A stretch of 64,000 nt of DNA, taken from the NCBI GenBank assembly GCA_965602905.1, contig CBFCZY010000003.1, positions 86,064-150,063 of the forward strand, read 5' to 3'. Positions 1-64,000 of this stretch are shown piece after piece. Origin of the DNA: an uncultured bacterium. Its GTDB lineage: Bacteria; SAR324; XYD2-FULL-50-16. The notes below the pieces were generated by a model. That model saw nothing but the letters and a program-made list of their open reading frames with translations. It did not search any database and was not told the origin of the DNA. The translations under genes were made by a program, and so were the position numbers. Within the stretch, counting starts at the first letter, position 1; each line of letters opens with the position of its first letter.

Positions 1-378
1 TTTACCAAAAATGAAGCCCCTAAAAATAACGAAGAACGAATTGCCCAAGGTTTGGAATTTGTAAAAAAATGGCCCTGTTCTTTGATCTTAAAGGGAGCGC
101 CCACTTTAGTCATTACTGGTGACGCTAAAGTTTTTATTAATGAAACGGGAAACGCAGGCTTGGCAACCGCTGGTAGTGGCGATGTCTTAGCTGGTTTTGT
201 TGGTGGACTATTAGCCCAAGGCTACACGGCCCTAGAGGCTAGTTTGCTCGGTGTTTGGTTACATGGATTGGCGGCCGATATTTACAGTGATGGGGCTGCA
301 CCTGAAAGCCTGACTGCTGTCAGCCTCATTGATTCTTTGGGGCCAGCTATGGCTCAGTTGCAAGGCGAGTTGGGATAA
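1..378 (+). CDS. NAD(P)H-hydrate dehydratase / YjeF C-terminal domain protein, 5'-truncated at the window edge
   Basis: The reading frame is open from nt 1. It contains GAPTLVITGD...TAGSGDVLAG, typical of a carbohydrate-kinase-like YjeF_C domain. The tracked ORF begins at an internal TTG. Confidence 0.65.
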   Translation, partial: FTKNEAPKNNEERIAQGLEFVKKWPCSLILKGAPTLVITGDAKVFINETGNAGLATAGSGDVLAGFVGGLLAQGYTALEASLLGVWLHGLAADIYSDGAAPESLTAVSLIDSLGPAMAQLQGELG

Positions 379-442
379 AAGGTGAGTTGCTAAGTTAAGC
401 CTCCACCGAAGCAACTTCGGTGAGTTTAGCCACAGAAACCTG

Positions 443-667
443 TTAGCTTAGAGTTTCCTTCACTTCGGCAACCTTACCCTTAATCAAATCCTCCAATCGC
501 TCTTTGTGTACCTTAAGTTCGTCTAAGGTGGCATTGGGGCTTAAGGTTAAACTGCTCGGCAGATTACTTACCATTTCTAGTAATTTTTCCTGATTTTTGG
601 ATGCCACTGCTTGGGCAACTGCACCTGCGGCAAGGCCTGCTGCTAGGCCGTAAAGAAAACCTTTCAT
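443..667 (-). CDS. small membrane-anchored protein, YtxH/DUF948-like (tentative)
   Basis: 74 aa. The N-terminus has a Gly/Ala-rich hydrophobic helix (GLAAGLAAGAVA) followed by a charged coiled-coil-like tail. A purine-rich stretch lies upstream of the ATG. Confidence 0.4.
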   Translation of the reverse strand: MKGFLYGLAAGLAAGAVAQAVASKNQEKLLEMVSNLPSSLTLSPNATLDELKVHKERLEDLIKGKVAEVKETLS

Positions 668-743
668 CTTCTTTTCTCTCGGTAAAATGTTTACAAAAAA
701 TTCTAAATTCGAAGAGGTTTAAAAGGGTATTTTAAACCAAATA

Positions 744-773
744 GCAAAAAAAAAGGCTCCAAGAAGGAGCCTT
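744..773 (-). terminator. Rho-independent terminator for leftward transcription
   Basis: AAGGCTCC-aagaa-GGAGCCTT forms an 8-bp stem. On the minus strand it is followed by a 9-nt U run, the complement of the A run at 744..752. Confidence 0.6.
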
Positions 774-790
774 TAAATCTAAGTAGTTTG

Positions 791-883
791 TTACTTAATA
801 AATCTGCCGTAGCTAAAAAATGCACCAAGATAAACTGCGCAAATTGTAGCAAAGGTTAGCAATACTTCTGCTTCGTGTGACAT
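791..883 (-). CDS. candidate 30-aa hydrophobic peptide (MSHEAEVLLTFATICAVYLGAFFSYGRFIK)
   Basis: This is the internal ATG of the 61-aa tracked ORF. An AAAGGAGA Shine-Dalgarno sits 3-4 nt upstream. The tracked start is a TTG with no SD. The ORF ends just before the strong terminator at 744..773. Confidence 0.3.
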   Translation of the reverse strand: MSHEAEVLLTFATICAVYLGAFFSYGRFIK

Positions 884-1036
884 ATGTCTCCTTTGAATTA
901 AAATCAAGTTGACTGCATCATAAATTAAAATGAAACAAGATTCAATGGGAAAAATGAATCCCCTCTGCTTGACCAAAGCTACAGATAAAAGTTATAAGAC
1001 ATGAAGCCAATAAAATTCACCCTATGACTAAAAAAA

Positions 1037-1594
1037 ATGATGGAAAACTTACTAAATGAAACCCGCTCAAAAATGGACAAAGCTGTAGACCATCTTGGTC
1101 GTGAGTTTAAAAAAGTTCGTACCGGTAGAGCTAACCCTAGCATGTTAGATAGCGTAATGGTGGACTACTACGGTAACCCCACACCTGTGAATCAGGTGGG
1201 GAATGTGACTGTGCCTGAGCCCCAGATGATTGTGATCACTCCTTGGGAGAAAAATATCCTGTCTGAAATTGAACGAGCCATCCAAAAGGCTGATTTGGGC
1301 ATTACACCACAAAATGATGGGAATGTTGTTCGTTTGCCAATTCCACCTCTTACAGAAGAGCGTAGAAAAGACCTTGTGAAGCAAGTAAAAAAGATGACCG
1401 AAGAATCAAAGGTGGGTATTCGTGCCGCTAGAAAAGACGCCAATGATGCATTAAAACAAATGTTAAAGGATAAAGAAATCTCAGAAGATGATGAAAAAAA
1501 GCAATTGGTTAAAGTTCAAGAATTGACTGATGTTGTAAATAAAAAGGTAGATGAATTAACAGATGAAAAAGAAAAAGAGTTGATGGAGGTCTAG
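1037..1594 (+). CDS. frr: ribosome recycling factor
   Basis: 185 aa with a full-length RRF signature (VRTGRANPSMLD, ITPWEK, coiled C-terminus). The start could be the second ATG at 1040. Confidence 0.9.
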   Translation: MMENLLNETRSKMDKAVDHLGREFKKVRTGRANPSMLDSVMVDYYGNPTPVNQVGNVTVPEPQMIVITPWEKNILSEIERAIQKADLGITPQNDGNVVRLPIPPLTEERRKDLVKQVKKMTEESKVGIRAARKDANDALKQMLKDKEISEDDEKKQLVKVQELTDVVNKKVDELTDEKEKELMEV

Positions 1595-1634
1595 TTTACT
1601 CTGCTTCTTGAATTTTTTATTTTAGTTTTAAATG

Positions 1635-1667
1635 AGGCTAGGTTCTTAGAATCTAGCCTTTTTTTTT
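1635..1667 (+). terminator. Rho-independent terminator after frr
   Basis: AGGCTAG...CTAGCCT forms a 7-bp stem and is followed by T9. Confidence 0.65.
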
Positions 1668-1683
1668 GTCCAAAAATTAAACA

Positions 1684-1700
1684 ACGGCCATAATGGCCGT
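1684..1700. promoter_or_regulatory. perfect 17-bp palindrome ACGGCCAT-A-ATGGCCGT
   Basis: An 8-bp inverted repeat with a 1-nt spacer. A spacer that short cannot form a stable hairpin loop, so a dyad protein-binding site is more likely. It lies between the frr terminator and the CIRCE element. Confidence 0.3.
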
Positions 1701-1723
1701 GCAGAAGTACTTTTTCTTGCATT

Positions 1724-1750
1724 TTAGCACTCTTTGTGAGAGAGTGCTAA
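1724..1750. promoter_or_regulatory. CIRCE element (HrcA operator) upstream of the clpB-like gene
   Basis: TTAGCACTC-N9-GAGTGCTAA matches the CIRCE consensus at every arm position with the canonical 9-nt spacer. It ends 22 nt before the ATG at 1772. Confidence 0.8.
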
Positions 1751-1771
1751 AAAATACTTTAAGGAATTGCA

Positions 1772-4123
1772 ATGAATAATTTTGATGGAATCATAAATGG
1801 CTCACTGGACTTGGCTCAGGCCGAAGCCATAAAGCGAAAAAATAATGAACTAACAGAATCCCATTTGCTATGGGGCTTACTCCAAAACCCACAGACCGTT
1901 GCCAGTAAACATTTAAAGGACGAAAGAAAGACCATTAAGCAGCTCCTTGACCTTTGCCCAACGATGGAAAAATTGGAATTTGATCAAATTCGACCTAGCT
2001 CGAAACTCAATGAGTGGTTCACTTTAGCTAGCTCTGAGTCGATTCAAGCTGGGCGCGATAAGGTTGTTGAGGCCGATTTCCTAAGGCACCTAAAAAAATT
2101 CTTCCCTACCCTGCAATTTGAAGCGCCTGAACAGGCTGAAGGCGTTGAAGTTCCTGATTTTTTAACGGACCTAAATGAACTTGCTAGCGAAGGAAAGTTG
2201 GACCCTGTTATTGGGCGGTCTAGCGAAATTCGTAAGGTACAAGAAATTTTATGCAGAAGAACAAAAAATAACCCTGTCTTGATCGGTGACCCAGGGGTAG
2301 GTAAAACCGCCATCATCGAAGGCCTTGCAGGACTGATCGTGGGCGGTCAAGTCCCCGATATCATCCAAGGAAAAACCATCTATAGCCTCAACATGGGCAC
2401 CCTTATGGCAGGGACCAAGTACCGAGGCGAATTTGAAGAGCGCATTGAAGCCCTACTGCATTTTTTAAAGGCAAAAAACCGAGATGCGATATTATTTATT
2501 GATGAAATTCATTTGCTCATTGGCGCTGGGAAAACCGAAGGTGCAATGGATGCCGCTAATCTATTGAAACCAGCTTTAGCCAGAGGCGAGCTCAACTGTA
2601 TTGGTGCTACCACTTACGATGAGTATAAAAAACACATTGAATCTGATTCGGCGTTAGAGCGAAGGTTTCACCAAATTCAGGTGGTAGAGCCAACCAAAGA
2701 AGATTGTATTCAGATTTTAATGGGCTTAAAAGAAAAGCTAGAAATCCACCATGGGATTGAGATCACAGAAGAGGCCATTGTTTCTGCTGTCTACCTTTCG
2801 GATCAGTTTATTTCTGATCGTTTTTTGCCAGATAAGGCCATCGATATTATTGATGAGGCTGCGGCAGGCTTAAAATTAAGTGCTGACTCTATGCCCCCTG
2901 AATTGGCAGAAATGGAAGCCTTGATTCGTTCTAAAAAAATACTTTCCAAATCCAGTGGTAGCCACAAACAGCTTAACATAGAAATCATTGAGCTGGAAGA
3001 AACATTCGCCCAAAAACGCAGTGAATGGGAAGCAACCCTCTTGGATTTAAAGCGAGTTTCCCAGTTAAAGCAACAGCATGATAAACTTTCATTTCTATTG
3101 CAAAAGGCGGAAACGGATGGGGATTTTGAAACGGCCTCGAAAATTAAATATGGTGAGTTGCCCACTTTGGAGCATGAGCTTGCAAACTTCGATGTCACTT
3201 GGAAGTTGGTGACCAAGAACATAGGGGAAGTTATTTCTCGTTCCACTGGTGTGCCCATAGAGCGAATCTTAAAAACTAACCAAGAAAATTTGTTAACTTT
3301 GGAAGATAGTCTCAATAAGGTTGTATTTGGTCAGGCGGAACCCATTAAAGAAATTGCAGAGACACTAATTGCAGCCCACGCAGGCTTAAGCGACCAAACT
3401 CGCCCACTCGGTAGTTTTATGCTCCTTGGCCCATCGGGGACAGGTAAAACAGAAACAGCCAAGGCCTTATGTCGTTTTTTATTTCAGTCAGAGAAAAATT
3501 TAATCCGCTTGGACCTAAGTGAATACCGAGAGTCTCACTCTGTTGCCAAATTGATTGGTAGCCCTCCAGGATATGTTGGGTATGATGAAGGTGGGCAATT
3601 AACAGAAGCCGTGCGCCGTGCGCCCTATTCGATCATTCTTTTTGATGAAGTGGAAAAGGCCCACAGTGATTTTTCAGATATCATGCTGCAAATTTTAGAT
3701 GACGGAGTTTTAACCGACTCCCAAGGCCGCCATGTGGATTTTAAAAATACCGTTGTTTTTCTAACCACCAATGTTGCCGAACCTGAGGCCTATTTTAAGC
3801 CTGAACTGATCGGCCGTTTGGATGGCGTACTCACCTACTCCTCTTTGGACGAAAAGGTAATGGAGTCCATCTTAGAGCGTGAATTGGCAGGGCTAAATGA
3901 AAAACTAGAGTCGAGAGACATTTCCCTTAAGCTTGAAGACAGCCTAAGCAGTAAAATCACAGCGGTAGGTTTTGATGAAAAGTATGGTGCTCGACCTTTA
4001 AAAAATGCCTTCAATCGTTTGGTCATTAAGCCTTTGGCTAAAATTTTACTAAGTCAATCCGACCTTCAAGGGGAACTTGTTGTAGGATTGGATGAGCAAG
4101 GACTTTTTAAGATACTAGAGTAA
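1772..4123 (+). CDS. clpB: ClpB/ClpV-family AAA+ disaggregase (two AAA modules, short middle domain)
   Basis: Clp_N-like N-terminus. Walker A motifs GDPGVGKT and GPSGTGKT. A middle coiled-coil of roughly 85 residues, shorter than in canonical ClpB. 783 aa. Confidence 0.8.
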
Positions 4124-4132
4124 GTAAATCTT

Positions 4133-5575
4133 TTGAACAACAAACCCAATTTAGACAGAAGACTTAGAATGAGCCAAAAACCAAAATTAGCAGGTATTTT
4201 TGTACTGATCATCGACCAGCATGGGGCTACCGTGCGAGCATTCAAGGGTGCCTTGGCTGAGTTGGGTGCTAAGGTTTTGCTAGCAGGCGACTTTACAACT
4301 GCTTTGAATCTCGTTGAACAAGGTGCCATTCAAGCAATTTTACTTGATGTAGATAGCCTAGAGCAAGAAAACTTCGAAGAATTCCTGCAACTCCAAAAGG
4401 CCTCCAAAGGGAGTTTATTTTATCTCTTTACGGAAAAAGGGGAACTTGATTCCAGAGAATTGGGCGTGGAAGCTTGCTTAAAAAAACCTGTTGATGCAGC
4501 AAGGTTTGGGTTCTTGTTGGCAAATAGGCTAAAGGGGCAAACTGGAGCAATTAAGCAGGTAGATCCTGTCGTTTCTGCAATGCGTCCCTATTTGGTTTTC
4601 CGTTCTGCTGTAATGAGCCGCACCTTAAGCCTTTTGCCCAAGATGGCACTCAGCCCCCACACAGTTTTGCTCACAGGCGAAACGGGGACAGGTAAAGAGG
4701 TGGTTGCGCGGGCGCTCCATGATTTAAGCCCAGCTAAAGATGGGCCTTTTGTTGCGGTCAACTGCGGTGCTATCCCAGAAAGTCTGATCGAAGGTGAGTT
4801 GTTTGGTCATGCAAAGGGCGCCTTTACAGGGGCGCAAGCCTCTAGAAAAGGCAAATTCGAGTTGGCTGAAGGGGGAACTCTATTCTTAGACGAAATGGGG
4901 GAAATGCCGCTTTTACTCCAGTCTCGATTATTGCGAGTTTTAGAGGAGAAAAAATTCTACCCTGTTGGAGCGGAGAAGGAAATTCCTGTAAATGTTAGAG
5001 TCATTGCAGCAACCCAAGTAGAGCTGGAGCAAGCTGTAAGTAATGGTATGTTCAGGGAAGATTTATACTACCGTTTAAATGTACTCCGTTTGCACTTACC
5101 ACCCTTGCGGGAACGTCCAGATGATGTGCCCCTGCTAGCTTGGCATTTTTTAGAGCGAGCATTTGAAGAGATGAACCGCCCTAAACCCTACCCTATTTTG
5201 GAACCTGAGGCGACAGAGTTTCTGGAATCCTTGCCTTGGAAGGGTAACGTTAGGGAGTTGCGAAATTTGATCACAAGGCTGGCGGCCCTGCTGCCCCTTG
5301 AGACGGAATCCATAACCCCAGAAATTTTAAAGGTCTACTATCCTGAATCTGCAAGGTTGGTAGAAAAACCCTTTCAGCAAGATGCCCCCTTTACCTTTGA
5401 GGTTAACGCCGATCCACCGAGAGGTAGCTTGATCCCAGAAGGCAGTAGCCTAAAAGAGGCAGAAGATATATTGATTGAAGATACATTACAATTGAGCGAG
5501 GGCAACCGCACTAAAGCCGCTAAAATTTTAGGCATTGGCCTTAGAACCTTGCGTAGAAAACTAAACGAATCATGA
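4133..5575 (+). CDS. sigma-54-dependent transcriptional activator (receiver-like N-terminus, AAA+, Fis-type HTH)
   Basis: GETGTGKE Walker A, GAFTGA motif, ESELFGH-like region, and a C-terminal HTH (AAKILGIGLRTLRRKL). Confidence 0.85.
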   Translation: MNNKPNLDRRLRMSQKPKLAGIFVLIIDQHGATVRAFKGALAELGAKVLLAGDFTTALNLVEQGAIQAILLDVDSLEQENFEEFLQLQKASKGSLFYLFTEKGELDSRELGVEACLKKPVDAARFGFLLANRLKGQTGAIKQVDPVVSAMRPYLVFRSAVMSRTLSLLPKMALSPHTVLLTGETGTGKEVVARALHDLSPAKDGPFVAVNCGAIPESLIEGELFGHAKGAFTGAQASRKGKFELAEGGTLFLDEMGEMPLLLQSRLLRVLEEKKFYPVGAEKEIPVNVRVIAATQVELEQAVSNGMFREDLYYRLNVLRLHLPPLRERPDDVPLLAWHFLERAFEEMNRPKPYPILEPEATEFLESLPWKGNVRELRNLITRLAALLPLETESITPEILKVYYPESARLVEKPFQQDAPFTFEVNADPPRGSLIPEGSSLKEAEDILIEDTLQLSEGNRTKAAKILGIGLRTLRRKLNES

Positions 5576-6516
5576 AACACAAAGTATTTATCGATGGCGC
5601 CGCTGGCACCACAGGCTTAAAAATTAGGGAGCTACTCCTCCAGCGAGATGAGATTGAACTCATTGAACTGACAGATGACAAGAGGAAAGACCCTGAGGCA
5701 AAAAAAGAAGCCTTTTCTAAAGCTGAGGTGGCTATTTTATGCCTTGATGATGCCCAAGCTGTACAGAGTGTTGCCCTTGCAAAGGATTCTGACGTCAGGA
5801 TTATTGATGCCAGCACAGCCCATAGGATCGACCCAAACTGGGTCTATGGCTTGCCTGAATTGAGCGCGGATCAAAGGAATAAAATTAAAGGGGCTAAGTA
5901 TGTAAGCAACCCTGGTTGTTATGCTACAGGTGCACTTCTGGCCTTAAAGCCACTGATCGCCCAGGGGCTATTGCTACCTGAAACCTTGGTCAATATTTTT
6001 GCAATCTCAGGTTATTCTGGTGGTGGAAGGAAATTAATTCAGTCTTATGAACAAAACTCCCAAGCTGATTGGGCTGCAAGGCCTTACGCCTTAGGACTAC
6101 AACATAAGCATATACCTGAAATGCGCAAACATTCAGGCTTAAGTCACAGTCCCATTTTCTGCCCTGTGGTAGGGGATTTTGCCCAAGGAATGATCTTACA
6201 AATTCCACTTTTTAGCTCACAGCTACAAACTACAGGTGAGGCCACGAAAGAAGTTTTAAAGACTTGGGAAAGCTATTACCAAGGTGAAAAATTTGTTCAA
6301 GTCAAGAGCCTGACGCCAGACGAAGCAACAGAGGCAGGTTTTTTGTCGGGAATAAATCTAGTGGATAGCAATCAGGTAGAACTAATGGCATTTGGTCATC
6401 CTGACCAGTGCGTCTTGGTTATAAGGCTAGATAATTTAGGTAAAGGGGCAAGCGGGGCTTGCGTCCAGAACCTAAATCTTATGCTAGGGTTAGAAGAAGC
6501 TACAAGCCTAGTCTAA
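5572..6516 (+). CDS. argC: N-acetyl-gamma-glutamyl-phosphate reductase, short (type 2) form
   Basis: VSNPGCYATGALLALKPL matches the ArgC active-site pattern. An N-terminal Rossmann motif GAAGTTG is present. 314 aa. Confidence 0.8.
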   Translation: MKHKVFIDGAAGTTGLKIRELLLQRDEIELIELTDDKRKDPEAKKEAFSKAEVAILCLDDAQAVQSVALAKDSDVRIIDASTAHRIDPNWVYGLPELSADQRNKIKGAKYVSNPGCYATGALLALKPLIAQGLLLPETLVNIFAISGYSGGGRKLIQSYEQNSQADWAARPYALGLQHKHIPEMRKHSGLSHSPIFCPVVGDFAQGMILQIPLFSSQLQTTGEATKEVLKTWESYYQGEKFVQVKSLTPDEATEAGFLSGINLVDSNQVELMAFGHPDQCVLVIRLDNLGKGASGACVQNLNLMLGLEEATSLV

Positions 6517-6803
6517 TTGTGTTTGGGCTTTTCAGCAATAATTCGAACCACATTTTCAACCACTTCAAAGATCTCAGCTTTGGAGTATTCTGGCTTTAAC
6601 ACAATAGACCCTTTATGGGTGTAGGTAGGTGGGATTCGGCTTAAGCTTAGTGCATAAACATCTTCAATGCAAAGAGTGCAGTTTGAAAGATGCGCCTCGG
6701 TCGGTAGAATCTCCCGCATAGCATCAATCACAATGACTTCATTTCTGTTTCGAACGGACTCAAGCGAGTGACCATTGATTGTATATTTATCTGAATTTTC
6801 CAT
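6513..6803 (-). CDS. ComFB-family protein
   Basis: The Cys-containing core NCTLCIEDV...LPPTYTH...VVENVVRIIAEK resembles ComFB (HCxC...LPPxY...V..I). The start is set at the internal ATG (M16 of the tracked ORF) to reduce overlap with the upstream kinase. Neither candidate start has a clear SD. Confidence 0.55.
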   Translation of the reverse strand: MENSDKYTINGHSLESVRNRNEVIVIDAMREILPTEAHLSNCTLCIEDVYALSLSRIPPTYTHKGSIVLKPEYSKAEIFEVVENVVRIIAEKPKHN

Positions 6804-6810
6804 GAATTTA

Positions 6811-9579
6811 CTATAGCTTATTTTGAAGGTTTTTACCAAGCTTTTCAATCAAGGTTTGGATGTCATTTGGATGAATTGGCTTGCTTAAATATTGGTCCAT
6901 TCCAGCTTGAAGGTATCTTTCTCTATCCCCGAGCATTGCATTGGCCGTCATGGCTACAATTTCTGGTCGATCGGCCTTTGAGTATTTTGAAATTAGGTAC
7001 TCTGTAACTTCAACTCCATCCATTTCTGGCATTTGAATATCCAAAAGTAAAAGGTCGAATTTTTTACGGTTGACCCAGTTTAAAACTTCCAGCCCATTGG
7101 GGGCGAGTTCTGCTTGGTATCCCAGTTTTTTTAAAATACGCAGTATCAATTCCTGATTCAGTTCATTGTCTTCAGCCACCAAAATACTCATTGGGTACTG
7201 GAGACTCAAAGTGACATTCATTTTAGATACAGTTTTAGCCTGAGGTGGCTCAGCTATAAAAACCTTGGCTGAAAGTTGTAGAAATTCGTTGCAACGAAAA
7301 GGTTTTCTCAAAGAGAATATATTCTCTTTATTGATGCTCACTAATTCTTGGTCTAAGCGGCAAAGTAAAATCAGGGGGATTTTTAATTTTGCTGCAATCT
7401 GAGTAAAGGGGGCCGCCCAAGTTGTAAAATCTTCTGTCCTTGGTAGGTGCAGTAAAATTAATTGGATATCTTCTTGGGCAAGCTGCGCCAAATCTTCATT
7501 ATTTAGGCCTACAGGTAAAACCGTCGCTTGGGCAAATTCAAGTTGTGACTTTAAAAACTGAGAATGCTCGGGGTCGCCATCGACAAGAGCAACTTTTTTG
7601 TTTCTTAGAATTTTGGTTTCACCGATTTGAGGCTGTTTTTCATGTTTACGAGTGGGGAGAGAAAAGAAAAATTTACTCCCCTGGTCTAATGCGGACTCCA
7701 CCCAAATCTTCCCTGACATGAGTTGAATCAATTGCTTGTTGATAGCAAGACCCAGCCCTGTACCACTGTACTTTCTAGTTGCGGAATCATCCCCTTGTGT
7801 GAAGGCATCAAAGAGCTTATTAATTTCGACAGGGTCAATGCCAATGCCGTGGTCTTGGATGCAAAATTCAAGATTTTGGACGTCTTTAATTTCAGTGGAA
7901 GAAAGCTCCACTGTAATGATTACATTTCCGCTTTGAGAAAATTTTACAGCATTAGAAAGAAGGTTGATTAAAACCTGCCGCAGTCGAATTTCATCTGCGT
8001 AAATCCACTCAGGAACGTCTTCACCAATAAAATAAAGAACTTCTATTTTCTTTTCTTGTGCCTTAACAGCGATCAACCCAAGGCATTCATCAAGTAATTT
8101 TCTGATGCTGACATAGTTTTCTTGGAGCCGTAGCCCTTGCGCTTCCATCTTTGAAAAATCAAGGATATTGTTGATAATACTGAGTAGATTCTCACCACAA
8201 AGAGTGATGATATTTGCAAATTCTTCTTGCTCCTCATTGAGCCCACTCTGCTCGAGTAGACTGCTCATCCCTAAAATTCCATTGAGGGGTGTGCGGATCT
8301 CGTGGCTCATTGTGGCTAAAAAATTTGACTTTGCCTGGGTTGCGCTTTCTGCTTCATGTTTGGCAGTGGCGAGCTCTCCCTCTGTCTGCTTGCGATCTGT
8401 AATATCTACAAAAAGGGCGGCAAAGCGATCTGGTTTGGGGAGAGATCCCACAACTTCAATGCTTTTGTCCTTAAATTTAATTTCGAATTTACTGGGTTTA
8501 CCCGAGGCAATTCCCTCTAAACAGGACTCTAGAATGAGCTCTGAAAAATCGGGGCAAACTTCTGAAATAATATGATTTTCAACTTCACTTTGACTGTGAC
8601 CAATAATTTTTTCAAAGGTGCTATTGATCTCTAAAAAGCGGATGTCTTCTACCTTTTGGTCTCGGTTCACATAGGTTTCAAAGAGAGCAAAACCAGAGGG
8701 CATACTGGAAAATAGCATTCGGTATTTTTCTTCTGACTCTGCAATCGCCTTTTCAATGGAATGAAGCTCTGTAATATTTTGCGAAAAGACCGCCACTTGT
8801 GTCAATTCACCTGAGTCCTGATTTACTACCGGGTAAAAGGTATTTTGGAAAAAGTGCCCACTAGATTGGGCATCAGTAATTTGTTGGATGAGTAGAGTCT
8901 CTTTCGTTTTCTCAAACACTTCTTGCCTGCTAAAAACCATTTCCTTTTCATAAAGAGGCCAAATGGATTGACCTTGGATTTCTTCCAGTTGTAATCCAAA
9001 ACCTTGGCAAGCTTTTCTATTGGCTTCTAAAATTACCCCTTCAGGGTCTAAGAGCACTATTTTATAGTTAGGTGCATTGAGCAGAGCTTGGATTTGAGAC
9101 TGTGAAGTTTCCAGCTTTTTGCGGGCCTGGGCCAAAGGAGTGATGTCTCTTGCTATGGTCAAGAGGTGGGGTCTGTTGTCGATAGTTATAACTTCAGAGG
9201 ACACTAATCCCTGGATAATAGCCCCGCCATTTGTAATAAAATCAGCCTCAAAGGAGGTGATTCTGCCATTTTGCTTTAGTTCTGTAAAAAAACGATTTCG
9301 ATCATCGCTGTTACCCCAAAAGGGGATTTCAGAGGAAGTTTTCCCAATGATTTGGTCTTGGGAGAGGCCACTGAGGATTTCAAAACCACGGTTGGCTTCT
9401 ACAAATTTTTCGGTTTCAATATCTACTAAAGTAACTGAGGTAGGGTTGAGTATAAAAGCCTTTTTAAACTTTTCAAGCGATTGATTTAATTTAACTATCT
9501 CAACTTGGTCCTGTTTGCGAAGTTCTAGCAGCTCATCATATTTTTTTTGTAATTCTATCAATGCTGCGTTATCGGTCAT
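6811..9579 (-). CDS. hybrid sensor histidine kinase (coiled-coil, PAS domains, HisKA, HATPase, two receiver domains)
   Basis: H-box [16 protein letters not shown]1/G2 boxes ([23 protein letters not shown]). Two CheY-like domains with DxxMPxMDG. Confidence 0.85.
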
Positions 9580-9651
9580 TTTTTTCCCTTGGCCTTTTCT
9601 TTTTATCCCAATCTAGGCTATTATTATTTTAACACAATTTAAAGAGGTATT

Positions 9652-9837
9652 ATGAAAAGTGCAATTATTAGTCTAGTTTTTTTGACTCTTTTAGCCTTTG
9701 GAGCCATAAAATTTGTTGACCCAGTAAACAAGTGGGCTAGGGCAACTCTACCTTCAGCCATACTAGAGGCGATTGGAGAGGAGCCATTAGGTTTATTAGA
9801 GCAGGGTTTGGATGAATTAAAAAACTTAATAAAATAA
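9652..9837 (+). CDS. small protein with a signal peptide or TM helix (61 aa)
   Basis: An AAAGAGG Shine-Dalgarno sits 6 nt upstream. The N-terminus is hydrophobic (IISLVFLTLLAFGAI). Confidence 0.4.
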   Translation: MKSAIISLVFLTLLAFGAIKFVDPVNKWARATLPSAILEAIGEEPLGLLEQGLDELKNLIK

Positions 9838-9857
9838 GTACTCAATTAGTAATTTTT

Positions 9858-11147
9858 TTAACCAAAGAGGATTGATCCTTCGAGGTAAAATGCTCCAGCA
9901 ATGGAACCTGTCATCAAGCAAGCGAGACTAGAGGCGATAAGAGCACGAAAACCCACCTCAGACAGCTCTCTAGTTTTAGAAGGCTCAATGGCCGCTATCC
10001 CACCAATAAATATGGATAGGCTGGCAAAATGAGCAAAACCGCAAAGAGCATAAGAAGCGATGACTAAAGAGCGGGGGTCTTGGATAGCGCCCGACTTCAT
10101 GGCTTTTGCAAGATCCATATAGGCTACAAATTCTGTAAGCACCAATCTTTCACCAATGATCCTAGAAATGGCCATAGCGTCCACTAAGGGAACCCCCATT
10201 GCCAAGGTTAAGGGGTAAAAGAGATACCCGAAAATATTACTCAGGCTCAAGTCAAAACCCATCGCCTTGATTCCTACAAACTCCCCAATTCCAGAAAGGC
10301 CCAAATCAACCAAGGCAACCAGCCCTAAAACGGCAATGAGTAGGGCAATAATGCCTGCGATCAAGTTCAAACCCGATTGGGCACCCTTGATGATGGCTTC
10401 AAATATATTGGAATCCTTCTCATAAACGGGGTGGATGTCTTCGCCTAAAGTTTCAGGTGTCTCGGTCTCAGGTAGGATGATTTTACTCAATACAATTGCT
10501 GCAGGTGCTGAAATGATAGAGGCACTGACCAAATGGCCTGCAATAGCAGGGAAAAACTCCTGTAAACTAAAAACGTAAAAAGCTAGAACATTACTGGCTA
10601 CTGTCGCCATGCCCGCTGTTAAAAGAGTGCATAGCTCCGACTTGGTCATTCCCTTTAGGTGTGGCTTAATGGTCAAGGCAGATTCAACACCTACAAAAAT
10701 ATTACTTGCGGCAGCTACAGATTCCGCCCCTGAAATACCCATAGTCTTTGTGAAGATATTGGCAAAGATTCGGATCACAAAGGGCATGATTTTAAAAAAA
10801 TAAAGGATGGAAACTAAGGCTGAGAAAAAAATGACTGAAGGTAAAGTCTGGAAGGCCAAGAAAAAGCCCAAAGAACCTTCCCCCCCTGGTGGAACAGCAA
10901 GTGGCCCAAAGACAAATTCGGCACCTTTGGTGGAAACAGACAATAGCTTCACAACCAGATTATTGATGGCCCAAAATAATTCTCGTCCTTGGGGAATCAC
11001 AAAAACAAAAAGACCCAAAGCCAGTTGAAAAGAAATTCCAACAGCAACTAATTTCCAATTGACGGCTTTAGGGTGTTTGGATAAGCCCCAAGCGATTCCT
11101 ACAAAAACTAAGAGGCCTAAGAGGCTGACAAGATTATATGGCTCCAT
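9858..11147 (-). CDS. nupC: concentrative nucleoside transporter (CNT/NupC family)
   Basis: Multi-TM protein with NupC-like N-terminal helices. The start is chosen at M16 of the tracked ORF (MEPYNLVSLLGLLVF...) to match the NupC N-terminus. Confidence 0.75.
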   Translation of the reverse strand: MEPYNLVSLLGLLVFVGIAWGLSKHPKAVNWKLVAVGISFQLALGLFVFVIPQGRELFWAINNLVVKLLSVSTKGAEFVFGPLAVPPGGEGSLGFFLAFQTLPSVIFFSALVSILYFFKIMPFVIRIFANIFTKTMGISGAESVAAASNIFVGVESALTIKPHLKGMTKSELCTLLTAGMATVASNVLAFYVFSLQEFFPAIAGHLVSASIISAPAAIVLSKIILPETETPETLGEDIHPVYEKDSNIFEAIIKGAQSGLNLIAGIIALLIAVLGLVALVDLGLSGIGEFVGIKAMGFDLSLSNIFGYLFYPLTLAMGVPLVDAMAISRIIGERLVLTEFVAYMDLAKAMKSGAIQDPRSLVIASYALCGFAHFASLSIFIGGIAAIEPSKTRELSEVGFRALIASSLACLMTGSIAGAFYLEGSILFG

Positions 11148-11628
11148 TTTTTTCCAATGCAAGGAGTTTAATTTGGGAGGGGACTCCGCCAAGTGAAAAA
11201 ACCCTAGCAGTGTCCTGATCTTTTTTTGTCACCCTATGACAGGGGATAAGGATTGGCAAGGGGTTCAAACGGTTTGCTGAGCCAACGGCACGGACGGCTT
11301 TAGGGTTACCAAGAGCCGAGGCAACATCAAAGTAGCTTTGTGTACTGCCAAAGGCAATGGTTGGAAGATACTGCCAAACCTTTTGGTAAAATGTAGGGCC
11401 TTCTAATTTGTAGGGTAGGTCAAAGTGCGTTAGGTTTCCTTTGAAGTAAGCTAAAATTTGATCCACAGCCTCAATTAAAATGGGGCTACTACTTTCTCTA
11501 TTTTTGGGTCTTGGGTTTTTAGGGTCCAGCTCACAGAGGTAAATTTTAGTGAGAGCACCATTGGTTTCTTCAATGCACAGGGGAGAGGCGAAAAATTCAG
11601 GGATGAGTAAGCTCGTCTTATTCTTCAT
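11134..11628 (-). CDS. ogt: methylated-DNA--protein-cysteine methyltransferase
   Basis: PCHRV active-site motif inside a conserved DNA-binding domain block (GSTQSYFDVASALGNPKAVRAVGSANRLNPLPILIPCHRV). Confidence 0.85.
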   Translation of the reverse strand: MKNKTSLLIPEFFASPLCIEETNGALTKIYLCELDPKNPRPKNRESSSPILIEAVDQILAYFKGNLTHFDLPYKLEGPTFYQKVWQYLPTIAFGSTQSYFDVASALGNPKAVRAVGSANRLNPLPILIPCHRVTKKDQDTARVFSLGGVPSQIKLLALEKNGAI

Positions 11629-11648
11629 TTTGGCCTCTCTGAACTGGG

Positions 11649-11873
11649 TTAAAGTTTTGCTTTGATTAGTTCTATTGCCTGAGCATCACTGGGAAACTCA
11701 CCAGTCGCTTTTTTTGAATAGAGCAATTGACCATTTAAGGTGATTTCAAAGACCCCACCAGACCCACGAATGATATTGGTCTCAAGGCTCAGCTGGTTTT
11801 TTATTTTCTCTGCCAAACTGGCAGCTCTGGGAAGGTAGTTTCAAGCTCCGCAGTATTCTAAATCAAGTGTCAT
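11649..11873 (-). CDS. SelW/Rdx-family selenoprotein; the in-frame TGA at 11841..11843 is read as selenocysteine
   Basis: ATG at 11873..11871 overlaps the ClC stop as TAATG. Translation with TGA=U gives MTLDLEYCGAUNYLPRAASLAEKIKNQLSLETNIIRGSGGVFEITLNGQLLYSKKATGEFPSDAQAIELIKAKL, then TAA at 11651..11649. The YCGAU redox motif and the GxFE(I/V)..G.L..SKK..G.FP block match SelW/Rdx. The gene is missed by ordinary ORF calling. Confidence 0.8.
11810..11824 (-). promoter_or_regulatory. candidate SECIS-like hairpin 3' of the UGA
   Basis: mRNA CUGCC-AGUUU-GGCAG: a 5-bp GC-rich stem with G/U in the loop, starting 19 nt after the UGA. Flanking AGCUG/CAGCU could extend it. This is a by-eye fold only. 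Confidence 0.25.
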
Positions 11874-13654
11874 TATTTATCTTCATCGCTGTGAACGTTT
11901 TGTAGTAATATGGCTCTGTTGTAAGCGTCCATTACATCTTTTCTATTTAAGATTCCCAAAATGCTTTGATGGTCATTGGGGTCTACCACTGGGATGGCCT
12001 CAATATCCTTAATTCCAAATTTTTGGATTGCTTCATTTAAGTTATCATGGGGTAAGAGGGTAATCAACTGGGTTTCAGCTAATTCTTTCATGACTACTAA
12101 ATGCTCCAAACCCTCTTCTAAAATGATTTCTCTAATGTCTTGCAGACTCACCACTCCTGTCATGTGGTTGTTTTTGTCTAACACAGGGTAGTATTGGGTT
12201 TTAGACTTAGGGAAGATCTTCATAAATTCAGCAAAGGTCATGCTTTCTTGGATGGTCTCAAAATCTGTGACCATCACACTTTCGGCCATGATTTTAGCCA
12301 AAATACTTTCTTCTTTTCCTGAGTGGAGCAAGATCCCCTTTCTGCTTAATTCCATACTATCTAGGCTATCGTCGCAAAGGCTTTTCGCTACCATCACCCC
12401 AAAAACTGAGGCAAACATAATGGGGATAATAACCTGATAGCTACTAGTAAGCTCAAAGAGTAAAAAAATAGCTGTCATGGGTGCATGAGTTACCGCCGCC
12501 AAAAAGGCGCCCATTCCAACTAAAGCATAGCTTCCAGGTTGGATGTTGAGATCAGGAAAAAGGTAAGATGCGATATTACCAAAGATGGCGCCAATCATAG
12601 CCCCAATATACAAGGAGGGGGCAAAAAGCCCACCGACATTTCCCGAGCCTAAGGTGATTGAAGTGGCTAACATCTTTAAAAAGATCAGAGCAAAAAAGAG
12701 CCAGAATAAGCGGTCACCGTTCCAGTTTAGGGCTAAATGAATCACTTCATAACCATCACCTAGAACTTCAAAATAAAAGATTCCTAGAGTTCCAACTAAA
12801 AAAGCACCAATTAGGGGCTTGATAATAGGGGAGATTTGCAAGGCGTCAAAGCGGTCTGAAACAGCAAAAAAGAATCTAATAAAAAATGCCCCAAGTACAC
12901 CAATGACTAGACCCAGTAAAATATAAAGAGGGATTTCAGCATAACTAGTTAAGGTATAAGCCAGTTCACCAAATGTCGGCGCAGAAGAATAATAGGCTCT
13001 AGAAATCGCAGTGGCCAAGCCTGTGGAGATAACGATCACCCCAAAGGTTTGCAGTTGAAACTGACCGATCATGATAATTTCTTGGGCAAATAACACCCCA
13101 GCTAGGGGAGCGTTAAATTGGGCCGCTATGCCCGCTGCTGACCCACAAGCGATCAAGACCTTTAACCTGTGGCTGCCCATGCCAAAGAAACGGCCGATGC
13201 TGCTGCCCACAGCCCCACCTATCTGGGCGATTGGCCCTTCCACCCCTGCTGAACCACCTGAAGAAATGGTAATGGCTGACGTAAATATTTTCACAAATAT
13301 ATTTCTAGTGGCAATGAGGCCACCCTTTAAGTGTACAGCAATTAAGAACTTGGGCATTCCATAGCCTGAGATCTCACCGGGGTATTTTTTTAAAAAGGGA
13401 ATGAGTAAAATTGCCCCTGTCATAGGAATGACAGGAAGCAAATAAGGAGAGTAAGACTCTACAAAGGGCCACATAATCCCAAAAAAGAGATAGTGCATTT
13501 GGTGGAGTAACCACCGAAAAAAGACTGAAGCAAACCCAGCACCAACACCGACAAAGCAAGCAAGAATTAACTCTATATTGGTTTCAGAGATGCGAAACTT
13601 TCCAATTAGAGGAAGCCAGGAAGCTTTGGTGAAAATCTTGGAAGGCTTAAACAT
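11873..13654 (-). CDS. ClC-family chloride channel / H+-Cl- antiporter with a C-terminal CBS pair
   Basis: GSAGVEGP and GNVGGLFAPSLYIG selectivity motifs. The C-terminal region is of CBS length. Confidence 0.85.
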   Translation of the reverse strand: MFKPSKIFTKASWLPLIGKFRISETNIELILACFVGVGAGFASVFFRWLLHQMHYLFFGIMWPFVESYSPYLLPVIPMTGAILLIPFLKKYPGEISGYGMPKFLIAVHLKGGLIATRNIFVKIFTSAITISSGGSAGVEGPIAQIGGAVGSSIGRFFGMGSHRLKVLIACGSAAGIAAQFNAPLAGVLFAQEIIMIGQFQLQTFGVIVISTGLATAISRAYYSSAPTFGELAYTLTSYAEIPLYILLGLVIGVLGAFFIRFFFAVSDRFDALQISPIIKPLIGAFLVGTLGIFYFEVLGDGYEVIHLALNWNGDRLFWLFFALIFLKMLATSITLGSGNVGGLFAPSLYIGAMIGAIFGNIASYLFPDLNIQPGSYALVGMGAFLAAVTHAPMTAIFLLFELTSSYQVIIPIMFASVFGVMVAKSLCDDSLDSMELSRKGILLHSGKEESILAKIMAESVMVTDFETIQESMTFAEFMKIFPKSKTQYYPVLDKNNHMTGVVSLQDIREIILEEGLEHLVVMKELAETQLITLLPHDNLNEAIQKFGIKDIEAIPVVDPNDHQSILGILNRKDVMDAYNRAILLQNVHSDEDK

Positions 13655-14530
13655 TTAAATATCCTTAGGGAATAAAAAATTTCCACTGAAAGTTTCCTCA
13701 GCAGGACCTGTCATAAAAAGAGGTTCCCCAAGGCCAGCCCATTCAATGGTCAATTGCCCACCTAATAGCTCAATTTTCACAGGACTTTTCAGTCGGTTTG
13801 TATGGATGCCCACTGCGGCAACTGCGCTTGCGCCCGTGCCACAGGCTAAGGTTTCACCACTGCCCCGCTCCCAAGTTCTTTGTTTTACTTTATGGTCAGA
13901 AATAACTTCCACAAATTCCACATTGATTCTGTTGGGGAAGTGTTCCGAAAGCTCAATAGAAGGTCCACATTGCTCTAAGGGGATTTTAGTCACATTATCA
14001 GTAAAGATAACACAGTGAGGGTTGCCCATATTGCAAAGGCTTATATTTAATGCCAATTCGCCAAAGGTAACAAATTTCTCTAAGATGTGATCCCCAACAA
14101 AGGTGGAAGGGATTTTATCGGCTTCAAACACAGGTACGCCCATATTGACTTTAGCTGCGTGGGCTATGCCGCCATCGGCAAAAATTTCAATGCGCTTGAT
14201 GCCTGCTTTGGTTTCAATGTGGATAATTTTTTCGTGCGTCAGATTGTAGTCGTAAACATACTTGGCAACGCAGCGAATGGCATTCCCACACATTTCAGAC
14301 TCACTTCCATCAGCATTAAACATGGTCATAGTGAAATCAGCCTCATGGCTTTCGCCTATAAGAACCAGCCCATCTGCGCCAATGCTAAAGTGACGATTGG
14401 CAATATATTTTGCTAAGCTACTAAAATTACAAAGCATCAAGTTTTTTGACACTTGTGGGTCAATGAGATTAAGGTAAATATAATCATTGCCTGCCCCTTG
14501 CATTTTTACAAAAGGGATATAATTACTCAT
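13655..14530 (-). CDS. dapF: diaminopimelate epimerase
   Basis: MQGAGNDYIY N-terminus. Catalytic Cys motifs CGNAIRC and ACGTGASA. Confidence 0.9.
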   Translation of the reverse strand: MSNYIPFVKMQGAGNDYIYLNLIDPQVSKNLMLCNFSSLAKYIANRHFSIGADGLVLIGESHEADFTMTMFNADGSESEMCGNAIRCVAKYVYDYNLTHEKIIHIETKAGIKRIEIFADGGIAHAAKVNMGVPVFEADKIPSTFVGDHILEKFVTFGELALNISLCNMGNPHCVIFTDNVTKIPLEQCGPSIELSEHFPNRINVEFVEVISDHKVKQRTWERGSGETLACGTGASAVAAVGIHTNRLKSPVKIELLGGQLTIEWAGLGEPLFMTGPAEETFSGNFLFPKDI

Positions 14531-14544
14531 GGTTTACCTCACTA

Positions 14545-15303
14545 ATGAAACATATTTACCTAATCCTCTTCTTTAGCCTATTTGGGGTTGTTTGTGAAGC
14601 AGGAGGACTCGATTACCCAAGATCTATTCCCACGGCCCTAACATTAGAGTATCAACACCTTGGCAATCACAAGGAGTCTGGCTCAAGCAAAGTTGTTTTT
14701 CGTCGCACTGGCCAAGATGTTTTGGTTGTCGAAGCCCATTCCTCAGAAGATTCACAGGTGTTTTTAAAAAGAGAAAGCCGCTACAGCAGTAAAGGCCTAT
14801 TTAAAGAAAGCAGCCTCTCAGATTCGAGGTCTGACTTGAGTATGAGCCTCCTTCGCAAAGAGACAGTCTTAGATGGAAAGGTGAGGCTCCAAGGCGAAAA
14901 TTTAGTCTTGCAGTTGCCTTTAGGCCCCAGCTTGACCACCTTGGGCTTGCTTCCAAATTTTCTAGGTAACAAGCTTCAAGAATTAGAGAAATCAGGTGCA
15001 GTCATTTTCTATTTGGTACCCCCTTTAGTTGTGGCGAGGGCGGCGAAAGATGGCCTCCCCCCTTCATGGGCGAGAATCAAAATGGTGGCTACTAAGGTTA
15101 GAAATGAAGTTTTTAAATTTGATGGGAAAAACATTGCAGCTCTTCGGATTAAACTGAAACCCTTTGATTCTTTGATGGGTAGTTTTCTGCCTAAGGAAAA
15201 TCAGGAATTAGTGTTTTTACTGCCTTTAAAAGGCCCCTTTTACATTCTTGAGGGCAAAGTCAGTGGCGTAACCTACCGCCTTAAAAAGGTGACAGCTCCT
15301 TAA
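14545..15303 (+). CDS. secreted protein of unknown function
   Basis: N-terminal signal peptide (ILFFSLFGVVCEAGG). No recognisable domain. Confidence 0.5.
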   Translation: MKHIYLILFFSLFGVVCEAGGLDYPRSIPTALTLEYQHLGNHKESGSSKVVFRRTGQDVLVVEAHSSEDSQVFLKRESRYSSKGLFKESSLSDSRSDLSMSLLRKETVLDGKVRLQGENLVLQLPLGPSLTTLGLLPNFLGNKLQELEKSGAVIFYLVPPLVVARAAKDGLPPSWARIKMVATKVRNEVFKFDGKNIAALRIKLKPFDSLMGSFLPKENQELVFLLPLKGPFYILEGKVSGVTYRLKKVTAP

Positions 15304-15985
15304 GGTAGTCTGTCCATTTTTCCTGTTTGGTCGGGCTTTGATTTGACTTTTCTAGCCTGTCTAAAAAGTCATCCCGCTTCGTTTCTTTTGCGCCTAGACT
15401 GGCTAGGTGTTCGGTGGGGTTTTGGCAGTCTATGAGCTGAAAGCCTAAATGCAGGCAGAGTTTTTCTGCCCAAGCAAAAGCCACCTTGGAAGCGTCTCGT
15501 TTTAACGAAAACATAGATTCCCCAAAAAATGCCGCCCCTAAGCTCACGCCGTAAAGTCCCCCAATGATTTCGCCCTCTTCATAGACCTCTATTGAGTGGG
15601 CAAAGCCATGTTTGTGGAGTTCTTTGTAAGCTTCGATCATTTCTTCTGTGATCCAAGTTCCCTCTTGGTCGGCCCTTGGTGTTGCTGCGCAATGGGTGAT
15701 GATCGCATCAAAATTTGTATCAAATTTAATCTGGTATTTATCTTGGCGGAGCAATCGGCGTAAGGATTTAGTAATACGCATCTCGCCTGGGGTCAAAACC
15801 ATCCTAGGGTCTGGTGACCACCAAAGCAGAGGGTGCCCTTCTGAATACCAAGGGAAGATACCCATGTGATATGCCAGTAACAATCTCTCAACAGATAAAT
15901 CGCCACCAAAGGCCAATAGACCTTCAGGCTCAGCCTCTCGGGGGTTTGGAAAAGTTAGATTTACATTTAAAAACTGAAAGGTCAT
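15281..15985 (-). CDS. aat: leucyl/phenylalanyl-tRNA--protein transferase
   Basis: GIFPWYSEGHPLLWWSPDPRMVL and the GxSxF block are typical of L/F-transferase. Confidence 0.85.
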   Translation of the reverse strand: MTFQFLNVNLTFPNPREAEPEGLLAFGGDLSVERLLLAYHMGIFPWYSEGHPLLWWSPDPRMVLTPGEMRITKSLRRLLRQDKYQIKFDTNFDAIITHCAATPRADQEGTWITEEMIEAYKELHKHGFAHSIEVYEEGEIIGGLYGVSLGAAFFGESMFSLKRDASKVAFAWAEKLCLHLGFQLIDCQNPTEHLASLGAKETKRDDFLDRLEKSNQSPTKQEKWTDYLKELSPF

Positions 15986-16920
15986 TAGCCCTTATAGTCT
16001 TTTAGTTTATCCCAGAAATCAGCGGCAATATCAGGCCCACCGAGACTTAGAATTTCCTGGATTCCAGTGGGGCTGGTAACGTTAATTTCTGTAATGTAGT
16101 CGCCAATGATGTCGATACCAACAAAATAGAGGCCATCGTCATTGAGTTTGTCTTTGATTTGGTCGATGAGCCACTGGTCACGTGTCGTTAGCTGCGAAAG
16201 GCTGCCTGTTCCACCAACATGCAAGTTGCTGCGGGTTTCGCCATCTTGGGGCGTTCGTAATAGTCCATCATAGGCTTGGCCTAAAACCAAAATCACTCTT
16301 TTGTCGCCCTTTTTGATTTCAGGTAGATATTTTTGGGCAATGACATGTTCTTTGCCGTCGCCAGTACTCAACTCAATGAGGCTATTGAAGTTGGTGTCTT
16401 CGGGGGTCAGCATGATAATGCCTGCGCCGCCACACCTGTTTAGAGGCTTAACGATGATCTTACCACCATTGGCATGCATAAAATCTCTGATTTCAGCGCC
16501 GTCTCGAGTGATGATCGTGGGGGGGCAAATCTGCGGGAAATGCAAAGGGTATAATTTTTCTGGTGCTTCCCTTAAGGCCTGAGGCCGGTTGATGATCTTT
16601 GCCTTTTTACAAAGGGAAAGAAAATGGGTGGTCATGAAATAGTCTTCATCAAAGGGAGGGTCTTTCCTGATCATTACCACTTCAAAATCATCAACAGGGA
16701 TTTCAGCTGTGTCAGCCATCCACTCCCAACAGGGGGTTTCTTTTTTGAATTTTAGGTGCCTTGCCTGTACAAATGGAACAGCGTCACGGACAAGCAAGTG
16801 CTGACTCATTGCCCAGTAGACATCATAGCCTTTTTCTTGGGCCTTGGTAGCTAAAGCAAAGGAGGTATCCTTTTCAATGTTGATGGTTTCTAGGGCGTCC
16901 ATCAGTAAAAGCACTTTCAT
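15985..16920 (-). CDS. gshB: glutathione synthetase (prokaryotic ATP-grasp)
   Basis: The N-terminus MKVLLLMD..INIEKDTSFA and the blocks IVKPLNRCGGAGI and GDKRVILV resemble E. coli GshB. Confidence 0.8.
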   Translation of the reverse strand: MKVLLLMDALETINIEKDTSFALATKAQEKGYDVYWAMSQHLLVRDAVPFVQARHLKFKKETPCWEWMADTAEIPVDDFEVVMIRKDPPFDEDYFMTTHFLSLCKKAKIINRPQALREAPEKLYPLHFPQICPPTIITRDGAEIRDFMHANGGKIIVKPLNRCGGAGIIMLTPEDTNFNSLIELSTGDGKEHVIAQKYLPEIKKGDKRVILVLGQAYDGLLRTPQDGETRSNLHVGGTGSLSQLTTRDQWLIDQIKDKLNDDGLYFVGIDIIGDYITEINVTSPTGIQEILSLGGPDIAADFWDKLKDYKG

Positions 16921-18287
16921 ATTTGTCCTGCTATTTGCAAATTATACTTTGTTTTTTCAAAAGTGTAGACCTTCCAAACTACAAAGAAGGCCAAGGTTCC
17001 ACTGACAATTTTAGAAATGGCCGCAGCGGCAAAAATTCCTCTCAATTGGTAGGTACTAGAACCATAATAGGCTAAAGGAATAAAAAGGACAAACACATGG
17101 GTCAGGGTCAAAAAACTGGCAAGTAGAGGTTTCTCTAGTACGTTTAAAGGCCCAGTGGAAAGCGCTAAAACCCCATGTAAGCCGTAACCAATAGGCACCA
17201 AAGTGAGGTATAAAATGATCACCTCTACCACTTTATCATCAGAACTAAATAAATTGGCTAAGACCCCATTAAAGGCCCAGAAGATAAGAGCTATGAAGGT
17301 CCCCCAAAAGAAGGCAAAAATAAAAGCTTTTTTTAGCCCTTCATCTAACCTAGAAAAAAGTTTTGCCCCCCAATTTTGCCCAAAAAATGGGCCAAGAACA
17401 CTACTCAAGGCCATAGTCATAGCAAAGGCAAACATTTCGATGCGGCTAGCAACACCATAGGCGGCGACAGCACTAACGCCGTAACTGGCAACCAGTTTAG
17501 TGATGACACCCATACCGAGAGGCAAAATTAAATTGGTGGCCCCCATGGGCAAGGCGATAAATAAAATTTGCTTGAAAGAAGCTAGCAACTGGGAGATCTT
17601 GGGTCTGGCCCAAGTGATCATATCTTCTTGGAAGGTCAGGACATATAAAGATAAAAATAGGGTAACAGCCCTAGCGATTAAGGTAGCAAGGGCAGCCCCC
17701 TGAACTTCCATGCGTGGAATTGGCCCAAGTCCAAATATCAGTATAGGATCAAGAACCAAGTTGATTAGCATAGCCACAATCATAATCATGCTGGCTTTTT
17801 TCATTTCGCCCTTGGCGCGGATGGCGTTGTTACCCACCATGGGGATAACTAAAAAGGGCATGCCGTAAAACCAGATGGTCATGTAGTCGAAAATGATAGG
17901 CTGGAGATCTTCCCCAGCCCCCATAATCTGGAAGGTAGGCACCATAAAATACAGGCCTAAGCTGGTAAAGACCAAGACAATAAAAAAGGCTAAAATCAGG
18001 GAATCTGTCGTTAGGCGCTTGACTGCGCTCTGGTCGCCCCTGCCCAAGGCCTTGGATACCACTGTAGAAGAGCCAACACCAATGCCCATAGTTAAAGCCA
18101 TAATGGACATAACAACAGGGAAGGTAAAGGAAATGGCAGCCAGTTCAGCGGTGCCTAAGAGGCTAATAAAATAAGTATCGGTCAGATTAAAGGCAACCAT
18201 CCCCATAATGCCAATGAGCATGGCTAAGGTCTTATGGGTTAAAAGTCGGTTGATTTCACCTTGGGTAAAGGATGCTGACCGAGGCAT
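16917..18287 (-). CDS. MATE-family multidrug efflux transporter
   Basis: 12-TM-like hydrophobic profile. Length and conserved Gly/Pro pattern fit MATE. Confidence 0.8.
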   Translation of the reverse strand: MPRSASFTQGEINRLLTHKTLAMLIGIMGMVAFNLTDTYFISLLGTAELAAISFTFPVVMSIMALTMGIGVGSSTVVSKALGRGDQSAVKRLTTDSLILAFFIVLVFTSLGLYFMVPTFQIMGAGEDLQPIIFDYMTIWFYGMPFLVIPMVGNNAIRAKGEMKKASMIMIVAMLINLVLDPILIFGLGPIPRMEVQGAALATLIARAVTLFLSLYVLTFQEDMITWARPKISQLLASFKQILFIALPMGATNLILPLGMGVITKLVASYGVSAVAAYGVASRIEMFAFAMTMALSSVLGPFFGQNWGAKLFSRLDEGLKKAFIFAFFWGTFIALIFWAFNGVLANLFSSDDKVVEVIILYLTLVPIGYGLHGVLALSTGPLNVLEKPLLASFLTLTHVFVLFIPLAYYGSSTYQLRGIFAAAAISKIVSGTLAFFVVWKVYTFEKTKYNLQIAGQI

Positions 18288-18290
18288 GGT

Positions 18291-18566
18291 CTAACTTTCT
18301 TTTGTAGTCGACTTTTGCGTTTCTAAGAATTCTCTTTTTAGTTCCAAAGACAGGCGGTCGAATTCGCTTTTATCAAGATGGCCTAAAGAAAAATCCTGCT
18401 CTAACTCGGCGATAGATTCTAATAATGCAACCTTTGGGTCGAAGCGGTGGGTCTCATTTTCCGTTGTAAAAAAGGTTTCTTGTTCCATTGTTACTAGGGG
18501 TTGCCAAGCTACGGCCAAGGCTATCAAAAGCGAGGCTAAGGTGCATAAGATGATGCTTAATTCCAT
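18291..18566 (-). CDS. small membrane protein, possibly a CcmI-like N-terminal module
   Basis: N-terminal TM helix followed by an acidic helical tail, immediately downstream of ccmH in the same operon. Confidence 0.35.
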   Translation of the reverse strand: MELSIILCTLASLLIALAVAWQPLVTMEQETFFTTENETHRFDPKVALLESIAELEQDFSLGHLDKSEFDRLSLELKREFLETQKSTTKES

Positions 18567-18580
18567 TTGGTATTTTCCTC

Positions 18581-19042
18581 TTAAGAGATGTCGTCTAATG
18601 CTTTGTCAATCTTGGCTGTTTCAGCGTCAGAAAGAGGGTCTAGTGTTTTTTGTTCTTTTTTCGGCTTACTCTTTAGGGTAATGATAACGCCAAGGGCCGC
18701 AAAGGCAGTCAAGATTCCTGGGGCTAACCAAAGTAGCAAATTACTACCTGTTTTTGGTGGGCTACGTAAAATCCATTCACCATAGCGGTCAACAAAAAAT
18801 TGTAAAACCTGCTCTTCTGATTTTCCTTCGGCAAGCATTTCACGAATTTTCTGTTTCATATTGCCTGCAAGGCCTGCCTCTGATTCTTTAACACTCAAAG
18901 CTTGGCAAGTAGGGCAACGTAATTGGTGGGCGATTTCTTTTACTTGTTTCTCTATTGCTTCATCAGCAAATACAGGACTAACAAATACTATTGGGCTAGC
19001 AAGTAAAAAGGCAGCAACTAACAGGGCGTTTAAAATTTTCAT
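18581..19042 (-). CDS. ccmH: cytochrome c-type biogenesis protein CcmH
   Basis: LRCPTCQ motif after a signal peptide, with a C-terminal TM segment. Confidence 0.8.
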   Translation of the reverse strand: MKILNALLVAAFLLASPIVFVSPVFADEAIEKQVKEIAHQLRCPTCQALSVKESEAGLAGNMKQKIREMLAEGKSEEQVLQFFVDRYGEWILRSPPKTGSNLLLWLAPGILTAFAALGVIITLKSKPKKEQKTLDPLSDAETAKIDKALDDIS

Positions 19043-19572
19043 TGGATATACTTAGAAAGAAATTGGTCAATGTCTCGGCCGTTTACTGCCCCTAAAACCT
19101 TGTGGCGAATAATGCCTTCAGGGTCAACAAAAAAGGTCTCAGGTACGGCAGTAACCCCATAATTTAGTGAGATATTTCCTGTTAAATCATCAGGTGCAAG
19201 CAAATAGGTTTTTCCATATTTGGCAATAAAGCCTAGCGAGGCTTTCCGTTCATCATTAATGGCTATCCCAATAAAAGCAGCTCCTCTTGGGGTCCATTTT
19301 TGGTGCGCAGCCTCAATGATATGTGCCTCTTGGCGGCAAGCAACACACCAGCTAGCCCAGAAGTTTACAATCACAGGTCTACCCTTAAAACCACTTAAAG
19401 TAATCTCTTTATTGTCTAAAAAGGTAACTGTTTTAAAATCCGTTGCTTTCGTGCCTATGAGGGCTGAAGGTATAGATTTTGGGTCACTAGCGAAGTAGAT
19501 CCCATAAAAGAACAGGGCCAATAAACTGAATATTGCGCCAGAGCTTAAAGATATTACCAGTTTGCGGTTCAT
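19039..19572 (-). CDS. ccmG: thiol:disulfide interchange protein CcmG/DsbE
   Basis: Thioredoxin fold with WCVACRQE (WCxxC) and an N-terminal membrane anchor. Confidence 0.85.
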   Translation of the reverse strand: MNRKLVISLSSGAIFSLLALFFYGIYFASDPKSIPSALIGTKATDFKTVTFLDNKEITLSGFKGRPVIVNFWASWCVACRQEAHIIEAAHQKWTPRGAAFIGIAINDERKASLGFIAKYGKTYLLAPDDLTGNISLNYGVTAVPETFFVDPEGIIRHKVLGAVNGRDIDQFLSKYIQ

Positions 19573-21521
19573 TAAGCTTCTCCCTTCTTTTTGCGAAGTT
19601 GAGCTGGCTTATAGGCAATGGAATAAAACATACCTACAATAAAGAATCCCATGGAAGCCCAAACAAGGTTTACTAGAGGGTTAATGTATACGTTTAAAGT
19701 AACAGAGCCATCTTCATTTAAGCTAGAAAGACTAATATATAAATCTTCGCCTAAGGTTCTGTATATAGCAACCTCAGTCATGGGTTCAGGCCGAGTAGGG
19801 TAAAAGGCCTTCACAGGTCTGATATTCCCTAAATAAAGTCCATCTGCTTCCAAGGTTAAATCGGCGCCTACGTGGCGAGCATTTTTTGCTTGGTAGTTCA
19901 CTTCTCGAAGGAACTTTATTTTGTACTTACCAACCTGTTCCATTTGATTTGGGTAAAGGGTAAAGGCCTTTTCCTGACCATAAAAGTTACCACAGAAACC
20001 AATGACCAAAACGACCATTCCAAGGTGAACAATCATGCCACCTCGTTTTCTTTTATCAGTCCAAATTTTACTTAAGAAAGTTTGCTCGCCCTTAGCCTTT
20101 GCTCGGCTGAAGGATTTGAATAGCTCTACTGAAACTGTCCAGCCAGCAAAAAAGCCCATGGCGCTTAAAAATGCAAATTGCCACTGGATCTGAAATACAA
20201 ATAGGCCCGCTAGGATCAAGACAATAGACAAGACACTAGGAGCAAGAAGATTTTTCTTTAACATCTTCTGGCTAGTGTTCTTCCAACCTAAAACTTGAGT
20301 GATGCCCATAATCAACACTAAAAAGATGCCTAAGGGCAGCATGATACTGTTGAAAAAAGGTGCTTGGATAGAAAGCTTTTTATCAAATAAACCCTCTGCT
20401 AAAAGTGGGAAAATAGTACCGTATAAAACAGTAAAGCACATGCCCACAAAGAGTACATTGTTGAGTAAAAACCCATTTTCTTTAGACAGCATTCCAGCCT
20501 TGCCTTCTGGCTGGCGGAAATGGTTTGGCTTTAAAATAACCAAGGTGTGGGAAGCAACTAAGATAATAGCAATAAAAACCAAAAAGGCAGGGCCGATGTT
20601 GGATTTTGAAAAGGCATGAACTGAGTTCAAGACACCTGATCTTGTGATAAATGTTCCTAAAATCGTCAGGGAAAAAGTTGCAATGAGCAGCAACATATTC
20701 CAAAGCTTGAGCCTGTTGCGTTTTTCCTGAACAATTACCGAATGGAGATAAGCTGTACCTGTTAACCAAGGCATTAGACTTGCGTTTTCTACAGGGTCCC
20801 ATGCCCAGTAACCGCCCCAACCAAGTTCGATATAGGCCCAGTTACCGCCTAAGATCATACCTGTTGTGAGGAAGAACCAACTAATCAGCGTCCAACGTCT
20901 CGTGGCTAAAATCCAATCGTCACTTTCTTTCCCAGCCCAGAGGCTAGCCATAGCAAAGGCAAAGGGGACGTTAAAACCAACATAACCTAGGTATAGGGTT
21001 GGCGGGTGGATCACCATTCCAGGATTTTGCAAAAGTGGGTTTAAACCTCTGCCTTCACCGACAGTGGGGAAGTTTTGCAGAAAAGGATTTGACCAACCAA
21101 TAAGTAGAAACAGCAAAAAGATACTAGAGAAACCTAAGATCACCAAAATATGAGGTAAGATCTCTTTATTTTGCTTCTGGTAGCGAATAGCAATAATGGC
21201 GGTAAAGAAAGAAAGAATCAGCTGCCAAAGTAGCAAACTTCCATCCAAACCACCCCAGACAGCTGTGATTTTATAAAATAAAGGTAAATCAGTACTGGAA
21301 TTGTTAGCCACAAACTTTACAGAAAAGTCGTTGGTTAAAAAAGCGTAGGTTAAAGCAAAGTAAGCCGTCACAACCATTGCAAAGGTGGCAAGGTGGGCAT
21401 TTCTGGCCGATGTGATCAAATTTGCCGAATTTCTTTTGATTCCAGTGATGCCTGCAAAGACACCGTAGGATGTTAAAACCAATGCTGCGAGCATTGCATA
21501 GTAGCCAAAGTCAACAATCAT
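19572..21521 (-). CDS. ccmF: cytochrome c-type biogenesis heme lyase subunit CcmF
   Basis: 649-aa polytopic membrane protein with the WGGYWAWDPVEN tryptophan-rich motif. Confidence 0.9.
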   Translation of the reverse strand: MIVDFGYYAMLAALVLTSYGVFAGITGIKRNSANLITSARNAHLATFAMVVTAYFALTYAFLTNDFSVKFVANNSSTDLPLFYKITAVWGGLDGSLLLWQLILSFFTAIIAIRYQKQNKEILPHILVILGFSSIFLLFLLIGWSNPFLQNFPTVGEGRGLNPLLQNPGMVIHPPTLYLGYVGFNVPFAFAMASLWAGKESDDWILATRRWTLISWFFLTTGMILGGNWAYIELGWGGYWAWDPVENASLMPWLTGTAYLHSVIVQEKRNRLKLWNMLLLIATFSLTILGTFITRSGVLNSVHAFSKSNIGPAFLVFIAIILVASHTLVILKPNHFRQPEGKAGMLSKENGFLLNNVLFVGMCFTVLYGTIFPLLAEGLFDKKLSIQAPFFNSIMLPLGIFLVLIMGITQVLGWKNTSQKMLKKNLLAPSVLSIVLILAGLFVFQIQWQFAFLSAMGFFAGWTVSVELFKSFSRAKAKGEQTFLSKIWTDKRKRGGMIVHLGMVVLVIGFCGNFYGQEKAFTLYPNQMEQVGKYKIKFLREVNYQAKNARHVGADLTLEADGLYLGNIRPVKAFYPTRPEPMTEVAIYRTLGEDLYISLSSLNEDGSVTLNVYINPLVNLVWASMGFFIVGMFYSIAYKPAQLRKKKGEA

Positions 21522-21526
21522 AATTT

Positions 21527-21964
21527 TTATTGGGCCATAGATTTATAGTAGTCAGCTTTTTTATCAGAATGTTTTTCAACTTTGTATTCTTCTGAATGCT
21601 TGACTAGCAGTTTTGTAGCTGTGAGTTGACCTGGTCCTGTGAGTTTTCCCTCAACAACAACCCCTTGGCCTTCTTTGAACATGTCAGGCTTAGAGCCTAC
21701 ATAAGAGACGTCTAGAAAATGTTGGCCATCTTCTGTAATGCGAAAGCCTAATTTTGTGTCTTTTGGTTCCCATGTTACAGAGCCAGTTTCGATAAGGCCC
21801 ATAACTCGAATTTTCTCACCCATAAAGTCGTCTGGGCTTGCTAGAATTTCAGCAGGAGTGCGGTAGTAAGTCATGTTGTCGCCGCTGATAGAAGTAAACA
21901 GGGCAATAGCGATAGCAACAACTAGCCCACCGCCGATCAAATATTTTTTAGTGTTGGAATTCAT
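21527..21964 (-). CDS. ccmE: heme chaperone CcmE
   Basis: N-terminal anchor, OB-fold region and the C-terminal LVKHSEEY heme-binding His/Tyr motif. Confidence 0.85.
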   Translation of the reverse strand: MNSNTKKYLIGGGLVVAIAIALFTSISGDNMTYYRTPAEILASPDDFMGEKIRVMGLIETGSVTWEPKDTKLGFRITEDGQHFLDVSYVGSKPDMFKEGQGVVVEGKLTGPGQLTATKLLVKHSEEYKVEKHSDKKADYYKSMAQ

Positions 21965-22089
21965 TGGTTAATCTCTCCCTTTTCTCTTTTGATTTTTGAG
22001 TGCCTTATCAGTAAAGAAACGGCATAGACTGCGATCAGCCCAAGGCTAATAGAGTATGCAGCAATGACATATTGAGCGTTATGAATCAT
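21961..22089 (-). CDS. candidate CcmD-like 42-aa single-TM protein
   Basis: MIHNAQYVIAAYSISLGLIAVYAVSLLIRHSKIKREKGEINQ. Its TGA overlaps the ccmE ATG as ATGA. No SD is obvious and ccmC is absent nearby. Confidence 0.3.
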   Translation of the reverse strand: MIHNAQYVIAAYSISLGLIAVYAVSLLIRHSKIKREKGEINQ

Positions 22090-22408
22090 GATTTTTTTTA
22101 TGGTCAAAGTTAAACTAGAACTCTAAAACAACTCCTTTGAATGATCAACTAGAATCCAATCAAAATAGCCGAGCAGAGCTTATTGTAAATAAGATTAATG
22201 CCTGACTGAGTGTCAGTCTGTAATAAATAAACCTTTTGCTCATCCTTAAAAAAAGTTCATTTAAGGTTTGCCTCTTTAAATAATCTTACTTGCTCTAGGG
22301 TGAATCTTGAGGTAGTATATGAGGAATGAATCACTCTAAGGCCTTGAAAAAAAAGCTTTTACAGTGATCTCTTTTGTGTTATACATAATACAACAGGTTA
22401 GATTTCTT

Positions 22409-22732
22409 ATGGAACAAAACTCCGGTGGCTCTAAAGCCTACCAGATAACAGTCAATCGCCAGCACTTTAGTTTTAGCTGCGACGATGGTGAAAGCCACGT
22501 AAGGCAGGTAGAAAAAAGAATTAACGACGCTGTTGCGGCGCTTAGCCCAGATGGATTAGGCCCACAGTTGAGTGAATACGCCATGAAAATCGCACTACTT
22601 TTAGCGGACTCAGCAGTCCGTTTAGATAGTGGGATGGATCAAAAAGAGGTGACAGCGCGAATTTCGCCCCTCTTGGACGAGCTAGATCGTCTCACCATTG
22701 TAGATGTTAGAGAAGACGAAGAAACAGAATAG
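22409..22732 (+). CDS. zapA: cell division protein ZapA
   Basis: The ITVNRQHFSFSCDDGESHVRQVEKRIND block and the helical C-terminus match the ZapA pattern. The start is set at the first ATG (M16) because the tracked start is GTG. Confidence 0.7.
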   Translation: MEQNSGGSKAYQITVNRQHFSFSCDDGESHVRQVEKRINDAVAALSPDGLGPQLSEYAMKIALLLADSAVRLDSGMDQKEVTARISPLLDELDRLTIVDVREDEETE

Positions 22733-22894
22733 ACCAAAATGGTCTGAACATTTCTGCCCTGTTCGTTATTGTTAGTAAAATTGAGCCTTACTCATGTTTC
22801 GGGGCTGGTCTCTGTTAGTGGTGTGCATGCCCTTTTCATTAAGGGAAGCCTAAAGCTATTATGCTACTCCCACCTGGTAATCCAGGTTCAACAT

Positions 22895-23092
22895 ACTATT
22901 AGCAAACGGCAGGGTGGTTACTTTTAAGCTACAAGATAGCTTTGAGTAGAACTCGTACTATTAGCCAAAGGTTGAGTGGTTACTAAATACCACCTTGACC
23001 ATGAGGTTAGTACGGTTGTTTTAAGCTGCAACGCAGCTTTATAAATAGTAGCCCACGCTACTAGCCATAGGCTAGGGCAGTTACTTTAAAGG
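22895..23092 (+). repeat. three degenerate tandem repeat units (ACTATTAGCnAAAnGG...GTGGTTACT...AAGCTnCAAnnnAGCTTT)
   Basis: Units lie at about 22895..22956, 22957..23059 (with an insertion) and 23060..23092. Each carries an AGCT..AGCT hairpin with compensatory changes (AGCTA-caag-aTAGCT versus AGCTGC-aac-GCAGCT). Confidence 0.6.
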
Positions 23093-23190
23093 AAGTGACC
23101 CCCTTTCGGAGTTCATCCGAATCATCCGCCCAAGGGTTAGAAAGGCTGCTAAGCCGCAAGCGGAAACGCTCCGGTGTTGTTAATGGCTGA

Positions 23191-23288
23191 ATCTTAGGCC
23201 CTGCTGATACTATACTTCGTAGCCCCATAGGTAAAAATCCCCAAGGCTTAATAGGAGTAGCTTTTTACTAAAGCAAAATTCAGTAGAG
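23191..23288 (+). repeat. 98-nt direct repeat, copy A
   Basis: ATCTtAGGCCCTGCTGATACTATACTTCGTAGCCCCATAGGTAAAAATCCCCAAGGCTTAATAGgaGTAGCTTTTTACTAAAGCAAAaTTCAGTAGAG. It differs from copy B at 4 of 98 positions. Confidence 0.8.
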
Positions 23289-23346
23289 TAACCCTGAAGA
23301 TCTTGAGCCAAGTTGTTGGTTCCTGTGTGACAGGAAAGAAGGCCGC

Positions 23347-23444
23347 ATCTCAGGCCCTGCTGATACTATACTTCGTAGCCCCATAGGTAAAAATCCCCAA
23401 GGCTTAATAGAGGTAGCTTTTTACTAAAGCAAATTTCAGTAGAG
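23347..23444 (+). repeat. 98-nt direct repeat, copy B (156-nt period)
   Basis: Near-identical to copy A (94 of 98 positions). The spacer contains the TTCCTGT-gtg-ACAGGAA hairpin. Confidence 0.8.
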
Positions 23445-23554
23445 GAAATTTGAGTTTAATTTGGCGGTGAGAGAAAAAAAGAACCACCTAATGTTTAGTG
23501 CTACAAAGTCATTTGTGGCCCACGCTATAAGCCTAAGGTTGGTAGCTCTTGAAG

Positions 23555-23596
23555 AAGCCACATGCTCAAGTTTTGAGTATGTGGCTTTTTTTTTCT
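23555..23596 (+). terminator. strong Rho-independent terminator (plus strand)
   Basis: AAGCCACAT-gCTCAAgttTTGAGt-ATGTGGCTT: a 9-bp outer stem plus a 5-bp inner stem, followed by TTTTTTTTTCTTT. Confidence 0.7.
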
Positions 23597-23685
23597 TTAA
23601 AATGGGATCTCTATCAGCCGTGAACTTGCTTTTTGGCGCTTGAAAGCACAAGGTAATCTTCGCATTTAAAAAAAATAGGAACAAA

Positions 23686-24099
23686 ATGAAACAGGCTGAA
23701 TACTTTGTAATTTGTGAAAAGGTGATTACCGATACTTCTGGTAAAAATAGCCTGATCAATCTCTTTGAAAATGTGAATACTGAGAGTCTACCTGTTAATT
23801 TGCCTCCCTTTTGTTTTTCTGGAAAATTGGAATTCCCGGAACTCTTAGGTCAGGAAGCAATATTTAGACTGGTTGCAGAAAACCCCATGGGGGAGCAAAA
23901 GACTGCCGTAGATAATATTAAAATGCCAATCAATAACAAGAGATTACATTTGAACTTATTCATTCAGGGGATGACCTTTAGCTTGGCTGGCGATTATTTG
24001 TTTGCTTTGGAAATGAAAGAGGATGAGCAGTGGCAAAGAATTGCCCAGACTAGTTTGGAAGTGAAGGTGAACGACTCCACTAAACCTACTATTAACTAA
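23686..24099 (+). CDS. hypothetical protein (137 aa)
   Basis: AGGA sits 8 nt upstream of the ATG. No domain recognised. Confidence 0.5.
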   Translation: MKQAEYFVICEKVITDTSGKNSLINLFENVNTESLPVNLPPFCFSGKLEFPELLGQEAIFRLVAENPMGEQKTAVDNIKMPINNKRLHLNLFIQGMTFSLAGDYLFALEMKEDEQWQRIAQTSLEVKVNDSTKPTIN

Positions 24100-24264
24100 A
24101 CCTATTGTTTTGAATTTTAGTTTGGCTTGGATGACTTAAGGCCTTGCAGTTGGATTAACAAAGACTGCCTACAGCTCTGCTGATAAAGGTGGTCCCAGAA
24201 AATACTGAAAAAATTAACTAAAAACCACTGCCAAAAAAATCAGTCAAAACACCACCCAAAAAAA

Positions 24265-24558
24265 TCAGCCAAAAAAATCGACACGGCCATTTTCGTCACG
24301 GCCAGGTTTATTGTGCTTTTTTTTCTGTTTGTTGTTTTCCCTATTTTTTATATTTTCACGATCTCGCGCCTCAGCTTCTGATTTGCCGACATTATCAGGA
24401 TCATGCACTTTTCCCTTGGCGTTAACATGTTCCTTTTCTTTGACCACGTTTAAAACCTGAGAGCCGTTGGGAAGCATTTGTGCTTGCGCCTCGGCGAGTT
24501 TTTGCACCCTAGGAATCTGGCTTAAAAGGACTTGCATATTATGGAGGTCAATGCTCAT
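24265..24558 (-). CDS. hypothetical highly charged protein (97 aa)
   Basis: Its start overlaps the stop of the STAS gene by 4 nt. Lys/Glu/Asn-rich C-terminus. Confidence 0.4.
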   Translation of the reverse strand: MSIDLHNMQVLLSQIPRVQKLAEAQAQMLPNGSQVLNVVKEKEHVNAKGKVHDPDNVGKSEAEARDRENIKNRENNKQKKKHNKPGRDENGRVDFFG

Positions 24559-24914
24559 TTTACCTTTTTTTTGAGTTTAGCAGTCAGGCTTTGTTGGTCT
24601 TGCGCCAATAATAATTTTTTGGTTAAGCCTGCGGCGGCAAAGATTTTTAAGTGTTTTTCTTGGGTTGTTAAAATCGCCACCTTTTCTATTGTTTGTGCAA
24701 TTAGGAAGCCAACCAGAGCCAAACCAGAGGCTGTGATCTGGGTCGTATAGTTTAGGTCCAAAATAAAGCGTTCAAAATGGTCATTTTGCAATTTTTTGAT
24801 CTCTGAAATCACTGCTAAAGCTTCAGCCTCGTTCAACACACCTGAGATTTTAAAAACGATGGTCAGGGGCAGTTCTTTCGGGAAATCTATGGTGGTTTTT
24901 TCTGGTTTTAACAT
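24555..24914 (-). CDS. STAS-domain protein (anti-sigma-factor antagonist, SpoIIAA-like)
   Basis: 119 aa. STAS-like core LDLNYTTQITASGLALV. Confidence 0.7.
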   Translation of the reverse strand: MLKPEKTTIDFPKELPLTIVFKISGVLNEAEALAVISEIKKLQNDHFERFILDLNYTTQITASGLALVGFLIAQTIEKVAILTTQEKHLKIFAAAGLTKKLLLAQDQQSLTAKLKKKVK

Positions 24915-25050
24915 AAATTCAATTTTTCTGCCTTTTTATGGCTAGTAACTATCTAATATTATTAAGCTTAAATGGAAACCTTGTGGCCTTTGCTCGGGTG
25001 TGAAATTATATCTCAATTGACTTTACTTAAATCATACCTTTATTTCACTG

Positions 25051-26688
25051 ATGAATCAACTTAGAGACTTAAAACAGCATTTTAGCGGCAATCGCTTACT
25101 GGTAAATATTGTTTTAGATGGCTATGGTCTTGGATCACAAGACTACAAAGATGCAGTCTACCAAGCGAATACTCCTTTTATGGATCATCTACGTGCCACC
25201 TTCGCAAACACTATGATCTACACCCACGGGCTTCATGTAGGCTTACCTGGGGCTACCGACCTTGGTGGCAGTGAAGTAGGGCACTTGACTCTCGGCGCTG
25301 GGCAAATCATTGCCCAAGGGCCAACTATGATCAGCAATGCCATTGCCGATGGTAGTATCTTTGTTCAAGAGCAATACAGAGAAGCCATTGAAAAAGGCAA
25401 GGCTGGCCGCTTGCATCTTTTTGGATTGCTTTCAGATGGTAATGTTCATAGTCATATTGATCATTTTATTGCTGTGATCAAGGATGCCGCAAAAAATGGC
25501 GTTTCTAAGCTTTATCTTCATGTATTAATGGATGGACGTGATGTAGGTATCCAGTCGGCTACCGACTACACAGATCCGATTGAAGAGCTGTTCGCCGAAA
25601 TCTTAAAGGCAAACCCTACCTTTGATTATTCCTTTGCCTCTGCTGGCGGAAGAGAAATTATTTCCATGGACCGAGACCAGAACTGGGCCAAGATCGCAGA
25701 GGGGTATAAAACTCATGTGCTAGGAAATTCAGGAAGGGTTTTTGGGTCCATGAAAGAGGCAATTGAATTTTTCAGGTCGGAAAATAAAGACCTTATCGAC
25801 CAAGATATGCCCCCCTTTAACATTAAAAATGCTGAGGGCCTTGTTCCTAGAATGGAAGATGGCGATGTTTTGTTGGGGATGAATTTTAGGGCAGACCGTG
25901 CCTCCCAATTCGCCAAGGTGATGGACGACCAAAGCTTTACTCCCTTTGCTATGCCTGACCGACCGCAGGTACACTTTGTGGGGATGAGCGTTTATGATGA
26001 AGACACCAACCTACCTAAAAACGTAATTATGGGTAGCCCTGAGGTTAAGAACCCCTTTGGGAAACGCATGTTAGATCTGGGTTATAAGCAGTTTCGTTTA
26101 GCGGAAACCCAAAAGTTTGCCCATGTGACCTTCTTTTTTAATGGTGGTTATCGCAATCCCTTAGACGCTTCCCAAGAGTTGTACCACCTAATAGAATCTG
26201 ATAAAATCCAATCCTTTGCCGATGCGCCAAAGATGAAGGCCTTAGAAATAGCAGCTAAGGCAGAAGAGCTGATTTTATCTGGTGACTATGCCTATGGCTT
26301 GATCAACTTTGCCAACGCCGACATGGTTGGTCACACAGGCAAGATGAAAGAAGCTATTGAAGCGGTGGAAACTGTGGATGTAGCTTTAAAACGTGTGATT
26401 GAAGCAGTGAAAAAGGCAGGTGGAGTAGCGGTGATCACTGCTGACCACGGTAATGCCGATGAAATGCTGATCAAAAATAAGAAAACTGGAGGCGAAGAAG
26501 CTTGTACCAAGCACAGTATTAACCCTGTGCCCTTGGTGGTTTTTGACCCCAATTACAAAGGTGACTATAAATTGCAAAGCTTAGGGGGAAACAATCCCTT
26601 GACCTTAGCTCAGATAGCCGCTACCAATTTTATTCTTTTAGGTTTGGAGCCTCCAACAGATTTGGATTCCCCGCTTTTTGAAATATAA
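25051..26688 (+). CDS. gpmI: 2,3-bisphosphoglycerate-independent phosphoglycerate mutase
   Basis: LDGYGLG N-terminus, the ADHGNADEM metal-binding block, and 545 aa. Confidence 0.9.
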   Translation: MNQLRDLKQHFSGNRLLVNIVLDGYGLGSQDYKDAVYQANTPFMDHLRATFANTMIYTHGLHVGLPGATDLGGSEVGHLTLGAGQIIAQGPTMISNAIADGSIFVQEQYREAIEKGKAGRLHLFGLLSDGNVHSHIDHFIAVIKDAAKNGVSKLYLHVLMDGRDVGIQSATDYTDPIEELFAEILKANPTFDYSFASAGGREIISMDRDQNWAKIAEGYKTHVLGNSGRVFGSMKEAIEFFRSENKDLIDQDMPPFNIKNAEGLVPRMEDGDVLLGMNFRADRASQFAKVMDDQSFTPFAMPDRPQVHFVGMSVYDEDTNLPKNVIMGSPEVKNPFGKRMLDLGYKQFRLAETQKFAHVTFFFNGGYRNPLDASQELYHLIESDKIQSFADAPKMKALEIAAKAEELILSGDYAYGLINFANADMVGHTGKMKEAIEAVETVDVALKRVIEAVKKAGGVAVITADHGNADEMLIKNKKTGGEEACTKHSINPVPLVVFDPNYKGDYKLQSLGGNNPLTLAQIAATNFILLGLEPPTDLDSPLFEI

Positions 26689-26698
26689 GGTTTATAAT

Positions 26699-27733
26699 AT
26701 GTTACATAGTTTTAATTTAAATGAAATTGCAGAGATGACCGCTGGTGAAGTTGTCGGAGATGCAGATGTTGTAATCTCTAGTTTTAATAGCATCTTTGAT
26801 GCTGGGACAGGCGAAATTTGTTTTCTTGCCAACCCTAAATATAAAGACAAGCTTCCTCTTTGTCAGGCTTCAGCAGTCTTTGTTGGTGCTGATGTGGAGT
26901 GCGAAGGAATCAACCTAATTCGAGTGCAAAACCCTCGTTTGGCCTTTGCGCAACTTGTAACGGCTATGGAAAATAAAAAGGAAGAAAGCTGTGAAATTTC
27001 TGAGCTTTCTACAGTCCATCCCACTGCAAATATTGGTGAGAACGTAACTATTTACCCTTATGTTTATGTTGGTGAGCGAGTTACTGTCGGTAAGAACTGC
27101 ATCTTAAAGCCTGGTGTTTATTTGGCAGATGATGTGACTGTCGGTGACGACTGCCATTTGATGGCTCACGTGGCCATTAAAGAAAAATGTGTCATTGGAA
27201 ATAGAGTGATCATCAATTCAGGTGCTGTGATTGGCTCAGAAGGATTTGGTTACGAGCGAGATGGTGACTTACATTATAAGGTGCCACAGGTTGGCAATGT
27301 CATCATTGAAGATGATGTGGAAATTGGTGCACTTTGCGCCATCGATTGCGGCTCTATTGGGCCAACGATTATCGGCAAAGGAAGCAAGACGGATAACTTG
27401 GTGCACATTGCCCACAATGTTCAGTTAGGCCCGAACAATTTAATACTAACTCAGTCCGCTTTGGCTGGTACTGTTAAAACAGGAACCAATGTCTACTTCG
27501 CTGGCCAGTCAGCCTGTATGGACCACATCACCATTGCAGACTACGCCCAAATTGGCGGTAAGTCTGTGGTGACCAGTAACATTGAAGAGGCAGGTGCTTA
27601 TTATGGCTATCCTGCTCGCCCTTACGCTGAGTGGAAGCGTGCAAGTGCATTATTTTATAAGTCCAATGAAACCAGAAAAAAGATCCAAGACTTAGAAAAA
27701 CGCCTTGCAGAACTTGAGGCTAAGAAGGCTTAA
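26699..27733 (+). CDS. lpxD: UDP-3-O-(3-hydroxyacyl)glucosamine N-acyltransferase
   Basis: Left-handed beta-helix hexapeptide repeats with a C-terminal coiled coil. The start is the ATG at 26699 because the tracked start is TTG; AAGG lies 10 nt upstream. Confidence 0.85.
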   Translation: MLHSFNLNEIAEMTAGEVVGDADVVISSFNSIFDAGTGEICFLANPKYKDKLPLCQASAVFVGADVECEGINLIRVQNPRLAFAQLVTAMENKKEESCEISELSTVHPTANIGENVTIYPYVYVGERVTVGKNCILKPGVYLADDVTVGDDCHLMAHVAIKEKCVIGNRVIINSGAVIGSEGFGYERDGDLHYKVPQVGNVIIEDDVEIGALCAIDCGSIGPTIIGKGSKTDNLVHIAHNVQLGPNNLILTQSALAGTVKTGTNVYFAGQSACMDHITIADYAQIGGKSVVTSNIEEAGAYYGYPARPYAEWKRASALFYKSNETRKKIQDLEKRLAELEAKKA

Positions 27734-27735
27734 GT

Positions 27736-28416
27736 ATGAAGGAGTTAGAAAAGGAAATTGGTTACCAGTTCCAGGACCCAAAAATTTTGGAATTGGCATT
27801 GAGTCATAAATCCTACGCTAACGAAGCCCGAACTGGGGATAACGAAAGATTAGAATTTTTAGGGGATGCTGTTTTGCAGATCGTGATCAGCGAGTATCTA
27901 TTTGAGAAATACCCTAGTTGGAATGAAGGTTTACTCTCTCGTTTTCGTGCCGTTTTGGTTTGTGAAACCGGCTTGGAAAGGGTTGCCCAGAAAATCAACT
28001 TAGGTCGCTATATTCTGATTGGCAAAGGTGAAGAGGCCTCCGGTGGCCGTCAAAAAGCTTCCATCTTAGCCAATGTTTCCGAAGCTGTTTTTGCTGCTGT
28101 TTATTTGGATGCAAAAGAAAAGGGAGCCAAGGCTGCCCAAAAAGTTATTTTGTCTTTATTTGAGTCAGAAGTAGAAGACAATGAGGTGAGCTTCGCCTAT
28201 GAAGATGTAAAAACCTATTTTCAAGAATGGGTACAAAAGAAAAAACTGGGCCCCATTGAGTATAAACTCATTAGTGACGATGGGCCTGATCACAGTAAAA
28301 CCTTTGTAATGGCCGTGTTAATCAACGGAAAAGAAATTGCTAGAGGAAGCGGAAAAAACAAAAAAACCGCAGAACAATACGCGGCCTATAAGGCTTTGCA
28401 GGAAATTAAAAAATAA
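27736..28416 (+). CDS. rnc: ribonuclease III
   Basis: ERLEFLGDAVL signature and a C-terminal dsRBD (KTAEQYAAYKALQ). Confidence 0.9.
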   Translation: MKELEKEIGYQFQDPKILELALSHKSYANEARTGDNERLEFLGDAVLQIVISEYLFEKYPSWNEGLLSRFRAVLVCETGLERVAQKINLGRYILIGKGEEASGGRQKASILANVSEAVFAAVYLDAKEKGAKAAQKVILSLFESEVEDNEVSFAYEDVKTYFQEWVQKKKLGPIEYKLISDDGPDHSKTFVMAVLINGKEIARGSGKNKKTAEQYAAYKALQEIKK

Positions 28417-29171
28417 TGAAAGAACGATTACAGAAAATTTTAGCTCAAGCAGGCGTGGCAAGTCGCCGTGGTTCCGAGGAATTTATTACTCGAGGCATGG
28501 TTGAAGTTAACGGAGAGATGGTTACAGAGCTAGGGGCTAAGGCCGACCCTGAAGTCGACGACATTCGTGTGAGCGGAAAAAAACTGAGACTGAATCAAGA
28601 GAAAGTTGTTTATGCGCTGTATAAACCAAAATCTGTTGTGACTACCTTGAAAGACCCAGAAGGCAGAAAAACAGTCGCTGACTATATACCCCATTCAAAA
28701 GATAGGTTATTTCCTGTCGGTAGGTTGGACTATGATGCAGAAGGTTTGATTTTACTAACCAACGATGGCGACTTGGCCCAAGAACTAATGCACCCTTCAG
28801 GGCATGTTTGGAAGGAATACCTCGTAAAAATTAAGGGAAATATCACCCAAGAAGTCATGGCTAAGTTGGCCCGAGGCCCAGTGCTAGATGGAAAAAAGAA
28901 AAAACCCTGCAAAATTAAATTGATCCACTACAAAGGCGATAAATCTTGGTTGAGTGTCAGCTTGCAAGAGGGGATAAAGCACCAGATTAAAAGAATGTTT
29001 CTTTATGAAGGTCACCCCGTTAGTAAAATTAAGCGGATCAAAATTGGCAATATCATTGCTGGTGATTTGGAGACAGGTCAAAGTAGACTCTTGACTCTAG
29101 AAGAGGTACAAGGATTAAGAGATTTGATTGCAGAAAAAAAACCTAAAAAAGTAGTAAAGAAGAAATCCTAA
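28416..29171 (+). CDS. rluB: 23S rRNA pseudouridine synthase (RluB/RsuA family, S4 domain)
   Basis: S4 N-terminus (RLQKILAQAGVASRR), the catalytic VGRLDYDAEGLILLTNDG block, and a Lys-rich tail. Confidence 0.85.
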   Translation: MKERLQKILAQAGVASRRGSEEFITRGMVEVNGEMVTELGAKADPEVDDIRVSGKKLRLNQEKVVYALYKPKSVVTTLKDPEGRKTVADYIPHSKDRLFPVGRLDYDAEGLILLTNDGDLAQELMHPSGHVWKEYLVKIKGNITQEVMAKLARGPVLDGKKKKPCKIKLIHYKGDKSWLSVSLQEGIKHQIKRMFLYEGHPVSKIKRIKIGNIIAGDLETGQSRLLTLEEVQGLRDLIAEKKPKKVVKKKS

Positions 29172-29731
29172 TGTTGAGATTTGGACTGAGCAAATTAAAA
29201 ACGCCCTTATTCAGCTTTCTACTGGTTTGCCTATTGGCTAGCCCTGCCCAAGCAGAGTATAGAGGTTATTTGATCGAAGTTTATGATCATATTTTACAGA
29301 AAAAATGGGATGCAGCCACAGGTTTTGATCCACAGCACTATGTGGTAACTCACGGCGGTGGTAACAGGCTGAGCGTGTTATTGAAGGCCACTTGGGTTTG
29401 TTACGGTGATACAGGTCACTATACTCCAACCTGCCCCATGCCCGCCGCTAAAGAACCTAAATTTAAGCTTGGTGAAGTTGTAGAAATTGGTCTATCCAAA
29501 CATATGACGGAAGGTTGGCGAGGAAAGGTGGAATTATCCCTATGGCGCAGTGACCTGAAAGCCAATGTTTACGGTATCCGCTTTGGTGATAAAAAACAGA
29601 TGTATGGCCGCTACTACGAATTCAATTTGAAAAAAACTGTTTCTGAAACACCAGCCGCCACGGAAGCGGAGGGGGAAACAGTACCACTCCAAGGCCCCGA
29701 TGCTGCTAACCCAGCCGCTCCTGCGCCATAA
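29171..29731 (+). CDS. secreted protein of unknown function
   Basis: Signal peptide ending AQA. Pro/Ala-rich C-terminus. Confidence 0.5.
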   Translation: MLRFGLSKLKTPLFSFLLVCLLASPAQAEYRGYLIEVYDHILQKKWDAATGFDPQHYVVTHGGGNRLSVLLKATWVCYGDTGHYTPTCPMPAAKEPKFKLGEVVEIGLSKHMTEGWRGKVELSLWRSDLKANVYGIRFGDKKQMYGRYYEFNLKKTVSETPAATEAEGETVPLQGPDAANPAAPAP

Positions 29732-29751
29732 TTTTAGCAAAAGACGATACC

Positions 29752-30462
29752 ATGGCCTTTGAAATTCCACAGGACGAAGAAAAATACCAATATGTACAGT
29801 CTCGCTTTAGCGCTATTGCCGCAAAGTATGACCTTTTTAACGATCTCATCACCCAAGGCATGCACCGCTATTGGAAAAATTGTGTTCGAGATGCCGCTCA
29901 ACTAAATGAAGGGGACCAGGCCTTGGATATCTGTTGCGGAACAGGGGATATCACCATGCGCCTTCGGGAAAAAACAGGGGATACAGGTTTGACGGTCGGT
30001 CTGGATTTTTCTCATGGTATGCTAGATACAGCTCGGACTCGTGGGCTTCAAGATGGCTGTTTACTAGTCCAAGGTGACGCGACCAAATTACCCTTTGCTG
30101 ATGCCTCCTTCGACGCTATTACAGTGGGTTATGGGCTTAGAAATCTAGTGGATATTAATGCAGGTTTGAAGGAAGTTTATCGGATTTTAAAGCCAGGCGG
30201 TCGGTTCATTTCTTTGGACATGGGAAAGGTGAAAAATCCTTTGGTTCGTGGGGTCTTTGATTTTTACTTCTTCCAGATTGTTCCTCGAATTGGCAAGGCT
30301 CTTTATCCCAATGAAGATATGTTTGATTATTTCCCTCAATCGGCAGTGGAATATCCTTCCCAAGAAAAACTAAAAGAAATGTTAGAGACGGTTGGCTTCC
30401 CTCAAGTGAATTTCACCAATTATCACTTCGGTGGCGTGGTGATGCACATTGCTGAGAAGTAA
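29752..30462 (+). CDS. ubiE: demethylmenaquinone/ubiquinone C-methyltransferase
   Basis: SAM motif LDICCGTGD and the UbiE family blocks YDLFND and YGLRN. Confidence 0.85.
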   Translation: MAFEIPQDEEKYQYVQSRFSAIAAKYDLFNDLITQGMHRYWKNCVRDAAQLNEGDQALDICCGTGDITMRLREKTGDTGLTVGLDFSHGMLDTARTRGLQDGCLLVQGDATKLPFADASFDAITVGYGLRNLVDINAGLKEVYRILKPGGRFISLDMGKVKNPLVRGVFDFYFFQIVPRIGKALYPNEDMFDYFPQSAVEYPSQEKLKEMLETVGFPQVNFTNYHFGGVVMHIAEK

Positions 30463-30520
30463 ACTGCGAAGAAGCAAGCAGCAAAAAGACAGAATCTAAT
30501 GTCTGCCCTTTGGAAATAGA

Positions 30521-30570
30521 GCAAAAAAAAACCCGCAAGAAAAAGAATTTCTTGTGGGTTTTTGTTTTTT
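30521..30570. terminator. bidirectional Rho-independent terminator between convergent ubiE and the TPR gene
   Basis: ACCCGCAAGAAA-aagaa-TTTCTTGTGGGT forms a 12-bp stem with one G-U pair. An A9 run lies upstream and TTTTGTTTTTT downstream. Confidence 0.7.
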
Positions 30571-30585
30571 AAGTACGGGGGGTAT

Positions 30586-32319
30586 TTATTCTCTTTCCTT
30601 TTCCTTTTCAAATTTTCGCATTTTCTCTTCATGCTCAACCATCTTTTCCCAACGGGAAATTAGGCTTTGTAGGTCTTCGGTTTTCTTTAAGCCCTTATAG
30701 ATTCCAGCAAGCTGCATAAACACTTGCTTATCAACCTTCATACGTAAGGCGCTTTCTAGATGTTGGATCGCTTTCAAATAGTTTTTTGTCTTCATACAGA
30801 CTTTGGCTTCGGCAATTAACTTTTGTCGCTCCGCTTCCGTCTCAGCATTTTTGATCTCATCCATCATGGCTCGGTATTCATCTAAGTACTCTTCTTCCTT
30901 TTCTGCTTGTTTGAGTTGCCCGTAAATAGCGGCAGCTTTTTTAACAGTTTCAGGGTAACGCTTGATACCTAATGCCTTGTGGATATAGTCAGCAGCAGGC
31001 TTATATTTCATACCTTGGGTCAGTTCTTCTGCTTTATGAAAGAAGTAATCGTGTACTTCTTTGATCTTTTTAACAGCATCTTTATTGTCTGGATCCTGTT
31101 CTAAAAGCTTTTTATAACATTTAGAAGCTTCGTCCCACTTTTTTGTCTCTTGGTAAACTTGTCCCATCCTTAGCCAAAGCATTGCATCAGGATTTTCGGT
31201 ACAGGCAATTTTATAGAAATTTAAGGCTTTTTTCATATTGCCTTCGTCAAAGGATTGGTGAGCAAGCTTCACCAGTTCTTTCATACTATAAATTCCGCCT
31301 GATTTCTCTAGTAAACTAGCAGTTTTGATCAAGTATTTTGTCGCTAAAAACTTCTTGCCCGCTTTGCGGTACATAAGCCCAAGGTTGACGTTATTAAAGC
31401 GGTTATATTCATTTTCAGCAAGTATACGGGACATATCTTTGATAGCCGCTTCAAGCTTACCTGTCTTGGCTAAAATGATGTTCTGAATCAAAATTTTATA
31501 ATCAAAATCACCTGTAGATAGTCGACTGAGTGCATCTGAGGCAATGTCAAACTTATCATTTTGCACGCAGTAAAGAGCCAAGTTATACATGTGATTATTG
31601 GCGTTCATAGCGTCATTTTCAATCAACCGCTGGAAGGCATCTATAAAGTCGTTTACCTGTGCAGAAAGGGGCTCTTTCCTTAATTTTTTAATATCTAAAT
31701 CAAGTCCTGCAGCTTCAACCGTTGCACCTTCATTTAGTTTTTCTTCCTTGGTGAGTTGTAACTCTTGGATCTTTTCATTGATCTGGATCTCTTTCTTGCT
31801 TTCAATTTCTTGGCCCATCACCTCTAAGAGGTTTTCTGGTCCGACAAGATCTGGGTATTTATAGTCGGTAACTGATTCAAAAACATCCAAAGAGCTGGAA
31901 ACGGCATCATCGTACTTATCAACTCTAGCCATGCAAGCTGCCAAGTTATAAAAGGCAGGTTCATAGTTCTTTTTGGCTTTTAAGGCTAATTTATAAAGGC
32001 CTTCAGCTTGTTGGTAGTTTTCCAATTCACGGGCATAGTTCCCGAGCTTGTTTGCAAGTTCGAAATCTGAGTTATCAATTTTGATTAAATTTAAGCCAAT
32101 GGAAAGAGCGCTTTCAAGGTTACCACCATTAGCAAAGTTACCCAACTCATTCTTAAGGCGAGGATAGACTTCGTCCTTGTTGAGTTTCATGGCCTTATCA
32201 AATTCGATGAGAGCACCATTGTAAAACTTTTCCGTCAGCATTTTCATACCGTCGGCTAAGTGTTGGTCCACTTGTTCTTTGATTTGGACTTCTTTACTCT
32301 TTAAAAAGCCTTTTAACAT
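30586..32319 (-). CDS. TPR-repeat protein with a charged coiled-coil C-terminus
   Basis: Multiple 34-residue TPR-like repeats (W-LG-Y-A-F-P patterns). Lys/Glu-rich tail. Confidence 0.65.
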   Translation of the reverse strand: MLKGFLKSKEVQIKEQVDQHLADGMKMLTEKFYNGALIEFDKAMKLNKDEVYPRLKNELGNFANGGNLESALSIGLNLIKIDNSDFELANKLGNYARELENYQQAEGLYKLALKAKKNYEPAFYNLAACMARVDKYDDAVSSSLDVFESVTDYKYPDLVGPENLLEVMGQEIESKKEIQINEKIQELQLTKEEKLNEGATVEAAGLDLDIKKLRKEPLSAQVNDFIDAFQRLIENDAMNANNHMYNLALYCVQNDKFDIASDALSRLSTGDFDYKILIQNIILAKTGKLEAAIKDMSRILAENEYNRFNNVNLGLMYRKAGKKFLATKYLIKTASLLEKSGGIYSMKELVKLAHQSFDEGNMKKALNFYKIACTENPDAMLWLRMGQVYQETKKWDEASKCYKKLLEQDPDNKDAVKKIKEVHDYFFHKAEELTQGMKYKPAADYIHKALGIKRYPETVKKAAAIYGQLKQAEKEEEYLDEYRAMMDEIKNAETEAERQKLIAEAKVCMKTKNYLKAIQHLESALRMKVDKQVFMQLAGIYKGLKKTEDLQSLISRWEKMVEHEEKMRKFEKEKERE

Positions 32320-32444
32320 GTTTGGGGGCTGTATCTAATGTGGTTTGAAAGCATAGTGTATATTTATATCAGTCTAAAATTAAATTGCCCATTAAAAAAA
32401 ATGGCCTTGGCTTTTGTGTTGCTAGTGCACTGTTATAAAAAGTT

Positions 32445-33818
32445 TTATTGAACGGTTGGCACAGAGATATTTAAAGCGATAACTTTTTTATCCAATTCAT
32501 TTCGCGCAATTTTAAGCGTGGTCGCAGTTTTATCCAGATTCCAAGAATTTTTCTTTAAAGATTCTTTAATAAACTGGCCTTCAAAGGCAATTAAAGCCTC
32601 TTCTAACTCTGGGGGAAGGTTACCAAGTTGCAAGACCTCGCTAGTAGCCATTCTAACAACAGGGGGCACGTTTTCCAACTGGATCAGATCGCCCTTTACC
32701 ATGATAACCATACGCTCAACAATATTTTTGAGTTCCCTAATATTACCTGGCCAGTGGTATTGGAGCAAACAGTCTAATGCATCTGCTGAGAATTGTTTTT
32801 TAGCAAAACCTTGAGACTCACTCAACTGGGTTAAAAAATGATCTGACAAAACTTCAATGTCTTCGGTTCTAGTCTTTAAAGGGGGGATCTCAATGGGAAT
32901 CACATTGAGCCTGTAAAAAAGATCTTCTCTAAAGTTACCGGCAACGATTTCCCGCTCTAAGTCTTTATTGGTCGCTGCAATGATCCTTAAATCCACTTCA
33001 TGGGTTTCGTTACTGCCTAAACTTTCGTACTGTAATTCTTGCAAAACACGCAATATCTTAGCTTGAGTTTTGATGCTCATATCCCCAATTTCATCTAAGA
33101 ATAGAGTTCCCCCTTGGGCTTGGGCAAATTTACCAAGTTTAGACCTTGTGGCACCAACAAAGGCACCCTTTTCGTAACCAAAAAGCTCAGACTCAATCAT
33201 TTCATCGGGAATAGCAGCACAGTTGATAGCCACAAAAGGCTCATTTTGGCGCTTACTTTGGAGGTGAATTTGCTTGGCAACTAATTCCTTGCCCGTGCCA
33301 TTTTCGCCCTTAATCAAAACCCACCCATCTGTGGGTGCCGCTTGGTTTATCTCTTCTAAAACAGACTTGATAGCAGATGAAGATCCAATAATTTCAGCGG
33401 ACTCCACCATAGTTTGCATTTTGAGTAAGCGGTTTTCTTCTTCTAAGGCCTTTTCTTTTAAAGCGTGCTTTAAGGTAATCAGAAGCTTTTCCAAAGAAAG
33501 GGGTTTTTCGATAAAATCGTAAGCACCTTTTTTAGTTGCCTTTACAGCCGTTTCGATGTTGCCATGGCCACTCATCATGATAACAGGGAATTCCTCTTCC
33601 CTTGATTTAAACCAATCTAAAAGGGTTAACCCGTCCATTCCAGGCATCCAAATGTCGATTAAAGCTGCCGAAATTTGAGTCTCATTTTGACTGAAGAGCA
33701 TTTGCGTTTCTTCGGCGCTGTGAGTTGTGACAGTTTTGTAGCCTTCATCGGCTAGAATTTCTTGTAAGCTGTCACAGATGCTTGTTTCATCATCAACAAT
33801 CAGGATGGTTTCAGTCAT
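32445..33818 (-). CDS. sigma-54-dependent response regulator (NtrX/NtrC-like)
   Basis: Receiver (ILIVDDE...DIWMPGMDG), AAA+ ([14 protein letters not shown]) and a C-terminal HTH. Confidence 0.85.
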
Positions 33819-33831
33819 AATTTATCTTAAT

Positions 33832-36036
33832 TTAAACGGGTAATTCGATGATGCATTTTGCACCCTTATGGGTACCATTATCAATATTTTCCATGCGGAT
33901 AAAGCCTCCGTGATCTTCAATGATCTGTTGCACGATGGCAAGTCCCAATCCAGTACCTTCTTTTTTTGTAGTTACGTAAGGGTCGAATATTCGCTTTAAA
34001 ACCTCTACAGGAATGCCGCCACCTGTATCAGAGATTTCGATAGCAATGGTTTTCAGATTGGTAATAAACCGGCTGGTAATGGTTAAAACCCCTTCTTCAT
34101 CGCCCATAGCAGCTATTGCGTTGTCTATAAGATTGGTGAAAACTCGCTTCATTTGTTCTCGGTCGAGCAAAAACTGGGGTAGATCAGGGGTCAAGTCCAG
34201 CTTTGAACTTAAATTTACAGGTAGGCCAGTGGCAAAAAGTTGGTGCACCTCTTGGATAACCTGGTTGATATTGCCAGGTGTTGTATTGATTTCAGGTAAT
34301 CTAGCAAATTTACTAAACTCATTTACCATGTTTTTGAGGTGATTGACCTCGTTAATGATGGTTTCTGTGCAACTATCTAGTAAATCCCCCTCTTCTCGCT
34401 CCTCTTTCAAGTATTTTCTTCTTATTCTCTGGGCCGAAAGTTGGATGGGGGTCAATGGGTTTTTTATTTCATGGGCAATTCTGCGGGCAACTTCACGCCA
34501 TGCCCTTGCTCGAGTCAGCCTATCTAATTCAGTCAAATCATTCACTACCAACAGGCGGCCAATGGGGTCAGATGTAGGGCTGGTAAGTTGGTATAACTGC
34601 ATGTGGAAATGCATGGGCTTTTTGTTTACTGAAACATGAGCCTCTTTGGAGACATGAGTAATGTTGTTTGCAGTAAGCTGTTCGTTTAAAACCTCAAAAA
34701 TTTCCAACTCGTCTTTGGATAGAATACTTTTGTAATGTTTTCCAATGATCTGTTTGTGTTTGATTTTTGAAAGCTGGATCATGTGGGGGTTGATTCCCTT
34801 AACATAGCCCGAAATATCAATAAAAAAGATTCCTGACTGGATATTTTGTAAGACCAACTCAACAAAAATGTTTCTCTCTTCTAAATTTCTGTTTGAGTTC
34901 ACCAACTCCTCTTGCGACTGGGCAAGCTCTTTTCTATTTTGCTGGAGTTGGGTTGTCATGGAGTTAAAAGACTCTAAAAGCATTCCAATCTCATCCCCAC
35001 TTTCTAAGTCAATTTGAAAGTCCAATTCCCCACGGCTAATGCGCTTGGTGCCATCAACTAAGATCTCTAAGGGATCGACAATAGACCGAGCCAGGTAATA
35101 GCCAAACCAGATACTAGAAAAAATAATCAAAAGGCTGAATAGAAGTAAATAAGTAGTGAAATTAGTGCGAATAGGGTCTTCTAACAGGATTAAATTTTTG
35201 TGGTCATCTAAAGATTGCTGGGCTTTTTTAACTTGCTCAAATTCAGTCAAACTTTGGGTTAGCAGGATCTCAAGGTAAAGCCAATTTTTGTGATTTGAAA
35301 CGGGGAAGAGGACCCTCTGGAAGTGGTAGAGGCCCACGGATTCTTGCAATATAATGGGTTCAGGGAAAAAAGCCGCCAAAGGCAGAGGTGAACGCACCTC
35401 AAACCAAAGGTCTTTGATTTTATCTTGGGGGAAATACTTCAGGTTTGCCTGTTGGCTTTTTTCGTACAGGACTATGCCATCAAGCTGGAAATCCTGAACG
35501 TAGTCTTGTAGCAGCTTTGGGGTAATATTGCGCTTGGATGCAAGGTCTTTAGAAATAATCAGCGAGGTCTTTTTTAAACGTCGATTTTCATTGTTGATCA
35601 ATTGCTGGATCGTAGTGTCTGCTTGGCGTAAGCTACTATTAAACTGCCCTTGGAACCAGAAATCCATAGAAGACTGCAAAAAACCATTGGCAATGAAAAA
35701 AAACATCACCATTGGCAGTGCACTTACCAGGATAAAAGCTAAGGTCAGCTTAAATTTGAGGCGGAATCCTACTTGTTTGGCCCTGACCTCATAAATTAGT
35801 TTTATAAGGTTTCGAAGTACGAGTAAGATAGCCAGTAAAAGCAAAACTACGTTTAAATTGATTAAGAAAAAGATCCCTAAGTTGGAATCAATTTTCGACC
35901 AATTTAAAACCTCTTGCTGGTAGAGGTTCATCAATAAAAGACTGATGATGATAATCACCATGGTCGCAATCAGGCCCAGCCTGTTACGAAGCAGTCTTCT
36001 ATGTTCCTCTAAAGCAGCATCACTTTTTACGCCCAT
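33832..36036 (-). CDS. membrane sensor histidine kinase (NtrY-like: TM, HAMP, PAS, HisKA, HATPase)
   Basis: Four N-terminal TM helices, H-box IAHEIKNPLTPI, and the DNAIAAM, DTGGGI and GTGLGLAIV boxes. It sits immediately upstream of its cognate regulator. Confidence 0.8.
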   Translation of the reverse strand: MGVKSDAALEEHRRLLRNRLGLIATMVIIIISLLLMNLYQQEVLNWSKIDSNLGIFFLINLNVVLLLLAILLVLRNLIKLIYEVRAKQVGFRLKFKLTLAFILVSALPMVMFFFIANGFLQSSMDFWFQGQFNSSLRQADTTIQQLINNENRRLKKTSLIISKDLASKRNITPKLLQDYVQDFQLDGIVLYEKSQQANLKYFPQDKIKDLWFEVRSPLPLAAFFPEPIILQESVGLYHFQRVLFPVSNHKNWLYLEILLTQSLTEFEQVKKAQQSLDDHKNLILLEDPIRTNFTTYLLLFSLLIIFSSIWFGYYLARSIVDPLEILVDGTKRISRGELDFQIDLESGDEIGMLLESFNSMTTQLQQNRKELAQSQEELVNSNRNLEERNIFVELVLQNIQSGIFFIDISGYVKGINPHMIQLSKIKHKQIIGKHYKSILSKDELEIFEVLNEQLTANNITHVSKEAHVSVNKKPMHFHMQLYQLTSPTSDPIGRLLVVNDLTELDRLTRARAWREVARRIAHEIKNPLTPIQLSAQRIRRKYLKEEREEGDLLDSCTETIINEVNHLKNMVNEFSKFARLPEINTTPGNINQVIQEVHQLFATGLPVNLSSKLDLTPDLPQFLLDREQMKRVFTNLIDNAIAAMGDEEGVLTITSRFITNLKTIAIEISDTGGGIPVEVLKRIFDPYVTTKKEGTGLGLAIVQQIIEDHGGFIRMENIDNGTHKGAKCIIELPV

Positions 36037-36039
36037 ACT

Positions 36040-37236
36040 TTAATATTCAAACTGCTTGGGCAAAATCACCAGACCGTCGGCAATAAATAGATTCTTTTTA
36101 TCTTCTTCAAGATTGTATCCAATAGATTTATCGTCGCTAATCTTAGCTCTGTGATCAATGATGGTGTTTTTAATTTTGCAGTTTTTCCCGATTTTCACCC
36201 CAGAACAGATGATCGAATCTTGGATGTCGCAACCTTCGCCAATAGTTACATTTCTCCCTATCAAACTATTTTTGATGTTTGAATTAGTTATGCGCGAAGC
36301 ACTGCCAATAGTGGAATTGCTAACACATACTTCTTCTCCACCTAAAAAGGCGCTAGGGAGTTGCTCGCCGATAGTTCGAAGTGGCCATGGCTCAGCCATG
36401 GTTTTTTGGCTATTCACCTTTTTAAGGTAGTCCATATTGGCATCATAGTAGCTGCGGATGGTTCCCACATCTTTCCAATAGTCTCCAAACTTGCTGGTCG
36501 TAAAATCAAAAGATTGTACTTTCATTTTTTGCAGCATGTTGGGGATGATGTTCTTGCCAAAATCGTGGTCTGTTTTTTCTCTCGCATCGGCTGCAAGTTC
36601 ACGGACTAAAGAATCTGTTTTAAAAAGATACACTCCCATATTGATAAAGCAATCATCTCCGTCACCTGGGATTGTGCTAGGGTCTTGTGGCTTTTCAATG
36701 AAGCTATCTACAGCGCCATCTTTATCGGTAGTCAAAACACCAAATTCGTGTGCATCTACCTTTTTAATGGGCATTACTGAGAGGGTTAAATCAGCGCCGC
36801 TATTTACATGTTGGTCGTACATCTCGTTAAAATCCATGTTGTAAATATGGTCGCCACTTAAGATAAAAACATGCTCGGGCCTGTGGTCCTCAAGTAGATG
36901 TAAGTTTTGGAAGATAGCATCGGCGGTACCAGAGTACCAAGCTTCACTAATTCTCTGCTGGGCAGGTACAGCTGTAACAAATTCACCTAGTTCATTGGCT
37001 AAGAAATTCCAGCCTAAACGCAAATGACTTTCTAGGGATAAAGACTTAAATTGAGTCAGCACAAAGATGTGTCTTAGTCCTGAGTTGATACAGCTAGAAA
37101 GGACGTAGTCAATGATCCTAAATCGAGCAGCAAAGGGAACAGCAGGTTTGGACCTATCTCGGGTCAAGGGGTAGAGCCTGCTTCCTTTTCCGCCTGCTAA
37201 AACAAAAGTTAATATATTTTTGCCATGGATGTTCAT
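36040..37236 (-). CDS. glgC: glucose-1-phosphate adenylyltransferase
   Basis: VLAGGKGSRLYPLTRDRSKPAVPF N-terminal motif and the hexapeptide beta-helix C-terminus. Confidence 0.85.
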   Translation of the reverse strand: MNIHGKNILTFVLAGGKGSRLYPLTRDRSKPAVPFAARFRIIDYVLSSCINSGLRHIFVLTQFKSLSLESHLRLGWNFLANELGEFVTAVPAQQRISEAWYSGTADAIFQNLHLLEDHRPEHVFILSGDHIYNMDFNEMYDQHVNSGADLTLSVMPIKKVDAHEFGVLTTDKDGAVDSFIEKPQDPSTIPGDGDDCFINMGVYLFKTDSLVRELAADAREKTDHDFGKNIIPNMLQKMKVQSFDFTTSKFGDYWKDVGTIRSYYDANMDYLKKVNSQKTMAEPWPLRTIGEQLPSAFLGGEEVCVSNSTIGSASRITNSNIKNSLIGRNVTIGEGCDIQDSIICSGVKIGKNCKIKNTIIDHRAKISDDKSIGYNLEEDKKNLFIADGLVILPKQFEY

Positions 37237-37244
37237 TTATTCTC

Positions 37245-37598
37245 CTAACGAATGTGCTGGGCAATTGAGTCTTTAAGCGGCTGTAAGTCACCACTCTTTA
37301 CTATATAATCTGCTGCGCTCCAGGTTAAATAGTTTTCTTTATAATGTGAGAAGGCAGAATGGATAATTACAGGTAACCCCCGATTAGCATTGATTATTTT
37401 TTCTAAGGCTTCAATCCCATCCATTCCTGGCATGCGGATATCTAAAATAACAATGTTAAATTCTTTTTCTTTTAAAATATTCAACCCATCAAAACAACTT
37501 TCAGACGTCACAACGGTATAACCGCTTTCTTGCAACTCTTCTTGGAGTAAGTCTCTCATTACTTCATGGTCATCGATGACTAAAATTTGCTGGCTCAT
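37245..37598 (-). CDS. single-domain CheY-like response regulator
   Basis: 117 aa. ILVIDDHE...DIRMPGMDG. Confidence 0.8.
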   Translation of the reverse strand: MSQQILVIDDHEVMRDLLQEELQESGYTVVTSESCFDGLNILKEKEFNIVILDIRMPGMDGIEALEKIINANRGLPVIIHSAFSHYKENYLTWSAADYIVKSGDLQPLKDSIAQHIR

Positions 37599-37616
37599 TT
37601 TCTACCTCCTGCTGGA

Positions 37617-39368
37617 CTATTGTTGTTTGTAGATGGGGAAATGTACACTGAAGGTTGTGCCCTTCCCAAGACGAGTATTGTATTGCAGTTCGCCTGAATA
37701 CTCACCGACTAATTTCTTTACGATCACCAAGCCTAAGCCCGTTCCTGTGGCTTTTGTGGAAAAGTAAGGTGTATAGAGTTGCCCCTCGGCAGAAGGATCA
37801 ATTCCCGGGCCTGTGTCTTGGATGGCAATGGAAATATGCTCTTCTGTTTTTTTTGCTACAATTAAGAGTAACCCTTCTTCATCCAAAGCTTCAATAGCAT
37901 TCTTTATTAAATTATTTAAGACCTCAAAAAGGTGATGGTCAGGAACTGCAACTAAGGGTAAATCGCCTTGGATATTTAAATTTACTGAAATTTTTCTATT
38001 GCTAATTTCTTCCCCTAAAAGACTAGTAATTTTGTTGATCACCTTAGCTGTATCTGAAAAGTTCCTTTTTTCTGGTGCCTTGCCTAAAGCCTGATCTAAA
38101 ATTCCTGTTAGCACCTTTTCTAAAGTAAGAGCTGTGTCAACAATATGGCCCATACGCTTATAGTGTGGGCTTGTAGGGTCTAGCTTTTTATAAATCCGTG
38201 AGGCGAAGCCACCAATCGCAGCTAAAGGACCCCGAACTTCATGGGCCATTTGATTTAAAAGTTGCCCCTTGGCAGCCATTTTTTCCTGCTCTAATAGTTT
38301 ATTCTGACTTTCTTTGAGTTTGATGTTTACCTCATTACCAGCTGCAATACTCTGTTCAAGCCGACTTAAAATTCGCACAGAAATAATCACGCTACTGGCA
38401 ACCTCAGCAAAATCAATAAAACTTTTTATGTCTTGGTCGTTGATTTTTGTGTCTGTTATTACATTGTCCGCAACCAAGAGACCCACTGAGCGGCCGTGCC
38501 AAACAAGGGGCATGATCAACATGTTATCACTGTTTAGTGTGTTTGCTAACCACTGGTGAGACTCATGGGTTTCTCTTGCAGGGTCATAGTTAAACTCAAG
38601 ATACTTTCTTTGGTACAGGGTCTTTATTAAGATATGATTAATATCTTGCAGATCAATTTGCACAGAACGTATTAAGTCATCTACCCCGTCTTGGTGAGAA
38701 GACTTTTCTTGGGTGAAGAGTCGAATCATTTCATTTAGTGTACTTGGGCCATCTTCATTCAACCTGTGGTAAATAGTTCCAGCTTCCTCTTTGGAGCTAG
38801 GTCCAATAGCTTGGATGCCCTTTAATTTTTTTTCCTGGGTGTCTACTAAAAATAAAAATGCTCGATTGAACCTTAGCCCTTGACCCGAAGTTACTGATAC
38901 CAAAATGGCATCAAAAATATCCTTCATCTCTAGGTCGTTTTGGCTGATTTCAAAAAGGTTGTACTGGTCTAAAATCTGAGATTTTTTATTGTTGGTGTAT
39001 TGTAAAAGTTCGCTGATTTCTGTGACCTTTTCGATGGTAATAAGTTTGTATTTTTTTTCCTCCTGAGTTATAGGATAAAGAGAGAGTAGAGCTTCAACGA
39101 TGACTCCGCTTTTTTGTTTCAGTTTAACTTGGTGGTGGATAATGCTCCCGCCGGGGTTACTTCCCTGAAGATGAACTAAGAAATTTTCTCGGTCGTCTCG
39201 ATAGTCGGGGAGTAAATTTATAAAGTGCTGATTTAAAACATCTTCTTGTGTATACCCAAGGGATACGGTAGCGGCTTCACTCCAGTGAGTGATCTCGTGT
39301 TCGAGATTTAAGAGAAACCAACCTGGGAGTATTTGATCCAGGTTTGAAAAATGTAAATTTTCAATCAT
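37617..39368 (-). CDS. cytoplasmic sensor histidine kinase (PAS, GAF, HisKA, HATPase)
   Basis: H-box MAHEVRGPLAAI plus NLIKNAIEA, DTGPGI and GTGLGLVIV. Confidence 0.8.
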   Translation of the reverse strand: MIENLHFSNLDQILPGWFLLNLEHEITHWSEAATVSLGYTQEDVLNQHFINLLPDYRDDRENFLVHLQGSNPGGSIIHHQVKLKQKSGVIVEALLSLYPITQEEKKYKLITIEKVTEISELLQYTNNKKSQILDQYNLFEISQNDLEMKDIFDAILVSVTSGQGLRFNRAFLFLVDTQEKKLKGIQAIGPSSKEEAGTIYHRLNEDGPSTLNEMIRLFTQEKSSHQDGVDDLIRSVQIDLQDINHILIKTLYQRKYLEFNYDPARETHESHQWLANTLNSDNMLIMPLVWHGRSVGLLVADNVITDTKINDQDIKSFIDFAEVASSVIISVRILSRLEQSIAAGNEVNIKLKESQNKLLEQEKMAAKGQLLNQMAHEVRGPLAAIGGFASRIYKKLDPTSPHYKRMGHIVDTALTLEKVLTGILDQALGKAPEKRNFSDTAKVINKITSLLGEEISNRKISVNLNIQGDLPLVAVPDHHLFEVLNNLIKNAIEALDEEGLLLIVAKKTEEHISIAIQDTGPGIDPSAEGQLYTPYFSTKATGTGLGLVIVKKLVGEYSGELQYNTRLGKGTTFSVHFPIYKQQ

Positions 39369-39443
39369 ACAATAGGGCCTTGAGTTTCTTTGAATATAGT
39401 ATTTTAAGAAGGATTTGTCATCTTTTTGTAATGAATAATTATC

Positions 39444-39677
39444 ATGATTAATTTAACGACTTTATCAACACTGCACCCAGTTCAAATTAGCGAGGATGAC
39501 TACGATTTACTTGTGCAGAAAAAAGATAAAGGATGGACCTACTGTGAGACATCCTTAGAGTGGTTAGCGAAACTGCATTATATTAGAAAAGGCTTTAAGG
39601 AAAAGAAAATGGCACGAGAAAAATTTACAGAACTAGAAAAAGACCTAGTTCTTCGCTGGTGGAAACGCTGGTGTTAA
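39444..39677 (+). CDS. hypothetical small protein (77 aa)
   Basis: ORF with no SD and no homology recognised. It ends 9 nt before the large sensor gene. Confidence 0.3.
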   Translation: MINLTTLSTLHPVQISEDDYDLLVQKKDKGWTYCETSLEWLAKLHYIRKGFKEKKMAREKFTELEKDLVLRWWKRWC

Positions 39678-39686
39678 AGGAATAAA

Positions 39687-42680
39687 ATGGGAAAAAGAAC
39701 CTTACCAATCATCATTATCTTAATTTGCGGATTGGGCTTAAGTGGAGGAGCTTTTTTTCTTGCCCAAGAAAAAATTCTGACTTTTGAATCAAGTCGTTTC
39801 GAAGATATTGCCACCCAGCACCAAAGTCAGCTGCAACGCGACATAAAACAGCTAGAAAAAGAAGCTGCACTTATGGAACTTTTAACCTCAGGTGAGAGGC
39901 GAGATTTTTCTAAAGTAGTTCCCCAAAGCTTTGAATGGCAATTTGGCTGGCATTACGCAGTGCTGCAAAATAAAAAAGAGCTGAAAAAATTACTAAAAGC
40001 AAAAAACAAGGATAAAGAATTCCACTTTCACCCTGAAGCGGCTGAAGCGGCTGAGTTTTTTCTGCCTGTAACTTGGAGCCTTAAGGACTTTGGATTTTTA
40101 GGTTTGGATCTTTTGACCTTGGACGAGCCAAAGTTAGATCTTTTACTTTTGACCCAAAATGGTGGCAGGGAAGTCTGGATTCCAAACTTAAAAAATGGCG
40201 GTGAATGGAGTAAGAATTATTTCATTTTTGCTTTTTCTAAAAAATATACAGAGAGCACCTCAAACATAATCATCGGTAAATTGAAACTGGGCAAGTGGTT
40301 TGGTGACTTTGCTAGAGGCAATGATTTAGATGATTTTGAGTTGGATTTTTCAGTTGAGAGCCCTAATGATTCCCTCTTGTTTCCCTTTGCAGAATTGCCT
40401 GAAAAAAATTCTTTTTTGGTAAAAAAGAAGATTCTTCTTTTTGGCCTTCCCTTAGTTATTAATTACCGCAGTCTTTCTAGTTTTACTCCTATATGGGTTG
40501 TTTATCTACCTTTTGTCATAGCCCTAACAGTAGCCTTTTTGACTCTGGTCTTTTGCTTTTACCTTTTTCGCCAAGCAGTAGTGAAAGAAGAGTCGGATTT
40601 GATTCTATTTCATCAAAAACGTCTGCGCCAGCTTTATGAAACTTCAATCCAGGAAGGGTTTGATGCCCACAGGGTTGAAGATTTGGTTTGGAATAGCCTA
40701 AAAAATATCTGTGAATATGCAGGTTGGCCTGTAGGCCATGCCTTTGTGCCCAATGCCCACGGTGTTGGTGGTGCTGGCAATATCTGGTACTTTCAAGACG
40801 AAGCCAAACACGCCAAGTTTAAAGAGCATTCTGAGTCCAAAAACTTTATGACAGGGCACACCCTGACAGACCGAGTTTTGACCCATTCCAATTATGTCTG
40901 GATACCAGATATAAATTTAGATGACACCTTTACTAAGTCAAAAAATCAAATTGATTTAGGTGTAAAGTCAGCTATTGGGGTACCTGTTTTCGCACAGGGA
41001 GAAGTGAAGATGGTCTTAGAATTTTTTGGCCAAGATGCTGCAAACTGCGACGAAAACCTAATGGAAAAGGTTACAAATTTATCCAAACAACTTGGTGGTT
41101 TAATAGAGGCCAAATGGGCAGAGGAAAAAATAGCATCCTCTATTGGTAGTATGAAAGGGGCTTTGGATATCTTACCCCAGTCGGTATTTTTGTTAGATCA
41201 GGCAGGCCGCTTGAGCATTATGAATTATACGGCTTCTGTGCATTTTGGTTACAATCCCTCTGATGTTCATGGCATGAACTTCGAGATCTTTTTAAGTGAG
41301 CCTCACCAAAGCAAGTATAAGCACTTTTTTGAGTCCTACCGAGAAAACCCTAAGACCCAAACTTTTGACGGTTCAAAGGAAGTTGTCGGTAAGAGAAAAG
41401 ATGGCACTCAGTTGCCAATTCGACTCTATATGAAAGAGTTTATGGTGCAAGACCTGACCTATATTGTGGTACTGGTCAGTCATCCTGAAAAGGACAATAA
41501 ACTTTTAAAACCGACAGAAAAATTAGAGCAGGTGAAACCCTTAGATTTGGGTGTGGGAAGTTTGATGTTAGAGCCCAAAAAGCCCTTGAGCGGAAAAAAC
41601 TTAACCGTATTAGAGCCCATTGCTGTGATCAATGAATTGAGCGAACAGCTATCTGGTGACTTGGCAGTTAAATCAATTGCAGAGGCCATTCGGTGCCAAA
41701 CAAATGCCTTAGAAGATACCCTTGAGAGTTTGTTTTCTCTGTCTCGGATGCAAGAGGGGAGTCTTGAGTTGGAAAAAGAGCCCTTTTTGCTGACTGAATT
41801 AGTTGATCAAGTCTTAAGGCGAGCGAGCCCTAGAGTTTACGCTAAAGGGATTGAGTTGGTATCTAATATCCAGTCCGATGTGCCTGTTAAGTTGATTGGT
41901 GACCCCTTTCATTTGAGTCAAATGTTGCTGTTGCTGATTGACAACAGCGCTCGGTATGTAACGGAAGGTGAAATTTACCTCGAAGTGAAATGTTACCAAA
42001 GTGACCTTTACCAGGCTCAATTGGTTTTTCTAGTTCGAGATTCAGGTTCTGGCATTCCCCCTAGTTTATCTCAAATTTTAATGACGCAAATCCGCCAAGA
42101 CGACCGCATTGCCACTAAAGGTGTAGAGAAGAAATTGGGATTGACCTTAAGCTATGTGAAAGAGTTAGCTCATTTGATGAATGCTCAGGTTTCCATTAAT
42201 TCCATTATGAACGAGTGGAGCTCCATTTCCTTTACCACCTTTGTCGGTCGCCAAAACGAAGAGATTGGGCACATTGGATTGGAAAAGAGTTTAGGGAATC
42301 TCTATGCTTTATTGATAGACCATAACGAGATTCAAAGAAAAGTACTGCAAAAACGCCTTGCCTATCATGGCGCAAGGGCGCATATGTGCAGCAATATCAG
42401 TGAAGGAACTACAAAGTTACTGGACGCTAAAAATATGAAGATGCCATTTGATTGTGTTCTGATCAATGGACAGGGAAATGAGGTTGACGTGAGCGTCTTT
42501 TTAGAAGGCATTCAAGCCATAAAAGAAGATAGGCCCTTTGTGATTGTTATGAGTGAAGATAAGAAGGTAAACTTTGGGGATTATCCAGAGGAATTATGTC
42601 ACATCTTGGCTAAACCTGTGGACTTAACCCAACCTTTTGAGTTGATCGCTAAAATTATTGCCGACTCGCAGTCGAGCTAA
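39687..42680 (+). CDS. large membrane sensor protein (TM, GAF, PAS, degenerate HisKA lacking His, HATPase, receiver-like C-terminus)
   Basis: AAGGA SD. G-boxes DNSARY, DSGSGIP and KKLGLTL are present. The DHp-like helix (NELSEQLSG...SLSRMQEG) contains no histidine. Confidence 0.75.
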   Translation: MGKRTLPIIIILICGLGLSGGAFFLAQEKILTFESSRFEDIATQHQSQLQRDIKQLEKEAALMELLTSGERRDFSKVVPQSFEWQFGWHYAVLQNKKELKKLLKAKNKDKEFHFHPEAAEAAEFFLPVTWSLKDFGFLGLDLLTLDEPKLDLLLLTQNGGREVWIPNLKNGGEWSKNYFIFAFSKKYTESTSNIIIGKLKLGKWFGDFARGNDLDDFELDFSVESPNDSLLFPFAELPEKNSFLVKKKILLFGLPLVINYRSLSSFTPIWVVYLPFVIALTVAFLTLVFCFYLFRQAVVKEESDLILFHQKRLRQLYETSIQEGFDAHRVEDLVWNSLKNICEYAGWPVGHAFVPNAHGVGGAGNIWYFQDEAKHAKFKEHSESKNFMTGHTLTDRVLTHSNYVWIPDINLDDTFTKSKNQIDLGVKSAIGVPVFAQGEVKMVLEFFGQDAANCDENLMEKVTNLSKQLGGLIEAKWAEEKIASSIGSMKGALDILPQSVFLLDQAGRLSIMNYTASVHFGYNPSDVHGMNFEIFLSEPHQSKYKHFFESYRENPKTQTFDGSKEVVGKRKDGTQLPIRLYMKEFMVQDLTYIVVLVSHPEKDNKLLKPTEKLEQVKPLDLGVGSLMLEPKKPLSGKNLTVLEPIAVINELSEQLSGDLAVKSIAEAIRCQTNALEDTLESLFSLSRMQEGSLELEKEPFLLTELVDQVLRRASPRVYAKGIELVSNIQSDVPVKLIGDPFHLSQMLLLLIDNSARYVTEGEIYLEVKCYQSDLYQAQLVFLVRDSGSGIPPSLSQILMTQIRQDDRIATKGVEKKLGLTLSYVKELAHLMNAQVSINSIMNEWSSISFTTFVGRQNEEIGHIGLEKSLGNLYALLIDHNEIQRKVLQKRLAYHGARAHMCSNISEGTTKLLDAKNMKMPFDCVLINGQGNEVDVSVFLEGIQAIKEDRPFVIVMSEDKKVNFGDYPEELCHILAKPVDLTQPFELIAKIIADSQSS

Positions 42681-42773
42681 GAAAGGAAAAGAGGTAAGGG
42701 TTATTAAGGGGAGTTTCAAGGCCCCAAGGGGTGAGTTATAACCCAACCCCATTGAAGCCGCAATTAAGCTAAG

Positions 42774-44060
42774 TTAGCGTTCGCTAACGGGCTTGTATGC
42801 ACGGGCATTATGGCCTGTGTAAATCTGCCGAGGCCTGCCGATTTTTGTATCAGGGCTTTCGATCATTTCCTTCCAGTGAGCAATCCAACCTGGTAGTCTA
42901 CCAATCGCAAACAGCACTGTGAAGAATTTAGGTGGGAATCCCATTGCCTTGTAAAGTATACCAGAGTAGAAATCTACATTTGGATATAATTTCCTTTCAG
43001 CAAAGTAGGAATCGGCCAAGACCTTTTCTTCCAACTCTTTGGCAAGAGCAATTAAAGGGTCACTCACACCTAGTTTTTCTAACACTTGATCCACTAACTT
43101 TTTGATGATTGTGGCTCTAGGGTCAAAGTTCTTGTAAACTCGGTGGCCGAAACCAAAGAGTCTAAAGGGGTCGTTTTTATCCTTCGCTTTATCAATATAC
43201 TTCTGAATCCCGCCGCCTTCTGCGTGGATATTAGATAACATCTCTAACACTGCTTGGTTAGCGCCGCCGTGGAGTGGTCCCCAAAGGGCACAAACACCTG
43301 CTGCAACAGAAGCAAATAGGTTAGCATGGCTGGAACCGACCATTCTTACTGTAGAAGTAGAGCAATTTTGCTCGTGGTCCATGTGTAGAAGCAATAACTG
43401 ATCTAAGGCTCTTTCAATAATAGGGTCCACTTCATAGTCTTCTGTGGGCACAGAAAACATCATCTGCAAAAAGTTTGCTGAATAACTGAGTTTATTGTTG
43501 GGATACATCTTTGGCTGACCGACGCTTTTTTTGTAAGCAAAAGCAGCGATGGTAGGCATCTTAGCAATAAGACGGTGGATGGTAATTTCCACTTCTTTTG
43601 GTGACCAAGGATCGGCACTATCTTCGTAAAAAGTAGAAAGAGCACTGACCACAGAAGATAACGTTGCCATCGGGTGGGCTGAATGGGGCCATGCATCCCA
43701 GTACTTTTTAATATCTTCACGGAGCATCGAATGATGGGTGATGCTATGTTCAAAATCTGCCGCTTGCTCAATAGAAGGCAATTCGCCATTGATCAATAGG
43801 TAAGATGTTTCTAAAAAGTTTGAATGCTCGCAGAGGTCTTCAATTGCGTATCCTCTGTAGCGTAATATTCCCTTTTCCCCGTCAAGGTAGGTGATTGCAC
43901 TTTTACAAGAGCCCGTATTGCCGTAGCCATTATCAAGGGTAATTGCCCCTGTTGTGCCTCTCAGTTTGCTGATGTCGAGACCTGCCTCATTTTCTGTTCC
44001 GTCGATTATAGGTAGGTCAATCTCTGTCCCACGAAAATTCAACTTTGCTGAATCACTCAT
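42774..44060 (-). CDS. gltA: citrate synthase
   Basis: 428 aa with the GHRVYKNFDPRA signature and catalytic His/Asp blocks. Confidence 0.9.
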   Translation of the reverse strand: MSDSAKLNFRGTEIDLPIIDGTENEAGLDISKLRGTTGAITLDNGYGNTGSCKSAITYLDGEKGILRYRGYAIEDLCEHSNFLETSYLLINGELPSIEQAADFEHSITHHSMLREDIKKYWDAWPHSAHPMATLSSVVSALSTFYEDSADPWSPKEVEITIHRLIAKMPTIAAFAYKKSVGQPKMYPNNKLSYSANFLQMMFSVPTEDYEVDPIIERALDQLLLLHMDHEQNCSTSTVRMVGSSHANLFASVAAGVCALWGPLHGGANQAVLEMLSNIHAEGGGIQKYIDKAKDKNDPFRLFGFGHRVYKNFDPRATIIKKLVDQVLEKLGVSDPLIALAKELEEKVLADSYFAERKLYPNVDFYSGILYKAMGFPPKFFTVLFAIGRLPGWIAHWKEMIESPDTKIGRPRQIYTGHNARAYKPVSER

Positions 44061-44215
44061 GATTATACTCCTAAATAGATTTTTCTTTCACATTGTATTA
44101 TCACAGAAAACAATCAAAATTTGCAACCTCTTTTGTATCTAAGGTGAATTGTTTGGCAAGCTAGTTTACTCTTCTTTGTCTTTGCGAAAAAATATAATTT
44201 TAGTTATCATTTTAT

Positions 44216-44500
44216 ATGGAGCAAAAGATGAGTCAGAATAAATCCTTTAAAATCAGAATCAACCAAGGCGAACCCATTGAGTGTGTTTCAGGCCAGACCA
44301 TTGTGCAGGCTGCGCCGCATATTGCTCTAAAGGGCTGTAAAGAAGGCGGTTGTGGGCGTTGCAAAGTGATTGTGATCAAAGGTAAAATTGAACGTGGAGA
44401 TTTGAACACGGCAATTTTAAGCGAAGAGCAAAAAGAAAAGGGTTTTATTCTTAGCTGCCAGACCCTGCCTTTGAGTGATTTAGATTTACAGGTGATTTAG
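44216..44500 (+). CDS. 2Fe-2S ferredoxin (plant-type fold)
   Basis: C-x4-C-x2-C (CKEGGCGRCK) plus a distal Cys in LSCQTLP. Confidence 0.7.
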   Translation: MEQKMSQNKSFKIRINQGEPIECVSGQTIVQAAPHIALKGCKEGGCGRCKVIVIKGKIERGDLNTAILSEEQKEKGFILSCQTLPLSDLDLQVI

Positions 44501-44557
44501 ACGTTGCTTTCAAAAATGAGCAAAGATGGAAACATTCTACATTAAAAAATAAACAAA

Positions 44558-44824
44558 GTGAGCAACAAAATGTACCAAGTAGTCGTAAATGGAAAAGATA
44601 AAGTGCAAAATGCACCAGACCAAACCCTAGTTGAAGCCTTAGGGGACAAGGTTCCCCATGGCTGTAAAGAAGGCGGTTGTGGCCGTTGTAAAATTTTAGT
44701 TACCAAAGGCGAAGTTGCTCACCCTACCTTAAACTCCATTGCTCTAAGCCCGGCAGATCAGGCGGAAGGTTTTACTTTAGCTTGTCAGTCAACACCCTTG
44801 AGTGATTTGGAAATCGAATTTTAG
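44558..44824 (+). CDS. 2Fe-2S ferredoxin, tandem paralog
   Basis: Same CKEGGCGRCK motif plus LACQSTP. About 45% identical to the upstream copy. Confidence 0.7.
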   Translation: MSNKMYQVVVNGKDKVQNAPDQTLVEALGDKVPHGCKEGGCGRCKILVTKGEVAHPTLNSIALSPADQAEGFTLACQSTPLSDLEIEF

Positions 44825-44873
44825 TTTTTACCCTCCCTTTTTTTTCTTCATATTGAGCGCCTCCCCTTAGAGT

Positions 44874-45800
44874 TTGATGATCGCATTAAATGCAATTTTT
44901 CCTATCTTTGCCTTAATCTTTTTAGGTTGGTTTTTAAGAAGGCAGGAGGTCTTAGGGAAGTCTACGGTCTCGCAGTTGACGGCTATGCTCTATTGGTGGG
45001 CTGTGCCTGCCTTGCTCTTTATAAAGTTTGCCAATTTAAAAAGTCTTTCCGTAGATATTAGCAGTTACTTTTACGCCTTTTTGGTTGCCACCTTTGCGGC
45101 GGTCTTTTTAGGATATATGGCTTCGTTGCTCTTGGGTTTATCTAAGGTGAAAGTAGGGGCGCTAGCCCATATTAGCTATCGAGGAAACCTAGCTTTTGTC
45201 GGTCTTCCTATCGCTTTGTATTACATTACTCAGATTCAGATGCCTGAGCTTGAAGGGGTGATCCTTCTGGCCCTGTCGCCGATGATTATTGTTTATAATC
45301 TCTTGGCCGTTGGTCTTTTAGTGATTCATGGTAGTAGTGGGAGTGGGCAAATTCGCTTAGGCATTTATAAAACAGTCACCAACCCTTTGATCTTGAGTTG
45401 CTTGATCGGTATCTTTTTTCGCCTGCAAGAGTGGACTTTGCCTTTTGCCATCAATCAGACCTTAGTGTCCTTGAGCAGTATGGTGGTTCCTCTTTCTTTG
45501 ATAGTGGTAGGTGCTTCAGTGCAGTTTAAAGGCGGCGGGAAGAATAACTTAGCGAGTTTTTTAGGGGCTGCAATAAAAACATTAATTACGCCTTGGGCGG
45601 GATATTTAGCAGGGAATTATTTTGGGTTAGAACCCAATGCTAGAACTCTATTGATGTTTTTTCTAGCTAGCCCAACAGCGGCCTCGGCCTATATTTTAGC
45701 CAAGCAGTTAGGCTCTGATGCTACCATGACCGCAAATGCAACCCTCCTAGGAACCATTTTAAGCCTCTGTTCTTTTCTACTGATTTTCGCCAGTCTCTAA
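44874..45800 (+). CDS. AEC-family (auxin efflux carrier-like) membrane transporter
   Basis: 308 aa, roughly 10 TM helices, with an AEC-like N-terminus (IFPIFALIFLGWFLRR). Confidence 0.75.
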   Translation: MMIALNAIFPIFALIFLGWFLRRQEVLGKSTVSQLTAMLYWWAVPALLFIKFANLKSLSVDISSYFYAFLVATFAAVFLGYMASLLLGLSKVKVGALAHISYRGNLAFVGLPIALYYITQIQMPELEGVILLALSPMIIVYNLLAVGLLVIHGSSGSGQIRLGIYKTVTNPLILSCLIGIFFRLQEWTLPFAINQTLVSLSSMVVPLSLIVVGASVQFKGGGKNNLASFLGAAIKTLITPWAGYLAGNYFGLEPNARTLLMFFLASPTAASAYILAKQLGSDATMTANATLLGTILSLCSFLLIFASL

Positions 45801-45826
45801 GCTTTCAAGGCTAGCGAAAAAACAGA

Positions 45827-47617
45827 CTAAACAAAAATAGACTGCGCTTTTAACAGAGCAATGATCTTGGCCGTAACTTCACCTTCATTTTCATGAGGTC
45901 TTACGTTCAAGTCCACTTCATATTGGGTAAAGCGATTTTCCCCAACATTGACTACGGTCAAACCAGTAGGCCCGTTAATCTGCTTTAAAAGCTCCAAATC
46001 GTAGCCATCTTCCACGGCTACAACCGTGATAAAGATCATACCAGCGTCAGTCATAAGCCTTGAAAGTTCACCGAGTCTACGGATCTCTTCACTCCTATTC
46101 CCTCCGCCTTGGGACTCAAAATCGCTATCCAAACCAAGGTTCAAGTTGGTGTAGGCCATGAAATAGGGGTTGAGTCTCATATCAAAGAGGATCTTTTCTA
46201 AGGCTGCGGCCATCTTGCGTTTACCTAGACCATGGTCACCAGTAAAAACAATAGAAGTAGCCTTATGCCCTGATTTTTCCGCACGTCTCGCAGAGTTTAC
46301 CCAACCACGAACCCAAGATTCTTCACGTAATTTTACATGTTGCTCGTCTAGGGTTTTATCTGTGGAAACCGCAGCGGTAATGATTCCACCACCTGCGATT
46401 TCATAGTCATCGACTAAAACAAAGCGGCCTGTTTGGTCGATCCTCCCTGCCAAGTCAAAAACAATGGGTTTTACGGCTTCAAAGATACATTCGGCAACAT
46501 CGTGGCGGTCCACTTGGTTTTTATCAAGGGCGCCAATATCACTGGCATCAACGATGGAAACCACTTCAATTAAGCGCACAGGTAGCCGCTTGGCTCCGAT
46601 CTTGAGCTTGTATTTTTTCCCAATGATCAAGGGCGCTTTACCCATCCAAAAAATATTGGATTTAAACCTTCTCGCTGTAATGGGTTGCTCTTGGTCTAGG
46701 CGCACCAATAATTCCCCTGGCTGCACATAAACTTGCGTTTCTAAAGTTAAACCCAAAGCTCTACCCGCCTCAGCGGTGGCTAAAGTGGGAGCGTTAAACA
46801 GCTCGATAGATTTAATTTTAGAGCGCTTCTGGGAAGGGAGGAAAATAACCTCATCCCCAACCTTGGCAACACCTGTTTGAATCGTTCCTGCAAATATCCT
46901 GCGGTCGTCACCTTCTTCTGTAAACTTGTAAACACCTTGCAAAGGCATTCGGAAAGGCAATTTAGTTTTATCGGTATTGTCGTCCTTTTCCAAAGCATCA
47001 ATCTGACCAATCAGGTGATTGCCTTTAAACCAAGTCATTTTACCTGAGGGCTTGACCATGTTTTCGCCTTGGAACCCACTAATGGGGATGAAAGCGATAG
47101 GGTCCAAGTCTAGGTTCTTCAAAAAGGCTCGGTACTCTGTTTCTGTCTTGTTGAAAGACTCTTCTGAGTAATCCACCAAGTCCATTTTATTGACTACAAC
47201 AACGACTTTTTTGAGCCCCAACATGGAAACCAAATAGCCATGGCGTTTGGTGTTTTCTTGGATTCCCTCTTTGGCATCAATGACAATCATTGCAGCTTCA
47301 GCAGCAGAGGCACCTGTGACCATGTTTTTTAAAAACTCAATGTGGCCTGGTGCATCAATGATAATATAATGCCTGCGCTCAGTTTCAAAAAAACAACGAG
47401 CTACATCAATGGTAATCCCCTGTTCTTGTTCATCCTTTAGTGCATCTAGCAGAAAGGCAAACTCAAAGGGTTTGGCGTTACGAGCGCACTGGTCTTTAAC
47501 CTGTTGTAATTTTCCATCAGGAAGGCTGCCAGTATCGGCGAGAAGCCTGCCAATGACAGTTGATTTCCCATGGTCAACATGGCCAACGGTCACAATATTT
47601 AGTCTTTCTTTTTCCAT
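45827..47617 (-). CDS. cysN: sulfate adenylyltransferase subunit 1 (CysN GTPase) fused to a degenerate APS-kinase-like C-terminal domain
   Basis: [10 protein letters not shown]1 motif, DAPGH and NKMD. The C-terminal 170 aa align to CysC, but the P-loop reads GDHGLGKRK instead of GLSGSGKS and the DGD motif is lost. The start is set at the MEKER ATG. Confidence 0.85.
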
Positions 47618-47639
47618 TTTTTTTAAGCCCCTTTTTCGG

Positions 47640-48521
47640 CTACATGTAGCCTTCACGGCGTAACGTTTCTAAACCACCACCATCTTCTTTATCTTGTGCG
47701 CGTCCGCTACGTTCGGCGATATTGGCGAATTTTCCTGTTTTTAGTTCATTGATAATCTCGTCCACATTTTTAGCTGTGGAATCTACGGTGCTAGTACAAG
47801 GATAGCAGCCTAAAGACCTACAACGAGTACCTTCACCTTGATCAAAGTAGAGGTCGATGATTGGAATTTTTTCTCGCTCGATGTATTCCCAAATGTTCAG
47901 CTCGGTCCAATCCAACAGAGGATGTATCCGCAAATGGGTGCCCTTGGCAAAGTCAGTTTTGTACTGGTTCCAAAGCTCTGGTGGTTGGTCGCCGACATCC
48001 CAATCATTTTCTTGGTCACGGGGAGAAAAAACTCTCTCCTTACTGCGGCTTCCTTCTTCATCGGCTCTCGCCCCTACAATAACCCCTGTGTAGGCGTCAG
48101 TGTTAGAATCCAGTTCGTAATCACCTTTCTCATGGTTGAACCTGTATCTGGGCCAGTTGCCAGAAAGGGTATGCTTCAAGGCTGTGGCCTTTAAATTTCG
48201 GCAGCAATTGATGCGGTCTATGTTTCCATCGGGAAAGGTTTCTTTGTTTTTTAAGGCTTCGGCATTTTCGCCGTACACCATGTTGAGTTTCCACTGGGCT
48301 GCCATTTGGTCGCGGTAGGCGATCATTGCTGGCATCTTGTAGTGAGTGTCAATATGGAGCAAGGGGAAGGGCACATGGCCAAAAAAAGCCTTGCGGGCAA
48401 GCCACAATAAAACCGTGCTATCCTTGCCGACAGACCAAAGCATAACAAGACTTTTAAAGTCCCTGTAGGCTTCACGCAAAATATGCACACTCTTGGCTTC
48501 TAGTTGGTCTATATGATTCAT
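47640..48521 (-). CDS. cysD: sulfate adenylyltransferase subunit 2
   Basis: PAPS-reductase-like fold [17 protein letters not shown]. 293 aa. Confidence 0.9.
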
Positions 48522-48569
48522 TTTTAATTCTCAGTTTCTAGACATTTTAGTCTTAAATTAATTTCAATT

Positions 48570-49274
48570 CTATTTTACAGGTCGGTTGTGTAGGCCACAT
48601 TCTTTGTGTTCTGGCGCTTCCCACCACCACCTTCCGCTTCTAATATCTTCTCCCTCGCTCACGGCTCGGGTGCAAGGTGCACAGCCTATGGAAGGAAAAC
48701 CTTGGTCGTGAAGACGATTATAAACCACCTTGGTTTCTTTCACCTTGGCCCAGAGCTCCTCTTCTGAGCAGGCAAACAAAGGATTGATTTTATATATCTT
48801 ATTGCCCGCATCCCACTCAATGGGTTCCACGTCTGCACGGGTTGCACCTTGGCCAGCCCTGAGGCCAGTAACCCAAGCATCCAAACCACCGAGCACACGT
48901 TGCAAGGGGTTAATCTTTCTGATCTTACAACAGAGCTTGCGATTTTCTAAGGAATCATAAAAAAGATTTGGCCCTTTGTTGGCAATCATCTCTTCTAGCT
49001 CCCCAGTATCGGGAGTATAAACCTCATAGGTTACGCAGTAGCTAGACATAGACCGTTGCATGGAATCATAAGTCTCTTGGAACAAGCGCCCTGTATCTAG
49101 CGTGAAAATCCGAAAGTTAGGGATATCCGCTACAAAGTGAGTGAGCAATTGGTCTTCCACACCAAAACTGCTGGCAAGGGCGACTTTAGTGCCAAAGGTT
49201 TTGTTCGCCCAAAGGAGGATATCCTTTGGGCTTAACCCTTCCAGTTGCTTTTTATAGTTTTCAAGCTGATCCAT
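48570..49274 (-). CDS. cysH: adenylylsulfate (APS) reductase, thioredoxin-dependent, Fe-S type
   Basis: The CC pair (KLCCKIRK) plus CAPC and ECGLH is the Cys set that ligates a 4Fe-4S cluster in APS-specific reductases. The start is set at the internal ATG because the tracked start is TTG. Confidence 0.8.
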   Translation of the reverse strand: MDQLENYKKQLEGLSPKDILLWANKTFGTKVALASSFGVEDQLLTHFVADIPNFRIFTLDTGRLFQETYDSMQRSMSSYCVTYEVYTPDTGELEEMIANKGPNLFYDSLENRKLCCKIRKINPLQRVLGGLDAWVTGLRAGQGATRADVEPIEWDAGNKIYKINPLFACSEEELWAKVKETKVVYNRLHDQGFPSIGCAPCTRAVSEGEDIRSGRWWWEAPEHKECGLHNRPVK

Positions 49275-49276
49275 TT

Positions 49277-51655
49277 TTAGACCTGTGCCTTTTTGATTAC
49301 TACAGCCCAATGACCATCGTCGGCCTGTTCTTGGCTTAAGATTTCATGACCCTCCAACTCAACGGAGCCTGGAACGTTTGCAATGGGTTCCCCGTCATCG
49401 AGTAAAATTTCTAAAATTTCACCTACTTTCATCGGGTCCAGTGCAATTTTTGTTTTCACAAAGTTCATCGGGCATTTTACGTCCCTAAAGTCTTTATAGA
49501 CAGCTCTTTGTTCCAAACTTACAGCAGTACCTTCACTAATGGCTTCTTCCTCTTCTTGGTTCTGGATGAGGTCATCCAAATGAAAGCGGAGGCTATCGTC
49601 CATGCTGTGATACAGATCTAGCATTAATTTTGCTAAGTCCAAAGCTGGCTGCAATTGGCCAGATACCTTATGATCAGAAGCGCTTAAAGCCGACTCAACC
49701 AATGATTGGAAGTCCTTTGAAACAATGCGACCGCCGATGAAGTCTTTAATAAAGGCTTCAAATACTTGGGTGTCGCTTTCCGCTTCAATTCCTTGGGTTA
49801 CGAGCAAGGACCGAGAAGCATGGAGGGTTAAGCGGTAAGCTGCTATGTCCTCTGGAATTTCTTTAACTTCCAAAGCCTTCTGGATGCTTCTGATTTCAGT
49901 GAAATCATAATCAATCATATCGTATAGGCCAGCGGAGCATTCTGCCTTCTTACCCTTGAGTAGGCTAAACCTGCTGTCATCAGACCAGTCATGGTAATAG
50001 TCGGCATTAGCATCTAACTCAGGCATTGCCTTGTCATACTTTTGAGCCAATTCTTTGATCATAAAGAAGGCAGGCTCACTTTTTAAATATTCTCTAAAAT
50101 CGCCCAACTCAGCTTTGTTGGCTTTGTAGTGCTCAAAGAAATCACCAACTAAAGCGGGGATATCCTTGGCCGCAGCCGTTGCTGCCCTTGCTGCCGTTTC
50201 AGTAGTACCGTCACCTAAGTGACCACCAAGCTGAATGACATAGGCTGGGTAAAGATGCTGGTTGCGCTTTAGTGCCTTGCCGAAAAAACCAATGTCAGCG
50301 ACATGGTTATTGGAGCAAGCGTTTGGGCAACCTGAAACATTAAAACTAATTCCAGCAAATTCTTCTGTATCTAAGTTTCTTTTGATCAACTCTGTCTGCA
50401 CAGCCTCAGTTAAAGGTCGGGCTAACGTTACCCCAAGAGTACAGTTGGCGGCACCAGTACAGGCGATCATGCTTCCAAAAAAGACAGGTTCAAAAGCGCC
50501 TGTGTCTAGGGTCTTTAAAAAATTAAATACATTGCCTAGGTATTCTGCTGGGATGTTTCTCAAGTTAAAGTTTTGGTCAGGGCTCAGGCGAATTACATTT
50601 TCACCAAAGTCCTTTAAAAACTCACCCATTTTTTTAGCATCGGAATTTTTTAAGATACCAAACTTTAAAGGGATACGAACTTGAGATAGTCCCTCTTGTT
50701 TTTGACCCTTTACATATCTTTGTTTCCACAGATTAAAGGCTTCTAAATCACTCGCTTCTTCAACTTTAACTGCCGCTGATACTTGGGCCTCATTTGGGAA
50801 ATCAGACAAGTCTAATTCTAGGTCTCGATCCTGTTGGAGCAGGGCGTAGTATTTGTAAAAGAGAGCCGTAAAGTCTTCTTGGCCCATGCGTTCTACAAGC
50901 CATTTTATCTTGGCTCTATTGCGTTGTTTCCTGTTTCCATTTTCGTCAAAAAGAACCTTGATGGCCTTGGCTACATAATAGACTCGGTGCTCAGGGACAA
51001 AGTCCAACAAGACTTTACCATACTTAATGGCTGAGCCCGTACCGCCACCGACATAGACCTTAAAGCCCTTTTTTCCATCTTGGATTTTTGCAAGGAAACC
51101 TAAGCAGGTTAGGGTGGCCTTTGCCGAGTCGTTCTTATTGGCAGAAAAACTGATCTTCAGCTTTCGGGGCATGTTATAGGAATCTGCTTCTGCGATGAAT
51201 CTAGTGGTTAGCGCCATGGCGTAGGGAGCTACGTCAAAAACATCGTCAGGGTTCACGCCTGAGTCATAAGATACAGACATGTTTCTGGTAGTGTTTCCAC
51301 CGCCAGCTCGACCTGAAAGGCCAACAGATTTGAGTTCATTGGTGACTGTGATCAAGTCTTCCAACTTTAAATAAGAAAGTTGGAATTCCTGTCTCGTCGT
51401 GGCGTGAAGGCGGTCGCATGCAAATTTCTCAGATACCTCAGCAATTTTGACAAGTTGGGCAGGGGTCATAGCGCCTTGGGTGGCCCTTGCTCTCATCATA
51501 AAGGTTCCAGATTCTCTCTGCTCATAGATTCCGTGTGCAACACGAATGGCTTTGAACTTAGGTGGGGCAATTTTGCCCTGGTTAAAATCTGCAATTTGCT
51601 CTTTAAACTTGGCTATGTCTTGGTCCAAAGTTTCTGGTAGCTGGTAAAAATTCAT
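49277..51655 (-). CDS. assimilatory sulfite reductase hemoprotein (siroheme/4Fe-4S) fused to an unassigned middle domain and a C-terminal TusA-like domain
   Basis: Siroheme/Fe-S Cys motifs CTGAANC and SGCPNAC. The C-terminal 70 aa (DVKCPMNFVKTKIAL...GHEIL...VVIKK) resemble TusA. 792 aa. Confidence 0.85.
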   Translation of the reverse strand: MNFYQLPETLDQDIAKFKEQIADFNQGKIAPPKFKAIRVAHGIYEQRESGTFMMRARATQGAMTPAQLVKIAEVSEKFACDRLHATTRQEFQLSYLKLEDLITVTNELKSVGLSGRAGGGNTTRNMSVSYDSGVNPDDVFDVAPYAMALTTRFIAEADSYNMPRKLKISFSANKNDSAKATLTCLGFLAKIQDGKKGFKVYVGGGTGSAIKYGKVLLDFVPEHRVYYVAKAIKVLFDENGNRKQRNRAKIKWLVERMGQEDFTALFYKYYALLQQDRDLELDLSDFPNEAQVSAAVKVEEASDLEAFNLWKQRYVKGQKQEGLSQVRIPLKFGILKNSDAKKMGEFLKDFGENVIRLSPDQNFNLRNIPAEYLGNVFNFLKTLDTGAFEPVFFGSMIACTGAANCTLGVTLARPLTEAVQTELIKRNLDTEEFAGISFNVSGCPNACSNNHVADIGFFGKALKRNQHLYPAYVIQLGGHLGDGTTETAARAATAAAKDIPALVGDFFEHYKANKAELGDFREYLKSEPAFFMIKELAQKYDKAMPELDANADYYHDWSDDSRFSLLKGKKAECSAGLYDMIDYDFTEIRSIQKALEVKEIPEDIAAYRLTLHASRSLLVTQGIEAESDTQVFEAFIKDFIGGRIVSKDFQSLVESALSASDHKVSGQLQPALDLAKLMLDLYHSMDDSLRFHLDDLIQNQEEEEAISEGTAVSLEQRAVYKDFRDVKCPMNFVKTKIALDPMKVGEILEILLDDGEPIANVPGSVELEGHEILSQEQADDGHWAVVIKKAQV

Positions 51656-51664
51656 GCCTTTCCT

Positions 51665-52057
51665 TTAAATTATAGTGAACTCCTCTGGAGTCACTTTTTC
51701 AGATGCGATTTTAAAACTTTTTGCATAGGGAGTCTCCTCTGCAAAAGAGATAATTACATATGAAATTGTAGGGTCGTAAGCTAGAGCAATATCTTCGATA
51801 CTGGGCCTAGCTGGTGTTTCTGGGTGGCTGTGGTAAACAGCCGCTACTTGGTAGCCTGCGTCTCTAATGGCGCGAACAGTATTAAACTGCTCTTTTGGGT
51901 CCATGGAGTAATGTTCTGGACTTTGGTCCGTATTATAAAGCTCGTAGTGAGCGATAACAACTCCATCTTTGGATGCCAGATAGCCACAACACTCGTTGGG
52001 CAGCTCTTTTGCCCCTTGGGCAATTATGGCATCAACCACTTCCTTTTTTATGTCCAT
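51665..52057 (-). CDS. JAMM/MPN+ metalloprotease (Mec+/HcyD/QbsD-like)
   Basis: E..CG and HSHPETPARPSIED JAMM motif. 130 aa. Confidence 0.8.
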   Translation of the reverse strand: MDIKKEVVDAIIAQGAKELPNECCGYLASKDGVVIAHYELYNTDQSPEHYSMDPKEQFNTVRAIRDAGYQVAAVYHSHPETPARPSIEDIALAYDPTISYVIISFAEETPYAKSFKIASEKVTPEEFTII

Positions 52058-52872
52058 TAGTGCTTTGCTGTAATATCACAAAGAGGCATTTCCGCTTCTT
52101 CTAATTCTGTGATAATAGGGTTAGCGCCACAAATGGGGCAATCATCCTGCTTCTTTAACTTGATCTTACGAAATTCCATTTCTTTGGCTTCGAAGGTCAA
52201 TAGGGAATTGGTAAGGGGCGTGCCCACACCTGTAATCCACTTTAATGCTTCGGCAGCTTGCATGGTTCCTAGCATTCCTGCGATTGCGCCCAAGACACCT
52301 GCTTGTGAACAAGTAGGAACAGCGTTGGCTGGAGGTGGCTCACGGAAAACACATCTGTAACAGGCAGATTCACCAGGGATAACCGTCATGGTCTGGCCCG
52401 TAAAGCGTAAAATTCCACCGTGACTGTAAGGCTTGTTTTCCATTACACAGGCATCGTTGATCAAGAATTTAGTCCCAAAGTTATCTGTTCCATCAACAAT
52501 AAAGTCGTAAGGAGCAATGATCTCTTTGATGTTTTTGTGATCCAAGTAAGTCTGGTAAGTCTCCACCTTCACGTCTGTGTTAATGGCTTCCATTTTTTCT
52601 TTCGCAGAATCCACCTTCAATTTATCCACATCCTTAGTAAAATGGATGATCTGTCGTTGTAGGTTGGAAAGGTCGACCACATCGTTATCCACAATGCCAA
52701 TTGTCCCAACACCTGCTGCTGCAAGATATAATGCGATAGGTGCGCCGAGGCCACCTGCACCAATGATTAGAACCTTTGATTCTAAAAGCTTGCTTTGGCC
52801 CTTAACACCAACATCCTTTAAGATGATGTGCCTTGAGTAGCGTTCTAGTTGTTCTTCTGTAAAATCTATCAT
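52057..52872 (-). CDS. ThiF/MoeB-family E1-like adenylyltransferase (no rhodanese domain)
   Basis: Nucleotide-binding motif GAGGLGAP and Zn-ribbon Cys pairs CYRC and CPICG. Confidence 0.8.
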   Translation of the reverse strand: MIDFTEEQLERYSRHIILKDVGVKGQSKLLESKVLIIGAGGLGAPIALYLAAAGVGTIGIVDNDVVDLSNLQRQIIHFTKDVDKLKVDSAKEKMEAINTDVKVETYQTYLDHKNIKEIIAPYDFIVDGTDNFGTKFLINDACVMENKPYSHGGILRFTGQTMTVIPGESACYRCVFREPPPANAVPTCSQAGVLGAIAGMLGTMQAAEALKWITGVGTPLTNSLLTFEAKEMEFRKIKLKKQDDCPICGANPIITELEEAEMPLCDITAKH

Positions 52873-54101
52873 AATGTCTCCAGTGCCTTTGCAATGTCTT
52901 CTTGTAAATCAATAAAGTCTTCAATCCCTACACTCAAACGGAGTAATGTGTCGGGAACGCCCATTTCAGCCTTCTTCTCTGGTGAATACTCACAGAAAAT
53001 GGTTGAAGCTGGGTGAATGATCATTGATTTATTATCGTTTAAGTTTGTGGTGCGCTTGATTAATGTCAAGGCATCCATAAATTGATAACACTCCTCTTGG
53101 GAGTTTAAATTTAATGTCAGTATTCCACCAAACCCATTTGGAAATTGCTCTTTGGCAATTTCGTGGTGGGGGCAGGATTTTAATCCAGGGTAGTTTACAT
53201 GAGCCACTTTTGGGTGGTCTTCAAGGTATTCTGCTAAGCTTTGAGCATTGTTGCAACTGGCTTTAATGCGAAGGCTTAAAGTTTCTAAACCTAAAGCTTG
53301 CTGCGCCGCACTGTGGGGGCTTAAGCATGCGCCTAAATTTCGATAAACCTGGGTTCTTAATGTAGCCATTAAAGCCATAGGCCCCATTTTTCGGGCCTTG
53401 TCAGCTAGCTTAACAGAAGTCTTCCAATCAAAGTTTCCATTGTCGATAATCACACCACCAACGGAAGTTGCCCCGCCAGACATATATTTGGTCGAGCTGA
53501 TAATTTCCACATTTACCCCATGCTCCTTTGAGTTAAAAAGGTAGGGTGTGGTGACGGTACAGTCTGCTGCAAAGGGTACCCCTGCGGCTTTGGTGATTTC
53601 AGCAATTTTCTTGATGTCCACCACTTCCAACTGGGGATTGGTGATGTTCTCGCAAAAAACTAATCTTGTATTTTCATCAATGGCAGCCTTAACTTCTTCA
53701 GTGTTGGTCATATCCACATATTTTACATCGAGGCCCCAAGGTTTTAGGCTGTGCTCAAATAAGCTTACCGTATTTCCAAAAAGATTCTTCGAAGTTACTA
53801 CGTTGGTGCCGGTTTCGCATAAGGTCATAACCAAATTTGAAATGGCAGCCATGCCACTTGAAAGTGCCAACACGGCAAATGAGCCGCTAATGAGCCTTAC
53901 CTTTTGTTCAAAGTCTTCTACAGTGGGGTTGCTGATTCTGGTGTAGGCATGGGCAGGTTTTTTACCTTCAAAGGCCAGTTGCAGGTCACGAGAAGTTCCC
54001 AGTTCAAAGGATACCGTTTCATAGACAGGTACACGGAGTGCCCCATGTACATCTTGTTTGAAACGTATTCCGTGGATTGCCTTAGTGTTAAAGCCTTTCA
54101 T
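52869..54101 (-). CDS. metY: O-acetylhomoserine sulfhydrylase-family PLP enzyme
   Basis: Cys/Met-metabolism PLP fold with the STKYMSGG lysine block. 410 aa. Confidence 0.8.
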   Translation of the reverse strand: MKGFNTKAIHGIRFKQDVHGALRVPVYETVSFELGTSRDLQLAFEGKKPAHAYTRISNPTVEDFEQKVRLISGSFAVLALSSGMAAISNLVMTLCETGTNVVTSKNLFGNTVSLFEHSLKPWGLDVKYVDMTNTEEVKAAIDENTRLVFCENITNPQLEVVDIKKIAEITKAAGVPFAADCTVTTPYLFNSKEHGVNVEIISSTKYMSGGATSVGGVIIDNGNFDWKTSVKLADKARKMGPMALMATLRTQVYRNLGACLSPHSAAQQALGLETLSLRIKASCNNAQSLAEYLEDHPKVAHVNYPGLKSCPHHEIAKEQFPNGFGGILTLNLNSQEECYQFMDALTLIKRTTNLNDNKSMIIHPASTIFCEYSPEKKAEMGVPDTLLRLSVGIEDFIDLQEDIAKALETL

Positions 54102-54130
54102 GTGATTACCAGAGTCTTGATTGTTCTAAA

Positions 54131-54340
54131 TTATTTACTACCACCACCCATGAAGTATAAAAAGTCTACTTCACTGCCAGCTGCTAGAGTGGTTGATTCA
54201 TAGGCATCCTTGTCAACGAATTCGCCGTTCAGTTGAACCGAAACCATCTCAGGATTGTCTACATTATTTTCTGTTAAAAGTTGAGCGATGTTCATGCCTT
54301 CTGTGATTGATTTGGCTTCGCCGTTTACTTTAATGTCCAT
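54131..54340 (-). CDS. ThiS/MoaD-like sulfur carrier protein with a C-terminal GG-GSK extension
   Basis: 69 aa. IKVNGE...LNGEFV...GSEVDFLYFMGGGSK. The beta-grasp pattern matches ThiS, and the Gly-Gly is followed by three extra residues. Confidence 0.7.
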   Translation of the reverse strand: MDIKVNGEAKSITEGMNIAQLLTENNVDNPEMVSVQLNGEFVDKDAYESTTLAAGSEVDFLYFMGGGSK

Positions 54341-54616
54341 TGTTTCTCCTAGTCTTTACCTGATAAAGTTGATCAAGTTAGTCAAGTTATAAAAGATATG
54401 GCCTGAATTGTCAAGCCGTAATCCCCATACGTAGGGATGTAGAAAATATAACTCGTTGCAAAAAAAAAGGCTAGACCTTTAAGATTCAAGGAGATTTAAA
54501 GAAAAAAGAAATGGAATCAGGGAAGGACTTTCGGGAAGTTTTCTGTAACTTTAGTAGTTAATACTACCAAAGCTAAAGAGGGTGTGCCTGAGAGGCTACA
54601 CCAAGAAGAGCAAAAT

Positions 54617-55033
54617 TTAGATGTGATACATCACTGTTTCTTGGAGTTTTTGCTGCTCTAAAATCAAGTCGGCTAAAGAAATTTCTAGGTCGTGTTTTAG
54701 CGTCTTTTCCATCTTTTCAAAGAGGTTATAAATGGCATCCACTTCTCGCTCTGTGCCAGAGGTTAGCTGGATTCCACCTTCTAAAACTTCGATCAGCTCT
54801 AAAATAGTCAAGTTATTTGGGTCTTTTGCTAGTTTATACCCGCCCTTTTTCCCTCTTACCGAGTTGACTACTCCAGCATTCACAAGACGGTTGAAAATCT
54901 GCTCTAAATATTGCCGAGGAATTTGTTTCTGCTGGGCAATTTCTTTAATTTGAATGAGACCACGCCCATAATGTTCGCCTAAGGCGAGTACGGCCTTGAT
55001 TCCATATTTACATTTTGCACTAATAGATAACAT
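54617..55033 (-). CDS. Rrf2-family transcriptional regulator (CymR-like, no Fe-S cysteine triad)
   Basis: wHTH IKEIAQQKQIPRQYLEQIFNRL. The only Cys is at position 8. Confidence 0.75.
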   Translation of the reverse strand: MLSISAKCKYGIKAVLALGEHYGRGLIQIKEIAQQKQIPRQYLEQIFNRLVNAGVVNSVRGKKGGYKLAKDPNNLTILELIEVLEGGIQLTSGTEREVDAIYNLFEKMEKTLKHDLEISLADLILEQQKLQETVMYHI

Positions 55034-55036
55034 AAT

Positions 55037-55495
55037 TTACCTTCTTGCAGTGGCTGCATCTTTAAGTTCTTTCCCTTTGGCCCAAGAGCGTTTTTCTTCT
55101 TCTGTTTCAACCAAAAGGGGAGGGATTGGTTGAGGCTTGCTATTTTCGTCAACGGCCACAAAGGTAAAGAAACCTGTGTTGGCTAACCTGCGTACATTAT
55201 TTTCATGTACAGCAGTGCGGTAGACCTGCACCCTGACGACCATACTACTTCGCCCAGTGTAAATTACTTGTCCCTGGAAATCTAAAAAATCACCAACAAC
55301 AGGTGAAATTGCAAAGTCTAAAGCCTCTACGCTAGCTGTAACAGCGGCCATTTTGGCGTACTGAAAAGCAGAGTAATAGGCTGTTTTATCCATCCATGAC
55401 ATTAATTGACCACCAAATAGAGTGCCGTGGTGGTTAATATCAGCAGGGAAGATCACTTCGATGTTGCTGAGGACTTCTGATTTTTGATATTTCAT
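55037..55495 (-). CDS. acyl-CoA thioesterase (hotdog fold, YciA-like)
   Basis: FPADINHHGTLFGGQLMSWMD motif. Confidence 0.75.
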   Translation of the reverse strand: MKYQKSEVLSNIEVIFPADINHHGTLFGGQLMSWMDKTAYYSAFQYAKMAAVTASVEALDFAISPVVGDFLDFQGQVIYTGRSSMVVRVQVYRTAVHENNVRRLANTGFFTFVAVDENSKPQPIPPLLVETEEEKRSWAKGKELKDAATARR

Positions 55496-55559
55496 AAGGA
55501 CCTTTATTTTCTTCTATTGTAGAGTTGTTTTTAATTTTATGCCAGTTTTACTTTGTAAG

Positions 55560-56999
55560 TTAAGATACAAGCTGATTTTTTACCATTTGGATGCACTTTT
55601 CCTTACCAAAAATTTCGACAACGTTAGCCAACTCGGGGCCATGTTCTGTAAGGGTAATGGCGATTCTCATAGGAATCCATAAGGACTTGCCCTTAATGCC
55701 TGTTTTTTTCTGGACTGCCTTCATGACAGGGAAAAAGTTTTCTGCCGTAAAGGTTTCTAAGTCAGAGGATTCTTCTAAAAAGGCCTTAAATACAATCTGA
55801 GGTTCTTCACCCTTAACCATTTCTTTTAAGGAGTCTTCGGTTAACTCAGGGGACTCGTTTAAAAACAATTCTAAAGGTGTTCCGATTTCGCTCAAGAGGT
55901 TTAACCCCTCTTGTACCAAGCTGACCATTTTCTCTAATACTTTTGGGTCTAGGGCTTTGGCTGTTTCAGGTAGGTAAGGCTGCAACATTACCATCAAGTC
56001 CTGGACCTGCAACTTTTGAATGTACTTTTGGTTCATCCAGAGTAATTTTTGCTGGTCAAATACGGAGCCAGCCTTGCCAATGCGTTCTACAGAAAACTCA
56101 GAAATTAATTCTTCCATAGAAAACATTTCTCGTTCATCGCCTGGGTTCCAACCGAGTAGAGCCACAAAGTTAATTAGGGCGTCAGGTAAGAATCCTTTTT
56201 TTCTATAGTCTTCTGTGGCAACGTCGCCTTGTCTTTTAGAAAGCTTACTGCGGTCAGCATTGAGCAACAGAGGCAGGTGGGAAAACTGCGGGATATCCCA
56301 ACCAAAGTACTCATAAAGCTGAATGTGTTTTGGTGTCGATGGTAACCACTCTTCACCTCGGATCACATGGGTGATTTTCATGAGGTGATCATCTACGACG
56401 CTTGCCAAATGGTAAGTTGGAAAGCCGTCAGTCTTTAGTATCACCTGATCGTCAATTTGGTTGGGCTTGAAGATGACTGTGCCACGAACCATGTCAGAGA
56501 CTTTATAGTCCCCTTTAGAATGGATGATTTTCATGCGGATCACGTGAGGCTCACCAGCGCTTAACCGAGCATCGCTTTCTTCTGACTTCAGCCTTCTACA
56601 ACGGCCGTCGTATCTGGTCGGTTGCTTGCGTTTAATTTGGTCTTCTCGCATAGCGTCCAACTCTTCTGATGAGCAAAAGCAGGGGTAAGCATTGCCATCT
56701 TCTACTAATTTTTCCACATGAGTTTTATATAGGTCTAATCTTTCCGACTGAACGTAAGGACCATAGTCGCCGCCTTGGGTTGGGCCTTCATCAAAGTTCA
56801 AACCTGCCCATTCCATGGAGCTTAAGAGGTTTTCTTCCGCCCCTTCCACTTTTCGTGCTTGGTCCGTATCTTCAAAGCGAAGAATTATTTTTCCCCCATT
56901 TGCCTTGGCAAAAAGGTAATTAAAAAGGGCTGTGCGAAGCCCACCAACATGAAGGTAACCTGTGGGGCTGGGTGCAAAACGAACTCGAATATCTGACAT
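55560..56999 (-). CDS. gltX: glutamate--tRNA ligase
   Basis: RFAPSPTGYLHVGG (HIGH-like) and KLSKR (KMSKS). Confidence 0.9.
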   Translation of the reverse strand: MSDIRVRFAPSPTGYLHVGGLRTALFNYLFAKANGGKIILRFEDTDQARKVEGAEENLLSSMEWAGLNFDEGPTQGGDYGPYVQSERLDLYKTHVEKLVEDGNAYPCFCSSEELDAMREDQIKRKQPTRYDGRCRRLKSEESDARLSAGEPHVIRMKIIHSKGDYKVSDMVRGTVIFKPNQIDDQVILKTDGFPTYHLASVVDDHLMKITHVIRGEEWLPSTPKHIQLYEYFGWDIPQFSHLPLLLNADRSKLSKRQGDVATEDYRKKGFLPDALINFVALLGWNPGDEREMFSMEELISEFSVERIGKAGSVFDQQKLLWMNQKYIQKLQVQDLMVMLQPYLPETAKALDPKVLEKMVSLVQEGLNLLSEIGTPLELFLNESPELTEDSLKEMVKGEEPQIVFKAFLEESSDLETFTAENFFPVMKAVQKKTGIKGKSLWIPMRIAITLTEHGPELANVVEIFGKEKCIQMVKNQLVS

Positions 57000-57205
57000 T
57001 TCTTCCTTAAAAAATCACCCATGAGGTGCTTTGTGGTTTAACTTTTGAATAACTCTATAAGAGAAAGCTTATGGGGATTAGCAAAAAAAATAAAGTTCCC
57101 ATTTTAAAAAGCTATAAAAACAAGTGATTAATGTCTTTAAACAAGTCGAATGCAAAGCAAAATTAGGCAACTCCGCCTATTTGTGACTGCTTCTGGAGGA
57201 AAAAA

Positions 57206-58222
57206 ATGCACCAATATTTAGAAATGGTTCGAAACGAAATCGAATCTGCCGCTGGACAAGAAAAATACTTAGCTAGTGCCCTTTTTCTCAAGGTATTTAG
57301 AGAAGTACCCTATGAGGATGACGGTGATTTTGAACTTACAGACAAAGCGGGATTCGAAGAAATTCAAAATCGTGTAACCAATATATTAAGGTCTCCTAGT
57401 GACTTTGACCCTAAAGAAGAGTTGCTTTCATGGCAGATTGCCGTGCTCCGTCAAATGGCGAGAGACTTCTATAACATCTGGGTGGACTATAAAGACGAGC
57501 GTTTTGGTGCAAGTGATATCTTTTCTGATGGTGAATCTTGCATGTCTTTAGAGGCTTCATTAGAAAAAATTAACGAAGATCCAACTGAAAACTATTCGGC
57601 TATCTTGGAAATTGAACAGACCTTAACTAAATTGGCTACCAGCCCAACTCAGTTTGTAACTGAGCTAGATAAATTTTGGTCTTTCAAGGGTGCCATCAGT
57701 TCTAAAGGGGATGGAGTTACAGCCTTTACGCAAAAGAGAATTGATTTAGAAAAGAATGGAACTATGATCGCTGCTGTTGTTCGTGGTATGAAAGAAGTTT
57801 CAAATAGATGTGAGCGAAATGCGAGACAGCTTCCCGGTGCTCACCATTTACTATGGATCAATGCTCATATTTTAGTTGAATCCTTCACCAATGCTTTTGA
57901 GTCCTTTTTGGAATTTGAATACTTGGATAATATTGAGCTATCTTTGCACCACTGGTTAGATACACTCTTTCCACAGCGCATGATTGCAAACTTGCCAAAC
58001 CCTTTGCACCAAAGCCCAACACATCACGGGATCATTGCTAATTTGACGCAAGCGACCCAGTGCATGGTGCAGTATGTTGCCCATGGCAATCAAGCTTTTG
58101 ACCAGAGAGATGAAATCATTGTCCCTCACGTCCTTGAAGCCTTAGAGCGAGTAAAAAGAATTTCTTTGAAGAATATCACGGCTTTGCAAAGACAAGAGAT
58201 GCAGACCAAAGCATTCTCTTAA
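57206..58222 (+). CDS. hypothetical protein (338 aa)
   Basis: Long ORF with no recognisable domain. Confidence 0.5.
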   Translation: MHQYLEMVRNEIESAAGQEKYLASALFLKVFREVPYEDDGDFELTDKAGFEEIQNRVTNILRSPSDFDPKEELLSWQIAVLRQMARDFYNIWVDYKDERFGASDIFSDGESCMSLEASLEKINEDPTENYSAILEIEQTLTKLATSPTQFVTELDKFWSFKGAISSKGDGVTAFTQKRIDLEKNGTMIAAVVRGMKEVSNRCERNARQLPGAHHLLWINAHILVESFTNAFESFLEFEYLDNIELSLHHWLDTLFPQRMIANLPNPLHQSPTHHGIIANLTQATQCMVQYVAHGNQAFDQRDEIIVPHVLEALERVKRISLKNITALQRQEMQTKAFS

Positions 58223-58406
58223 AAAAAAGAAAATTTCTTTAAAATAAATTCCTCTATAAGACTAAGACTATAGACTGGGGGGCCATATGTTCCCCTCTGT
58301 AGAGCAAGAAATTGTAGGCATCTAGGCTGTTTAGGCCTTTTTTGCTTTTCCCCTTTTTTTTGTTTAGAATCATCTTTTTAACCGACTTTACACCCCCCCA
58401 ATACCC

Positions 58407-59981
58407 ATGCTGGAATTTTTTTCCTTGGCTCAAGATAAATCAGGAAATTTGGAAAGAGTATCCTATAAATTAGGTCTCTTAGAGTTACTTTTTGCCTTTT
58501 TATCGCTAAATGAAAGCTGCAATGGGGAAAAAAGACAGATCTTGAAAAATATCCAAGCTGGCCTTGAAGAGCATCTAAAATATTCTGACCCTAATGTAAG
58601 GCGTGAAAAAAACTTCCGTTTTGCTACCAGTCGTTGGCTAAGATTAAAGGATCTGGCTAATTTTATTTTAAGCGACGATGGCAAGGCAGACTTGCGAGTT
58701 AAAATTGCTAGCATCCTAGTTCAGGCCTCTTCCATTGAAAATAAATGGGATAAAATTAAGCAAACCCTGACTGCCGATCTCAATGAAGAAAGCTTTACCA
58801 GCCTTTCTCAAGCATACTCCTTTGAAACGGGGGAAATGCACCCAGTTTTAGAGTGGATCGCCCTTTGTTTTTTAGAGCAAGACCCAGAGCCACCACCTCC
58901 AAATTTAAGATTAGAACTGGTGCGAGGTGAGTTCCCTAAAAGCTTTTGGGCCGCCAGAAAAGGCTCTTACCATAAGCCCAATCCCTTTTGGTTGCCAAAA
59001 AATCCACTTTGCCATGCCGTAAATTTGGGGCAAGAATTGACCTGTCTTTTGTTGCAGACAGAAAAAACATTACAAAAAATTAACAACAATAGCCCCTTGG
59101 GCAGACCCAGTTCAATCACTTTAGACTTACCCGGTGCCAAAGAGGAAAAGGGACAGCTTTCTTTGATCCCTGAAACACCAGCGGAAACCTTTTTAAAACT
59201 CCAAGGCTTGATCGAAAAAAAGTTAGGGGCCAACGGAGTTCGGCATTTATTTGGAATTTTACGACAGGTTGCAAAGGCAGAAAATACCAGTTTCTTCTTT
59301 GACTATTTCTCCCATGCCGAGTTGTTAGGTTACCACAAAGACCAAGTCAATAAATACGAGACAGAAGAGAAAAATCTTGAAGAGGTGCTTTCTATTTTAA
59401 ATAAAGTAGAGGTTAAGCGCCGCTACATTAAGGAAAAGCCCATGCTGGAACGAGCGACTCCACTTTTTAATGGAATGACCAAGCATTACCGAGGTATTTC
59501 GAAAAAGGTGGCAGGCCAAGAGTTGGCTCTTGATGCTTTTGTGCTTGGTGATGGTACCAGTTTAAGGCTCGGTGCTCATCTGAACTTGGTGCCCATGCGT
59601 GCCTTTTTGGAAGACACTAAAAAACATAAATTTTTGCTGCCCCTTGCAGCCTACTTGGCTGGCTCTTGGGTTTTGGAATTTAACAGTAATCGTGGGCACT
59701 TACAAAAAAACACGAAAGAGCTTTTGGAAGGTTGCGCCCTAAAAATTGCCCCCCAAGCAAAAAGAACCATTTTAACAAAGTTGCAGTCTGAGCTAGATTA
59801 CCTGAAAGAAAAGGCCTATGTTGGATCAATAAAAGCGCTAAAGGTGGAAGCATTAGAATCTAGTGCAACTGACCCTTACTTGCAAAAATTTGAAATCACG
59901 CCACCACCTGCCCTCTTGCAAAACATGCAAGCTTCCTATGCAGATGCTGGCCACGGGGCAGCCTCGGGTATGCTCTTTTAG
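58407..59981 (+). CDS. hypothetical protein (524 aa)
   Basis: Long ORF with no recognisable domain. Confidence 0.5.
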   Translation: MLEFFSLAQDKSGNLERVSYKLGLLELLFAFLSLNESCNGEKRQILKNIQAGLEEHLKYSDPNVRREKNFRFATSRWLRLKDLANFILSDDGKADLRVKIASILVQASSIENKWDKIKQTLTADLNEESFTSLSQAYSFETGEMHPVLEWIALCFLEQDPEPPPPNLRLELVRGEFPKSFWAARKGSYHKPNPFWLPKNPLCHAVNLGQELTCLLLQTEKTLQKINNNSPLGRPSSITLDLPGAKEEKGQLSLIPETPAETFLKLQGLIEKKLGANGVRHLFGILRQVAKAENTSFFFDYFSHAELLGYHKDQVNKYETEEKNLEEVLSILNKVEVKRRYIKEKPMLERATPLFNGMTKHYRGISKKVAGQELALDAFVLGDGTSLRLGAHLNLVPMRAFLEDTKKHKFLLPLAAYLAGSWVLEFNSNRGHLQKNTKELLEGCALKIAPQAKRTILTKLQSELDYLKEKAYVGSIKALKVEALESSATDPYLQKFEITPPPALLQNMQASYADAGHGAASGMLF

Positions 59982-59995
59982 TTTGATCTATTTAT

Positions 59996-60919
59996 ATGTC
60001 TAAAGTTATCTTTATGGGCACGCCCCATTTCGCCTGTGTGACCCTTGAAGCCGTTATTGCCGCAGGCCACGAAGTTTGTTTGGTTGTTTGCCAACCTGAT
60101 AAAAAACAGGGACGAGGCCACAAATTTAGCCCCCCGCCAGTTAAAAAATTAGCCTTAGAGCATAACATAGAAGTCTTTCAACCGACCAAGCTGAAAGCCC
60201 CTGAAACCCACGAAAAATTAGCCAGTTACAATGCAGATTTTTTTGCCGTTGTGGCCTATGGGCGAATTTTGCCACAAGCTATTTTAGATATCCCCAAATT
60301 GGCCTGCATTAATGTTCATGGTTCATTGTTACCCCTATACAGAGGTGCCGCGCCCATTCACTTTGCCCTTTTAGAAGGTAAGGCTGTTACTGGGGTCACC
60401 ACCATGAAAATGGATGCTGGGCTAGATACCGGCGATATGTTGCTTGTATCTGAGACTCAAGTTGAGGAAGATGATAACCTTGAGACCCTATCGATCAAGT
60501 TAGCTCAGTCTGGTGGAGAACTCCTTACAAAAACTTTAGCTGAATTTGACTCTATCATGCCAATTGCGCAGGACCATGATAAAGCGACCCATACAAGATT
60601 ACTCACCAAGGAAGACCGAGTGATAGATTGGAGTAAAAAAGACATAGAAATTTTCAACCAACTGAAAGCTTTTGCCCCAAAACCCGGATTGACGACAGAA
60701 TTTAGAGGTAAGGGAATTAATATTAAAGGTTTGGACTTAGGGCCAGAAGAAAAAGACCTGAAACCAGGCGAATTACTGGCGCAGGAGGGGCAATTATTTG
60801 TTGGCTGCGCAAGTGGCTGTTTGCAAATTTTAGAACTCCAACCAGAGTCTAAAAAATCCCAAGAGGCCTCCCAGTGGCTCAATGGCTACCAGTTGCAGGC
60901 TGGGGAGTTTTTTAAATAA
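59996..60919 (+). CDS. fmt: methionyl-tRNA formyltransferase
   Basis: IFMGTP N-terminus and the HGSLLPLYRGAAPI catalytic block. Confidence 0.9.
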   Translation: MSKVIFMGTPHFACVTLEAVIAAGHEVCLVVCQPDKKQGRGHKFSPPPVKKLALEHNIEVFQPTKLKAPETHEKLASYNADFFAVVAYGRILPQAILDIPKLACINVHGSLLPLYRGAAPIHFALLEGKAVTGVTTMKMDAGLDTGDMLLVSETQVEEDDNLETLSIKLAQSGGELLTKTLAEFDSIMPIAQDHDKATHTRLLTKEDRVIDWSKKDIEIFNQLKAFAPKPGLTTEFRGKGINIKGLDLGPEEKDLKPGELLAQEGQLFVGCASGCLQILELQPESKKSQEASQWLNGYQLQAGEFFK

Positions 60920-62190
60920 TGGGTGAAGAAAAAAAGACGGTAAATGTATTTTTGGCTGCCGTTCATATTAAAAATACTCCCTTAGAAGACACGCAAGAAT
61001 CCATGAAAGAACTGGAAGCCCTATGTGTTACCTTGGGCTTTAATGTTGTGGGCCAGGAAATTCAATCTCGACCTTCCTTTGAGAGTAAGACCTTTTTAGG
61101 AAAGGGAAAGCTGGAAGAGATTAAGGCTTTTATGGAAGAGTTTGGAGCCGATACTTTGGTCATGGATACAGAGCTGAGCCCCAAGCAGGGAATCAATGTT
61201 GAACAGTCATTGGATGCTATGGTCCTAGATCGAAGCCAAGTAATACTGGAAATTTTCTCAGACCACGCACGAACCCCTGAATCCAAAGCTCAGGTAGAGC
61301 TTGCCCGTTTGTATTACATGCTCCCAAGGTTGCTAGGCATGTGGTCTCACTTAGACCGTGAAAAGGGGGGGATTTCAGCCTCAAGAGGGACAGGTGAAAA
61401 GCAAATATCTATTGATCGGAATATTGTCCGCAAAAGGATGTCGAAACTACAGAAGGATCTGGGGCGCATTGAAAAGCAAAGGCAAAATCAGAGCAAACAA
61501 CGGGATAATGTCTTTTCTGTCAGCCTTGTGGGCTACACAAATGCAGGTAAAACCACCCTGCTCAAAAGCCTGACAGGTAAAGGTGATGGTGGGAAAGATG
61601 TGCTTTTTGCAACTTTAGAATCTACCACCAGAAAACTTACTGGTCTAACCAAGCCTGATATTTTACTTTCGGACACTGTGGGTTTTATCCAAAAACTGCC
61701 ACATCATTTGATTGCTAGTTTTCGCTCTACCTTGGCGGTGGTCCATGAAGCCGATCTATTGCTCCATGTAGTGGATGCCTCTAGTGTAAAAATCTTCTTA
61801 GAGATTGAAACTACCTTAGCTGCCTTGAAAGAAATTGGGGCAGATAAAGTGCCTCGGTTATTAATTTTAAATAAAGCAGACCTCATTGCCAATGATGTGG
61901 AATTGATCATATTGAAAAAAACCTTTTCAAATGCTTTGTTTGTCTCTAATCTGGAAAGCAAAACAATTGAAGAGCTTAAGGTGGCGATTCAGGAACACTT
62001 TAGTAAAACCTTTGTAACAGAAAAAATAACGCTCACCTATGATATGGGTGGCATATTATCTAAGCTTTATCCCTTTTGTATTGTTGACAAGGTTGACTAT
62101 GTAGAAGAAGGGATGGTGGTTGAATACACAGCAACCATTCCAAATGATAAAACTATAAAAAAAATGATAAAGGATATGGAGAATAAATGA
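60919..62190 (+). CDS. hflX: GTPase HflX
   Basis: HflX N-domain and the G-domain motifs GYTNAGKTTL, DTVGF and NKAD. Confidence 0.85.
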   Translation: MGEEKKTVNVFLAAVHIKNTPLEDTQESMKELEALCVTLGFNVVGQEIQSRPSFESKTFLGKGKLEEIKAFMEEFGADTLVMDTELSPKQGINVEQSLDAMVLDRSQVILEIFSDHARTPESKAQVELARLYYMLPRLLGMWSHLDREKGGISASRGTGEKQISIDRNIVRKRMSKLQKDLGRIEKQRQNQSKQRDNVFSVSLVGYTNAGKTTLLKSLTGKGDGGKDVLFATLESTTRKLTGLTKPDILLSDTVGFIQKLPHHLIASFRSTLAVVHEADLLLHVVDASSVKIFLEIETTLAALKEIGADKVPRLLILNKADLIANDVELIILKKTFSNALFVSNLESKTIEELKVAIQEHFSKTFVTEKITLTYDMGGILSKLYPFCIVDKVDYVEEGMVVEYTATIPNDKTIKKMIKDMENK

Positions 62191-62717
62191 AAAAATTACT
62201 AGTTACCCTTTTAATCACATGCCTCCCCTTTGCTTTGATGGCAGAGCCAAAAGTAGGCAGCACCCTCAGCCCTGTTGTTTTAGACGGAAAAGCAGGTGGT
62301 TTAGTCAGTGGTGGTGCTTGGGACTCTGCAGCTACCTTTAAAGGGAAAGTCTCACTTGTATTTTATGTTGATGTTGATGAAAAAGACCTAAACTCTCACG
62401 CAGTTGCAGAGTTTAAAAAGGTAAAGCGTGTTTCAGAGAAATTTCAGTCTCTAGTGATCATCAACATGGATGCCACCTGGAAGCCCAATTCTATTATTTC
62501 TTCTCTTTTAGAAGACTCTCAAAAAGAAAACCCCAAGACTATCTATGTTAAAGACATGAAAAAAGCTTTGGTAAAGTCTTGGAACATGGGGGATGATACT
62601 TCCGACATTATGGCTATTGGCCCTATGGGTGAAGTTTTATTTGCAAGAGATGGAAAGCTAAGTGACGCTGATATTAAAGATATTATGGCGAAGATCTCGG
62701 CTGCAATCGCAAAGTAA
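62187..62717 (+). CDS. periplasmic protein of unknown function (possibly YtfJ-like)
   Basis: Signal peptide. 176 aa. Confidence 0.45.
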   Translation: MKKLLVTLLITCLPFALMAEPKVGSTLSPVVLDGKAGGLVSGGAWDSAATFKGKVSLVFYVDVDEKDLNSHAVAEFKKVKRVSEKFQSLVIINMDATWKPNSIISSLLEDSQKENPKTIYVKDMKKALVKSWNMGDDTSDIMAIGPMGEVLFARDGKLSDADIKDIMAKISAAIAK

Positions 62718-62728
62718 AGGCTGAGAGT

Positions 62729-63547
62729 TTAAGCTCTGATCCTTTGGATATTCACTTCATCACCTAAGGTGATGAGGTGAAACCCAGCCCATGCTCCTTT
62801 AGCATGTCTTGCTGTGCCACCGCTGCACACAGTTTGCAATTTGTGATCTGAATAGGGCCGATGTGCCCAACTTTTATGGATGTGACCATGAAGGTATAAT
62901 TCTACTTCAGCATCTTTTAAAATCTGCTCAAAAATTTCTACATTTTTAAGTTTGTGCATCTTGGCCTCATTGATCCCTTGGGGCAAAAATGCCGCATAGT
63001 GACCCAATACAATAATCCGTTTATTTCGTGCTTCTTCTAAGACCCGCCTTAAAGCATCTTCTTCAAACCAACCCCTTGAGTCATAAAAAGCATTGGGTTC
63101 CGCTTGGTTGATTAAGATAGCTTGCCACTGGTCATCAAGAGAAACTGAGGCAATTCCCTTCTCAAAGCTAGGTAGGTAGTCTCCAAAAGCCTTTTCTAAC
63201 CTATTATGGTAGGATGCATTGGCTGTGTAGCAATCGTGGTTGCCAGGGATAACTAGAGGATTTGGTTTTTGTAAAAAGGGTTCTAATGCCTCTTTGGCAA
63301 TAGCGAACTCGCAATCTAAAGAAAGACTAGAAATGTCCCCCGTAAAGGCCAGTTGGTCCCAAGGCAGTTGCAAGGCCTTAGTTAGAGCGGCGTTTCTGGT
63401 CTTAGAGCTAAATCTTCTACTGGGGTTGAGTTTTAGATTGTAAAACCCAAGTAACCCTTTATCCACCCCTTGAGACAAAACCTCTTTAAGGTGTAGGTCT
63501 TTTGCCCCAAAGTGCAAATCGCTTAAATGCAGTAGGGTAGTCGACAT
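62729..63547 (-). CDS. calcineurin-like metallophosphoesterase
   Basis: LHLSDLHFG, GNHD and GHxH motifs. Confidence 0.75.
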   Translation of the reverse strand: MSTTLLHLSDLHFGAKDLHLKEVLSQGVDKGLLGFYNLKLNPSRRFSSKTRNAALTKALQLPWDQLAFTGDISSLSLDCEFAIAKEALEPFLQKPNPLVIPGNHDCYTANASYHNRLEKAFGDYLPSFEKGIASVSLDDQWQAILINQAEPNAFYDSRGWFEEDALRRVLEEARNKRIIVLGHYAAFLPQGINEAKMHKLKNVEIFEQILKDAEVELYLHGHIHKSWAHRPYSDHKLQTVCSGGTARHAKGAWAGFHLITLGDEVNIQRIRA

Positions 63548-63879
63548 TATTTAGGTGCTCTCGCAATCGTACTTTGATCGTTAATGATTTCAGGTGCTGT
63601 GATGAGATCATTGGTCGCTGAAACCTGTGCGACCTTCAATAATTTTGGGTGCTCCTCCTGCATATCCTTCAGGCTAATGTCTGCGGCAGTAGTATTTTCA
63701 AAAAATCCGACTTTTAAACGATATTGATGTTTTCCCTTGGTCACAGTCTGCATCGTTAAATAACTAAAACTAACAAAGGGGGAAACAGCAATAATTTGCT
63801 GTAAAGCCTTGTCCAAAGAGTTCACAGGAGAAAAAGAAATGGCCATGGGCTTACTTCTTTGAATTCTAAAGTCAGCCAA
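63547..63879 (-). CDS. hypothetical protein with a SPOR-like C-terminal region
   Basis: YRLKVGFFENTTAADISL resembles a SPOR repeat. Its 4-nt overlap with the downstream gene suggests an operon. Confidence 0.35.
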   Translation of the reverse strand: MADFRIQRSKPMAISFSPVNSLDKALQQIIAVSPFVSFSYLTMQTVTKGKHQYRLKVGFFENTTAADISLKDMQEEHPKLLKVAQVSATNDLITAPEIINDQSTIARAPK

Positions 63880-64000
63880 TTGGGAAGAAATTTCATCAAT
63901 AGTGGGGAGTACAACCCATAATTTTTTAGAAATTATAGGATGGTCTGGAAAGAGCAGAGCAATTTTTTCCCCAGCATCAACGGCATCCTCTTCACTATCA

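Follow-up and report, generated by a model that had tools for sequence, protein, structure and literature searches.

Here we report that the minus strand of positions 11649..11873, within the 64-kb window (the whole stretch of DNA analysed), very probably carries a functional gene of a SAR324-cluster bacterium, encoding a bacterial SelW-like (Rdx family) selenoprotein of 74 residues. Gene finders miss this gene, which we call selW, because its selenocysteine (Sec) is spelled as a stop codon. Purifying selection acts on selW on both sides of the UGA, and a hairpin of the kind expected of a bacterial selenocysteine insertion element (SECIS) follows the codon. The features of the locus are as follows.

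11649..11873, minus strand: proposed SelW-like (Rdx family) selenoprotein coding sequence, 74 codons including the Sec UGA, then a TAA stop
11841..11843, minus strand: in-frame UGA at codon 11, the U of C-G-A-U in the Sec reading (TGA in 80/80 best relatives)
11850..11852, minus strand: TGC for Cys8, the partner in the CxxU redox motif (TGC or TGT in 80/80 best relatives)
11871..11875, minus strand: TAATG, in which the ClC stop and the selW start overlap by 1 base (from the sequence and the ORF ends)
11810..11824, minus strand: putative bacterial SECIS hairpin, 6-bp stem CUGCCA/UGGCAG with loop GUU (minimum free energy, MFE, of -8.4 kcal/mol, and comparative data)
11873..13654, minus strand: ClC chloride channel/antiporter with CBS domains (Pfam Voltage_CLC, E=4.5e-91, plus CBS), upstream of selW and in the same direction
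11134..11628, minus strand: ogt, O6-methylguanine-DNA methyltransferase (Pfam DNA_binding_1, E=4.7e-24), downstream of selW

Coding sequence and start site

Read from 11873 to 11649 on the minus strand, selW consists of an ATG, 73 further sense or UGA codons and a TAA, with a single in-frame TGA. The reading starts ATG ACA CTT GAT TTA GAA TAC TGC GGA GCT TGA AAC TAC and ends AAA CTT TAA; with the UGA written as a stop sign, its translation is MTLDLEYCGA*NYLPRAASLAEKIKNQLSLETNIIRGSGGVFEITLNGQLLYSKKATGEFPSDAQAIELIKAKL*. An earlier reading of the DNA letters, referred to below as the sequence-only reading, had drawn a 74-codon minus-strand peptide through the TGA at 11841..11843, and our retranslation reproduces that peptide exactly. 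It had also placed a nucleotide of the selW ATG inside the ClC stop codon; base 11873 is indeed common to the ATG (11873..11871) and the ClC TAA (11875..11873). Its figure of 245 bp for the gap between the ClC gene and ogt is one too many—the gap runs from 11629 to 11872 and measures 244 bp. No Shine-Dalgarno sequence was seen upstream of the selW ATG.

The gap looks nearly empty to conventional annotation. The ORF list for the window holds only a 55-aa ORF there, which starts at a TTG and covers 11649..11816. Public gene calls leave the gap blank on two other contigs that carry the locus (L085 and L092); on a third, short contig (L001), the public call P0001 is the same gene with tryptophan at the TGA, as produced by translation table 4.

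Conservation of the UGA and of the reading frame

A scan of a species-level genome collection gave at least 557 relatives of selW, and the best 80 loci, from 80 genomes, were read at the DNA level. All 80 have TGA at the aligned codon, and all 80 have TGC or TGT three codons upstream. The sequence-only reading had left it to the orthologs to tell whether this position carries a cysteine codon, a TGA that is read through, or a true end of the protein; among these 80 there is no TGC or TGT and no termination at the position, and the protein is conserved on both sides of it. The genomes span Desulfuromonadales, Acidobacteriota, Planctomycetota, Eisenbacteria, Zixibacteria, and others. The source species is absent from these best 80 loci, which says nothing about its presence in the collection as a whole. 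TGA also occupies the Sec codon in L001, L092, and two further contigs (L002 and L091), and Cys8 is nearly invariant in two protein alignments (A1 and A4).

Searched with phmmer, 1.84 billion representative proteins yielded 391 relatives; the best 150 of them include about 79 with a CxxW motif, 28 with CxxC, and about 25 that are truncated at the N-terminus and begin just past the motif. For the three CxxW proteins whose DNA was read (L001, L002, and L091), the W is a TGA in every case. Tryptophan appears at the Sec position in public calls because short contigs were translated with table 4.

The codons upstream of the UGA bear the mark of coding sequence. Diversity (heterozygosity) in the eight codons before the TGA is 0.36, 0.31, and 0.58 at codon positions 1, 2, and 3, and in the 30 nt before the ATG it is a flat 0.70; the pattern over the three positions therefore indicates that these codons evolve as coding sequence. 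A closer comparison comes from L092, a contig (JASJGK010000219.1) of the SAR324 metagenome-assembled genome (MAG) GCA_033791585.1, where an uncalled gap of 272 bp encodes MKLDLEYCGA-TGA-NYLPR...KAKL. The two selW copies are 85% identical in DNA and differ by 22 synonymous and 6 non-synonymous codon changes, with the TGA unchanged.

These data weigh heavily on the idea that the locus is a decaying pseudogene, in which the codon for the second active-site cysteine of an Rdx protein has mutated to TGA and nothing functional is made. Such a mutation needs only one base change from TGC or TGT; CxxC homologues exist (the 28 among the best 150 of 391 relatives), and the public annotations of L085 and L092 call no gene at the locus. 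However, decay does not explain a TGA at the same codon in 80/80 best relatives across phyla, nor the excess of synonymous over non-synonymous changes in the SAR324 pair, in which the N-terminal 10 and the downstream 63 codons are both preserved, nor the conserved, covarying hairpin that follows the TGA. We regard a pseudogene as exceedingly improbable.

A second alternative is that the UGA ends a 10-codon leader and that the product, if there is any, is the 55-aa ORF from the TTG at 11816—an Rdx fragment without the redox motif. This ORF is in the ORF list, the 55 aa downstream of the UGA match Pfam Rdx when taken alone (E=2.6e-10), and about 25 N-terminally truncated entries of this kind stand among the best 150 of the 391 database relatives. 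These entries are, however, best explained by gene callers restarting past the TGA. The TTG lies within the loop and 3' arm of the hairpin and has no ribosome-binding site, and a protein begun there would be without beta1 and the start of alpha1 of the full-length predicted fold (pLDDT 97). The 10 codons before the UGA show the conservation of coding sequence, and none of the 80 best relatives departs from Cys8; the truncated product is accordingly a very improbable reading.

The UGA might instead be decoded as something other than selenocysteine, either under genetic code 4 (UGA as Trp) or by near-cognate read-through to Trp or Cys where Sec machinery is lacking. The public call P0001, with its W at the UGA, speaks for this, as does a report of two SAR324 single-cell genomes without Sec machinery (PMC5029168). 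Against it, the W calls come from short contigs under table 4, with the TGA confirmed in L001, L002, and L091; the residue is the second position of the CxxC/CxxU motif, where Trp would abolish the chemistry; and the conserved hairpin, at SECIS distance and with G-U in its loop, is the target of SelB in the bacterial SECIS (bSECIS) model (PMC13188914). The window uses code 11, the standard code. Some 40 of its long ORFs are intact, the majority matching Pfam domains, and TGA ends 4 of the 37 long ORFs. Code 4 is excluded for the source organism because the window genes are intact under code 11 and some of them end in TGA. Taken together with read-through, the chance that the UGA stands for a residue other than selenocysteine appears very slight. 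When the intergenic gaps of the window were scanned for ORFs reading through one TGA, no credible candidate for a further selenoprotein gene was found.

Family membership and predicted fold

The SelW-like selenoprotein reading makes a protein that can be placed by sequence profiles and by structure; for the profile searches, whose results are given below, U was replaced by C.

Pfam Rdx PF10262: 66.5 bits, E=2.4e-18, profile positions 2-73 of 74; cut-off 22.6, passed
NCBIfam TIGR02174 'CXXU_selWTH': 64.1 bits; cut-off 34.2, passed
Campylobacter-type SelT/SelW/SelH equivalog NF041051: 77.9 bits; cut-off 88, failed

By these profiles, the selW product is a member of the Rdx family that falls outside the equivalog NF041051. 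The assignment to Rdx/SelW put forward in the sequence-only reading thus holds at the curated cut-offs of both PF10262 and TIGR02174, and so does its claim for the part downstream of the UGA, which was to stand or fall with SelW/Rdx homology in that part: the 55 aa taken alone match the family, as given above.

Sequence matches in the PDB comprise the bacterial SelW-related proteins 2fa8, 2oka, 2ojl, 3dex, 2obk, and 2p0g, together with human MIEN1 (2ljk) and mouse SelW (2npb). The alignments to 2fa8 and to 2ljk both place C8-G-A-U11 opposite the CxxC. Built on an alignment of 54 sequences, an AlphaFold2 model reaches a mean pLDDT of 97.4 and shows the topology beta1(3-8)-alpha1(14-28)-beta2-beta3-beta4-alpha2; a thioredoxin-like beta-alpha-beta-beta-beta-alpha fold is therefore predicted for the selW product. 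Foldseek searches of the PDB with the model gave TM scores of 0.90-0.93 to 2fa8, 2ojl, 2obk, and 2p0g (rmsd 1.1-1.4 A over 74-77 columns), followed by MIEN1 (TM 0.75) and mouse SelW (TM 0.68), with thioredoxins as distant matches. Thioredoxin-fold proteins bear their redox motif at the beta1/alpha1 junction, and Cys8 and Sec11 occupy this junction in the predicted model.

The CGAU motif had been described as identical to that of animal SelW. The native mouse SelW motif is CGAU; in the engineered mouse chain 2npb, the segment 'VVYSGACGYK' bears out the G-A spacer directly, and the U of the comparison is that of the native protein, rather than a residue of the deposited chain.

A conserved hairpin downstream of the UGA

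The putative SECIS hairpin (11810..11824) begins 16 nt past the A of the UGA, and its loop lies 22 nt after the codon. The distance of 19 nt after the UGA given in the sequence-only reading is right when counted from the U of the codon; counted from the A, it is 16 nt. Published criteria for a bSECIS comprise a loop of 3-9 nt, a stem of 4-16 bp, a distance from UGA to loop of 16-37 nt, and an MFE of -7.5 kcal/mol or lower (PMC13188914); the loop should have a G among its first two positions, usually followed by G or U (PMC13188914). The selW hairpin lies within all of these limits, with its GUU loop, 6 bp, 22 nt, and -8.4 kcal/mol (criteria of PMC13188914).

For comparison across relatives, we used the 60 nt from the UGA onward in 81 sequences, which form a gap-free alignment. 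RNAalifold predicts one hairpin, with columns 20-25 paired with columns 29-34, and it occupies the same columns in 81/81 sequences. Compensatory double changes are present in five of the six pairs; in the loop, G26 never varies and the conservation of U27 is 90% or more across the 81 sequences. In an 8-pair version of the hairpin, the share of cells that pair is 85.8%; sliding the 3' arm by 1-3 columns lowers it to 22-50%. In a shuffle control, 0 of 500 reached any of the five observed hairpin measures. Folding of the sequence after the UGA, which had been named as a way to check the first reading, has thus turned up a hairpin that is conserved in position, covaries, and lies within the bSECIS limits.

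Single sequences tell less. Folded by itself, the hairpin is no more stable than shuffled sequence (z = -1.2 and -0.68), and a 67-nt context favours a different fold (z = +0.93); since the single-sequence z is about -1, it is only from the comparative data that the hairpin draws its significance. A search of Rfam gave no SECIS-type match at the locus at either the gathering or a permissive E-value threshold, the weak matches there being chance hits to snoRNA and rRNA families. The only real Rfam match in the window is a 6S RNA.

Because the hairpin overlaps a stretch that encodes the conserved peptide AASLA, constraint on the protein accounts for part of the hairpin's conservation. Several observations disfavour the view that the conservation is purely of this kind. 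In the Sec forms, the codon for Ser19 is AGU (or GGU for Gly), not UCN, in almost all cases. Cysteine-form homologues with the same peptide (n=5 only) use AGC for the serine in 3/5, and the hairpin pairs are complete in one of these five, 5/6 in another, and 4/6 in the remaining three; this control is small and mixed, and we take it as suggestive. In the SAR324 pair, the hairpins of the window and of L092 are identical, and the flanking codons 14, 15, and 22 have changed synonymously.

Gene neighbourhood and expression

At 90% identity, the window ClC clusters with MDX2471280.1, annotated as 'chloride channel protein [SAR324 cluster bacterium]', and the gene order of the window recurs in the SAR324 MAG contig L092: MatE, gshB, aat, a 252-aa gene (without a Pfam match and on the opposite strand), dapF, clc, the uncalled gap, ogt, nupC, and a hybrid kinase. 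The ClC stop and the selW start are 2 nt apart in L092. An unclassified MAG (L010) keeps dapF-clc-selW with a ClC that is 70% identical, and there 26 nt separate the ClC stop from the selW start, which has an AAGAGG ribosome-binding site of its own. Among the related loci compared, the order dapF-clc-selW is confined to SAR324 and L010; the selW loci of Desulfuromonadales lie in another neighbourhood, in which three gene clusters recur, and no neighbour is common across phyla. We infer no functional link of selW to ClC or Ogt because the neighbours are not conserved across phyla.

The arrangement of the genes nevertheless bears on expression. The ogt ATG lies 20 nt past the selW stop and is preceded by GAGAGG. 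No terminator-like site was found between the genes on the minus strand, and the counts from promoter and terminator scans equal the shuffled expectation. The TAATG overlap, the 20-nt spacer, and the lack of a terminator-like site together suggest that selW is co-transcribed with its neighbours and translationally coupled to clc.

Selenocysteine machinery and SAR324

If selW is decoded as proposed, the source organism should have the machinery for selenocysteine. The sequence-only reading had noted that selA, selB, selD, and tRNA-Sec are all missing from the window, and Pfam and tRNA scans agree: none of selA, selB, or selD was found among ORFs of at least 150 aa in the 64-kb window when compared with Pfam, and the window has no tRNA of any kind, tRNA-Sec included. 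Nor was a tRNA-Sec found in the flanks of 53 related loci. CysNC (45827..47656), whose EF-Tu-like GTPase domain is joined to an APS-kinase domain, is not SelB.

A 2016 survey classed two SAR324 single-cell genomes as 'orphan SelD', that is, with SelD but without other Sec components or selenoprotein genes (PMC5029168). We infer that this label more likely reflects incomplete genomes, because two SAR324 assemblies have a conserved UGA followed by a SelB-type hairpin. The locus is indirect evidence that the source organism may decode selenocysteine, and SAR324 is probably a normal Sec-decoding lineage. Much less likely is that SAR324 truly lacks selA, selB, and selC and that the selW UGA is decoded by a non-canonical route, such as another factor that uses the selenophosphate made by SelD; we give this only a very small chance. 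Were it true, the locus would give access to the unexplained selenium trait known as 'orphan SelD'.

Proposed mechanism of decoding

On canonical decoding, the E. coli paradigm offers a model for how selW would be expressed. The gene would be transcribed together with its neighbours, in the order dapF-clc-(selW)-ogt-nupC, and its translation would probably start by coupling to ClC termination at the TAATG. On reaching the UGA at codon 11, the ribosome would meet the intragenic hairpin, acting as a bacterial SECIS; the hairpin, whose loop opens with G-U, would recruit SelB-GTP-Sec-tRNA(Sec), and selenocysteine would be inserted at the UGA in place of release by RF2. In the finished protein, Cys8-Gly-Ala-Sec11 most likely alternates between a selenol/thiol and a selenenylsulfide form, and the product is most likely a small thiol-dependent oxidoreductase.

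Comparison with known SelW-like proteins

Bacterial SelW-like proteins were known as a family by 2005 at the latest, and the window gene has every family feature that was tested and none that distinguishes it. A study of the Sargasso Sea found SelW-like proteins to be the most abundant selenoprotein family (48 genes with Sec, 7 homologues with Cys) and already treated bacterial SelW-like proteins (CxxU, with a small G-containing SECIS loop) as a known family (PMC1088965). SelW-like proteins were again the most abundant family in the GOS survey, with 427 genes (PMC2398784). Geobacter, Desulfotalea, and Symbiobacterium are among the genomes that have such selenoproteins (PMC1794560). In a 2026 review, the prokaryotic 'SELENOW-like protein, PF10262, CxxU' is classed as 'predicted with high confidence' and not among the experimentally shown families (PMC13188914).

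Bacterial SelW-like selenoproteins (Pfam PF10262, formerly PF05169; TIGR02174) share with the selW product a length of about 75 aa, a CxxU motif after beta1, GGxFE and SKK...FP blocks, and an in-frame UGA with a small hairpin after it whose apical loop contains a G; they share a marine lineage as well. The window copy differs in its setting—it is in SAR324 and is joined to the ClC gene by the TAATG overlap—and in its SECIS stem, which is a minimal 6 bp, whereas many relatives have 7-8 bp. The solved bacterial Rdx proteins (2fa8, which is Atu0228, and 2ojl, 2obk, 2oka, 2p0g, and 3dex) have the same fold as is predicted for the window protein, and 2fa8 matches it in sequence (E=1.6e-8) with the redox motif aligned. 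They differ in that the deposited chains have about 100-108 residues, with an identity of 24-30%, and in that 2fa8, the only one of them with its alignment shown, has CxxC.

Animal SELENOW (2npb) and MIEN1 (2ljk) share the C-G-A-U spacing and the thioredoxin-like fold with the selW product; in sequence, mouse SelW is a remote relative (phmmer E=1.6e-4, TM 0.68). The SECIS of eukaryotic SelW sits in the 3'-UTR. The window element is intragenic and directly follows the UGA, in contrast to the eukaryotic SECIS with its GA quartet (PMC13188914). Compared with the E. coli fdhF-type SECIS and the bSECISearch consensus, the window hairpin agrees in loop, stem, G-U, spacing, and MFE; however, it is very short, its loop measuring 3 nt, or 5 nt should the closing A-U pair open, and no bulged U is seen in the predicted structure.

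The locus opens no new mechanism; its value lies in annotation and in pointing to SAR324 as a probable user of selenocysteine. As an indirect sign that this abundant deep-ocean clade uses selenocysteine, selW also raises the possibility that SAR324 accounts for part of the SelW-like signal that dominates surveys of the marine selenoproteome. For annotation, the gene is absent from the public records of at least three assemblies of the SAR324 lineage and, where called, is mistranslated with Trp under code 4; judging by the best 150 of the 391 relatives, the same CxxW artefact affects about half of the full-length database representatives of the family.

Selenoproteins concealed by annotation

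Among the full-length representatives of the SelW-like family in public protein data (database proteins P0001-P0152; best 150 of 391 relatives), about half carry CxxW, with tryptophan at the second position of the redox motif; in all three cases in which the DNA was read, the codon behind this tryptophan is TGA and the short contig had been translated with table 4. A further 25 or so entries among the same best 150 of 391 are truncated calls, starting just past the selenocysteine (Sec) codon. Together, the CxxW entries and truncated calls are a systematic annotation artefact that conceals selenoproteins.

A 2016 survey lists two SAR324 single-cell genomes as "orphan SelD", without Sec machinery or selenoprotein genes (PMC5029168, Table 1). 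In contrast to those genomes, two SAR324 assemblies—that of the window and a second metagenome-assembled genome, GCA_033791585.1—contain a SelW-like gene with a Sec-UGA and a conserved SECIS.

Variants of the redox motif

One SelW-like homologue (locus L091:268-492, ENA ERZ25083853 NODE_105292; protein P0009) has TGA at both redox-motif positions; the motif DNA reads TAC TGA GGA ATG TGA AAC, giving U-G-M-U, and the usual hairpin region lies downstream. Protein P0005 is a further example. The L091 homologue is possibly a variant of UxxU type that forms a diselenide. In the GOS paper the UxxU pattern is reported for a Prx-like family only (PMC2398784); the SELENOW-like proteins of the 2026 review are listed with a single Sec (PMC13188914).

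A cysteine form from Logan SRR13394437 (L090:501-794; CSEC motif, TGT codon) still has the complete SECIS-like hairpin, GCUGCCA-GUC-UGGCGGC, which is partly lost in the four other Cys forms compared (n=5). This locus may represent a recent Sec-to-Cys conversion. The gene adjoins one for a DsbD-like membrane protein.

Gene neighbourhood

In about 15 Desulfuromonadales-type genomes (loci among L006-L084), the genes flanking the SelW-like one are conserved; the arrangement is lineage-specific and was not seen in SAR324.

Genes around the SelW-like gene in Desulfuromonadales-type loci
~12-40 nt upstream, same strand: ~220-aa protein gene
After the SelW-like gene, divergent: ~300-aa protein gene
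~1 kb downstream: ~490-aa protein gene

Other features of the window

Further features of the window
22748..22924 (+): full-length 6S (SsrS) RNA gene, scoring 92.7 bits (gathering score 46.4)
49277..51655 (-): sulfite/nitrite-reductase-like protein, 792 aa, NIR_SIR domains and a C-terminal TusA sulfurtransferase domain
14545..15303 (+): ORF, 252 aa, no Pfam match at E<=1e-5
29171..29731 (+): ORF, 186 aa, no Pfam match at E<=1e-5
57206..58222 (+): ORF, 338 aa, no Pfam match at E<=1e-5
58407..59981 (+): ORF, 524 aa, no Pfam match at E<=1e-5

The 6S RNA gene is set in a gene-poor stretch, with ccm genes on one side and a phosphoglycerate mutase gene on the other. The union of NIR_SIR and TusA domains in one 792-aa protein is an unusual fusion; its gene belongs to a sulfate-assimilation cluster whose other members, at 45827..49310, are cysH-like and cysD-like PAPS_reduct genes together with a cysN-cysC fusion. 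The 252-aa ORF keeps its position in other SAR324 contigs.

Follow-up and report, generated by a model that had tools for sequence, protein, structure and literature searches.

A full-length 6S RNA gene followed by a structured, repeat-containing non-coding trailer downstream of zapA in a SAR324 bacterium

Between zapA and a gene for a DUF6941 protein, a SAR324 bacterium carries an ORF-poor stretch of DNA (22733-23685), located within the 64,000 nucleotides analysed here (hereafter referred to as the window, in which all positions are given). The question raised by this locus is whether the stretch holds structured RNA, and of what kind, or only the decayed remains of former genes. An initial annotation, made from the sequence alone, described it as a repeat- and hairpin-rich candidate locus for structured non-coding RNA. 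SAR324 is a widespread uncultured lineage in which RNA regulation has, to our knowledge, been little studied, and a literature search for 6S RNA together with SAR324 found no paper. The features recognised are listed in Table 1.

Table 1. Features of the locus between zapA and the DUF6941 gene (window positions)
Feature	Position	Strand	Description
zapA CDS	22409-22732	+	Context: upstream gene, predicted same transcription unit; Pfam ZapA E = 6.3e-06, above gathering score
ssrS (6S RNA gene)	22748-22924	+	Rfam RF00013, 92.7 bits versus gathering score 46.4
Hairpin H1	22926-22942	+	AAGCUA-caaga-UAGCUU, then UUUGAG; directly after 6S 3' end; -4.2 kcal/mol
Units B1 and B2	22953-23015	+	Two diverged copies of the 6S 3'-terminal unit (by similarity), jointly one 63-nt hairpin
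Hairpin H2	23023-23039	+	AAGCUGC-aac-GCAGCUU, then UUAUAAAU; copy of H1 (repeat family D5)
Unit C	23058-23102	+	Third copy of the 6S 3'-terminal unit (by similarity), own hairpin 23075-23102
Middle stretch	23103-23182	+	Poorly conserved; small local hairpins
Element copy 1	23185-23286	+	P0 hairpin 23185-23200, then 86-nt three-way junction; direct repeat D1; R1 130.5 bits
Spacer of 156-nt unit	23291-23340	+	Holds lineage-specific hairpin UUCCUGU-guga-CAGGAA, 23320-23337
Element copy 2	23341-23442	+	P0 23341-23356, P1 23357-23363 / 23436-23442; R1 129.6 bits
A-rich variable linker	23447-23499	+	43% identity to L006, indels
Hairpin and unit E	23500-23550	+	Hairpin 23500-23519, then last diverged unit copy (CCCACGCUAUAAGCCUAAGGUUGGUAGCUCUUGAAG)
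Intrinsic terminator	23551-23596	+	19-bp stem, 3-nt loop, T9 run; terminator scan
DUF6941 gene	23686-24099	+	Context: next gene; Pfam PF22091, E = 2.9e-12

A full-length 6S RNA gene and a non-coding trailer

The sequence immediately downstream of zapA is a full-length canonical 6S RNA gene, as the initial annotation had suspected for part of the region. 6S RNA, a regulator of RNA polymerase that binds the sigma-70 holoenzyme and serves as a template for pRNA synthesis, is among the best-studied bacterial regulatory RNAs. The match to the Rfam covariance model (E = 3.5e-17) extended over model positions 1-187 of 187, and the 177-nt RNA comprises a closing stem, a large central bubble and a terminal stem-loop, in agreement with the Rfam structure line save for a few non-canonical pairs. 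The CCTGG-taat-CCAGG hairpin (22873-22886) lies inside this gene; like the other hairpins listed in the initial annotation, it was found exactly where it had been placed. The same 6S gene is also present in L004, L006 and L008, and is 99% identical to that of the nearest genome (L006), versus 54% identity at four-fold codon sites. No second full-length 6S gene was detectable by the Rfam search. The gene begins directly 3' of the end of zapA, on the same strand; in beta- and gamma-proteobacteria, ssrS always directly follows zapA, and 6S is processed out of a longer transcript (PMC7641849). The ZapA homolog P0002, retrieved by protein search, carries the name ZapA of SAR324 cluster bacterium.

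The sequence from the 6S 3' end to the terminator (22925-23596, hereafter referred to as the trailer) is non-coding. Between the zapA stop (22732) and the next ATG (23686), ORFs are no longer than 60 aa, with the exception of a TTG-initiated ORF of 107 aa on the minus strand (23436-23759), which covers both the terminator and the beginning of the next gene. None of these ORFs is kept in L006, the alignment gaps across the trailer relative to related lineages have lengths that are not multiples of three, and six-frame translations gave only two chance-level matches to Pfam (E ≤ 1), both on the minus strand. The proposed lack of any credible ORF was thus upheld, and annotators should be warned that the ORF-free kilobase after zapA is neither an assembly gap nor a gene-calling gap. 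A pseudogene remnant of fau/ygfA or of an EVE gene was rejected, as the six-frame Pfam search left no residual protein similarity. ARAGORN found no tRNA or tmRNA, Rfam searches both at the gathering threshold and at E ≤ 10 returned 6S and otherwise only chance matches, and the trailer had no match among Rfam families, protein families, phages or plasmids. The chance matches in Rfam were to eukaryotic lncRNA, snoRNA and miRNA models, and to the trpB motif (21.5 bits versus 59).

The plus strand of this region (22925-23600) folds far better than shuffled sequences (z = -8.55; minus strand, z = -3.46), and the trailer of a sister lineage (L008) gave a z-score of -8.3. The strong plus-strand terminator noted initially is borne out by a stem-loop (23551-23591) followed by a T-run to 23596 (-26.4 kcal/mol, z = -8.2), which is conserved in L006.

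Short repeats and a tandem three-way-junction element

Judged by sequence similarity, the short repeats of the trailer stem from 6S itself, as copies of its 3' end. The unit combines the 3'-terminal ~30 nt of 6S, which form the 3' strand of its closing stem, with a small hairpin, and recurs in the trailer as diverged copies. Positions 22956-22984 show an 83% match to 6S positions 22894-22922, with a local score of 33 (null 19.2 ± 2.2), and the match of 23058-23091 to 6S positions 22896-22928 is marginal (score 26, null maximum 28). Repeat D4 links 23048-23071 with 23515-23538, in unit E. An alignment of 14 units from four lineages (A9) yielded the consensus CTATTAnCAAAGGTTAGGGTGGTTACTTTTAAC, and the unit core AGGUUAG..GGUU is kept in all four. 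In L008, 5.5 tandem copies of 35 nt (89% matches) form an array that begins inside the last 9 nt of 6S. The units of the window, like those of L006, are degenerate and irregularly spaced, and TRF detects nothing in the window. Unit B1 is an insertion specific to the lineage of the window, corresponding to a 35-column gap in L004 and L006; the hairpin that it forms with B2 has an energy of -23.6 kcal/mol (z = -3.5). The possibility that downstream units compete with the native closing stem of 6S (22754-22767 / 22905-22917) was considered and rejected, because this stem is the minimum free energy (MFE) pairing at every precursor length tested; the pairing probability of the 6S 5' strand with units B and C was ~0. 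Complementarity of the trailer to the likely 6S pRNA template region was also rejected, being at noise level (score 14 versus null 19).

The pairing of several of these hairpins is maintained by compensatory changes. The ortholog of H1 in L004 is AAGCUGC-aaa-GCAGCUU, an A-U to G-C change that confirms the compensatory pairing (AGCTA..TAGCT versus AGCTGC..GCAGCT) pointed out in the initial annotation; H1 is absent in L006. H2 (-7.2 kcal/mol, z = -3.7) is present in L003, L004 and L006, and in L006 an A-U to G-C change (columns 72/85) preserves the pairing of the unit C hairpin. The region of hairpin 23500-23519 (-9.0 kcal/mol, z = -3.0) and unit E shows two compensatory changes and one broken pair relative to L006. 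The middle stretch, in or near which lie the local hairpins TTCGG-agttcat-CCGAA (23095-23111) and GCG-GAAA-CGC (23160-23169), is 44% identical to L006, with a 19-nt indel and a consensus fold containing many broken pairs. The sixfold recurrence of TAGCCnnAGG claimed initially was not found: the exact motif occurs only twice (22962 and 23062). Its recurrence stands in a looser form, with about five copies (AGCCnnAGG three times and TAGCC-N4-AGG twice), and the density of AGCCnnAGG in the region is far above the background of nine matches per 128 kb of both strands. AGGYU recurs in the trailer, in seven copies.

Further downstream, a 107-nt direct repeat with a 156-nt period (93% identity) occupies 23185-23291 and 23341-23447. 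Each copy has, besides a conserved 5' block (AUCUCAGGCCCUGCUG), a compact fold, an 86-nt three-way junction (hereafter referred to as the element), which is an undescribed folded RNA element. The two copies of the element are 93% identical. In copy 1, the junction is closed by P1, in which CUGCUGA (23201-23207) pairs with UCAGUAG (23280-23286). The AACCUGAAGA block directly after the element is conserved, and the spacer hairpin is absent from L004 and L006. BLAST and the covariance model of the element (R1) found no further copies of the 156-nt unit in the 64-kb window, and hence no sign there of a dispersed or mobile repeat such as a REP or MITE. Two copies are present in the window and at least three in the strain contig L014, and the number of modules in general differs between lineages and even between strains. 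Contigs of this lineage end inside the 156-nt repeats, which explain why its assemblies break at this locus. Among viral contigs, 86 pattern matches were dismissed as chance, with R1 E-values above 1.

The consensus fold of the element had 96.6% of cells paired, versus 27-56% in slid controls. Helix P2 contained double changes in three of its six pairs, with one position displaying five pair types, and the observed covariation score was matched by only 2 of 500 shuffles, in statistics that are thin, as all the collections searched contain no more than about four independent lineages. Four copies of the element differing from each other by 20-30% each folded alone into the common architecture (single-sequence MFE), the z-scores of single copies being modest (-1.3 to -3.0). 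Two paralogs in L006 that have diverged by 20% retain all helices through compensatory changes, the internal-loop and junction nucleotides are conserved, and the conserved G-U pairs would become A-C if read on the minus strand.

We used four-fold codon sites, 54% identical to those of L006, the nearest genome, as a neutral yardstick. Identity to L006 reached 73-75% for the elements, 74% for units C and E, and 78% for the terminator. Conservation of the trailer modules clearly exceeds the neutral level, and their compensatory changes fit a plus-strand RNA only. Conservation is lacking in about one-fifth of the trailer (23101-23182 and 23447-23502), with two stretches at or below the neutral level (43-44% identity). 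The initial suggestion that the repeat structure goes beyond a single 6S gene is therefore substantiated by a 670-nt plus-strand, terminator-bounded trailer with hairpins and an 86-nt element conserved above neutral, and the expected conservation in relatives holds for these modules, but not for the unconserved fifth. The 6S 3'-end origin of the short repeats, the 107-nt repeat with its structured element and the unconserved fifth are additions to that annotation. The clade itself is very sparsely sampled: a 6S-pattern scan of the genome collection retrieved only the L006 contig, a metagenome scan with a 6S 19-mer retrieved nothing, a CcmF protein scan of metagenomes yielded relatives at ≤47% identity, and ZapA single-sequence and profile searches and a DUF6941 search yielded four and two clusters, respectively.

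Transcription and possible roles of the trailer

In one public sample (ERZ25073499), the contig carrying zapA, 6S and the trailer (L004) had a coverage of 254x, versus 2.7x for the adjoining DUF6941 contig (L016), which belongs to the same ~90% lineage and begins 32 nt past the terminator; this ~100-fold decrease beyond the terminator concerns contig coverage, an average that could be dominated by the 6S part, and the type of the ENA sample is inferred from coverage only. No papers mentioning the ENA/SRA records were found. Seven contigs, from five assemblies and two lineages, begin within 10 nt of position 22345, where a search for a sigma-70-type promoter gave nothing convincing. High-coverage contigs run unbroken from zapA through 6S into the elements, and no promoter-like site was found between 6S and the elements. 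The DUF6941 gene probably lies outside the feature; only two genomes carry both this gene and the element, and R1 detected no additional copies in the sequences it was run against.

We favour, with moderate confidence, the explanation that selection maintains a structured trailer on a zapA-ssrS transcript. One abundant transcript would cover zapA, ssrS and the trailer and end at the terminator. In E. coli, 6S is cut out of an ssrS-ygfA transcript, and, by analogy, 6S would here be cut out of a zapA-ssrS-trailer transcript, in which the trailer would fill the place held by fau/ygfA in proteobacteria. In the most speculative step, the fact that each module folds on its own and is under selection, and that module number varies, makes action as repeated units most likely; one large fold, or a switch, fits less well. 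Processing might release the modules as stable RNAs, or, as repeats, they might offer several binding sites to a partner (protein or RNA) that is co-expressed with 6S; the searches found no partner or target for them. Simple roles, such as blocking 3' exonucleases, are possible, and a conserved three-way junction is not needed for them. A bolder version, which is conceivable but doubtful, would make the trailer a functional companion RNA of 6S, arisen from the 6S 3' end and released from the common precursor, with its modules (the AGGUUAG..GGUUAC units and the tandem three-way junctions) serving as multivalent binding sites. The factor bound could be, for example, an RNA-binding protein, or a nuclease acting in maturation or turnover, with a link to the biology of RNA polymerase or of 6S.

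The trailer might instead be evolutionary debris, generated by replication slippage duplicating the 6S 3' end and the 156-nt unit, and read through only because 6S has no efficient terminator, with carriage of the terminator as its sole function. The instability of module number (the B1 indel, two versus at least three 156-nt copies, and the 5.5-copy array of L008), the two stretches at or below neutral identity and the tiny clade, in which conservation rests on few comparisons, are consistent with this explanation. It is nonetheless unlikely, given the identity of the elements and of units C and E relative to four-fold sites, the preservation of every helix in the diverged L006 paralogs and the retention of the unit core in four lineages. 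We consider it distinctly improbable that the 156-nt units are independent tandem small-RNA genes of the PrrF1/PrrF2 or Qrr type merely adjoining ssrS: they are near-identical tandem copies, each with its 5' block and compact fold, but the two elements are immediately preceded by unrelated sequences, so that there is no promoter common to both, neither copy has a terminator of its own, and the high-coverage contigs continue from zapA through 6S into them.

Tandem structured elements followed by a terminator, an 89-nt gap and an ORF on the same strand constitute a typical attenuation layout, and the three-way junctions could be tandem aptamers of an undescribed riboswitch-like leader that sets read-through into the DUF6941 gene via the terminator. 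In favour of this reading, L006 has the same gene at this place, and the internal-loop and junction nucleotides are conserved. However, no alternative pairing to the 5' arm of the terminator was detected (-11.8 versus a null of -12.0 in the window, -9.8 versus -9.8 in L006), element 2 and the terminator lie ~105 partly unconserved nucleotides apart, strains of the species differ in copy number, there is no promoter-like site between 6S and the elements, no Rfam riboswitch matched even at E ≤ 10, and coverage falls ~100-fold across the terminator. We regard this reading as very unlikely. An even less probable proposal, largely refuted, casts the short repeats as a ToxI-like array, the antitoxin of a type III system whose toxin would be encoded by the downstream gene. 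It would accommodate the array of L008 and the terminator separating the repeats from a small ORF in the window, but the downstream gene encodes an all-beta Ig-like sandwich (AlphaFold2 model, pLDDT 94.8) with no PADLOC, NCBIfam or ToxN-like match, the units are degenerate and irregularly spaced in the window and L006, and the L008 array is continuous with the 6S 3' end.

If the modules of the favoured trailer under selection are functional, the locus is an example of an old RNA giving rise to a new structured one and provides a new RNA motif to test in SAR324. If the companion-RNA reading is true, it would represent a new class of regulatory RNA born from the 6S gene.

Comparison with known systems

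CsrB, RsmY and RsmZ are multi-module sponge RNAs built, like the trailer, from repeated small structured modules that vary in number between relatives, and they carry many GGA motifs, typically in hairpin loops. The trailer differs in that its recurring motif is AGGYU and GGA is not enriched (6 in 676 nt versus a background of 7.9 ± 3.2), and a sponge of the CsrB/RsmZ type was rejected for lack of GGA enrichment. ToxI-type type III arrays consist of regular, near-identical 34-45-nt repeats with an adjacent gene for a ToxN/CptN/TenpN-type endoribonuclease. They resemble the L008 array and its 35-nt repeats, and the presence of a terminator before the next gene; in the present locus, however, there is no ToxN-like toxin, and in the window the repeats, which derive from 6S, are degenerate. 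Tandem riboswitch aptamers, exemplified by the glycine riboswitch, likewise place two adjacent junction-type folds upstream of a terminator and an ORF, but here no expression-platform pairing or Rfam match was found and copy number varies within the species.

Duplicated 6S sequence is known from 6S paralogs, such as 6S-1 and 6S-2 of B. subtilis and 6S2 of Legionella, which are whole genes at separate loci. In the SAR324 locus, by contrast, only the last ~30-35 nt and the following hairpin are repeated, in three to six tandem copies directly behind the gene, and we know of no other locus in which tandem copies of the 6S 3' end have given rise to new folded elements. The arrangement also resembles the zapA-ssrS-fau(ygfA)/EVE locus of proteobacteria, in that a full-length 6S gene lies immediately 3' of zapA on the same strand. 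The host in this case is a member of SAR324, not a proteobacterium in the narrow sense, and in place of a fau/ygfA or EVE gene, or any detectable remnant of one, the locus carries a 670-nt structured non-coding trailer.

The zapA-ssrS locus and its gene-free segment

The segment separating zapA from the DUF6941 gene (see the table) contains no ORF of more than 60 aa lying wholly within it, none of its ORFs is kept in the related genome, its alignment gaps have lengths that are not multiples of three, and six-frame translations gave no Pfam match. The segment is therefore non-coding, in agreement with the initial annotation, which had described it as ORF-free. On the minus strand, a TTG ORF of 107 aa (23436-23759) spans the terminator and overlaps the beginning of the following gene. 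Protein genes are the known neighbours of ssrS, with fau/ygfA or an EVE gene usually on its 3' side in proteobacteria (PMC7641849); a decayed copy of either was ruled out, the six-frame translations having no Pfam match. The closest named homolog of ZapA belongs to a "SAR324 cluster bacterium" MAG, and the window is accordingly that of a SAR324 bacterium.

Features of the zapA-ssrS locus, in window positions
Feature	Position	Strand	Basis or remark
zapA	22409-22732	+	Pfam ZapA; upstream neighbour of the segment
Gene-free segment	22733-23685		between plus-strand zapA and DUF6941 gene
6S RNA, full-length	22748-22924	+	Rfam covariance model, RF00013
Trailer	22925-23596	+	6S 3' end to terminator end
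P1, CUGCUGA/UCAGUAG	23201-23207 with 23280-23286; 23357-23363 with 23436-23442		RNAalifold
P2, P2a, P2b			RNAalifold; long arm, conserved internal loop (CCAWA / CCAA)
P3, GCUUU/AAAGC			RNAalifold
Intrinsic terminator	23551-23591 (19-bp stem), T-run to 23596	+	-26.4 kcal/mol
DUF6941 gene	23686-24099	+	downstream neighbour of the segment

The suggestion that part of this region might be ssrS proved correct. The Rfam search proposed in the initial annotation identified a 6S gene scoring 92.7 bits (gathering score 46.4), spanning the whole model (positions 1-187 of 187) and starting 15 nt past the zapA stop codon, its classical position. The CCTGG-taat-CCAGG hairpin noted earlier exists (22873-22886), as a part of 6S itself. 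The gene, an ordinary new member of RF00013, was also detected in relatives L004, L006 and L008. It is 99% identical to that of the nearest related genome, L006 (377-553), with a difference at one of 177 positions, against 54% identity at four-fold sites, and this conservation is unusually strong, even for 6S.

By contrast with 6S, the trailer had no Rfam family match even at E ≤ 10; no tRNA or tmRNA was found in it, nor any resemblance to plasmid and phage records. Its plus-strand fold (-226 kcal/mol) had a z of -8.55 relative to shuffled sequence, the minus-strand fold being far less exceptional (z = -3.46). The strong plus-strand terminator reported at the segment end is present. Its 5' arm UUGAAGAAGCCACAUGCUCAAG (23549-23570) resembles the start of the 156-nt repeat unit, GAAAGAAGGCCGCAUCUCAGG (23330-23352); a third, incomplete unit may have been remodelled into the terminator.

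Several further observations concern the surroundings. Clustering at 50% leaves about 60 representatives of the DUF6941 family, and the protein model weakly resembles the AlkC Ig-like domain, RhoGDI and RbmA. Two small overlapping minus-strand genes (24265-24914), both conserved in L006, lie near 6S, an RNA polymerase regulator: one encodes 119 aa with weak STAS-type anti-sigma-factor antagonist similarity (TIGR02886, E = 0.002, far below cutoff), and the other a 97-aa lysine-rich protein without family. Near the window start (212-241), TAGCCCAAGG (plus) and TAGCCTCTAGG (minus) occur within 30 nt, a motif of the kind seen in the trailer.

Repeats of the 6S 3' end and a tandem three-way junction

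Downstream of 6S are further copies of its last ~30 nt, which supply the 3' strand of the closing stem. The best copy (22894-22922 versus 22956-22984) has 83% identity and a local score of 33, dinucleotide shuffles giving 19.2 ± 2.2; a second (22896-22928 versus 23058-23091) is marginal, with a score of 26, and additional diverged copies lie at ~22990-23029 and ~23519-23556. The small hairpin after 6S (22926-22942) has a second copy at 23023-23039, and its ortholog in L004 carries a compensatory A-U to G-C change. In the sister lineage L008/L009 (ZapA 77% identical, 6S at 80 bits), 5.5 tandem 35-nt copies of the short unit directly continue the 6S 3' end, the array starting inside the final 9 nt of 6S. 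When 14 units of four lineages were aligned, the consensus was CTATTAnCAAAGGTTAGGGTGGTTACTTTTAAC; the downstream units have an AGGTTAG core common across lineages, its 6S counterpart being CGGCAGG. The TAGCCnnAGG motif does recur, as the 5' part of this short unit, strictly twice and loosely about five times rather than the six initially counted.

Downstream of its 35-nt array, L008 has a second, unrelated-looking tandem repeat (827-881 and 954-1008; at least 55 nt at 100% identity, period 127), within which the contig ends. It contains the hairpins GCUCU-caac-UAGAGC and GCAAUAGCA...UGCUAUUGC, and its start, AAAAGATCGCTCT, is also present in L006 past element 2 (~1019-1031).

The strongest repeat of the region, a 107-nt direct repeat missed by the earlier sequence-only reading, matches 23185-23291 to 23341-23447 with 93% identity and a period of 156 nt; together with the 6S 3'-end copies, it bears out the claim that the repeats exceed a single 6S gene. 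L014, a contig of strain-level similarity (99.7% identity elsewhere), has at least three copies where the window has two, and copy number therefore varies within the species. The two copies in L006 match each other at 80% identity and the copies of the window group (window, L003, L004) at 69-78%. The L001-L004 contigs end at window positions 23237-23409, short-read assemblies consistently breaking inside the 156-nt repeats, so the locus is probably fragmented in public MAGs of the clade.

RNAalifold on six copies predicted an element in which an 86-nt three-way junction comes immediately after a small hairpin, P0. Standard pairs occupied 96.6% of pair cells, versus 27-56% after a shift of the 3' partners by 1-3 columns; in helix P2, three of six pairs changed on both sides, one position displayed five pair types, and the observed covariation score was reached in 2 of 500 column shuffles. 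Four diverged copies, each folded singly, had an architecture identical to the consensus. Read from the minus strand, several invariant G-U pairs would become A-C mismatches, which assigns the structure to the RNA of the plus strand. The covariance model made from the copies retrieved known copies only, with no further copy in the 64-kb window, and dismissed 86 viral-contig pattern matches as chance. The 3' half of the L006 element resembles the short unit (repeat family D2), and for this reason the whole trailer seems to have grown from a single ancestral unit of 6S origin.

Conservation and indirect evidence of transcription

Comparison with L006 was calibrated on 318 four-fold degenerate sites of flanking genes (54% identity). 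The two elements (75% and 73%), unit C, a short-unit copy, with its hairpin (74%), the hairpin and unit E, another such copy, ahead of the terminator (74%) and the terminator (78%) exceeded this yardstick, whereas 23101-23182 (44%) and 23447-23502 (43%), both with indels, were no better than neutral. Hairpin 23075-23102 still pairs in L006, with one A-U to G-C compensatory change, and hairpin 23500-23519 has two compensatory changes and one broken pair. The alignment of relatives envisaged at the outset gave a divided answer, with modules conserved and pairing kept, and linkers unconserved; the trailer is therefore a chain of constrained structured modules with freely evolving linkers between them. 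Modules are also gained and lost: the short-unit copy B1 and hairpin 23320-23337 occur only in the window's lineage. About four lineages were obtained from all collections searched, which limits covariation statistics and generality.

Exact-protein look-ups led to short contigs in a set of ENA assemblies. In ERZ25073499, L004 (zapA, 6S and trailer to the second repeat; window 22345-23401) has 254x coverage and L016 (the next gene; window 23628-24713), which starts 32 nt past the terminator, has 2.7x, both being contig averages. Both contigs come from one lineage, their divergence from the window (~90%) being the same. No DNA source could produce a hundred-fold step within 230 nt of one genome, from which we infer that the assemblies are RNA-derived; an abundant transcript would then stop between 23401 and 23628, where the terminator lies. 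Seven contigs (five assemblies, two lineages) have starts that fall within 10 nt of a single position, window 22345, which is ~65 nt ahead of the zapA ATG, at the shared sequence TTGAAAAA(A/T)AAGGC (window 22338-22347; position 1 of L003, L004, L005, L008, L010, L011 and L012). These shared starts suggest a common 5' end of the zapA-ssrS transcript near 22345; no convincing sigma-70-type promoter was found at or upstream of this position. The divergent neighbour, CcmE, was represented by low-coverage contigs only.

Possible roles and relation to known ssrS loci

The locus comprises a canonical 6S gene and a non-coding, plus-strand, terminator-bounded trailer, with modules under structural selection and variable in number; we place this overall description slightly on the probable side. 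zapA, ssrS and the trailer would form a single primary transcript from which 6S would be matured, as in E. coli, where an ssrS-ygfA transcript is processed to give 6S according to work cited in PMC7641849. We prefer to read the modules as repeated units rather than a single-fold RNA or a switch, because they fold independently, are individually constrained and vary in number. Co-expressed with 6S, they could serve as multivalent binding sites or be stable RNAs released by processing, although a specific "companion RNA" function is unlikely. Neutral debris fits the linkers, for which it is the correct description, and is contradicted for the modules by their conservation and covariation.

A riboswitch-like leader of the DUF6941 gene has a low probability, given the variable element copy number, the unconserved gap ahead of the terminator, the lack of a matching Rfam class and the absence, in the window and L006, of an alternative partner for the terminator 5' arm that pairs better than shuffled sequence. 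In L008, the array of 5.5 x 35 nt resembles a ToxI-like antitoxin array, but the downstream protein is a predicted Ig-like beta sandwich (pLDDT 94.8) with no PADLOC match, making this reading very improbable. The 156-nt units share no upstream sequence and have no terminators of their own, making independent sRNA genes improbable. A CsrB-like sponge was rejected, GGA not being enriched in the trailer, as was competition of the units with the native 6S closing stem: that stem is the MFE pairing for all precursor lengths, and the units pair with its 5' strand at a probability of ~0.

To our knowledge, no counterpart of the trailer has been described. The 6S duplications known so far are paralogs of the whole gene at other loci, whereas here the 6S 3' end is copied behind its own gene; known ssrS loci have protein-gene neighbours, whereas here a structured RNA built from repeats forms the 3' part. 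On these grounds, the locus is an ssrS transcription unit with a repeat-built structured RNA as its 3' part, including a new tandem three-way-junction motif.

Follow-up and report, generated by a model that had tools for sequence, protein, structure and literature searches.

A probable HcyS-type homocysteine synthesis operon of the Wolinella succinogenes kind in an uncultured SAR324 bacterium

Results

A gene cluster of an uncultured SAR324 bacterium very probably represents an operon for homocysteine synthesis on a carrier protein (HcyS type) as known from Wolinella succinogenes, which would combine sulfate reduction with delivery of the sulfur to homocysteine through a protein thiocarboxylate. 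The pathway is not new and has already been characterised; its SAR324 copy is genuine and well conserved. The analysis showed which genes are present, that their motifs are intact and that they are orthologous to those of the characterised system; it also showed conserved synteny, natural fusions and a conserved candidate operator. The analysis covered a window of 64 kb, which is the whole stretch of DNA, with the following elements:

54617..55033, minus strand: Rrf2-family transcription regulator, 138 aa, upstream of hcyS
54386..54414, minus strand: putative promoter-like element TTGACA-17 nt-TATAAC, read from the sequence
54369..54385, no strand assigned: 17-bp palindrome TTGACTAACTTGATCAA, consensus TTGAYYA-N3-TRRTCAA, candidate Rrf2 operator
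54131..54340, minus strand: hcyS, ThiS/MoaD-fold sulfur carrier precursor, 69 aa, C-terminus FLYFMGGG-SK
52869..54101, minus strand: metY, O-acetylhomoserine (OAH) sulfhydrylase of the carrier-dependent clade, 410 aa; carrier dependence predicted
52057..52872, minus strand: hcyF, ThiF/MoeB-type E1 adenylyltransferase without rhodanese domain, 271 aa
51665..52057, minus strand: hcyD, JAMM/MPN+ zinc metalloprotease, 130 aa
49277-51655, minus strand: sir, sulfite reductase with C-terminal TusA domain, directly downstream of hcyD
50066..51655, minus strand: sir catalytic part (residues 1-530), NirA-type siroheme/[4Fe-4S] sulfite reductase
49511..50035, minus strand: middle domain of sir (residues ~541-715), a family-specific HEPN-like bundle of helices
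49289..49492, minus strand: sir TusA/SirA sulfur-relay domain (residues 722-789), C-terminal, with invariant C728-P-M-N-F
48570..49310, minus strand: cysH, APS/PAPS reductase, by its motifs of the iron-sulfur APS-reductase type; start probably ATG 49274
47640..48521, minus strand: cysD, sulfate adenylyltransferase small subunit
45827..47656, minus strand: cysN, sulfate adenylyltransferase GTPase subunit with degenerate APS-kinase-like C-terminal domain; start probably ATG 47617
44216-44500 and 44558-44824, plus strand: two tandem plant-type 2Fe-2S ferredoxin genes (Pfam Fer2, E=8e-14 each)

Organization of the locus

On the minus strand the order hcyS-metY-hcyF-hcyD is followed by sir-cysH-cysD-cysN, and according to the ORF list these genes are tightly packed or overlap. 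The junctions from hcyS to cysN measure +29, -4, -1, +9, -34, +48 and -17 nt for the longest ORFs, the overlaps of -34 and -17 vanishing with internal ATG starts for cysH and cysN. Such close spacing fits a single operon. An earlier, sequence-only reading of this DNA had described a ThiS-like carrier, MetY, an E1 and a JAMM protease in tight succession on this strand, and the ORFs lie exactly where it had put them; the position of sir, cysH, cysD and cysN immediately downstream of the four-gene module was confirmed by ORFs and profile matches. Within the 64-kb window no genes for a homoserine acyltransferase or a methionine synthase were found, gshB is present, and no siroheme synthase gene adjoins the operon.

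The carrier and its partner enzymes

Profile searches bore out the proposed family of each product of the module (ThiS, Cys_Met_Meta_PP, ThiF and Prok-JAB). HcyS matched Pfam ThiS with E=1.6e-12 and passed TIGR01683 with 61.7 bits (cutoff 37.45). Since the latter is the curated equivalog model of thiamin thiS, a second role of HcyS in thiazole synthesis is possible. Its three glycines (residues 65-67) are followed by the two-residue tail Ser-Lys; the W. succinogenes HcyS, also of 69 aa and ending with FLYFMGGG-A, is 48% identical. Among 66 HcyS homologues the FMGGG motif is near-invariant and precedes a variable tail of 0-6 residues, 65 of them having one to six residues after GGG, which is itself invariant. 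As judged from its sequence, HcyS is a precursor that would need removal of the C-terminal tail, and Wolinella HcyS has reportedly been described as a precursor with an alanine tail. A ribosome-binding site (AGGAG) of hcyS is located at 54346-54350.

MetY is a fold-type I enzyme (Cys_Met_Meta_PP, E=3.6e-109) with K205 as the PLP lysine. Its top PDB match, 3RI6 (W. succinogenes MetY), scored 421.7 bits and thus 126 bits ahead of the next one (295.9). MetY shares 48% identity with 3RI6 and just 35% with the other MetY paralogue of Wolinella, and a reverse search from 3RI6 recovered the same MetY clade including SAR324 proteins. No canonical OAH/OAS sulfhydrylase model gave MetY a score that reached its curated cutoff. 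Furthermore, a loop after residue ~228 is ~10 residues shorter in MetY and 3RI6 than in 8SF5 and 7KB0, two solved OAH sulfhydrylases, the latter being MetY of Thermotoga maritima. The sequence comparisons argue that MetY is an orthologue of the carrier-dependent Wolinella enzyme rather than of a sulfide-using MetY. Because the identity to Wolinella is only moderate (48%), the substrate could differ, i.e., be O-succinylhomoserine or O-acetylserine in place of O-acetylhomoserine. In 2011, Krishnamoorthy and Begley reportedly showed O-acetylhomoserine to be the substrate of the Wolinella enzyme. For this enzyme, bisulfide is described as being replaced by a thiocarboxylated carrier protein (PMC8191291).

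HcyF matched Pfam ThiF with residues 12-246 of 271 (E=8.3e-84), no further domain being detected, and is 65% identical to Wolinella HcyF. It contains the motif GAGGLG (38-43), the CxxC pairs 171/174 and 245/248, and C188, with which the cysteine of the CRTAGV motif of E. coli ThiF, the top PDB match, is aligned. The MoeB subfamily cutoff was reached (NF004281, 280.6 vs 266) and the ThiF cutoff nearly so. The MoeZ model covered HcyF with model positions 14-270 of 392 only (306 bits, cutoff 647). HcyD (Prok-JAB, E=4.8e-24) possesses intact zinc-site motifs, comprising E22 and H76-x-H78-x7-S86-xx-D89 (HSHx7SxxD). It is 48% identical to Wolinella HcyD, and its top PDB match was 2KKS (E=9.7e-31).

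Sulfite reductase and sulfate activation

The catalytic part of Sir matched NIR_SIR (E=8.1e-39) and NIR_SIR_ferr (E=4.1e-26), and its best PDB matches were ferredoxin-dependent nitrite and sulfite reductases. The cluster/siroheme cysteines are C399, C405, C443 and C447, and the identity to Wolinella Sir is 38% in this part. An invariant motif, E572-C573-x-A575-G, precedes the HEPN-like domain, and the TusA domain has its conserved active-site cysteine near the domain N-terminus. Wolinella Sir likewise carries the helical middle domain (with an ECSAG motif) and a C-terminal TusA. The TusA domain had been overlooked in the sequence-only reading, as had the palindrome at the hcyS promoter (see below).

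CysH scored 252 bits with NF002537 (cutoff 154) and 228 bits with the APS reductase model TIGR02055, just under the cutoff of 235; its motifs are CC127-128, CxxC210-213 and ECGLH237-241. CysD (NF003587, 350.8 bits, cutoff 195) is 63% identical to its Wolinella counterpart. CysN passed TIGR02034 (360 bits, cutoff 336), its APS_kinase match being limited to profile positions 3-80 of 152. In this domain the P-loop reads GDHGLGKR and has lost the Ser/Thr position, whereas CysN of Wolinella (459 aa) is devoid of an APS-kinase-like domain. The tandem ferredoxins, whose genes are both conserved at the corresponding position in L002, the closest SAR324 genome, are candidate electron donors for Sir.

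The Rrf2 regulator and its putative operator

The regulator matched Pfam Rrf2 (E=1.9e-28) and passed the Rrf2 superfamily model (96.7 vs 73.3). Its position just upstream of hcyS was predicted correctly by the sequence-only reading; the label CymR-like applies only loosely, as the CymR equivalog NF047409 was the best NCBIfam match with 107.2 bits, under its cutoff of 195. The protein has a single cysteine (C8) and therefore lacks the three cluster-binding cysteines of IscR/NsrR. An Rrf2 gene is situated upstream on the same strand in 30 out of 63 assessable related loci.

The putative promoter was not listed by a consensus promoter scan because the last base of its -10 hexamer is C. The palindrome abuts this hexamer 28 nt upstream of the hcyS ATG, and is the sole match in the window. 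With at most one mismatch allowed, 19 of the 68 regions upstream of hcyS contain it, while 0.15 would be expected from shuffles. Over 1.19 Mb of related loci, 33 matches were detected. Of these, 21 fall into the 250-bp stretches preceding hcyS, which make up 1.4% of the bases, and eight of the remaining 12 reside just upstream of the Rrf2 gene. The palindrome at the hcyS promoter is conserved across phyla. Probably, it is an operator of the Rrf2 protein, which in turn is probably the repressor of the operon.

Conservation of the gene arrangement

Synteny was determined on a sample of 80 loci, which had been retrieved by way of MetY relatives and belong to over a dozen phyla; counts were taken only where the flank was sufficient. 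The neighbourhood is kept in these relatives: hcyS lies directly upstream of metY in 68 of 76 assessable loci, while the E1 and JAMM genes follow downstream in 64 of 72 and 58 of 65, respectively. A TusA was found in 42 of 50 related loci. The order hcyS-metY-E1-JAMM recurs in approximately 90% of the 80 loci, an arrangement far beyond chance. Moreover, natural fusions of HcyS with MetY (P0101, P0273, P0312, L057) and a fusion of HcyS, Sir and TusA (P0149) were encountered. Among the related loci, hcyS was undetected beside the clade MetY in six (L010, L011, L016, L024, L027 and L064). A second, more canonical MetY paralogue is frequent in genomes of the set.

Comparison with known systems

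The HcyS/HcyF/HcyD/MetY pathway was reportedly characterised biochemically in W. succinogenes by Krishnamoorthy and Begley (J Am Chem Soc 2011). All window proteins compared with their Wolinella counterparts matched one to one with 33-65% identity, and at this level of orthology the HcyS/HcyD/HcyF/MetY assignment of the sequence-only reading stands. Both clusters encode a 69-aa carrier in which FMGGG is followed by a removable tail, an E1 devoid of rhodanese, a JAMM protease of 130 aa, and Sir with helical middle and TusA domains; their MetY enzymes belong to one clade, and both contain cysH, cysD and cysN. The contig whose MetY is 100% identical to 3RI6 has the order cysH-cysD-cysN-hcyS-hcyF-hcyD-sir(TusA)-cysG with metY divergent; thus, cysH-cysD-cysN precede hcyS in Wolinella, whereas in SAR324 metY separates hcyS from hcyF within the operon and the assimilation genes come last. 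Other differences concern the HcyS tail (Ser-Lys in SAR324, Ala in Wolinella), the degenerate APS-kinase-like CysN domain, present only in SAR324, and the siroheme synthase gene, which does not adjoin the SAR324 operon. In addition, the SAR324 locus has the Rrf2 regulator and candidate operator upstream and the two ferredoxin genes downstream, and its host is uncultured. The 2011 studies of Krishnamoorthy and Begley and of Tran et al. (3RI6 structure) are cited in PMC5764234 and PMC8191291, the latter also being the source for the use of the thiocarboxylated carrier by Wolinella MetY.

The neighbourhood has been known since 2006 and the biochemistry since 2011. In the comparative genomics of Iyer et al. 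2006 (PMC1779556) it was described with SirA/TusA as a constant member and an E1 without rhodanese, and the SAR324 locus fits this description exactly in both respects. Geobacter, Wolinella, several Firmicutes, Chlorobium and others were listed there, SAR324 being absent; the Rrf2 operator and the helical domain between Sir and TusA are absent from that description (PMC1779556).

The CysO/Mec+/MoeZ/CysM system of Mycobacterium tuberculosis, to which the module had also been likened, proved to be an analogue only. A ThiS-fold carrier, thiocarboxylation by an E1, PLP-dependent addition to an activated amino acid and JAMM-mediated release are common to both; the families differ, as the SAR324 PLP enzyme is a fold-type I MetY instead of CysM and the E1 has no rhodanese domain, TusA being placed on Sir instead. 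Membership in the CysO/CysM pathway was rejected, since the cluster has neither a fold-type II CysM nor a MoeZ-type rhodanese on the E1. The predicted product is homocysteine in SAR324 and cysteine in the CysO system.

TTGAYYA-N3-TRRTCAA is not known to resemble the Bacillus CymR box. Like CymR, the cysteine repressor of Firmicutes, the SAR324 regulator has the Rrf2 fold without cluster-binding cysteines and adjoins, and probably controls, a sulfate-assimilation/OAH-sulfhydrylase operon. The CymR regulon of Clostridium acetobutylicum includes an operon for O-acetylhomoserine sulfhydrylase and sulfate assimilation (PMC4845359).

Discussion

The chemical steps assigned to the SAR324 operon are all taken over from the Wolinella work. 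CysD and CysN would convert sulfate to APS, CysH APS to sulfite, and the ferredoxin-type Sir sulfite to sulfide. HcyD would cut Ser-Lys off the HcyS precursor, and the exposed C-terminal glycine would be adenylated by HcyF. AMP might then be displaced by sulfur, coming from free bisulfide or from Cys728 of the Sir-fused TusA domain, to yield HcyS-COSH. By means of its PLP, MetY would combine this thiocarboxylate with O-acetylhomoserine, and an S-to-N acyl shift would give HcyS-homocysteine, the amide of which would be hydrolysed by HcyD to homocysteine and regenerated HcyS. The Rrf2 protein probably represses the operon via the palindrome abutting the -10 element.

It is conceivable, though rather doubtful, that Cys728 and Cys573 form an obligatory sulfur relay on Sir. 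Sulfur reduced at the siroheme would then be held by the protein as a persulfide and handed straight to adenylated HcyS, the second of the two cysteines serving to resolve the acyl-disulfide. If so, homocysteine would obtain its sulfur from sulfate with no passage through free sulfide, and the relay would be an assimilatory counterpart of the DsrAB-DsrC hand-off. Free bisulfide was reportedly used, and was enough, in the 2011 Wolinella reconstitution; the pathway may thus be able to do without the TusA step.

MetY might also use mainly free sulfide, the carrier branch being an accessory or back-up, e.g., under low sulfide or oxic conditions. The PLP chemistry would be identical, and a few related loci have no hcyS next to the clade MetY; nevertheless this is unlikely given the distance of the clade from canonical MetY (under all curated cutoffs, loop deletion common to the Wolinella enzyme), the near-obligate synteny with the carrier machinery and the second, more canonical MetY paralogue often held by genomes of the set. 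Quite unlikely, too, is the synthesis of cysteine from the carrier thiocarboxylate and O-acetylserine or O-phosphoserine, as by CysM with CysO in M. tuberculosis. Bifunctional OAH/OAS enzymes exist in the OAH-sulfhydrylase family, as several NCBIfam model names indicate, the best match of the regulator is the cysteine regulator CymR, and gshB resides in the same window; against this, the PLP enzyme is of fold-type I and orthologous to Wolinella MetY, and the cluster harbors no CysM/PALP-type enzyme.

That HcyS and the E1 are an ordinary thiamin (ThiS/ThiF) or molybdopterin (MoaD/MoeB) pair merely neighbouring sulfur-assimilation genes is very improbable. Their scores with TIGR01683 and NF004281, the nearly reached ThiF cutoff and the PDB match to E. 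coli ThiF would agree with it, but the window, in its annotated parts, contains no thiG, thiH, thiO, thiE or moaE, the terminal glycines of the carrier are followed by a tail, a dedicated JAMM protease accompanies it, and hcyS is found beside metY in most loci and fused to MetY or Sir in several proteins. There is hardly any likelihood of ubiquitin-like conjugation, with the carrier attached to target lysines and the JAMM protein acting as deconjugase (archaeal SAMP/UbaA/JAMM1, Thermus TtuB). HcyF does hit the model of the SAMP-activating E1, and HcyD that of the desampylase as well as archaeal JAMM1 in the PDB, yet with 331.6 and 66.5 bits the two model scores remained well under the curated cutoffs of 450 and 130. 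What is conserved alongside is MetY, TusA and the enzymes of sulfate reduction rather than genes for the proteasome or tRNA thiolation.

Carrier-bound homocysteine synthesis is a known pathway that annotation captures poorly; according to a 2017 report it was missing from both KEGG and MetaCyc (PMC5764234). By automatic naming, the carrier would become ThiS; MetY bears the label 'PLP-dependent transferase' and Sir the label 'sulfurtransferase TusA family protein'. With such labels, reconstructions of SAR324 and many uncultured lineages could wrongly show a methionine gap or a spurious thiamin gene. With its genes in one fixed order, the module is found in relatives that belong to over a dozen phyla, and the putative operator conserved across phyla now offers a candidate site for the Rrf2 regulator. 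As Sir of the characterised Wolinella system bears the same HEPN-like and TusA extension, the role of TusA in thiocarboxylate formation is directly testable.

Organization of the gene cluster

The ThiS-like carrier (HcyS), the O-acetylhomoserine (OAH) sulfhydrylase-family enzyme MetY, the E1 (HcyF) and the JAMM protease (HcyD) named in the sequence-only reading were found exactly where it had placed them, on the minus strand. Its assignment of the first ORF as ThiS-like was borne out by two profiles.

Genes of the cluster (window coordinates, strand, description)
54617-55033, minus, Rrf2 regulator gene
54131-54340, minus, hcyS, ThiS-like carrier, 69 aa (Pfam ThiS E=1.6e-12; TIGR01683 61.7 bits, above the cutoff of 37.45)
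52869-54101, minus, metY, 410 aa (Cys_Met_Meta_PP E=3.6e-109)
52057-52872, minus, hcyF, E1, 271 aa (ThiF E=8.3e-84; without a second domain)
51665-52057, minus, hcyD, JAMM protease, 130 aa (Prok-JAB E=4.8e-24)
49277-51655, minus, sir, continuing directly from the hcyS-metY-hcyF-hcyD run
48570-49310 (longest ORF), minus, cysH, internal ATG start at 49274
47640-48521, minus, cysD
45827-47656 (longest ORF), minus, cysN, internal ATG start at 47617

The claimed connection of this module to sulfate assimilation also held, as sir, cysH, cysD and cysN lie directly downstream. Using the longest ORFs, the junctions from hcyS to cysN measure +29, -4, -1, +9, -34, +48 and -17 nt; with the internal starts of cysH and cysN, the largest remaining overlap is 4 nt. 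Because the junctions are tight and the sole sizeable gap (276 nt, between the Rrf2 gene and hcyS) precedes hcyS, the sequence from hcyS to cysN reads as a single operon.

The JAMM motif of HcyD (E22 and H76-S-H78-x7-S86-xx-D89) is intact, as are the E1 motifs GAGGLG, two CxxC zinc pairs and C188 within CSQAGV, which aligned opposite the cysteine of CRTAGV in Escherichia coli ThiF. MetY possesses the PLP lysine (K205), C399, C405, C443 and C447 of Sir are all intact, and CysH exhibits the iron-sulfur APS-reductase pattern (CC, CxxC, ECGLH). Residues ~467-609 of CysN (45830-46258) make up a C-terminal domain resembling APS kinase, apparently inactive; the Pfam profile matched over its first half only, and the P-loop reads GDHGLGKR. 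A degenerate domain would be consistent with an APS-reductase-type CysH, which needs no PAPS.

The nearest relatives belong to the SAR324 cluster. Proteins of one SAR324 metagenome-assembled genome are 94% (MetY) and 90% (Sir) identical to those of the window; its contig L002 aligns colinearly with the stretch between ~58.2 kb and 43 kb of the window (84% DNA identity). The ENA metagenome contig L001 is 99.8% identical to window 62225-50763 and then diverges inside sir (L001 11466-12316, against window 50763), passing into an opposite-strand GGDEF gene that cuts Sir at 308 aa. The break stems either from a chimeric assembly or from a rearrangement at strain level. That the cluster in the window is itself chimeric, a possibility raised by L001, was rejected given the colinearity of L002 through the whole operon.

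The operon end is adjoined (44216-45800) by a tandem pair of plant-type 2Fe-2S ferredoxin genes and by the gene of an AEC-family membrane transporter (Mem_trans), the latter convergent with cysN. The trio is kept in L002, but none of the more distant loci showed it. Possibly, the ferredoxins donate electrons to Sir and the AEC protein transports a sulfur compound. Elsewhere, two ORFs without a Pfam match (338 aa, 57206-58222; 524 aa, 58407-59981) lie between gltX and fmt and are both kept in L001. The window also harbors gshB (glutathione synthetase, 15985-16920), a ccmE-ccmF-ccmG-ccmH cytochrome c maturation cluster (18581-21964) and, in its remaining part, housekeeping genes and several sigma-54 and two-component regulators. 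Neither metX, metE/metH, cysK nor cysE was found within the 64 kb.

Relationship to the Wolinella succinogenes system

Among solved structures, MetY gave its best match with 3RI6, the OAH sulfhydrylase of W. succinogenes (421.7 bits, 48% identity; next entry 295.9 bits). When the 3RI6 sequence was used as query, the 100% identical protein P0241 came first, followed by the same MetY clade including SAR324 members. On L082, the contig of P0241, genes for DUF2061, CysH, CysD, CysN, ThiS (69 aa), ThiF (272 aa), JAB (130 aa), Sir (764 aa, with a TusA domain) and siroheme synthase follow each other on one strand; metY is divergent. Identities to the Wolinella counterparts are 48% for each of HcyS, MetY and the JAMM protease, 65% for the E1, 44% for CysH, 63% for CysD and 48% for CysN; those of the Sir parts are 38% (core), 33% (middle domain) and 60% (TusA). 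A second Wolinella MetY paralogue shares 35% with the window MetY. Unlike the window CysN, the Wolinella protein lacks the APS-kinase-like domain.

MetY did not reach the curated cutoff of any canonical OAH/O-acetylserine (OAS) sulfhydrylase model (e.g., 378 versus 495 bits for TIGR01326), which explains the generic database names of its clade. Compared to two solved OAH sulfhydrylases, 8SF5 and 7KB0 (Thermotoga maritima MetY), the loop after residue ~228 is ~10 residues shorter in both the window MetY (residues ~227-240, window 53382-53424) and 3RI6, the removed segment being PDPSYHG in 8SF5 and 7KB0. The shortening may leave room for the carrier tail.

The Wolinella carrier ends with FLYFMGGGA. 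In the work of Krishnamoorthy and Begley from 2011, the precursor was reportedly HcyS-Ala, whose alanine is taken off by HcyD, and the observed end fits this precursor. The same study is cited for the thiocarboxylate pathway in PMC5764234. Wolinella MetY was described as unusual, since it takes sulfur from the C-terminal thiocarboxylate of a carrier protein and not from bisulfide (PMC8191291). In 2006, Iyer, Burroughs and Aravind described the neighbourhood, in which carrier, JAB, sulfate-assimilation genes and O-acetylhomoserine sulfhydrylase occur together; the E1 was always without a rhodanese, and a SirA protein was present in every case (PMC1779556).

Conservation of the module

Searching species-representative genomes with an alignment of MetY yielded 80 loci from SAR324, Lambdaproteobacteria, Acidobacteriota, Thermodesulfobacteriota, Calditrichota, Fibrobacterota, Omnitrophota and others, among them Chlorobi, Spirochaetota, Planctomycetota, Bacteroidota and Elusimicrobia.

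Features near metY (loci with the feature/loci with a flank long enough to assess it)
hcyS immediately upstream, 68/76
E1 gene immediately downstream, 64/72
JAMM gene downstream, 58/65
TusA gene or domain downstream, 42/50
Sir downstream, 22/50
cysD no more than 10 kb away, 13/40
Rrf2 gene upstream, same strand, 30/63

The counts for hcyS, E1 and JAMM genes confirmed that the neighbourhood is conserved among relatives. At loci without Sir, many of them Desulfobulbales-like, the JAMM gene is followed by a free-standing TusA gene; therefore, TusA is a firmer member of the core module than Sir. Among the carriers, (D/E)FLYFMGGG is near-invariant and precedes a variable stretch of 0-6 residues at the end. 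This is how a precursor processed by a co-encoded protease would be expected to look. Parts of the module are also linked to one another by independent natural fusions in other organisms: HcyS-MetY (~480 aa; proteins P0101, P0273 and P0312, and locus L057, 9788-11230), HcyS-Sir-TusA (860 aa; P0149) and a Sir bearing a tandem pair of TusA domains (~860-880 aa; P0123, P0135 and P0144).

MetY proteins of the same clade (52-60% identity) without a detectable adjacent hcyS occur at L010, L011, L016, L024 and L027 (Acidobacteriaceae and others) and at L064 and L080. At some of these loci a divergent JAB-like gene alone lies upstream. The carrier branch may have been lost in these cases, or a divergent carrier may serve instead.

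Extension of the sulfite reductase

Sir (792 aa) consists of three parts: a NirA-type ferredoxin-dependent siroheme reductase (residues 1-530), a helical HEPN-like middle domain and a TusA domain. An exhaustive search of 1.84 billion proteins disclosed the middle domain in 213 representative clusters only; in full-length proteins it resides at positions ~540-700, the Sir-TusA context, and Sir-TusA proteins of ~780 aa form more than 120 clusters. With the middle domain alone, Pfam gave a single, sub-threshold match to an ADP-ribosyltransferase (18.1 bits, cutoff 23.4), which was rejected as spurious. Apart from the cofactor site, Sir has two invariant cysteines, Cys573 ahead of the HEPN-like bundle and Cys728 in TusA, which suggest a thiol relay. 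The literature searched contained no specific description of the Sir-TusA fusion or of the pathway in SAR324, and the accessible literature is silent on such a relay.

Regulation

Within the 276-nt gap lies a promoter-like pair, TTGACA-17-TATAAC, directly followed by a 17-bp palindrome, TTGACTAACTTGATCAA (54369-54385), which is unique in the window. A scan for consensus promoters and terminators gave counts not above those of shuffled sequences and passed over this pair owing to its last base. No riboswitch or leader RNA was detected upstream of hcyS using Rfam (E up to 1, 44000-57500).

The consensus TTGAYYA-N3-TRRTCAA (<=1 mismatch) was present in 19 of 68 hcyS upstream regions, compared to 0.15 expected. 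In 1.19 Mb of related loci it matched 33 times, with 21 matches no more than 250 bp upstream of hcyS and eight others just ahead of the Rrf2 gene (29/33 in total, from many phyla). Since the matches concentrate there and the Rrf2 gene is co-conserved, we infer that the two belong together and that the palindrome is probably the operator of the Rrf2 protein; its position would predict repression. The regulator contains a single cysteine and is thus a cluster-less Rrf2 protein like CymR. To this extent its designation as CymR-like was loosely justified, but it fails the CymR equivalog cutoff. In Clostridium acetobutylicum, an operon for OAH sulfhydrylase and sulfate assimilation is controlled by an Rrf2 regulator (PMC4845359).

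Proposed pathway and alternatives

By analogy with the Wolinella work, from which the chemical steps are carried over, sulfate would be converted to APS by CysDN, to sulfite by CysH and to sulfide by Sir, with the two ferredoxins as possible donors. HcyD would cut Ser-Lys from HcyS, whose terminal glycine would then be adenylated by HcyF. HcyS-COSH would form with sulfur arriving as bisulfide or possibly via Cys728 of TusA. MetY would join HcyS-COSH to OAH, and after an acyl shift HcyD would release homocysteine.

The module might instead be a cysteine-forming variant, MetY might mainly use sulfide, or the carrier might belong to an ordinary thiamin or molybdopterin carrier pair or to a SAMP-like conjugation system. 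Each of these explanations is improbable, given the enzyme family, SAMP model scores below cutoff, the lack of thiamin genes within the window and the near-obligate synteny. The carrier-thiocarboxylate interpretation is supported by the Wolinella orthology, the synteny and the fusions, which like the gene content were directly observed.

Thus, the SAR324 module is a further case of a pathway whose neighbourhood has been known since 2006 and whose biochemistry was reportedly established in 2011 with Wolinella. The new points are modest: the module's wide occurrence in a fixed gene order, a candidate Rrf2 operator, and the HEPN-like and TusA extension of Sir, which includes a second invariant cysteine.

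Follow-up and report, generated by a model that had tools for sequence, protein, structure and literature searches.

How is a sulfur-carrier protein made ready for its chemistry when its reading frame does not stop at the terminal glycines? The question is raised by a short gene at 54131..54340, on the minus strand of a 64,000-nucleotide stretch of DNA from an uncultured SAR324 bacterium (hereafter, the window). Capped carriers with JAMM proteases are textbook biology, and an earlier note on this DNA had read the end of the encoded protein as FMGG followed by a three-residue extension, GSK, which a JAMM protease from the same operon would remove, as in the HcyS-Ala/HcyD and QbsE/QbsD systems. 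Sulfur carriers with a cap typically depend on a JAMM protease to free their terminal glycine (PMC6006322, PMC5925218). Here we ask what the carrier and its operon are, where the cap begins, and whether the neighbouring protease is a plausible maturation enzyme.

Results

The carrier and its operon

The open reading frame is as the earlier note described it, 69 codons for amino acids on the minus strand with the C-terminus ...FMGGGSK. Profiles of Pfam and NCBIfam, an alignment and an AlphaFold2 model led us to assign its product as an HcyS-type sulfur-carrier protein of the ThiS family. The tail is ...SEVDFLYFMGGGSK, and the last codons, GGT GGT GGT AGT AAA TAA, give ...DFLYFMGGGSK. The alignment places the glycines G65-G67 of the invariant C-terminal motif FLYFMGGG at 54140..54148 and the two-residue cap S68-K69, in the most likely parse, at 54134..54139; the stop codon TAA lies at 54131..54133 (all minus strand). 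In profile searches the protein matches Pfam ThiS (E=1.6e-12) and TIGR01683 (E=6.4e-17; 61.7 bits against a cutoff of 37.45, a score that cannot separate ThiS subfamilies), and both profiles terminate on residue 67, the third glycine. The AlphaFold2 model, for which a 42-sequence alignment was the input, is a confident beta-grasp fold (mean pLDDT 86) whose final strand stops at residue 62, leaving residues 63-69 as a low-confidence, disordered and accessible tail. Its assignment to the ThiS family of beta-grasp proteins is secure, and its glycine C-terminus is flexible. Metagenomic carriers that are 97-99% identical to it and come from independent assemblies have the C-terminus GGGSN, and GGGSK is found in more distant ones; thus, the stop codon is real. 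A sequencing error or a mis-called stop is ruled out, as these near-identical carriers are capped and so is the family as a whole.

The carrier gene is the first of a minus-strand operon in the order carrier, MetY, ThiF-type E1, JAMM, Sir-TusA, CysH, CysD and CysN/C. The genes for MetY and the E1 overlap by 4 nt and those for the E1 and the JAMM protein by 1 nt, and the other gaps measure 9-29 nt. The second gene (52869..54101, minus strand) encodes a MetY-type O-acetylhomoserine sulfhydrylase, a PLP enzyme of the Cys_Met_Meta_PP family (PF01053, E=3.6e-109). The third (52057..52872, minus strand) encodes a ThiF/MoeB-type E1 adenylyltransferase of 271 aa that is HcyF-like and consists of a ThiF domain only, with a GAGGLG nucleotide loop and two CxxC motifs and without a rhodanese domain. 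The fourth (51665..52057, minus strand) encodes an HcyD-like JAMM/Prok-JAB metalloprotease of 130 aa (Prok-JAB, E=4.8e-24), in which the catalytic signature is intact (E22 and H76-S-H78-x7-S86-x2-D89). The presence of a JAMM gene in the carrier's operon, on which the earlier note had relied, is therefore borne out by the profile match and the tight minus-strand packing.

The remaining genes encode sulfate assimilation. A siroheme-type sulfite reductase (49277..51655, minus strand), with two NIR_SIR and ferredoxin-like half domains, carries a C-terminal TusA/SirA fusion at residues 722-789 (PF01206, E=3.2e-18); the fused TusA domain may be the route by which the E1, which has no rhodanese domain, and the carrier receive sulfide or persulfide. 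The (P)APS reductase CysH was identified by profiles at 48570..49310 (minus strand), and it is probably translated from the ATG at 49274, right after the Sir stop codon. CysH carries CC...CxxC cysteines, which are typical of iron-sulfur APS reductases. CysD, the small subunit of sulfate adenylyltransferase (47640..48521, minus strand), is followed by the last gene of the operon (45827..47656, minus strand), which encodes the GTPase subunit CysN with part of an APS-kinase-like domain fused to it. That domain spans residues 467-545, covers positions 3-80 of the 152 of PF01583 and has a degenerate-looking P-loop (GDHGLGKRK). Because it is partial, because its P-loop looks degenerate and because CysH has the cysteines of the iron-sulfur type, the domain may be non-catalytic.

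Inspection of the operon leader (54346..54414, minus strand) revealed a sigma70-like TTGACA (54414..54409) separated by a 17-nt spacer from TATAAC (54391..54386), and an AGGAG ribosome-binding site for the carrier gene (54350..54346) with a 5-nt spacer, all on the minus strand. Three tandem ACTTGA-type repeats (ACTTGAC-TA-ACTTGAT-CA-ACTTTAT, ~54387..54360, minus strand) follow the putative -10 element and precede the ribosome-binding site. Directly upstream of the operon, profiles identify an Rrf2-family (CymR-like) transcriptional regulator (54617..55033, minus strand), which occupies the same position in a SAR324 relative (L001), and the repeats may be the operator for it. The promoter and operator roles of these elements are predictions from the sequence. 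A terminator-like hairpin at 54417..54400 overlaps the putative -35 element. A riboswitch search gave no hit, either at the gathering threshold for the window as a whole or at E<=1 for the operon leader. Elsewhere, the window carries a 6S (SsrS) RNA gene at 22748..22924 on the plus strand, scoring 92.7 bits to Rfam RF00013.

Relationship to the Wolinella HcyS/MetY system

The best PDB match of the window MetY is 3RI6, at 422 bits, and the next chain scores 296 bits. We take 3RI6 to be the MetY of W. succinogenes (structure: Tran et al. 2011). W. succinogenes MetY takes its sulfur from a carrier-protein thiocarboxylate (PMC8191291, PMC6271081) and is unusual in this sulfur source; it is also the one MetY whose structure the literature describes (PMC8191291). 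By similarity, the window MetY would fall in the thiocarboxylate-using clade. For a comparison of whole loci, the 3RI6 sequence was rebuilt from the HMMER alignment, a 100%-identical database protein (P0207) was found and its contig was retrieved. This reference locus (L081, a Logan contig) is tied to W. succinogenes only by the 100% identity of its MetY to 3RI6. Its genes are arranged as DUF2061-CysH-CysD-CysN-ThiS(69 aa)-ThiF-JAB(130 aa)-Sir+TusA-CysG, with metY divergent. Full-length identities between window and reference are 48% for the carrier, 48% for MetY (407 aa), 65% for the E1, 48% for the JAMM protein, 38% for Sir-TusA, 44% for CysH and 63% for CysD. Since these seven proteins align full-length to their counterparts, the window operon is, judged from sequence comparison, an ortholog-level relative of the HcyS/HcyF/HcyD/MetY/Sir methionine pathway.

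Both loci have a 69-aa FLYFMGGG carrier with a cap, a rhodanese-less E1, a 130-aa JAMM protein, MetY, CysH, CysD, CysN and a Sir with a TusA fusion (764 aa in the reference). They differ in the cap, which is Ser-Lys (two residues) in the window and Ala (one residue) in the Wolinella-type locus, and in gene order: in the window metY separates the carrier gene from the E1 gene, with the genes for sulfate activation further on, whereas the Wolinella-type locus has cysH-cysD-cysN ahead of the carrier and a metY that is transcribed divergently. Only the window has the APS-kinase-like extension on CysN and the Rrf2 regulator upstream, and its host is a SAR324-cluster bacterium, whereas Wolinella belongs to the Campylobacterota. 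Among the matches listed, the best genomic match to the window is a SAR324 MAG (JASJGK010000044) that has the genes in the same order and is 83.7% identical in nucleotide sequence across 12.1 kb, with neighbouring proteins at 85-98% identity.

Neighbourhoods of this kind were catalogued by Iyer, Burroughs & Aravind in 2006 as type 4e, with Wolinella listed (PMC1779556, Table 1 row 4e); the type comprises a ThiS/MoaD-like protein, JAB, a rhodanese-less E1, SirA, sulfite reductase, PAPS reductase, ATP sulfurylase and O-acetylhomoserine sulfhydrylase (PMC1779556). The window operon is exactly this neighbourhood, with no substantive difference. It is a SAR324 member of a characterised system that has been in the catalogue since then; to our knowledge, SAR324 was absent from the genomes available in 2006.

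Other carrier systems share parts of this logic. QbsE/QbsD (Pseudomonas fluorescens, thioquinolobactin), CxnE/CxnF and PtmS2/PtmS1 likewise pair a capped carrier with a cognate JAMM protease that acts before adenylation, and their caps are GG-CF on QbsE (removed by QbsD), GG plus 10 residues on CxnE (CxnF) and GG-MV on PtmS2 (PtmS1) (PMC6006322, PMC5925218). Those carriers serve secondary metabolism (siderophore or antibiotic), are MoaD-like or distant in sequence and use a MoeZ-type rhodanese E1, whereas the window system points to methionine synthesis, a primary pathway, with a TusA domain and an E1 that lacks rhodanese. We rejected a QbsE/QbsD-type secondary-metabolism carrier, as the operon contains sulfate-assimilation genes and MetY only. 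In the CysO/MoeZ/CysM/Mec+ system of M. tuberculosis, too, a carrier thiocarboxylate is passed to a PLP enzyme and a JAMM protein (Mec+) hydrolyses the carrier-amino-acid adduct; CysO is not known to be capped, so Mec+ would have no maturation role. CysM is a fold-type-II enzyme that uses O-phosphoserine and yields cysteine, in contrast to the fold-type-I MetY of the window. A CysO/CysM/Mec+ identity was rejected, as the partner PLP enzyme belongs to Cys_Met_Meta_PP and not to the PALP family of CysM/CysK type.

Caps and JAMM genes across the family

A genome scan found carriers of the FLYFMGGG type in at least 576 species-level genomes, from phyla that include SAR324, Planctomycetota, Acidobacteriota, Fibrobacterota, Bacteroidota, Campylobacterota, Clostridia and Spirochaetota. 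The earlier note had named a family ending exactly at the glycines as the outcome that would refute its reading; instead, 274 of the 281 unique family members (97.5%) carry variable residues after GGG, mostly one to four of them. Pooled over these 281 carriers, the cap is absent in 7 (2.5%), one residue long in 118, two in 79, three in 25, four in 33 and five or more in 19. Caps turn over fast: 27 of the 30 multi-member clusters at 70% core identity hold more than one tail, the carriers that share 75% or more of their residues with the window protein end in SK, SN, A, Q or R, and the carrier of the closest relative ends GGG-R. Under neutrality, with a stop probability of about 6% per codon, tails would average about 16 residues; the observed tails are far shorter than this read-through expectation, and tail length is therefore held short. 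In Clostridium spp. the carriers have a semi-conserved four-residue cap, x-x-G-[F/L/I] (TFGL, ALGF, SIGF, NSGF, SFGL, SLGI, SFGI), and outside Clostridium spp. the caps are unconserved.

Of 80 carrier loci, 77 have the E1 gene and 71 the JAMM gene. In six of the nine loci without JAMM the contig is truncated, with less than 2 kb of sequence left downstream. In the other three (L019, L049 and L053), the carriers are capped, flanking DNA is ample and no JAMM gene was found locally; JAMM adjacency is therefore not obligatory. Conversely, a loss of JAMM where the cap is absent was looked for in the two uncapped loci among the 80, L060 and L070, and was not found: both keep JAMM genes with intact motifs. 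Co-occurrence of cap and JAMM alone is therefore no proof of a trimming role.

Several loci depart from the usual arrangement. The uncapped L060 has two JAMM paralogs of 133 and 137 aa at ~10009 and ~14395 (plus strand), with one motif region altered (HSHPTITANPSAED). L049 and L053, both from Bacteroidota, have the carrier tails QR and NIG and no JAMM gene within 16 kb; just upstream of the carrier lies an open reading frame (~7023..7976) whose N-terminus looks cysteine-synthase-like by eye (…LIGNTPLLEL…). If this is a cysteine synthase, the arrangement would resemble CysO/CysM and not HcyS/MetY. In a Bacteroidetes MAG (L032:8001 onward), the carrier reading frame runs past GGG into a domain of ~157 aa (…KKLSLISFSGDFDKLVAAFTLASG…), which occurs in L049 as a separate open reading frame just downstream of the carrier (8315..8800). 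Two database proteins, P0246 (478 aa) and P0299 (482 aa), are apparent ThiS-MetY fusions in which FLYFMGGG is followed by QS or ELEIK and then by the start of MetY (GFTTRAIH...). Their carriers would need cutting after GGG, an extreme form of cap, or the fusions could be artefacts of stop-codon loss.

Position and origin of the cap

The claim that an extension follows the glycines held, and its length and parse did not. Read by itself, GGGSK permits either FMGG-GSK or FMGGG-SK, and canonical descriptions of ThiS and MoaD give a GG terminus, so that the functional diglycine might be G65-G66, with three residues (G67-S68-K69) removed by the JAMM protease. We consider this very unlikely in view of the conservation at the C-terminus. 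In the 42-sequence alignment, which covers many phyla, no variation occurs at L61, Y62, F63, M64, G65, G66 or G67, and the three glycines are likewise given as invariant among the 281 family members, seven of which end exactly at GGG and none at FMGG. GGG is followed by S, A, Q, R, K, N, E or C, and by glycine in only 1 of 78 loci. Both ThiS HMMs stop at G67, and the B. subtilis ThiS (1TYG chain B), whose native end is ...HFVGGG, aligns to G65-G67 with its last residue on G67. The Wolinella-type carrier ends ...NFLYFMGGGA, that is, GGG-A, and in the work of Krishnamoorthy & Begley (JACS 2011) HcyD reportedly strips only the C-terminal Ala of HcyS-Ala and later frees homocysteine, from which it follows that the mature end of HcyS would be GGG. 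On the strength of glycine invariance, the profile ends, the seven GGG-ended members, B. subtilis ThiS and the Wolinella-type GGG-A, the extension is most likely the two residues S68-K69, with cleavage after the third glycine.

If the cap is S68-K69, its origin and the identity of the carrier still have to be weighed. The cap could be neutral read-through that is trimmed by, for example, a general carboxypeptidase, with the JAMM protein acting only as a carrier-homocysteine hydrolase; the unconserved cap sequences with their mixed clusters, the JAMM genes kept where the cap is absent and the three capped carriers without a local JAMM gene would all suit such an origin, yet the caps are near-universal and tightly length-limited, far from a neutral geometric distribution, and the apparent ThiS-MetY fusions would need an endoprotease cutting precisely after GGG. 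In addition, the cognate JAMM protein is the trimming enzyme in QbsE/QbsD and other systems and, reportedly, in Wolinella, and we accordingly give this reading only a slight chance. A role outside homocysteine synthesis altogether, as an ordinary thiamin ThiS or as a SAMP/TtuB-type ubiquitin-like modifier with a JAMM deconjugase, appears extremely improbable. The TIGR01683 model is a thiS equivalog and the carrier exceeds its cutoff, but ThiG, ThiH and ThiO were not found, every open reading frame from 45.8 to 57 kb having been assigned another function, and a thiamin ThiS was rejected for want of thiazole-synthase gene context. The E1 and the JAMM protein do match the models of the SAMP-activating E1 and the desampylase, but their 331.6 and 66.5 bits fall short of the respective curated equivalog cutoffs of 450 and 130 bits, and archaeal-type SAMP/UbaA/JAMM1 conjugation was rejected on this ground. 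Both identities also conflict with an operon made up entirely of sulfate assimilation and MetY and orthologous to a characterised methionine cluster.

Discussion

We hold with considerable confidence that the open reading frame encodes the precursor of an HcyS-type carrier for protein-thiocarboxylate-dependent homocysteine (methionine) synthesis, matured by JAMM cleavage, in a SAR324 bacterium. The neighbouring JAMM protein very probably trims the Ser-Lys cap. JAMM-dependent maturation, which the earlier note had predicted by analogy with HcyS-Ala/HcyD and QbsE/QbsD, gains support because the window operon is orthologous to the Wolinella-type HcyS cluster, and conservation supports it as well. 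The second role that the note had suggested for the protease, as an adduct hydrolase, would fit the uncapped members that keep their JAMM genes.

Orthology suggests the following cycle, which would run as expected in Wolinella: the cap is removed, the carrier is adenylated and thiocarboxylated, O-acetylhomoserine is added and JAMM hydrolyses the product. The HcyD-like JAMM protein would cut between G67 and S68, removing Ser-Lys and exposing ...FMGGG-COOH, and the HcyF-like ThiF-type E1 would adenylate the terminal glycine, G67. Sulfide from CysD/CysN/CysH/Sir would convert the acyl-adenylate to the thiocarboxylate, possibly with the involvement of the fused TusA. The MetY-type PLP enzyme would then join O-acetylhomoserine to the carrier thiocarboxylate, forming carrier-homocysteine, which the same JAMM protein would hydrolyse to homocysteine and regenerated carrier.

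Why a carrier should be capped at all is a separate matter. Zero-length tails are rarer than tails of one or two residues, which, in counts made without phylogeny correction, hints at selection for the cap. It is conceivable, though on our estimate doubtful, that the cap is a selected 'pro-carrier' device that keeps the precursor inactive until the cognate JAMM protein is present; such a cap could block adenylation by ThiF, MoeB or other E1s, or conjugation. If this is true, JAMM processing would be a control point of methionine sulfur flux, and the apparent ThiS-MetY and ThiS-DsrE-like fusions would be extreme versions of the same logic.

The SAR324 cluster is an abundant, largely uncultured marine lineage. 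The operon indicates that a bacterium of this cluster makes homocysteine by a protein-thiocarboxylate route and not by free-sulfide sulfhydrylation alone. The window system leaves the understanding of the mechanism unchanged, and our additions are modest: the cleavage site is moved to after the third glycine, and capping is near-universal and fast-evolving in the family. Because the carrier scores above the NCBI ThiS cutoff, automated annotation would name it 'ThiS' and the pathway would be hidden. The same annotation problem is said to have been raised by Price et al. in 2018 for the protein-thiocarboxylate homocysteine pathway. Structural-genomics entries carry comparable labels. PDB 2K5P/3CWI, labelled 'ThiS', is a capped HcyS-family carrier (…EFLYFMGGGK), and PDB 2KKS, labelled 'uncharacterized protein', is a close homolog of the operon JAMM (110 bits); thus, structures of both family types already exist under uninformative names.
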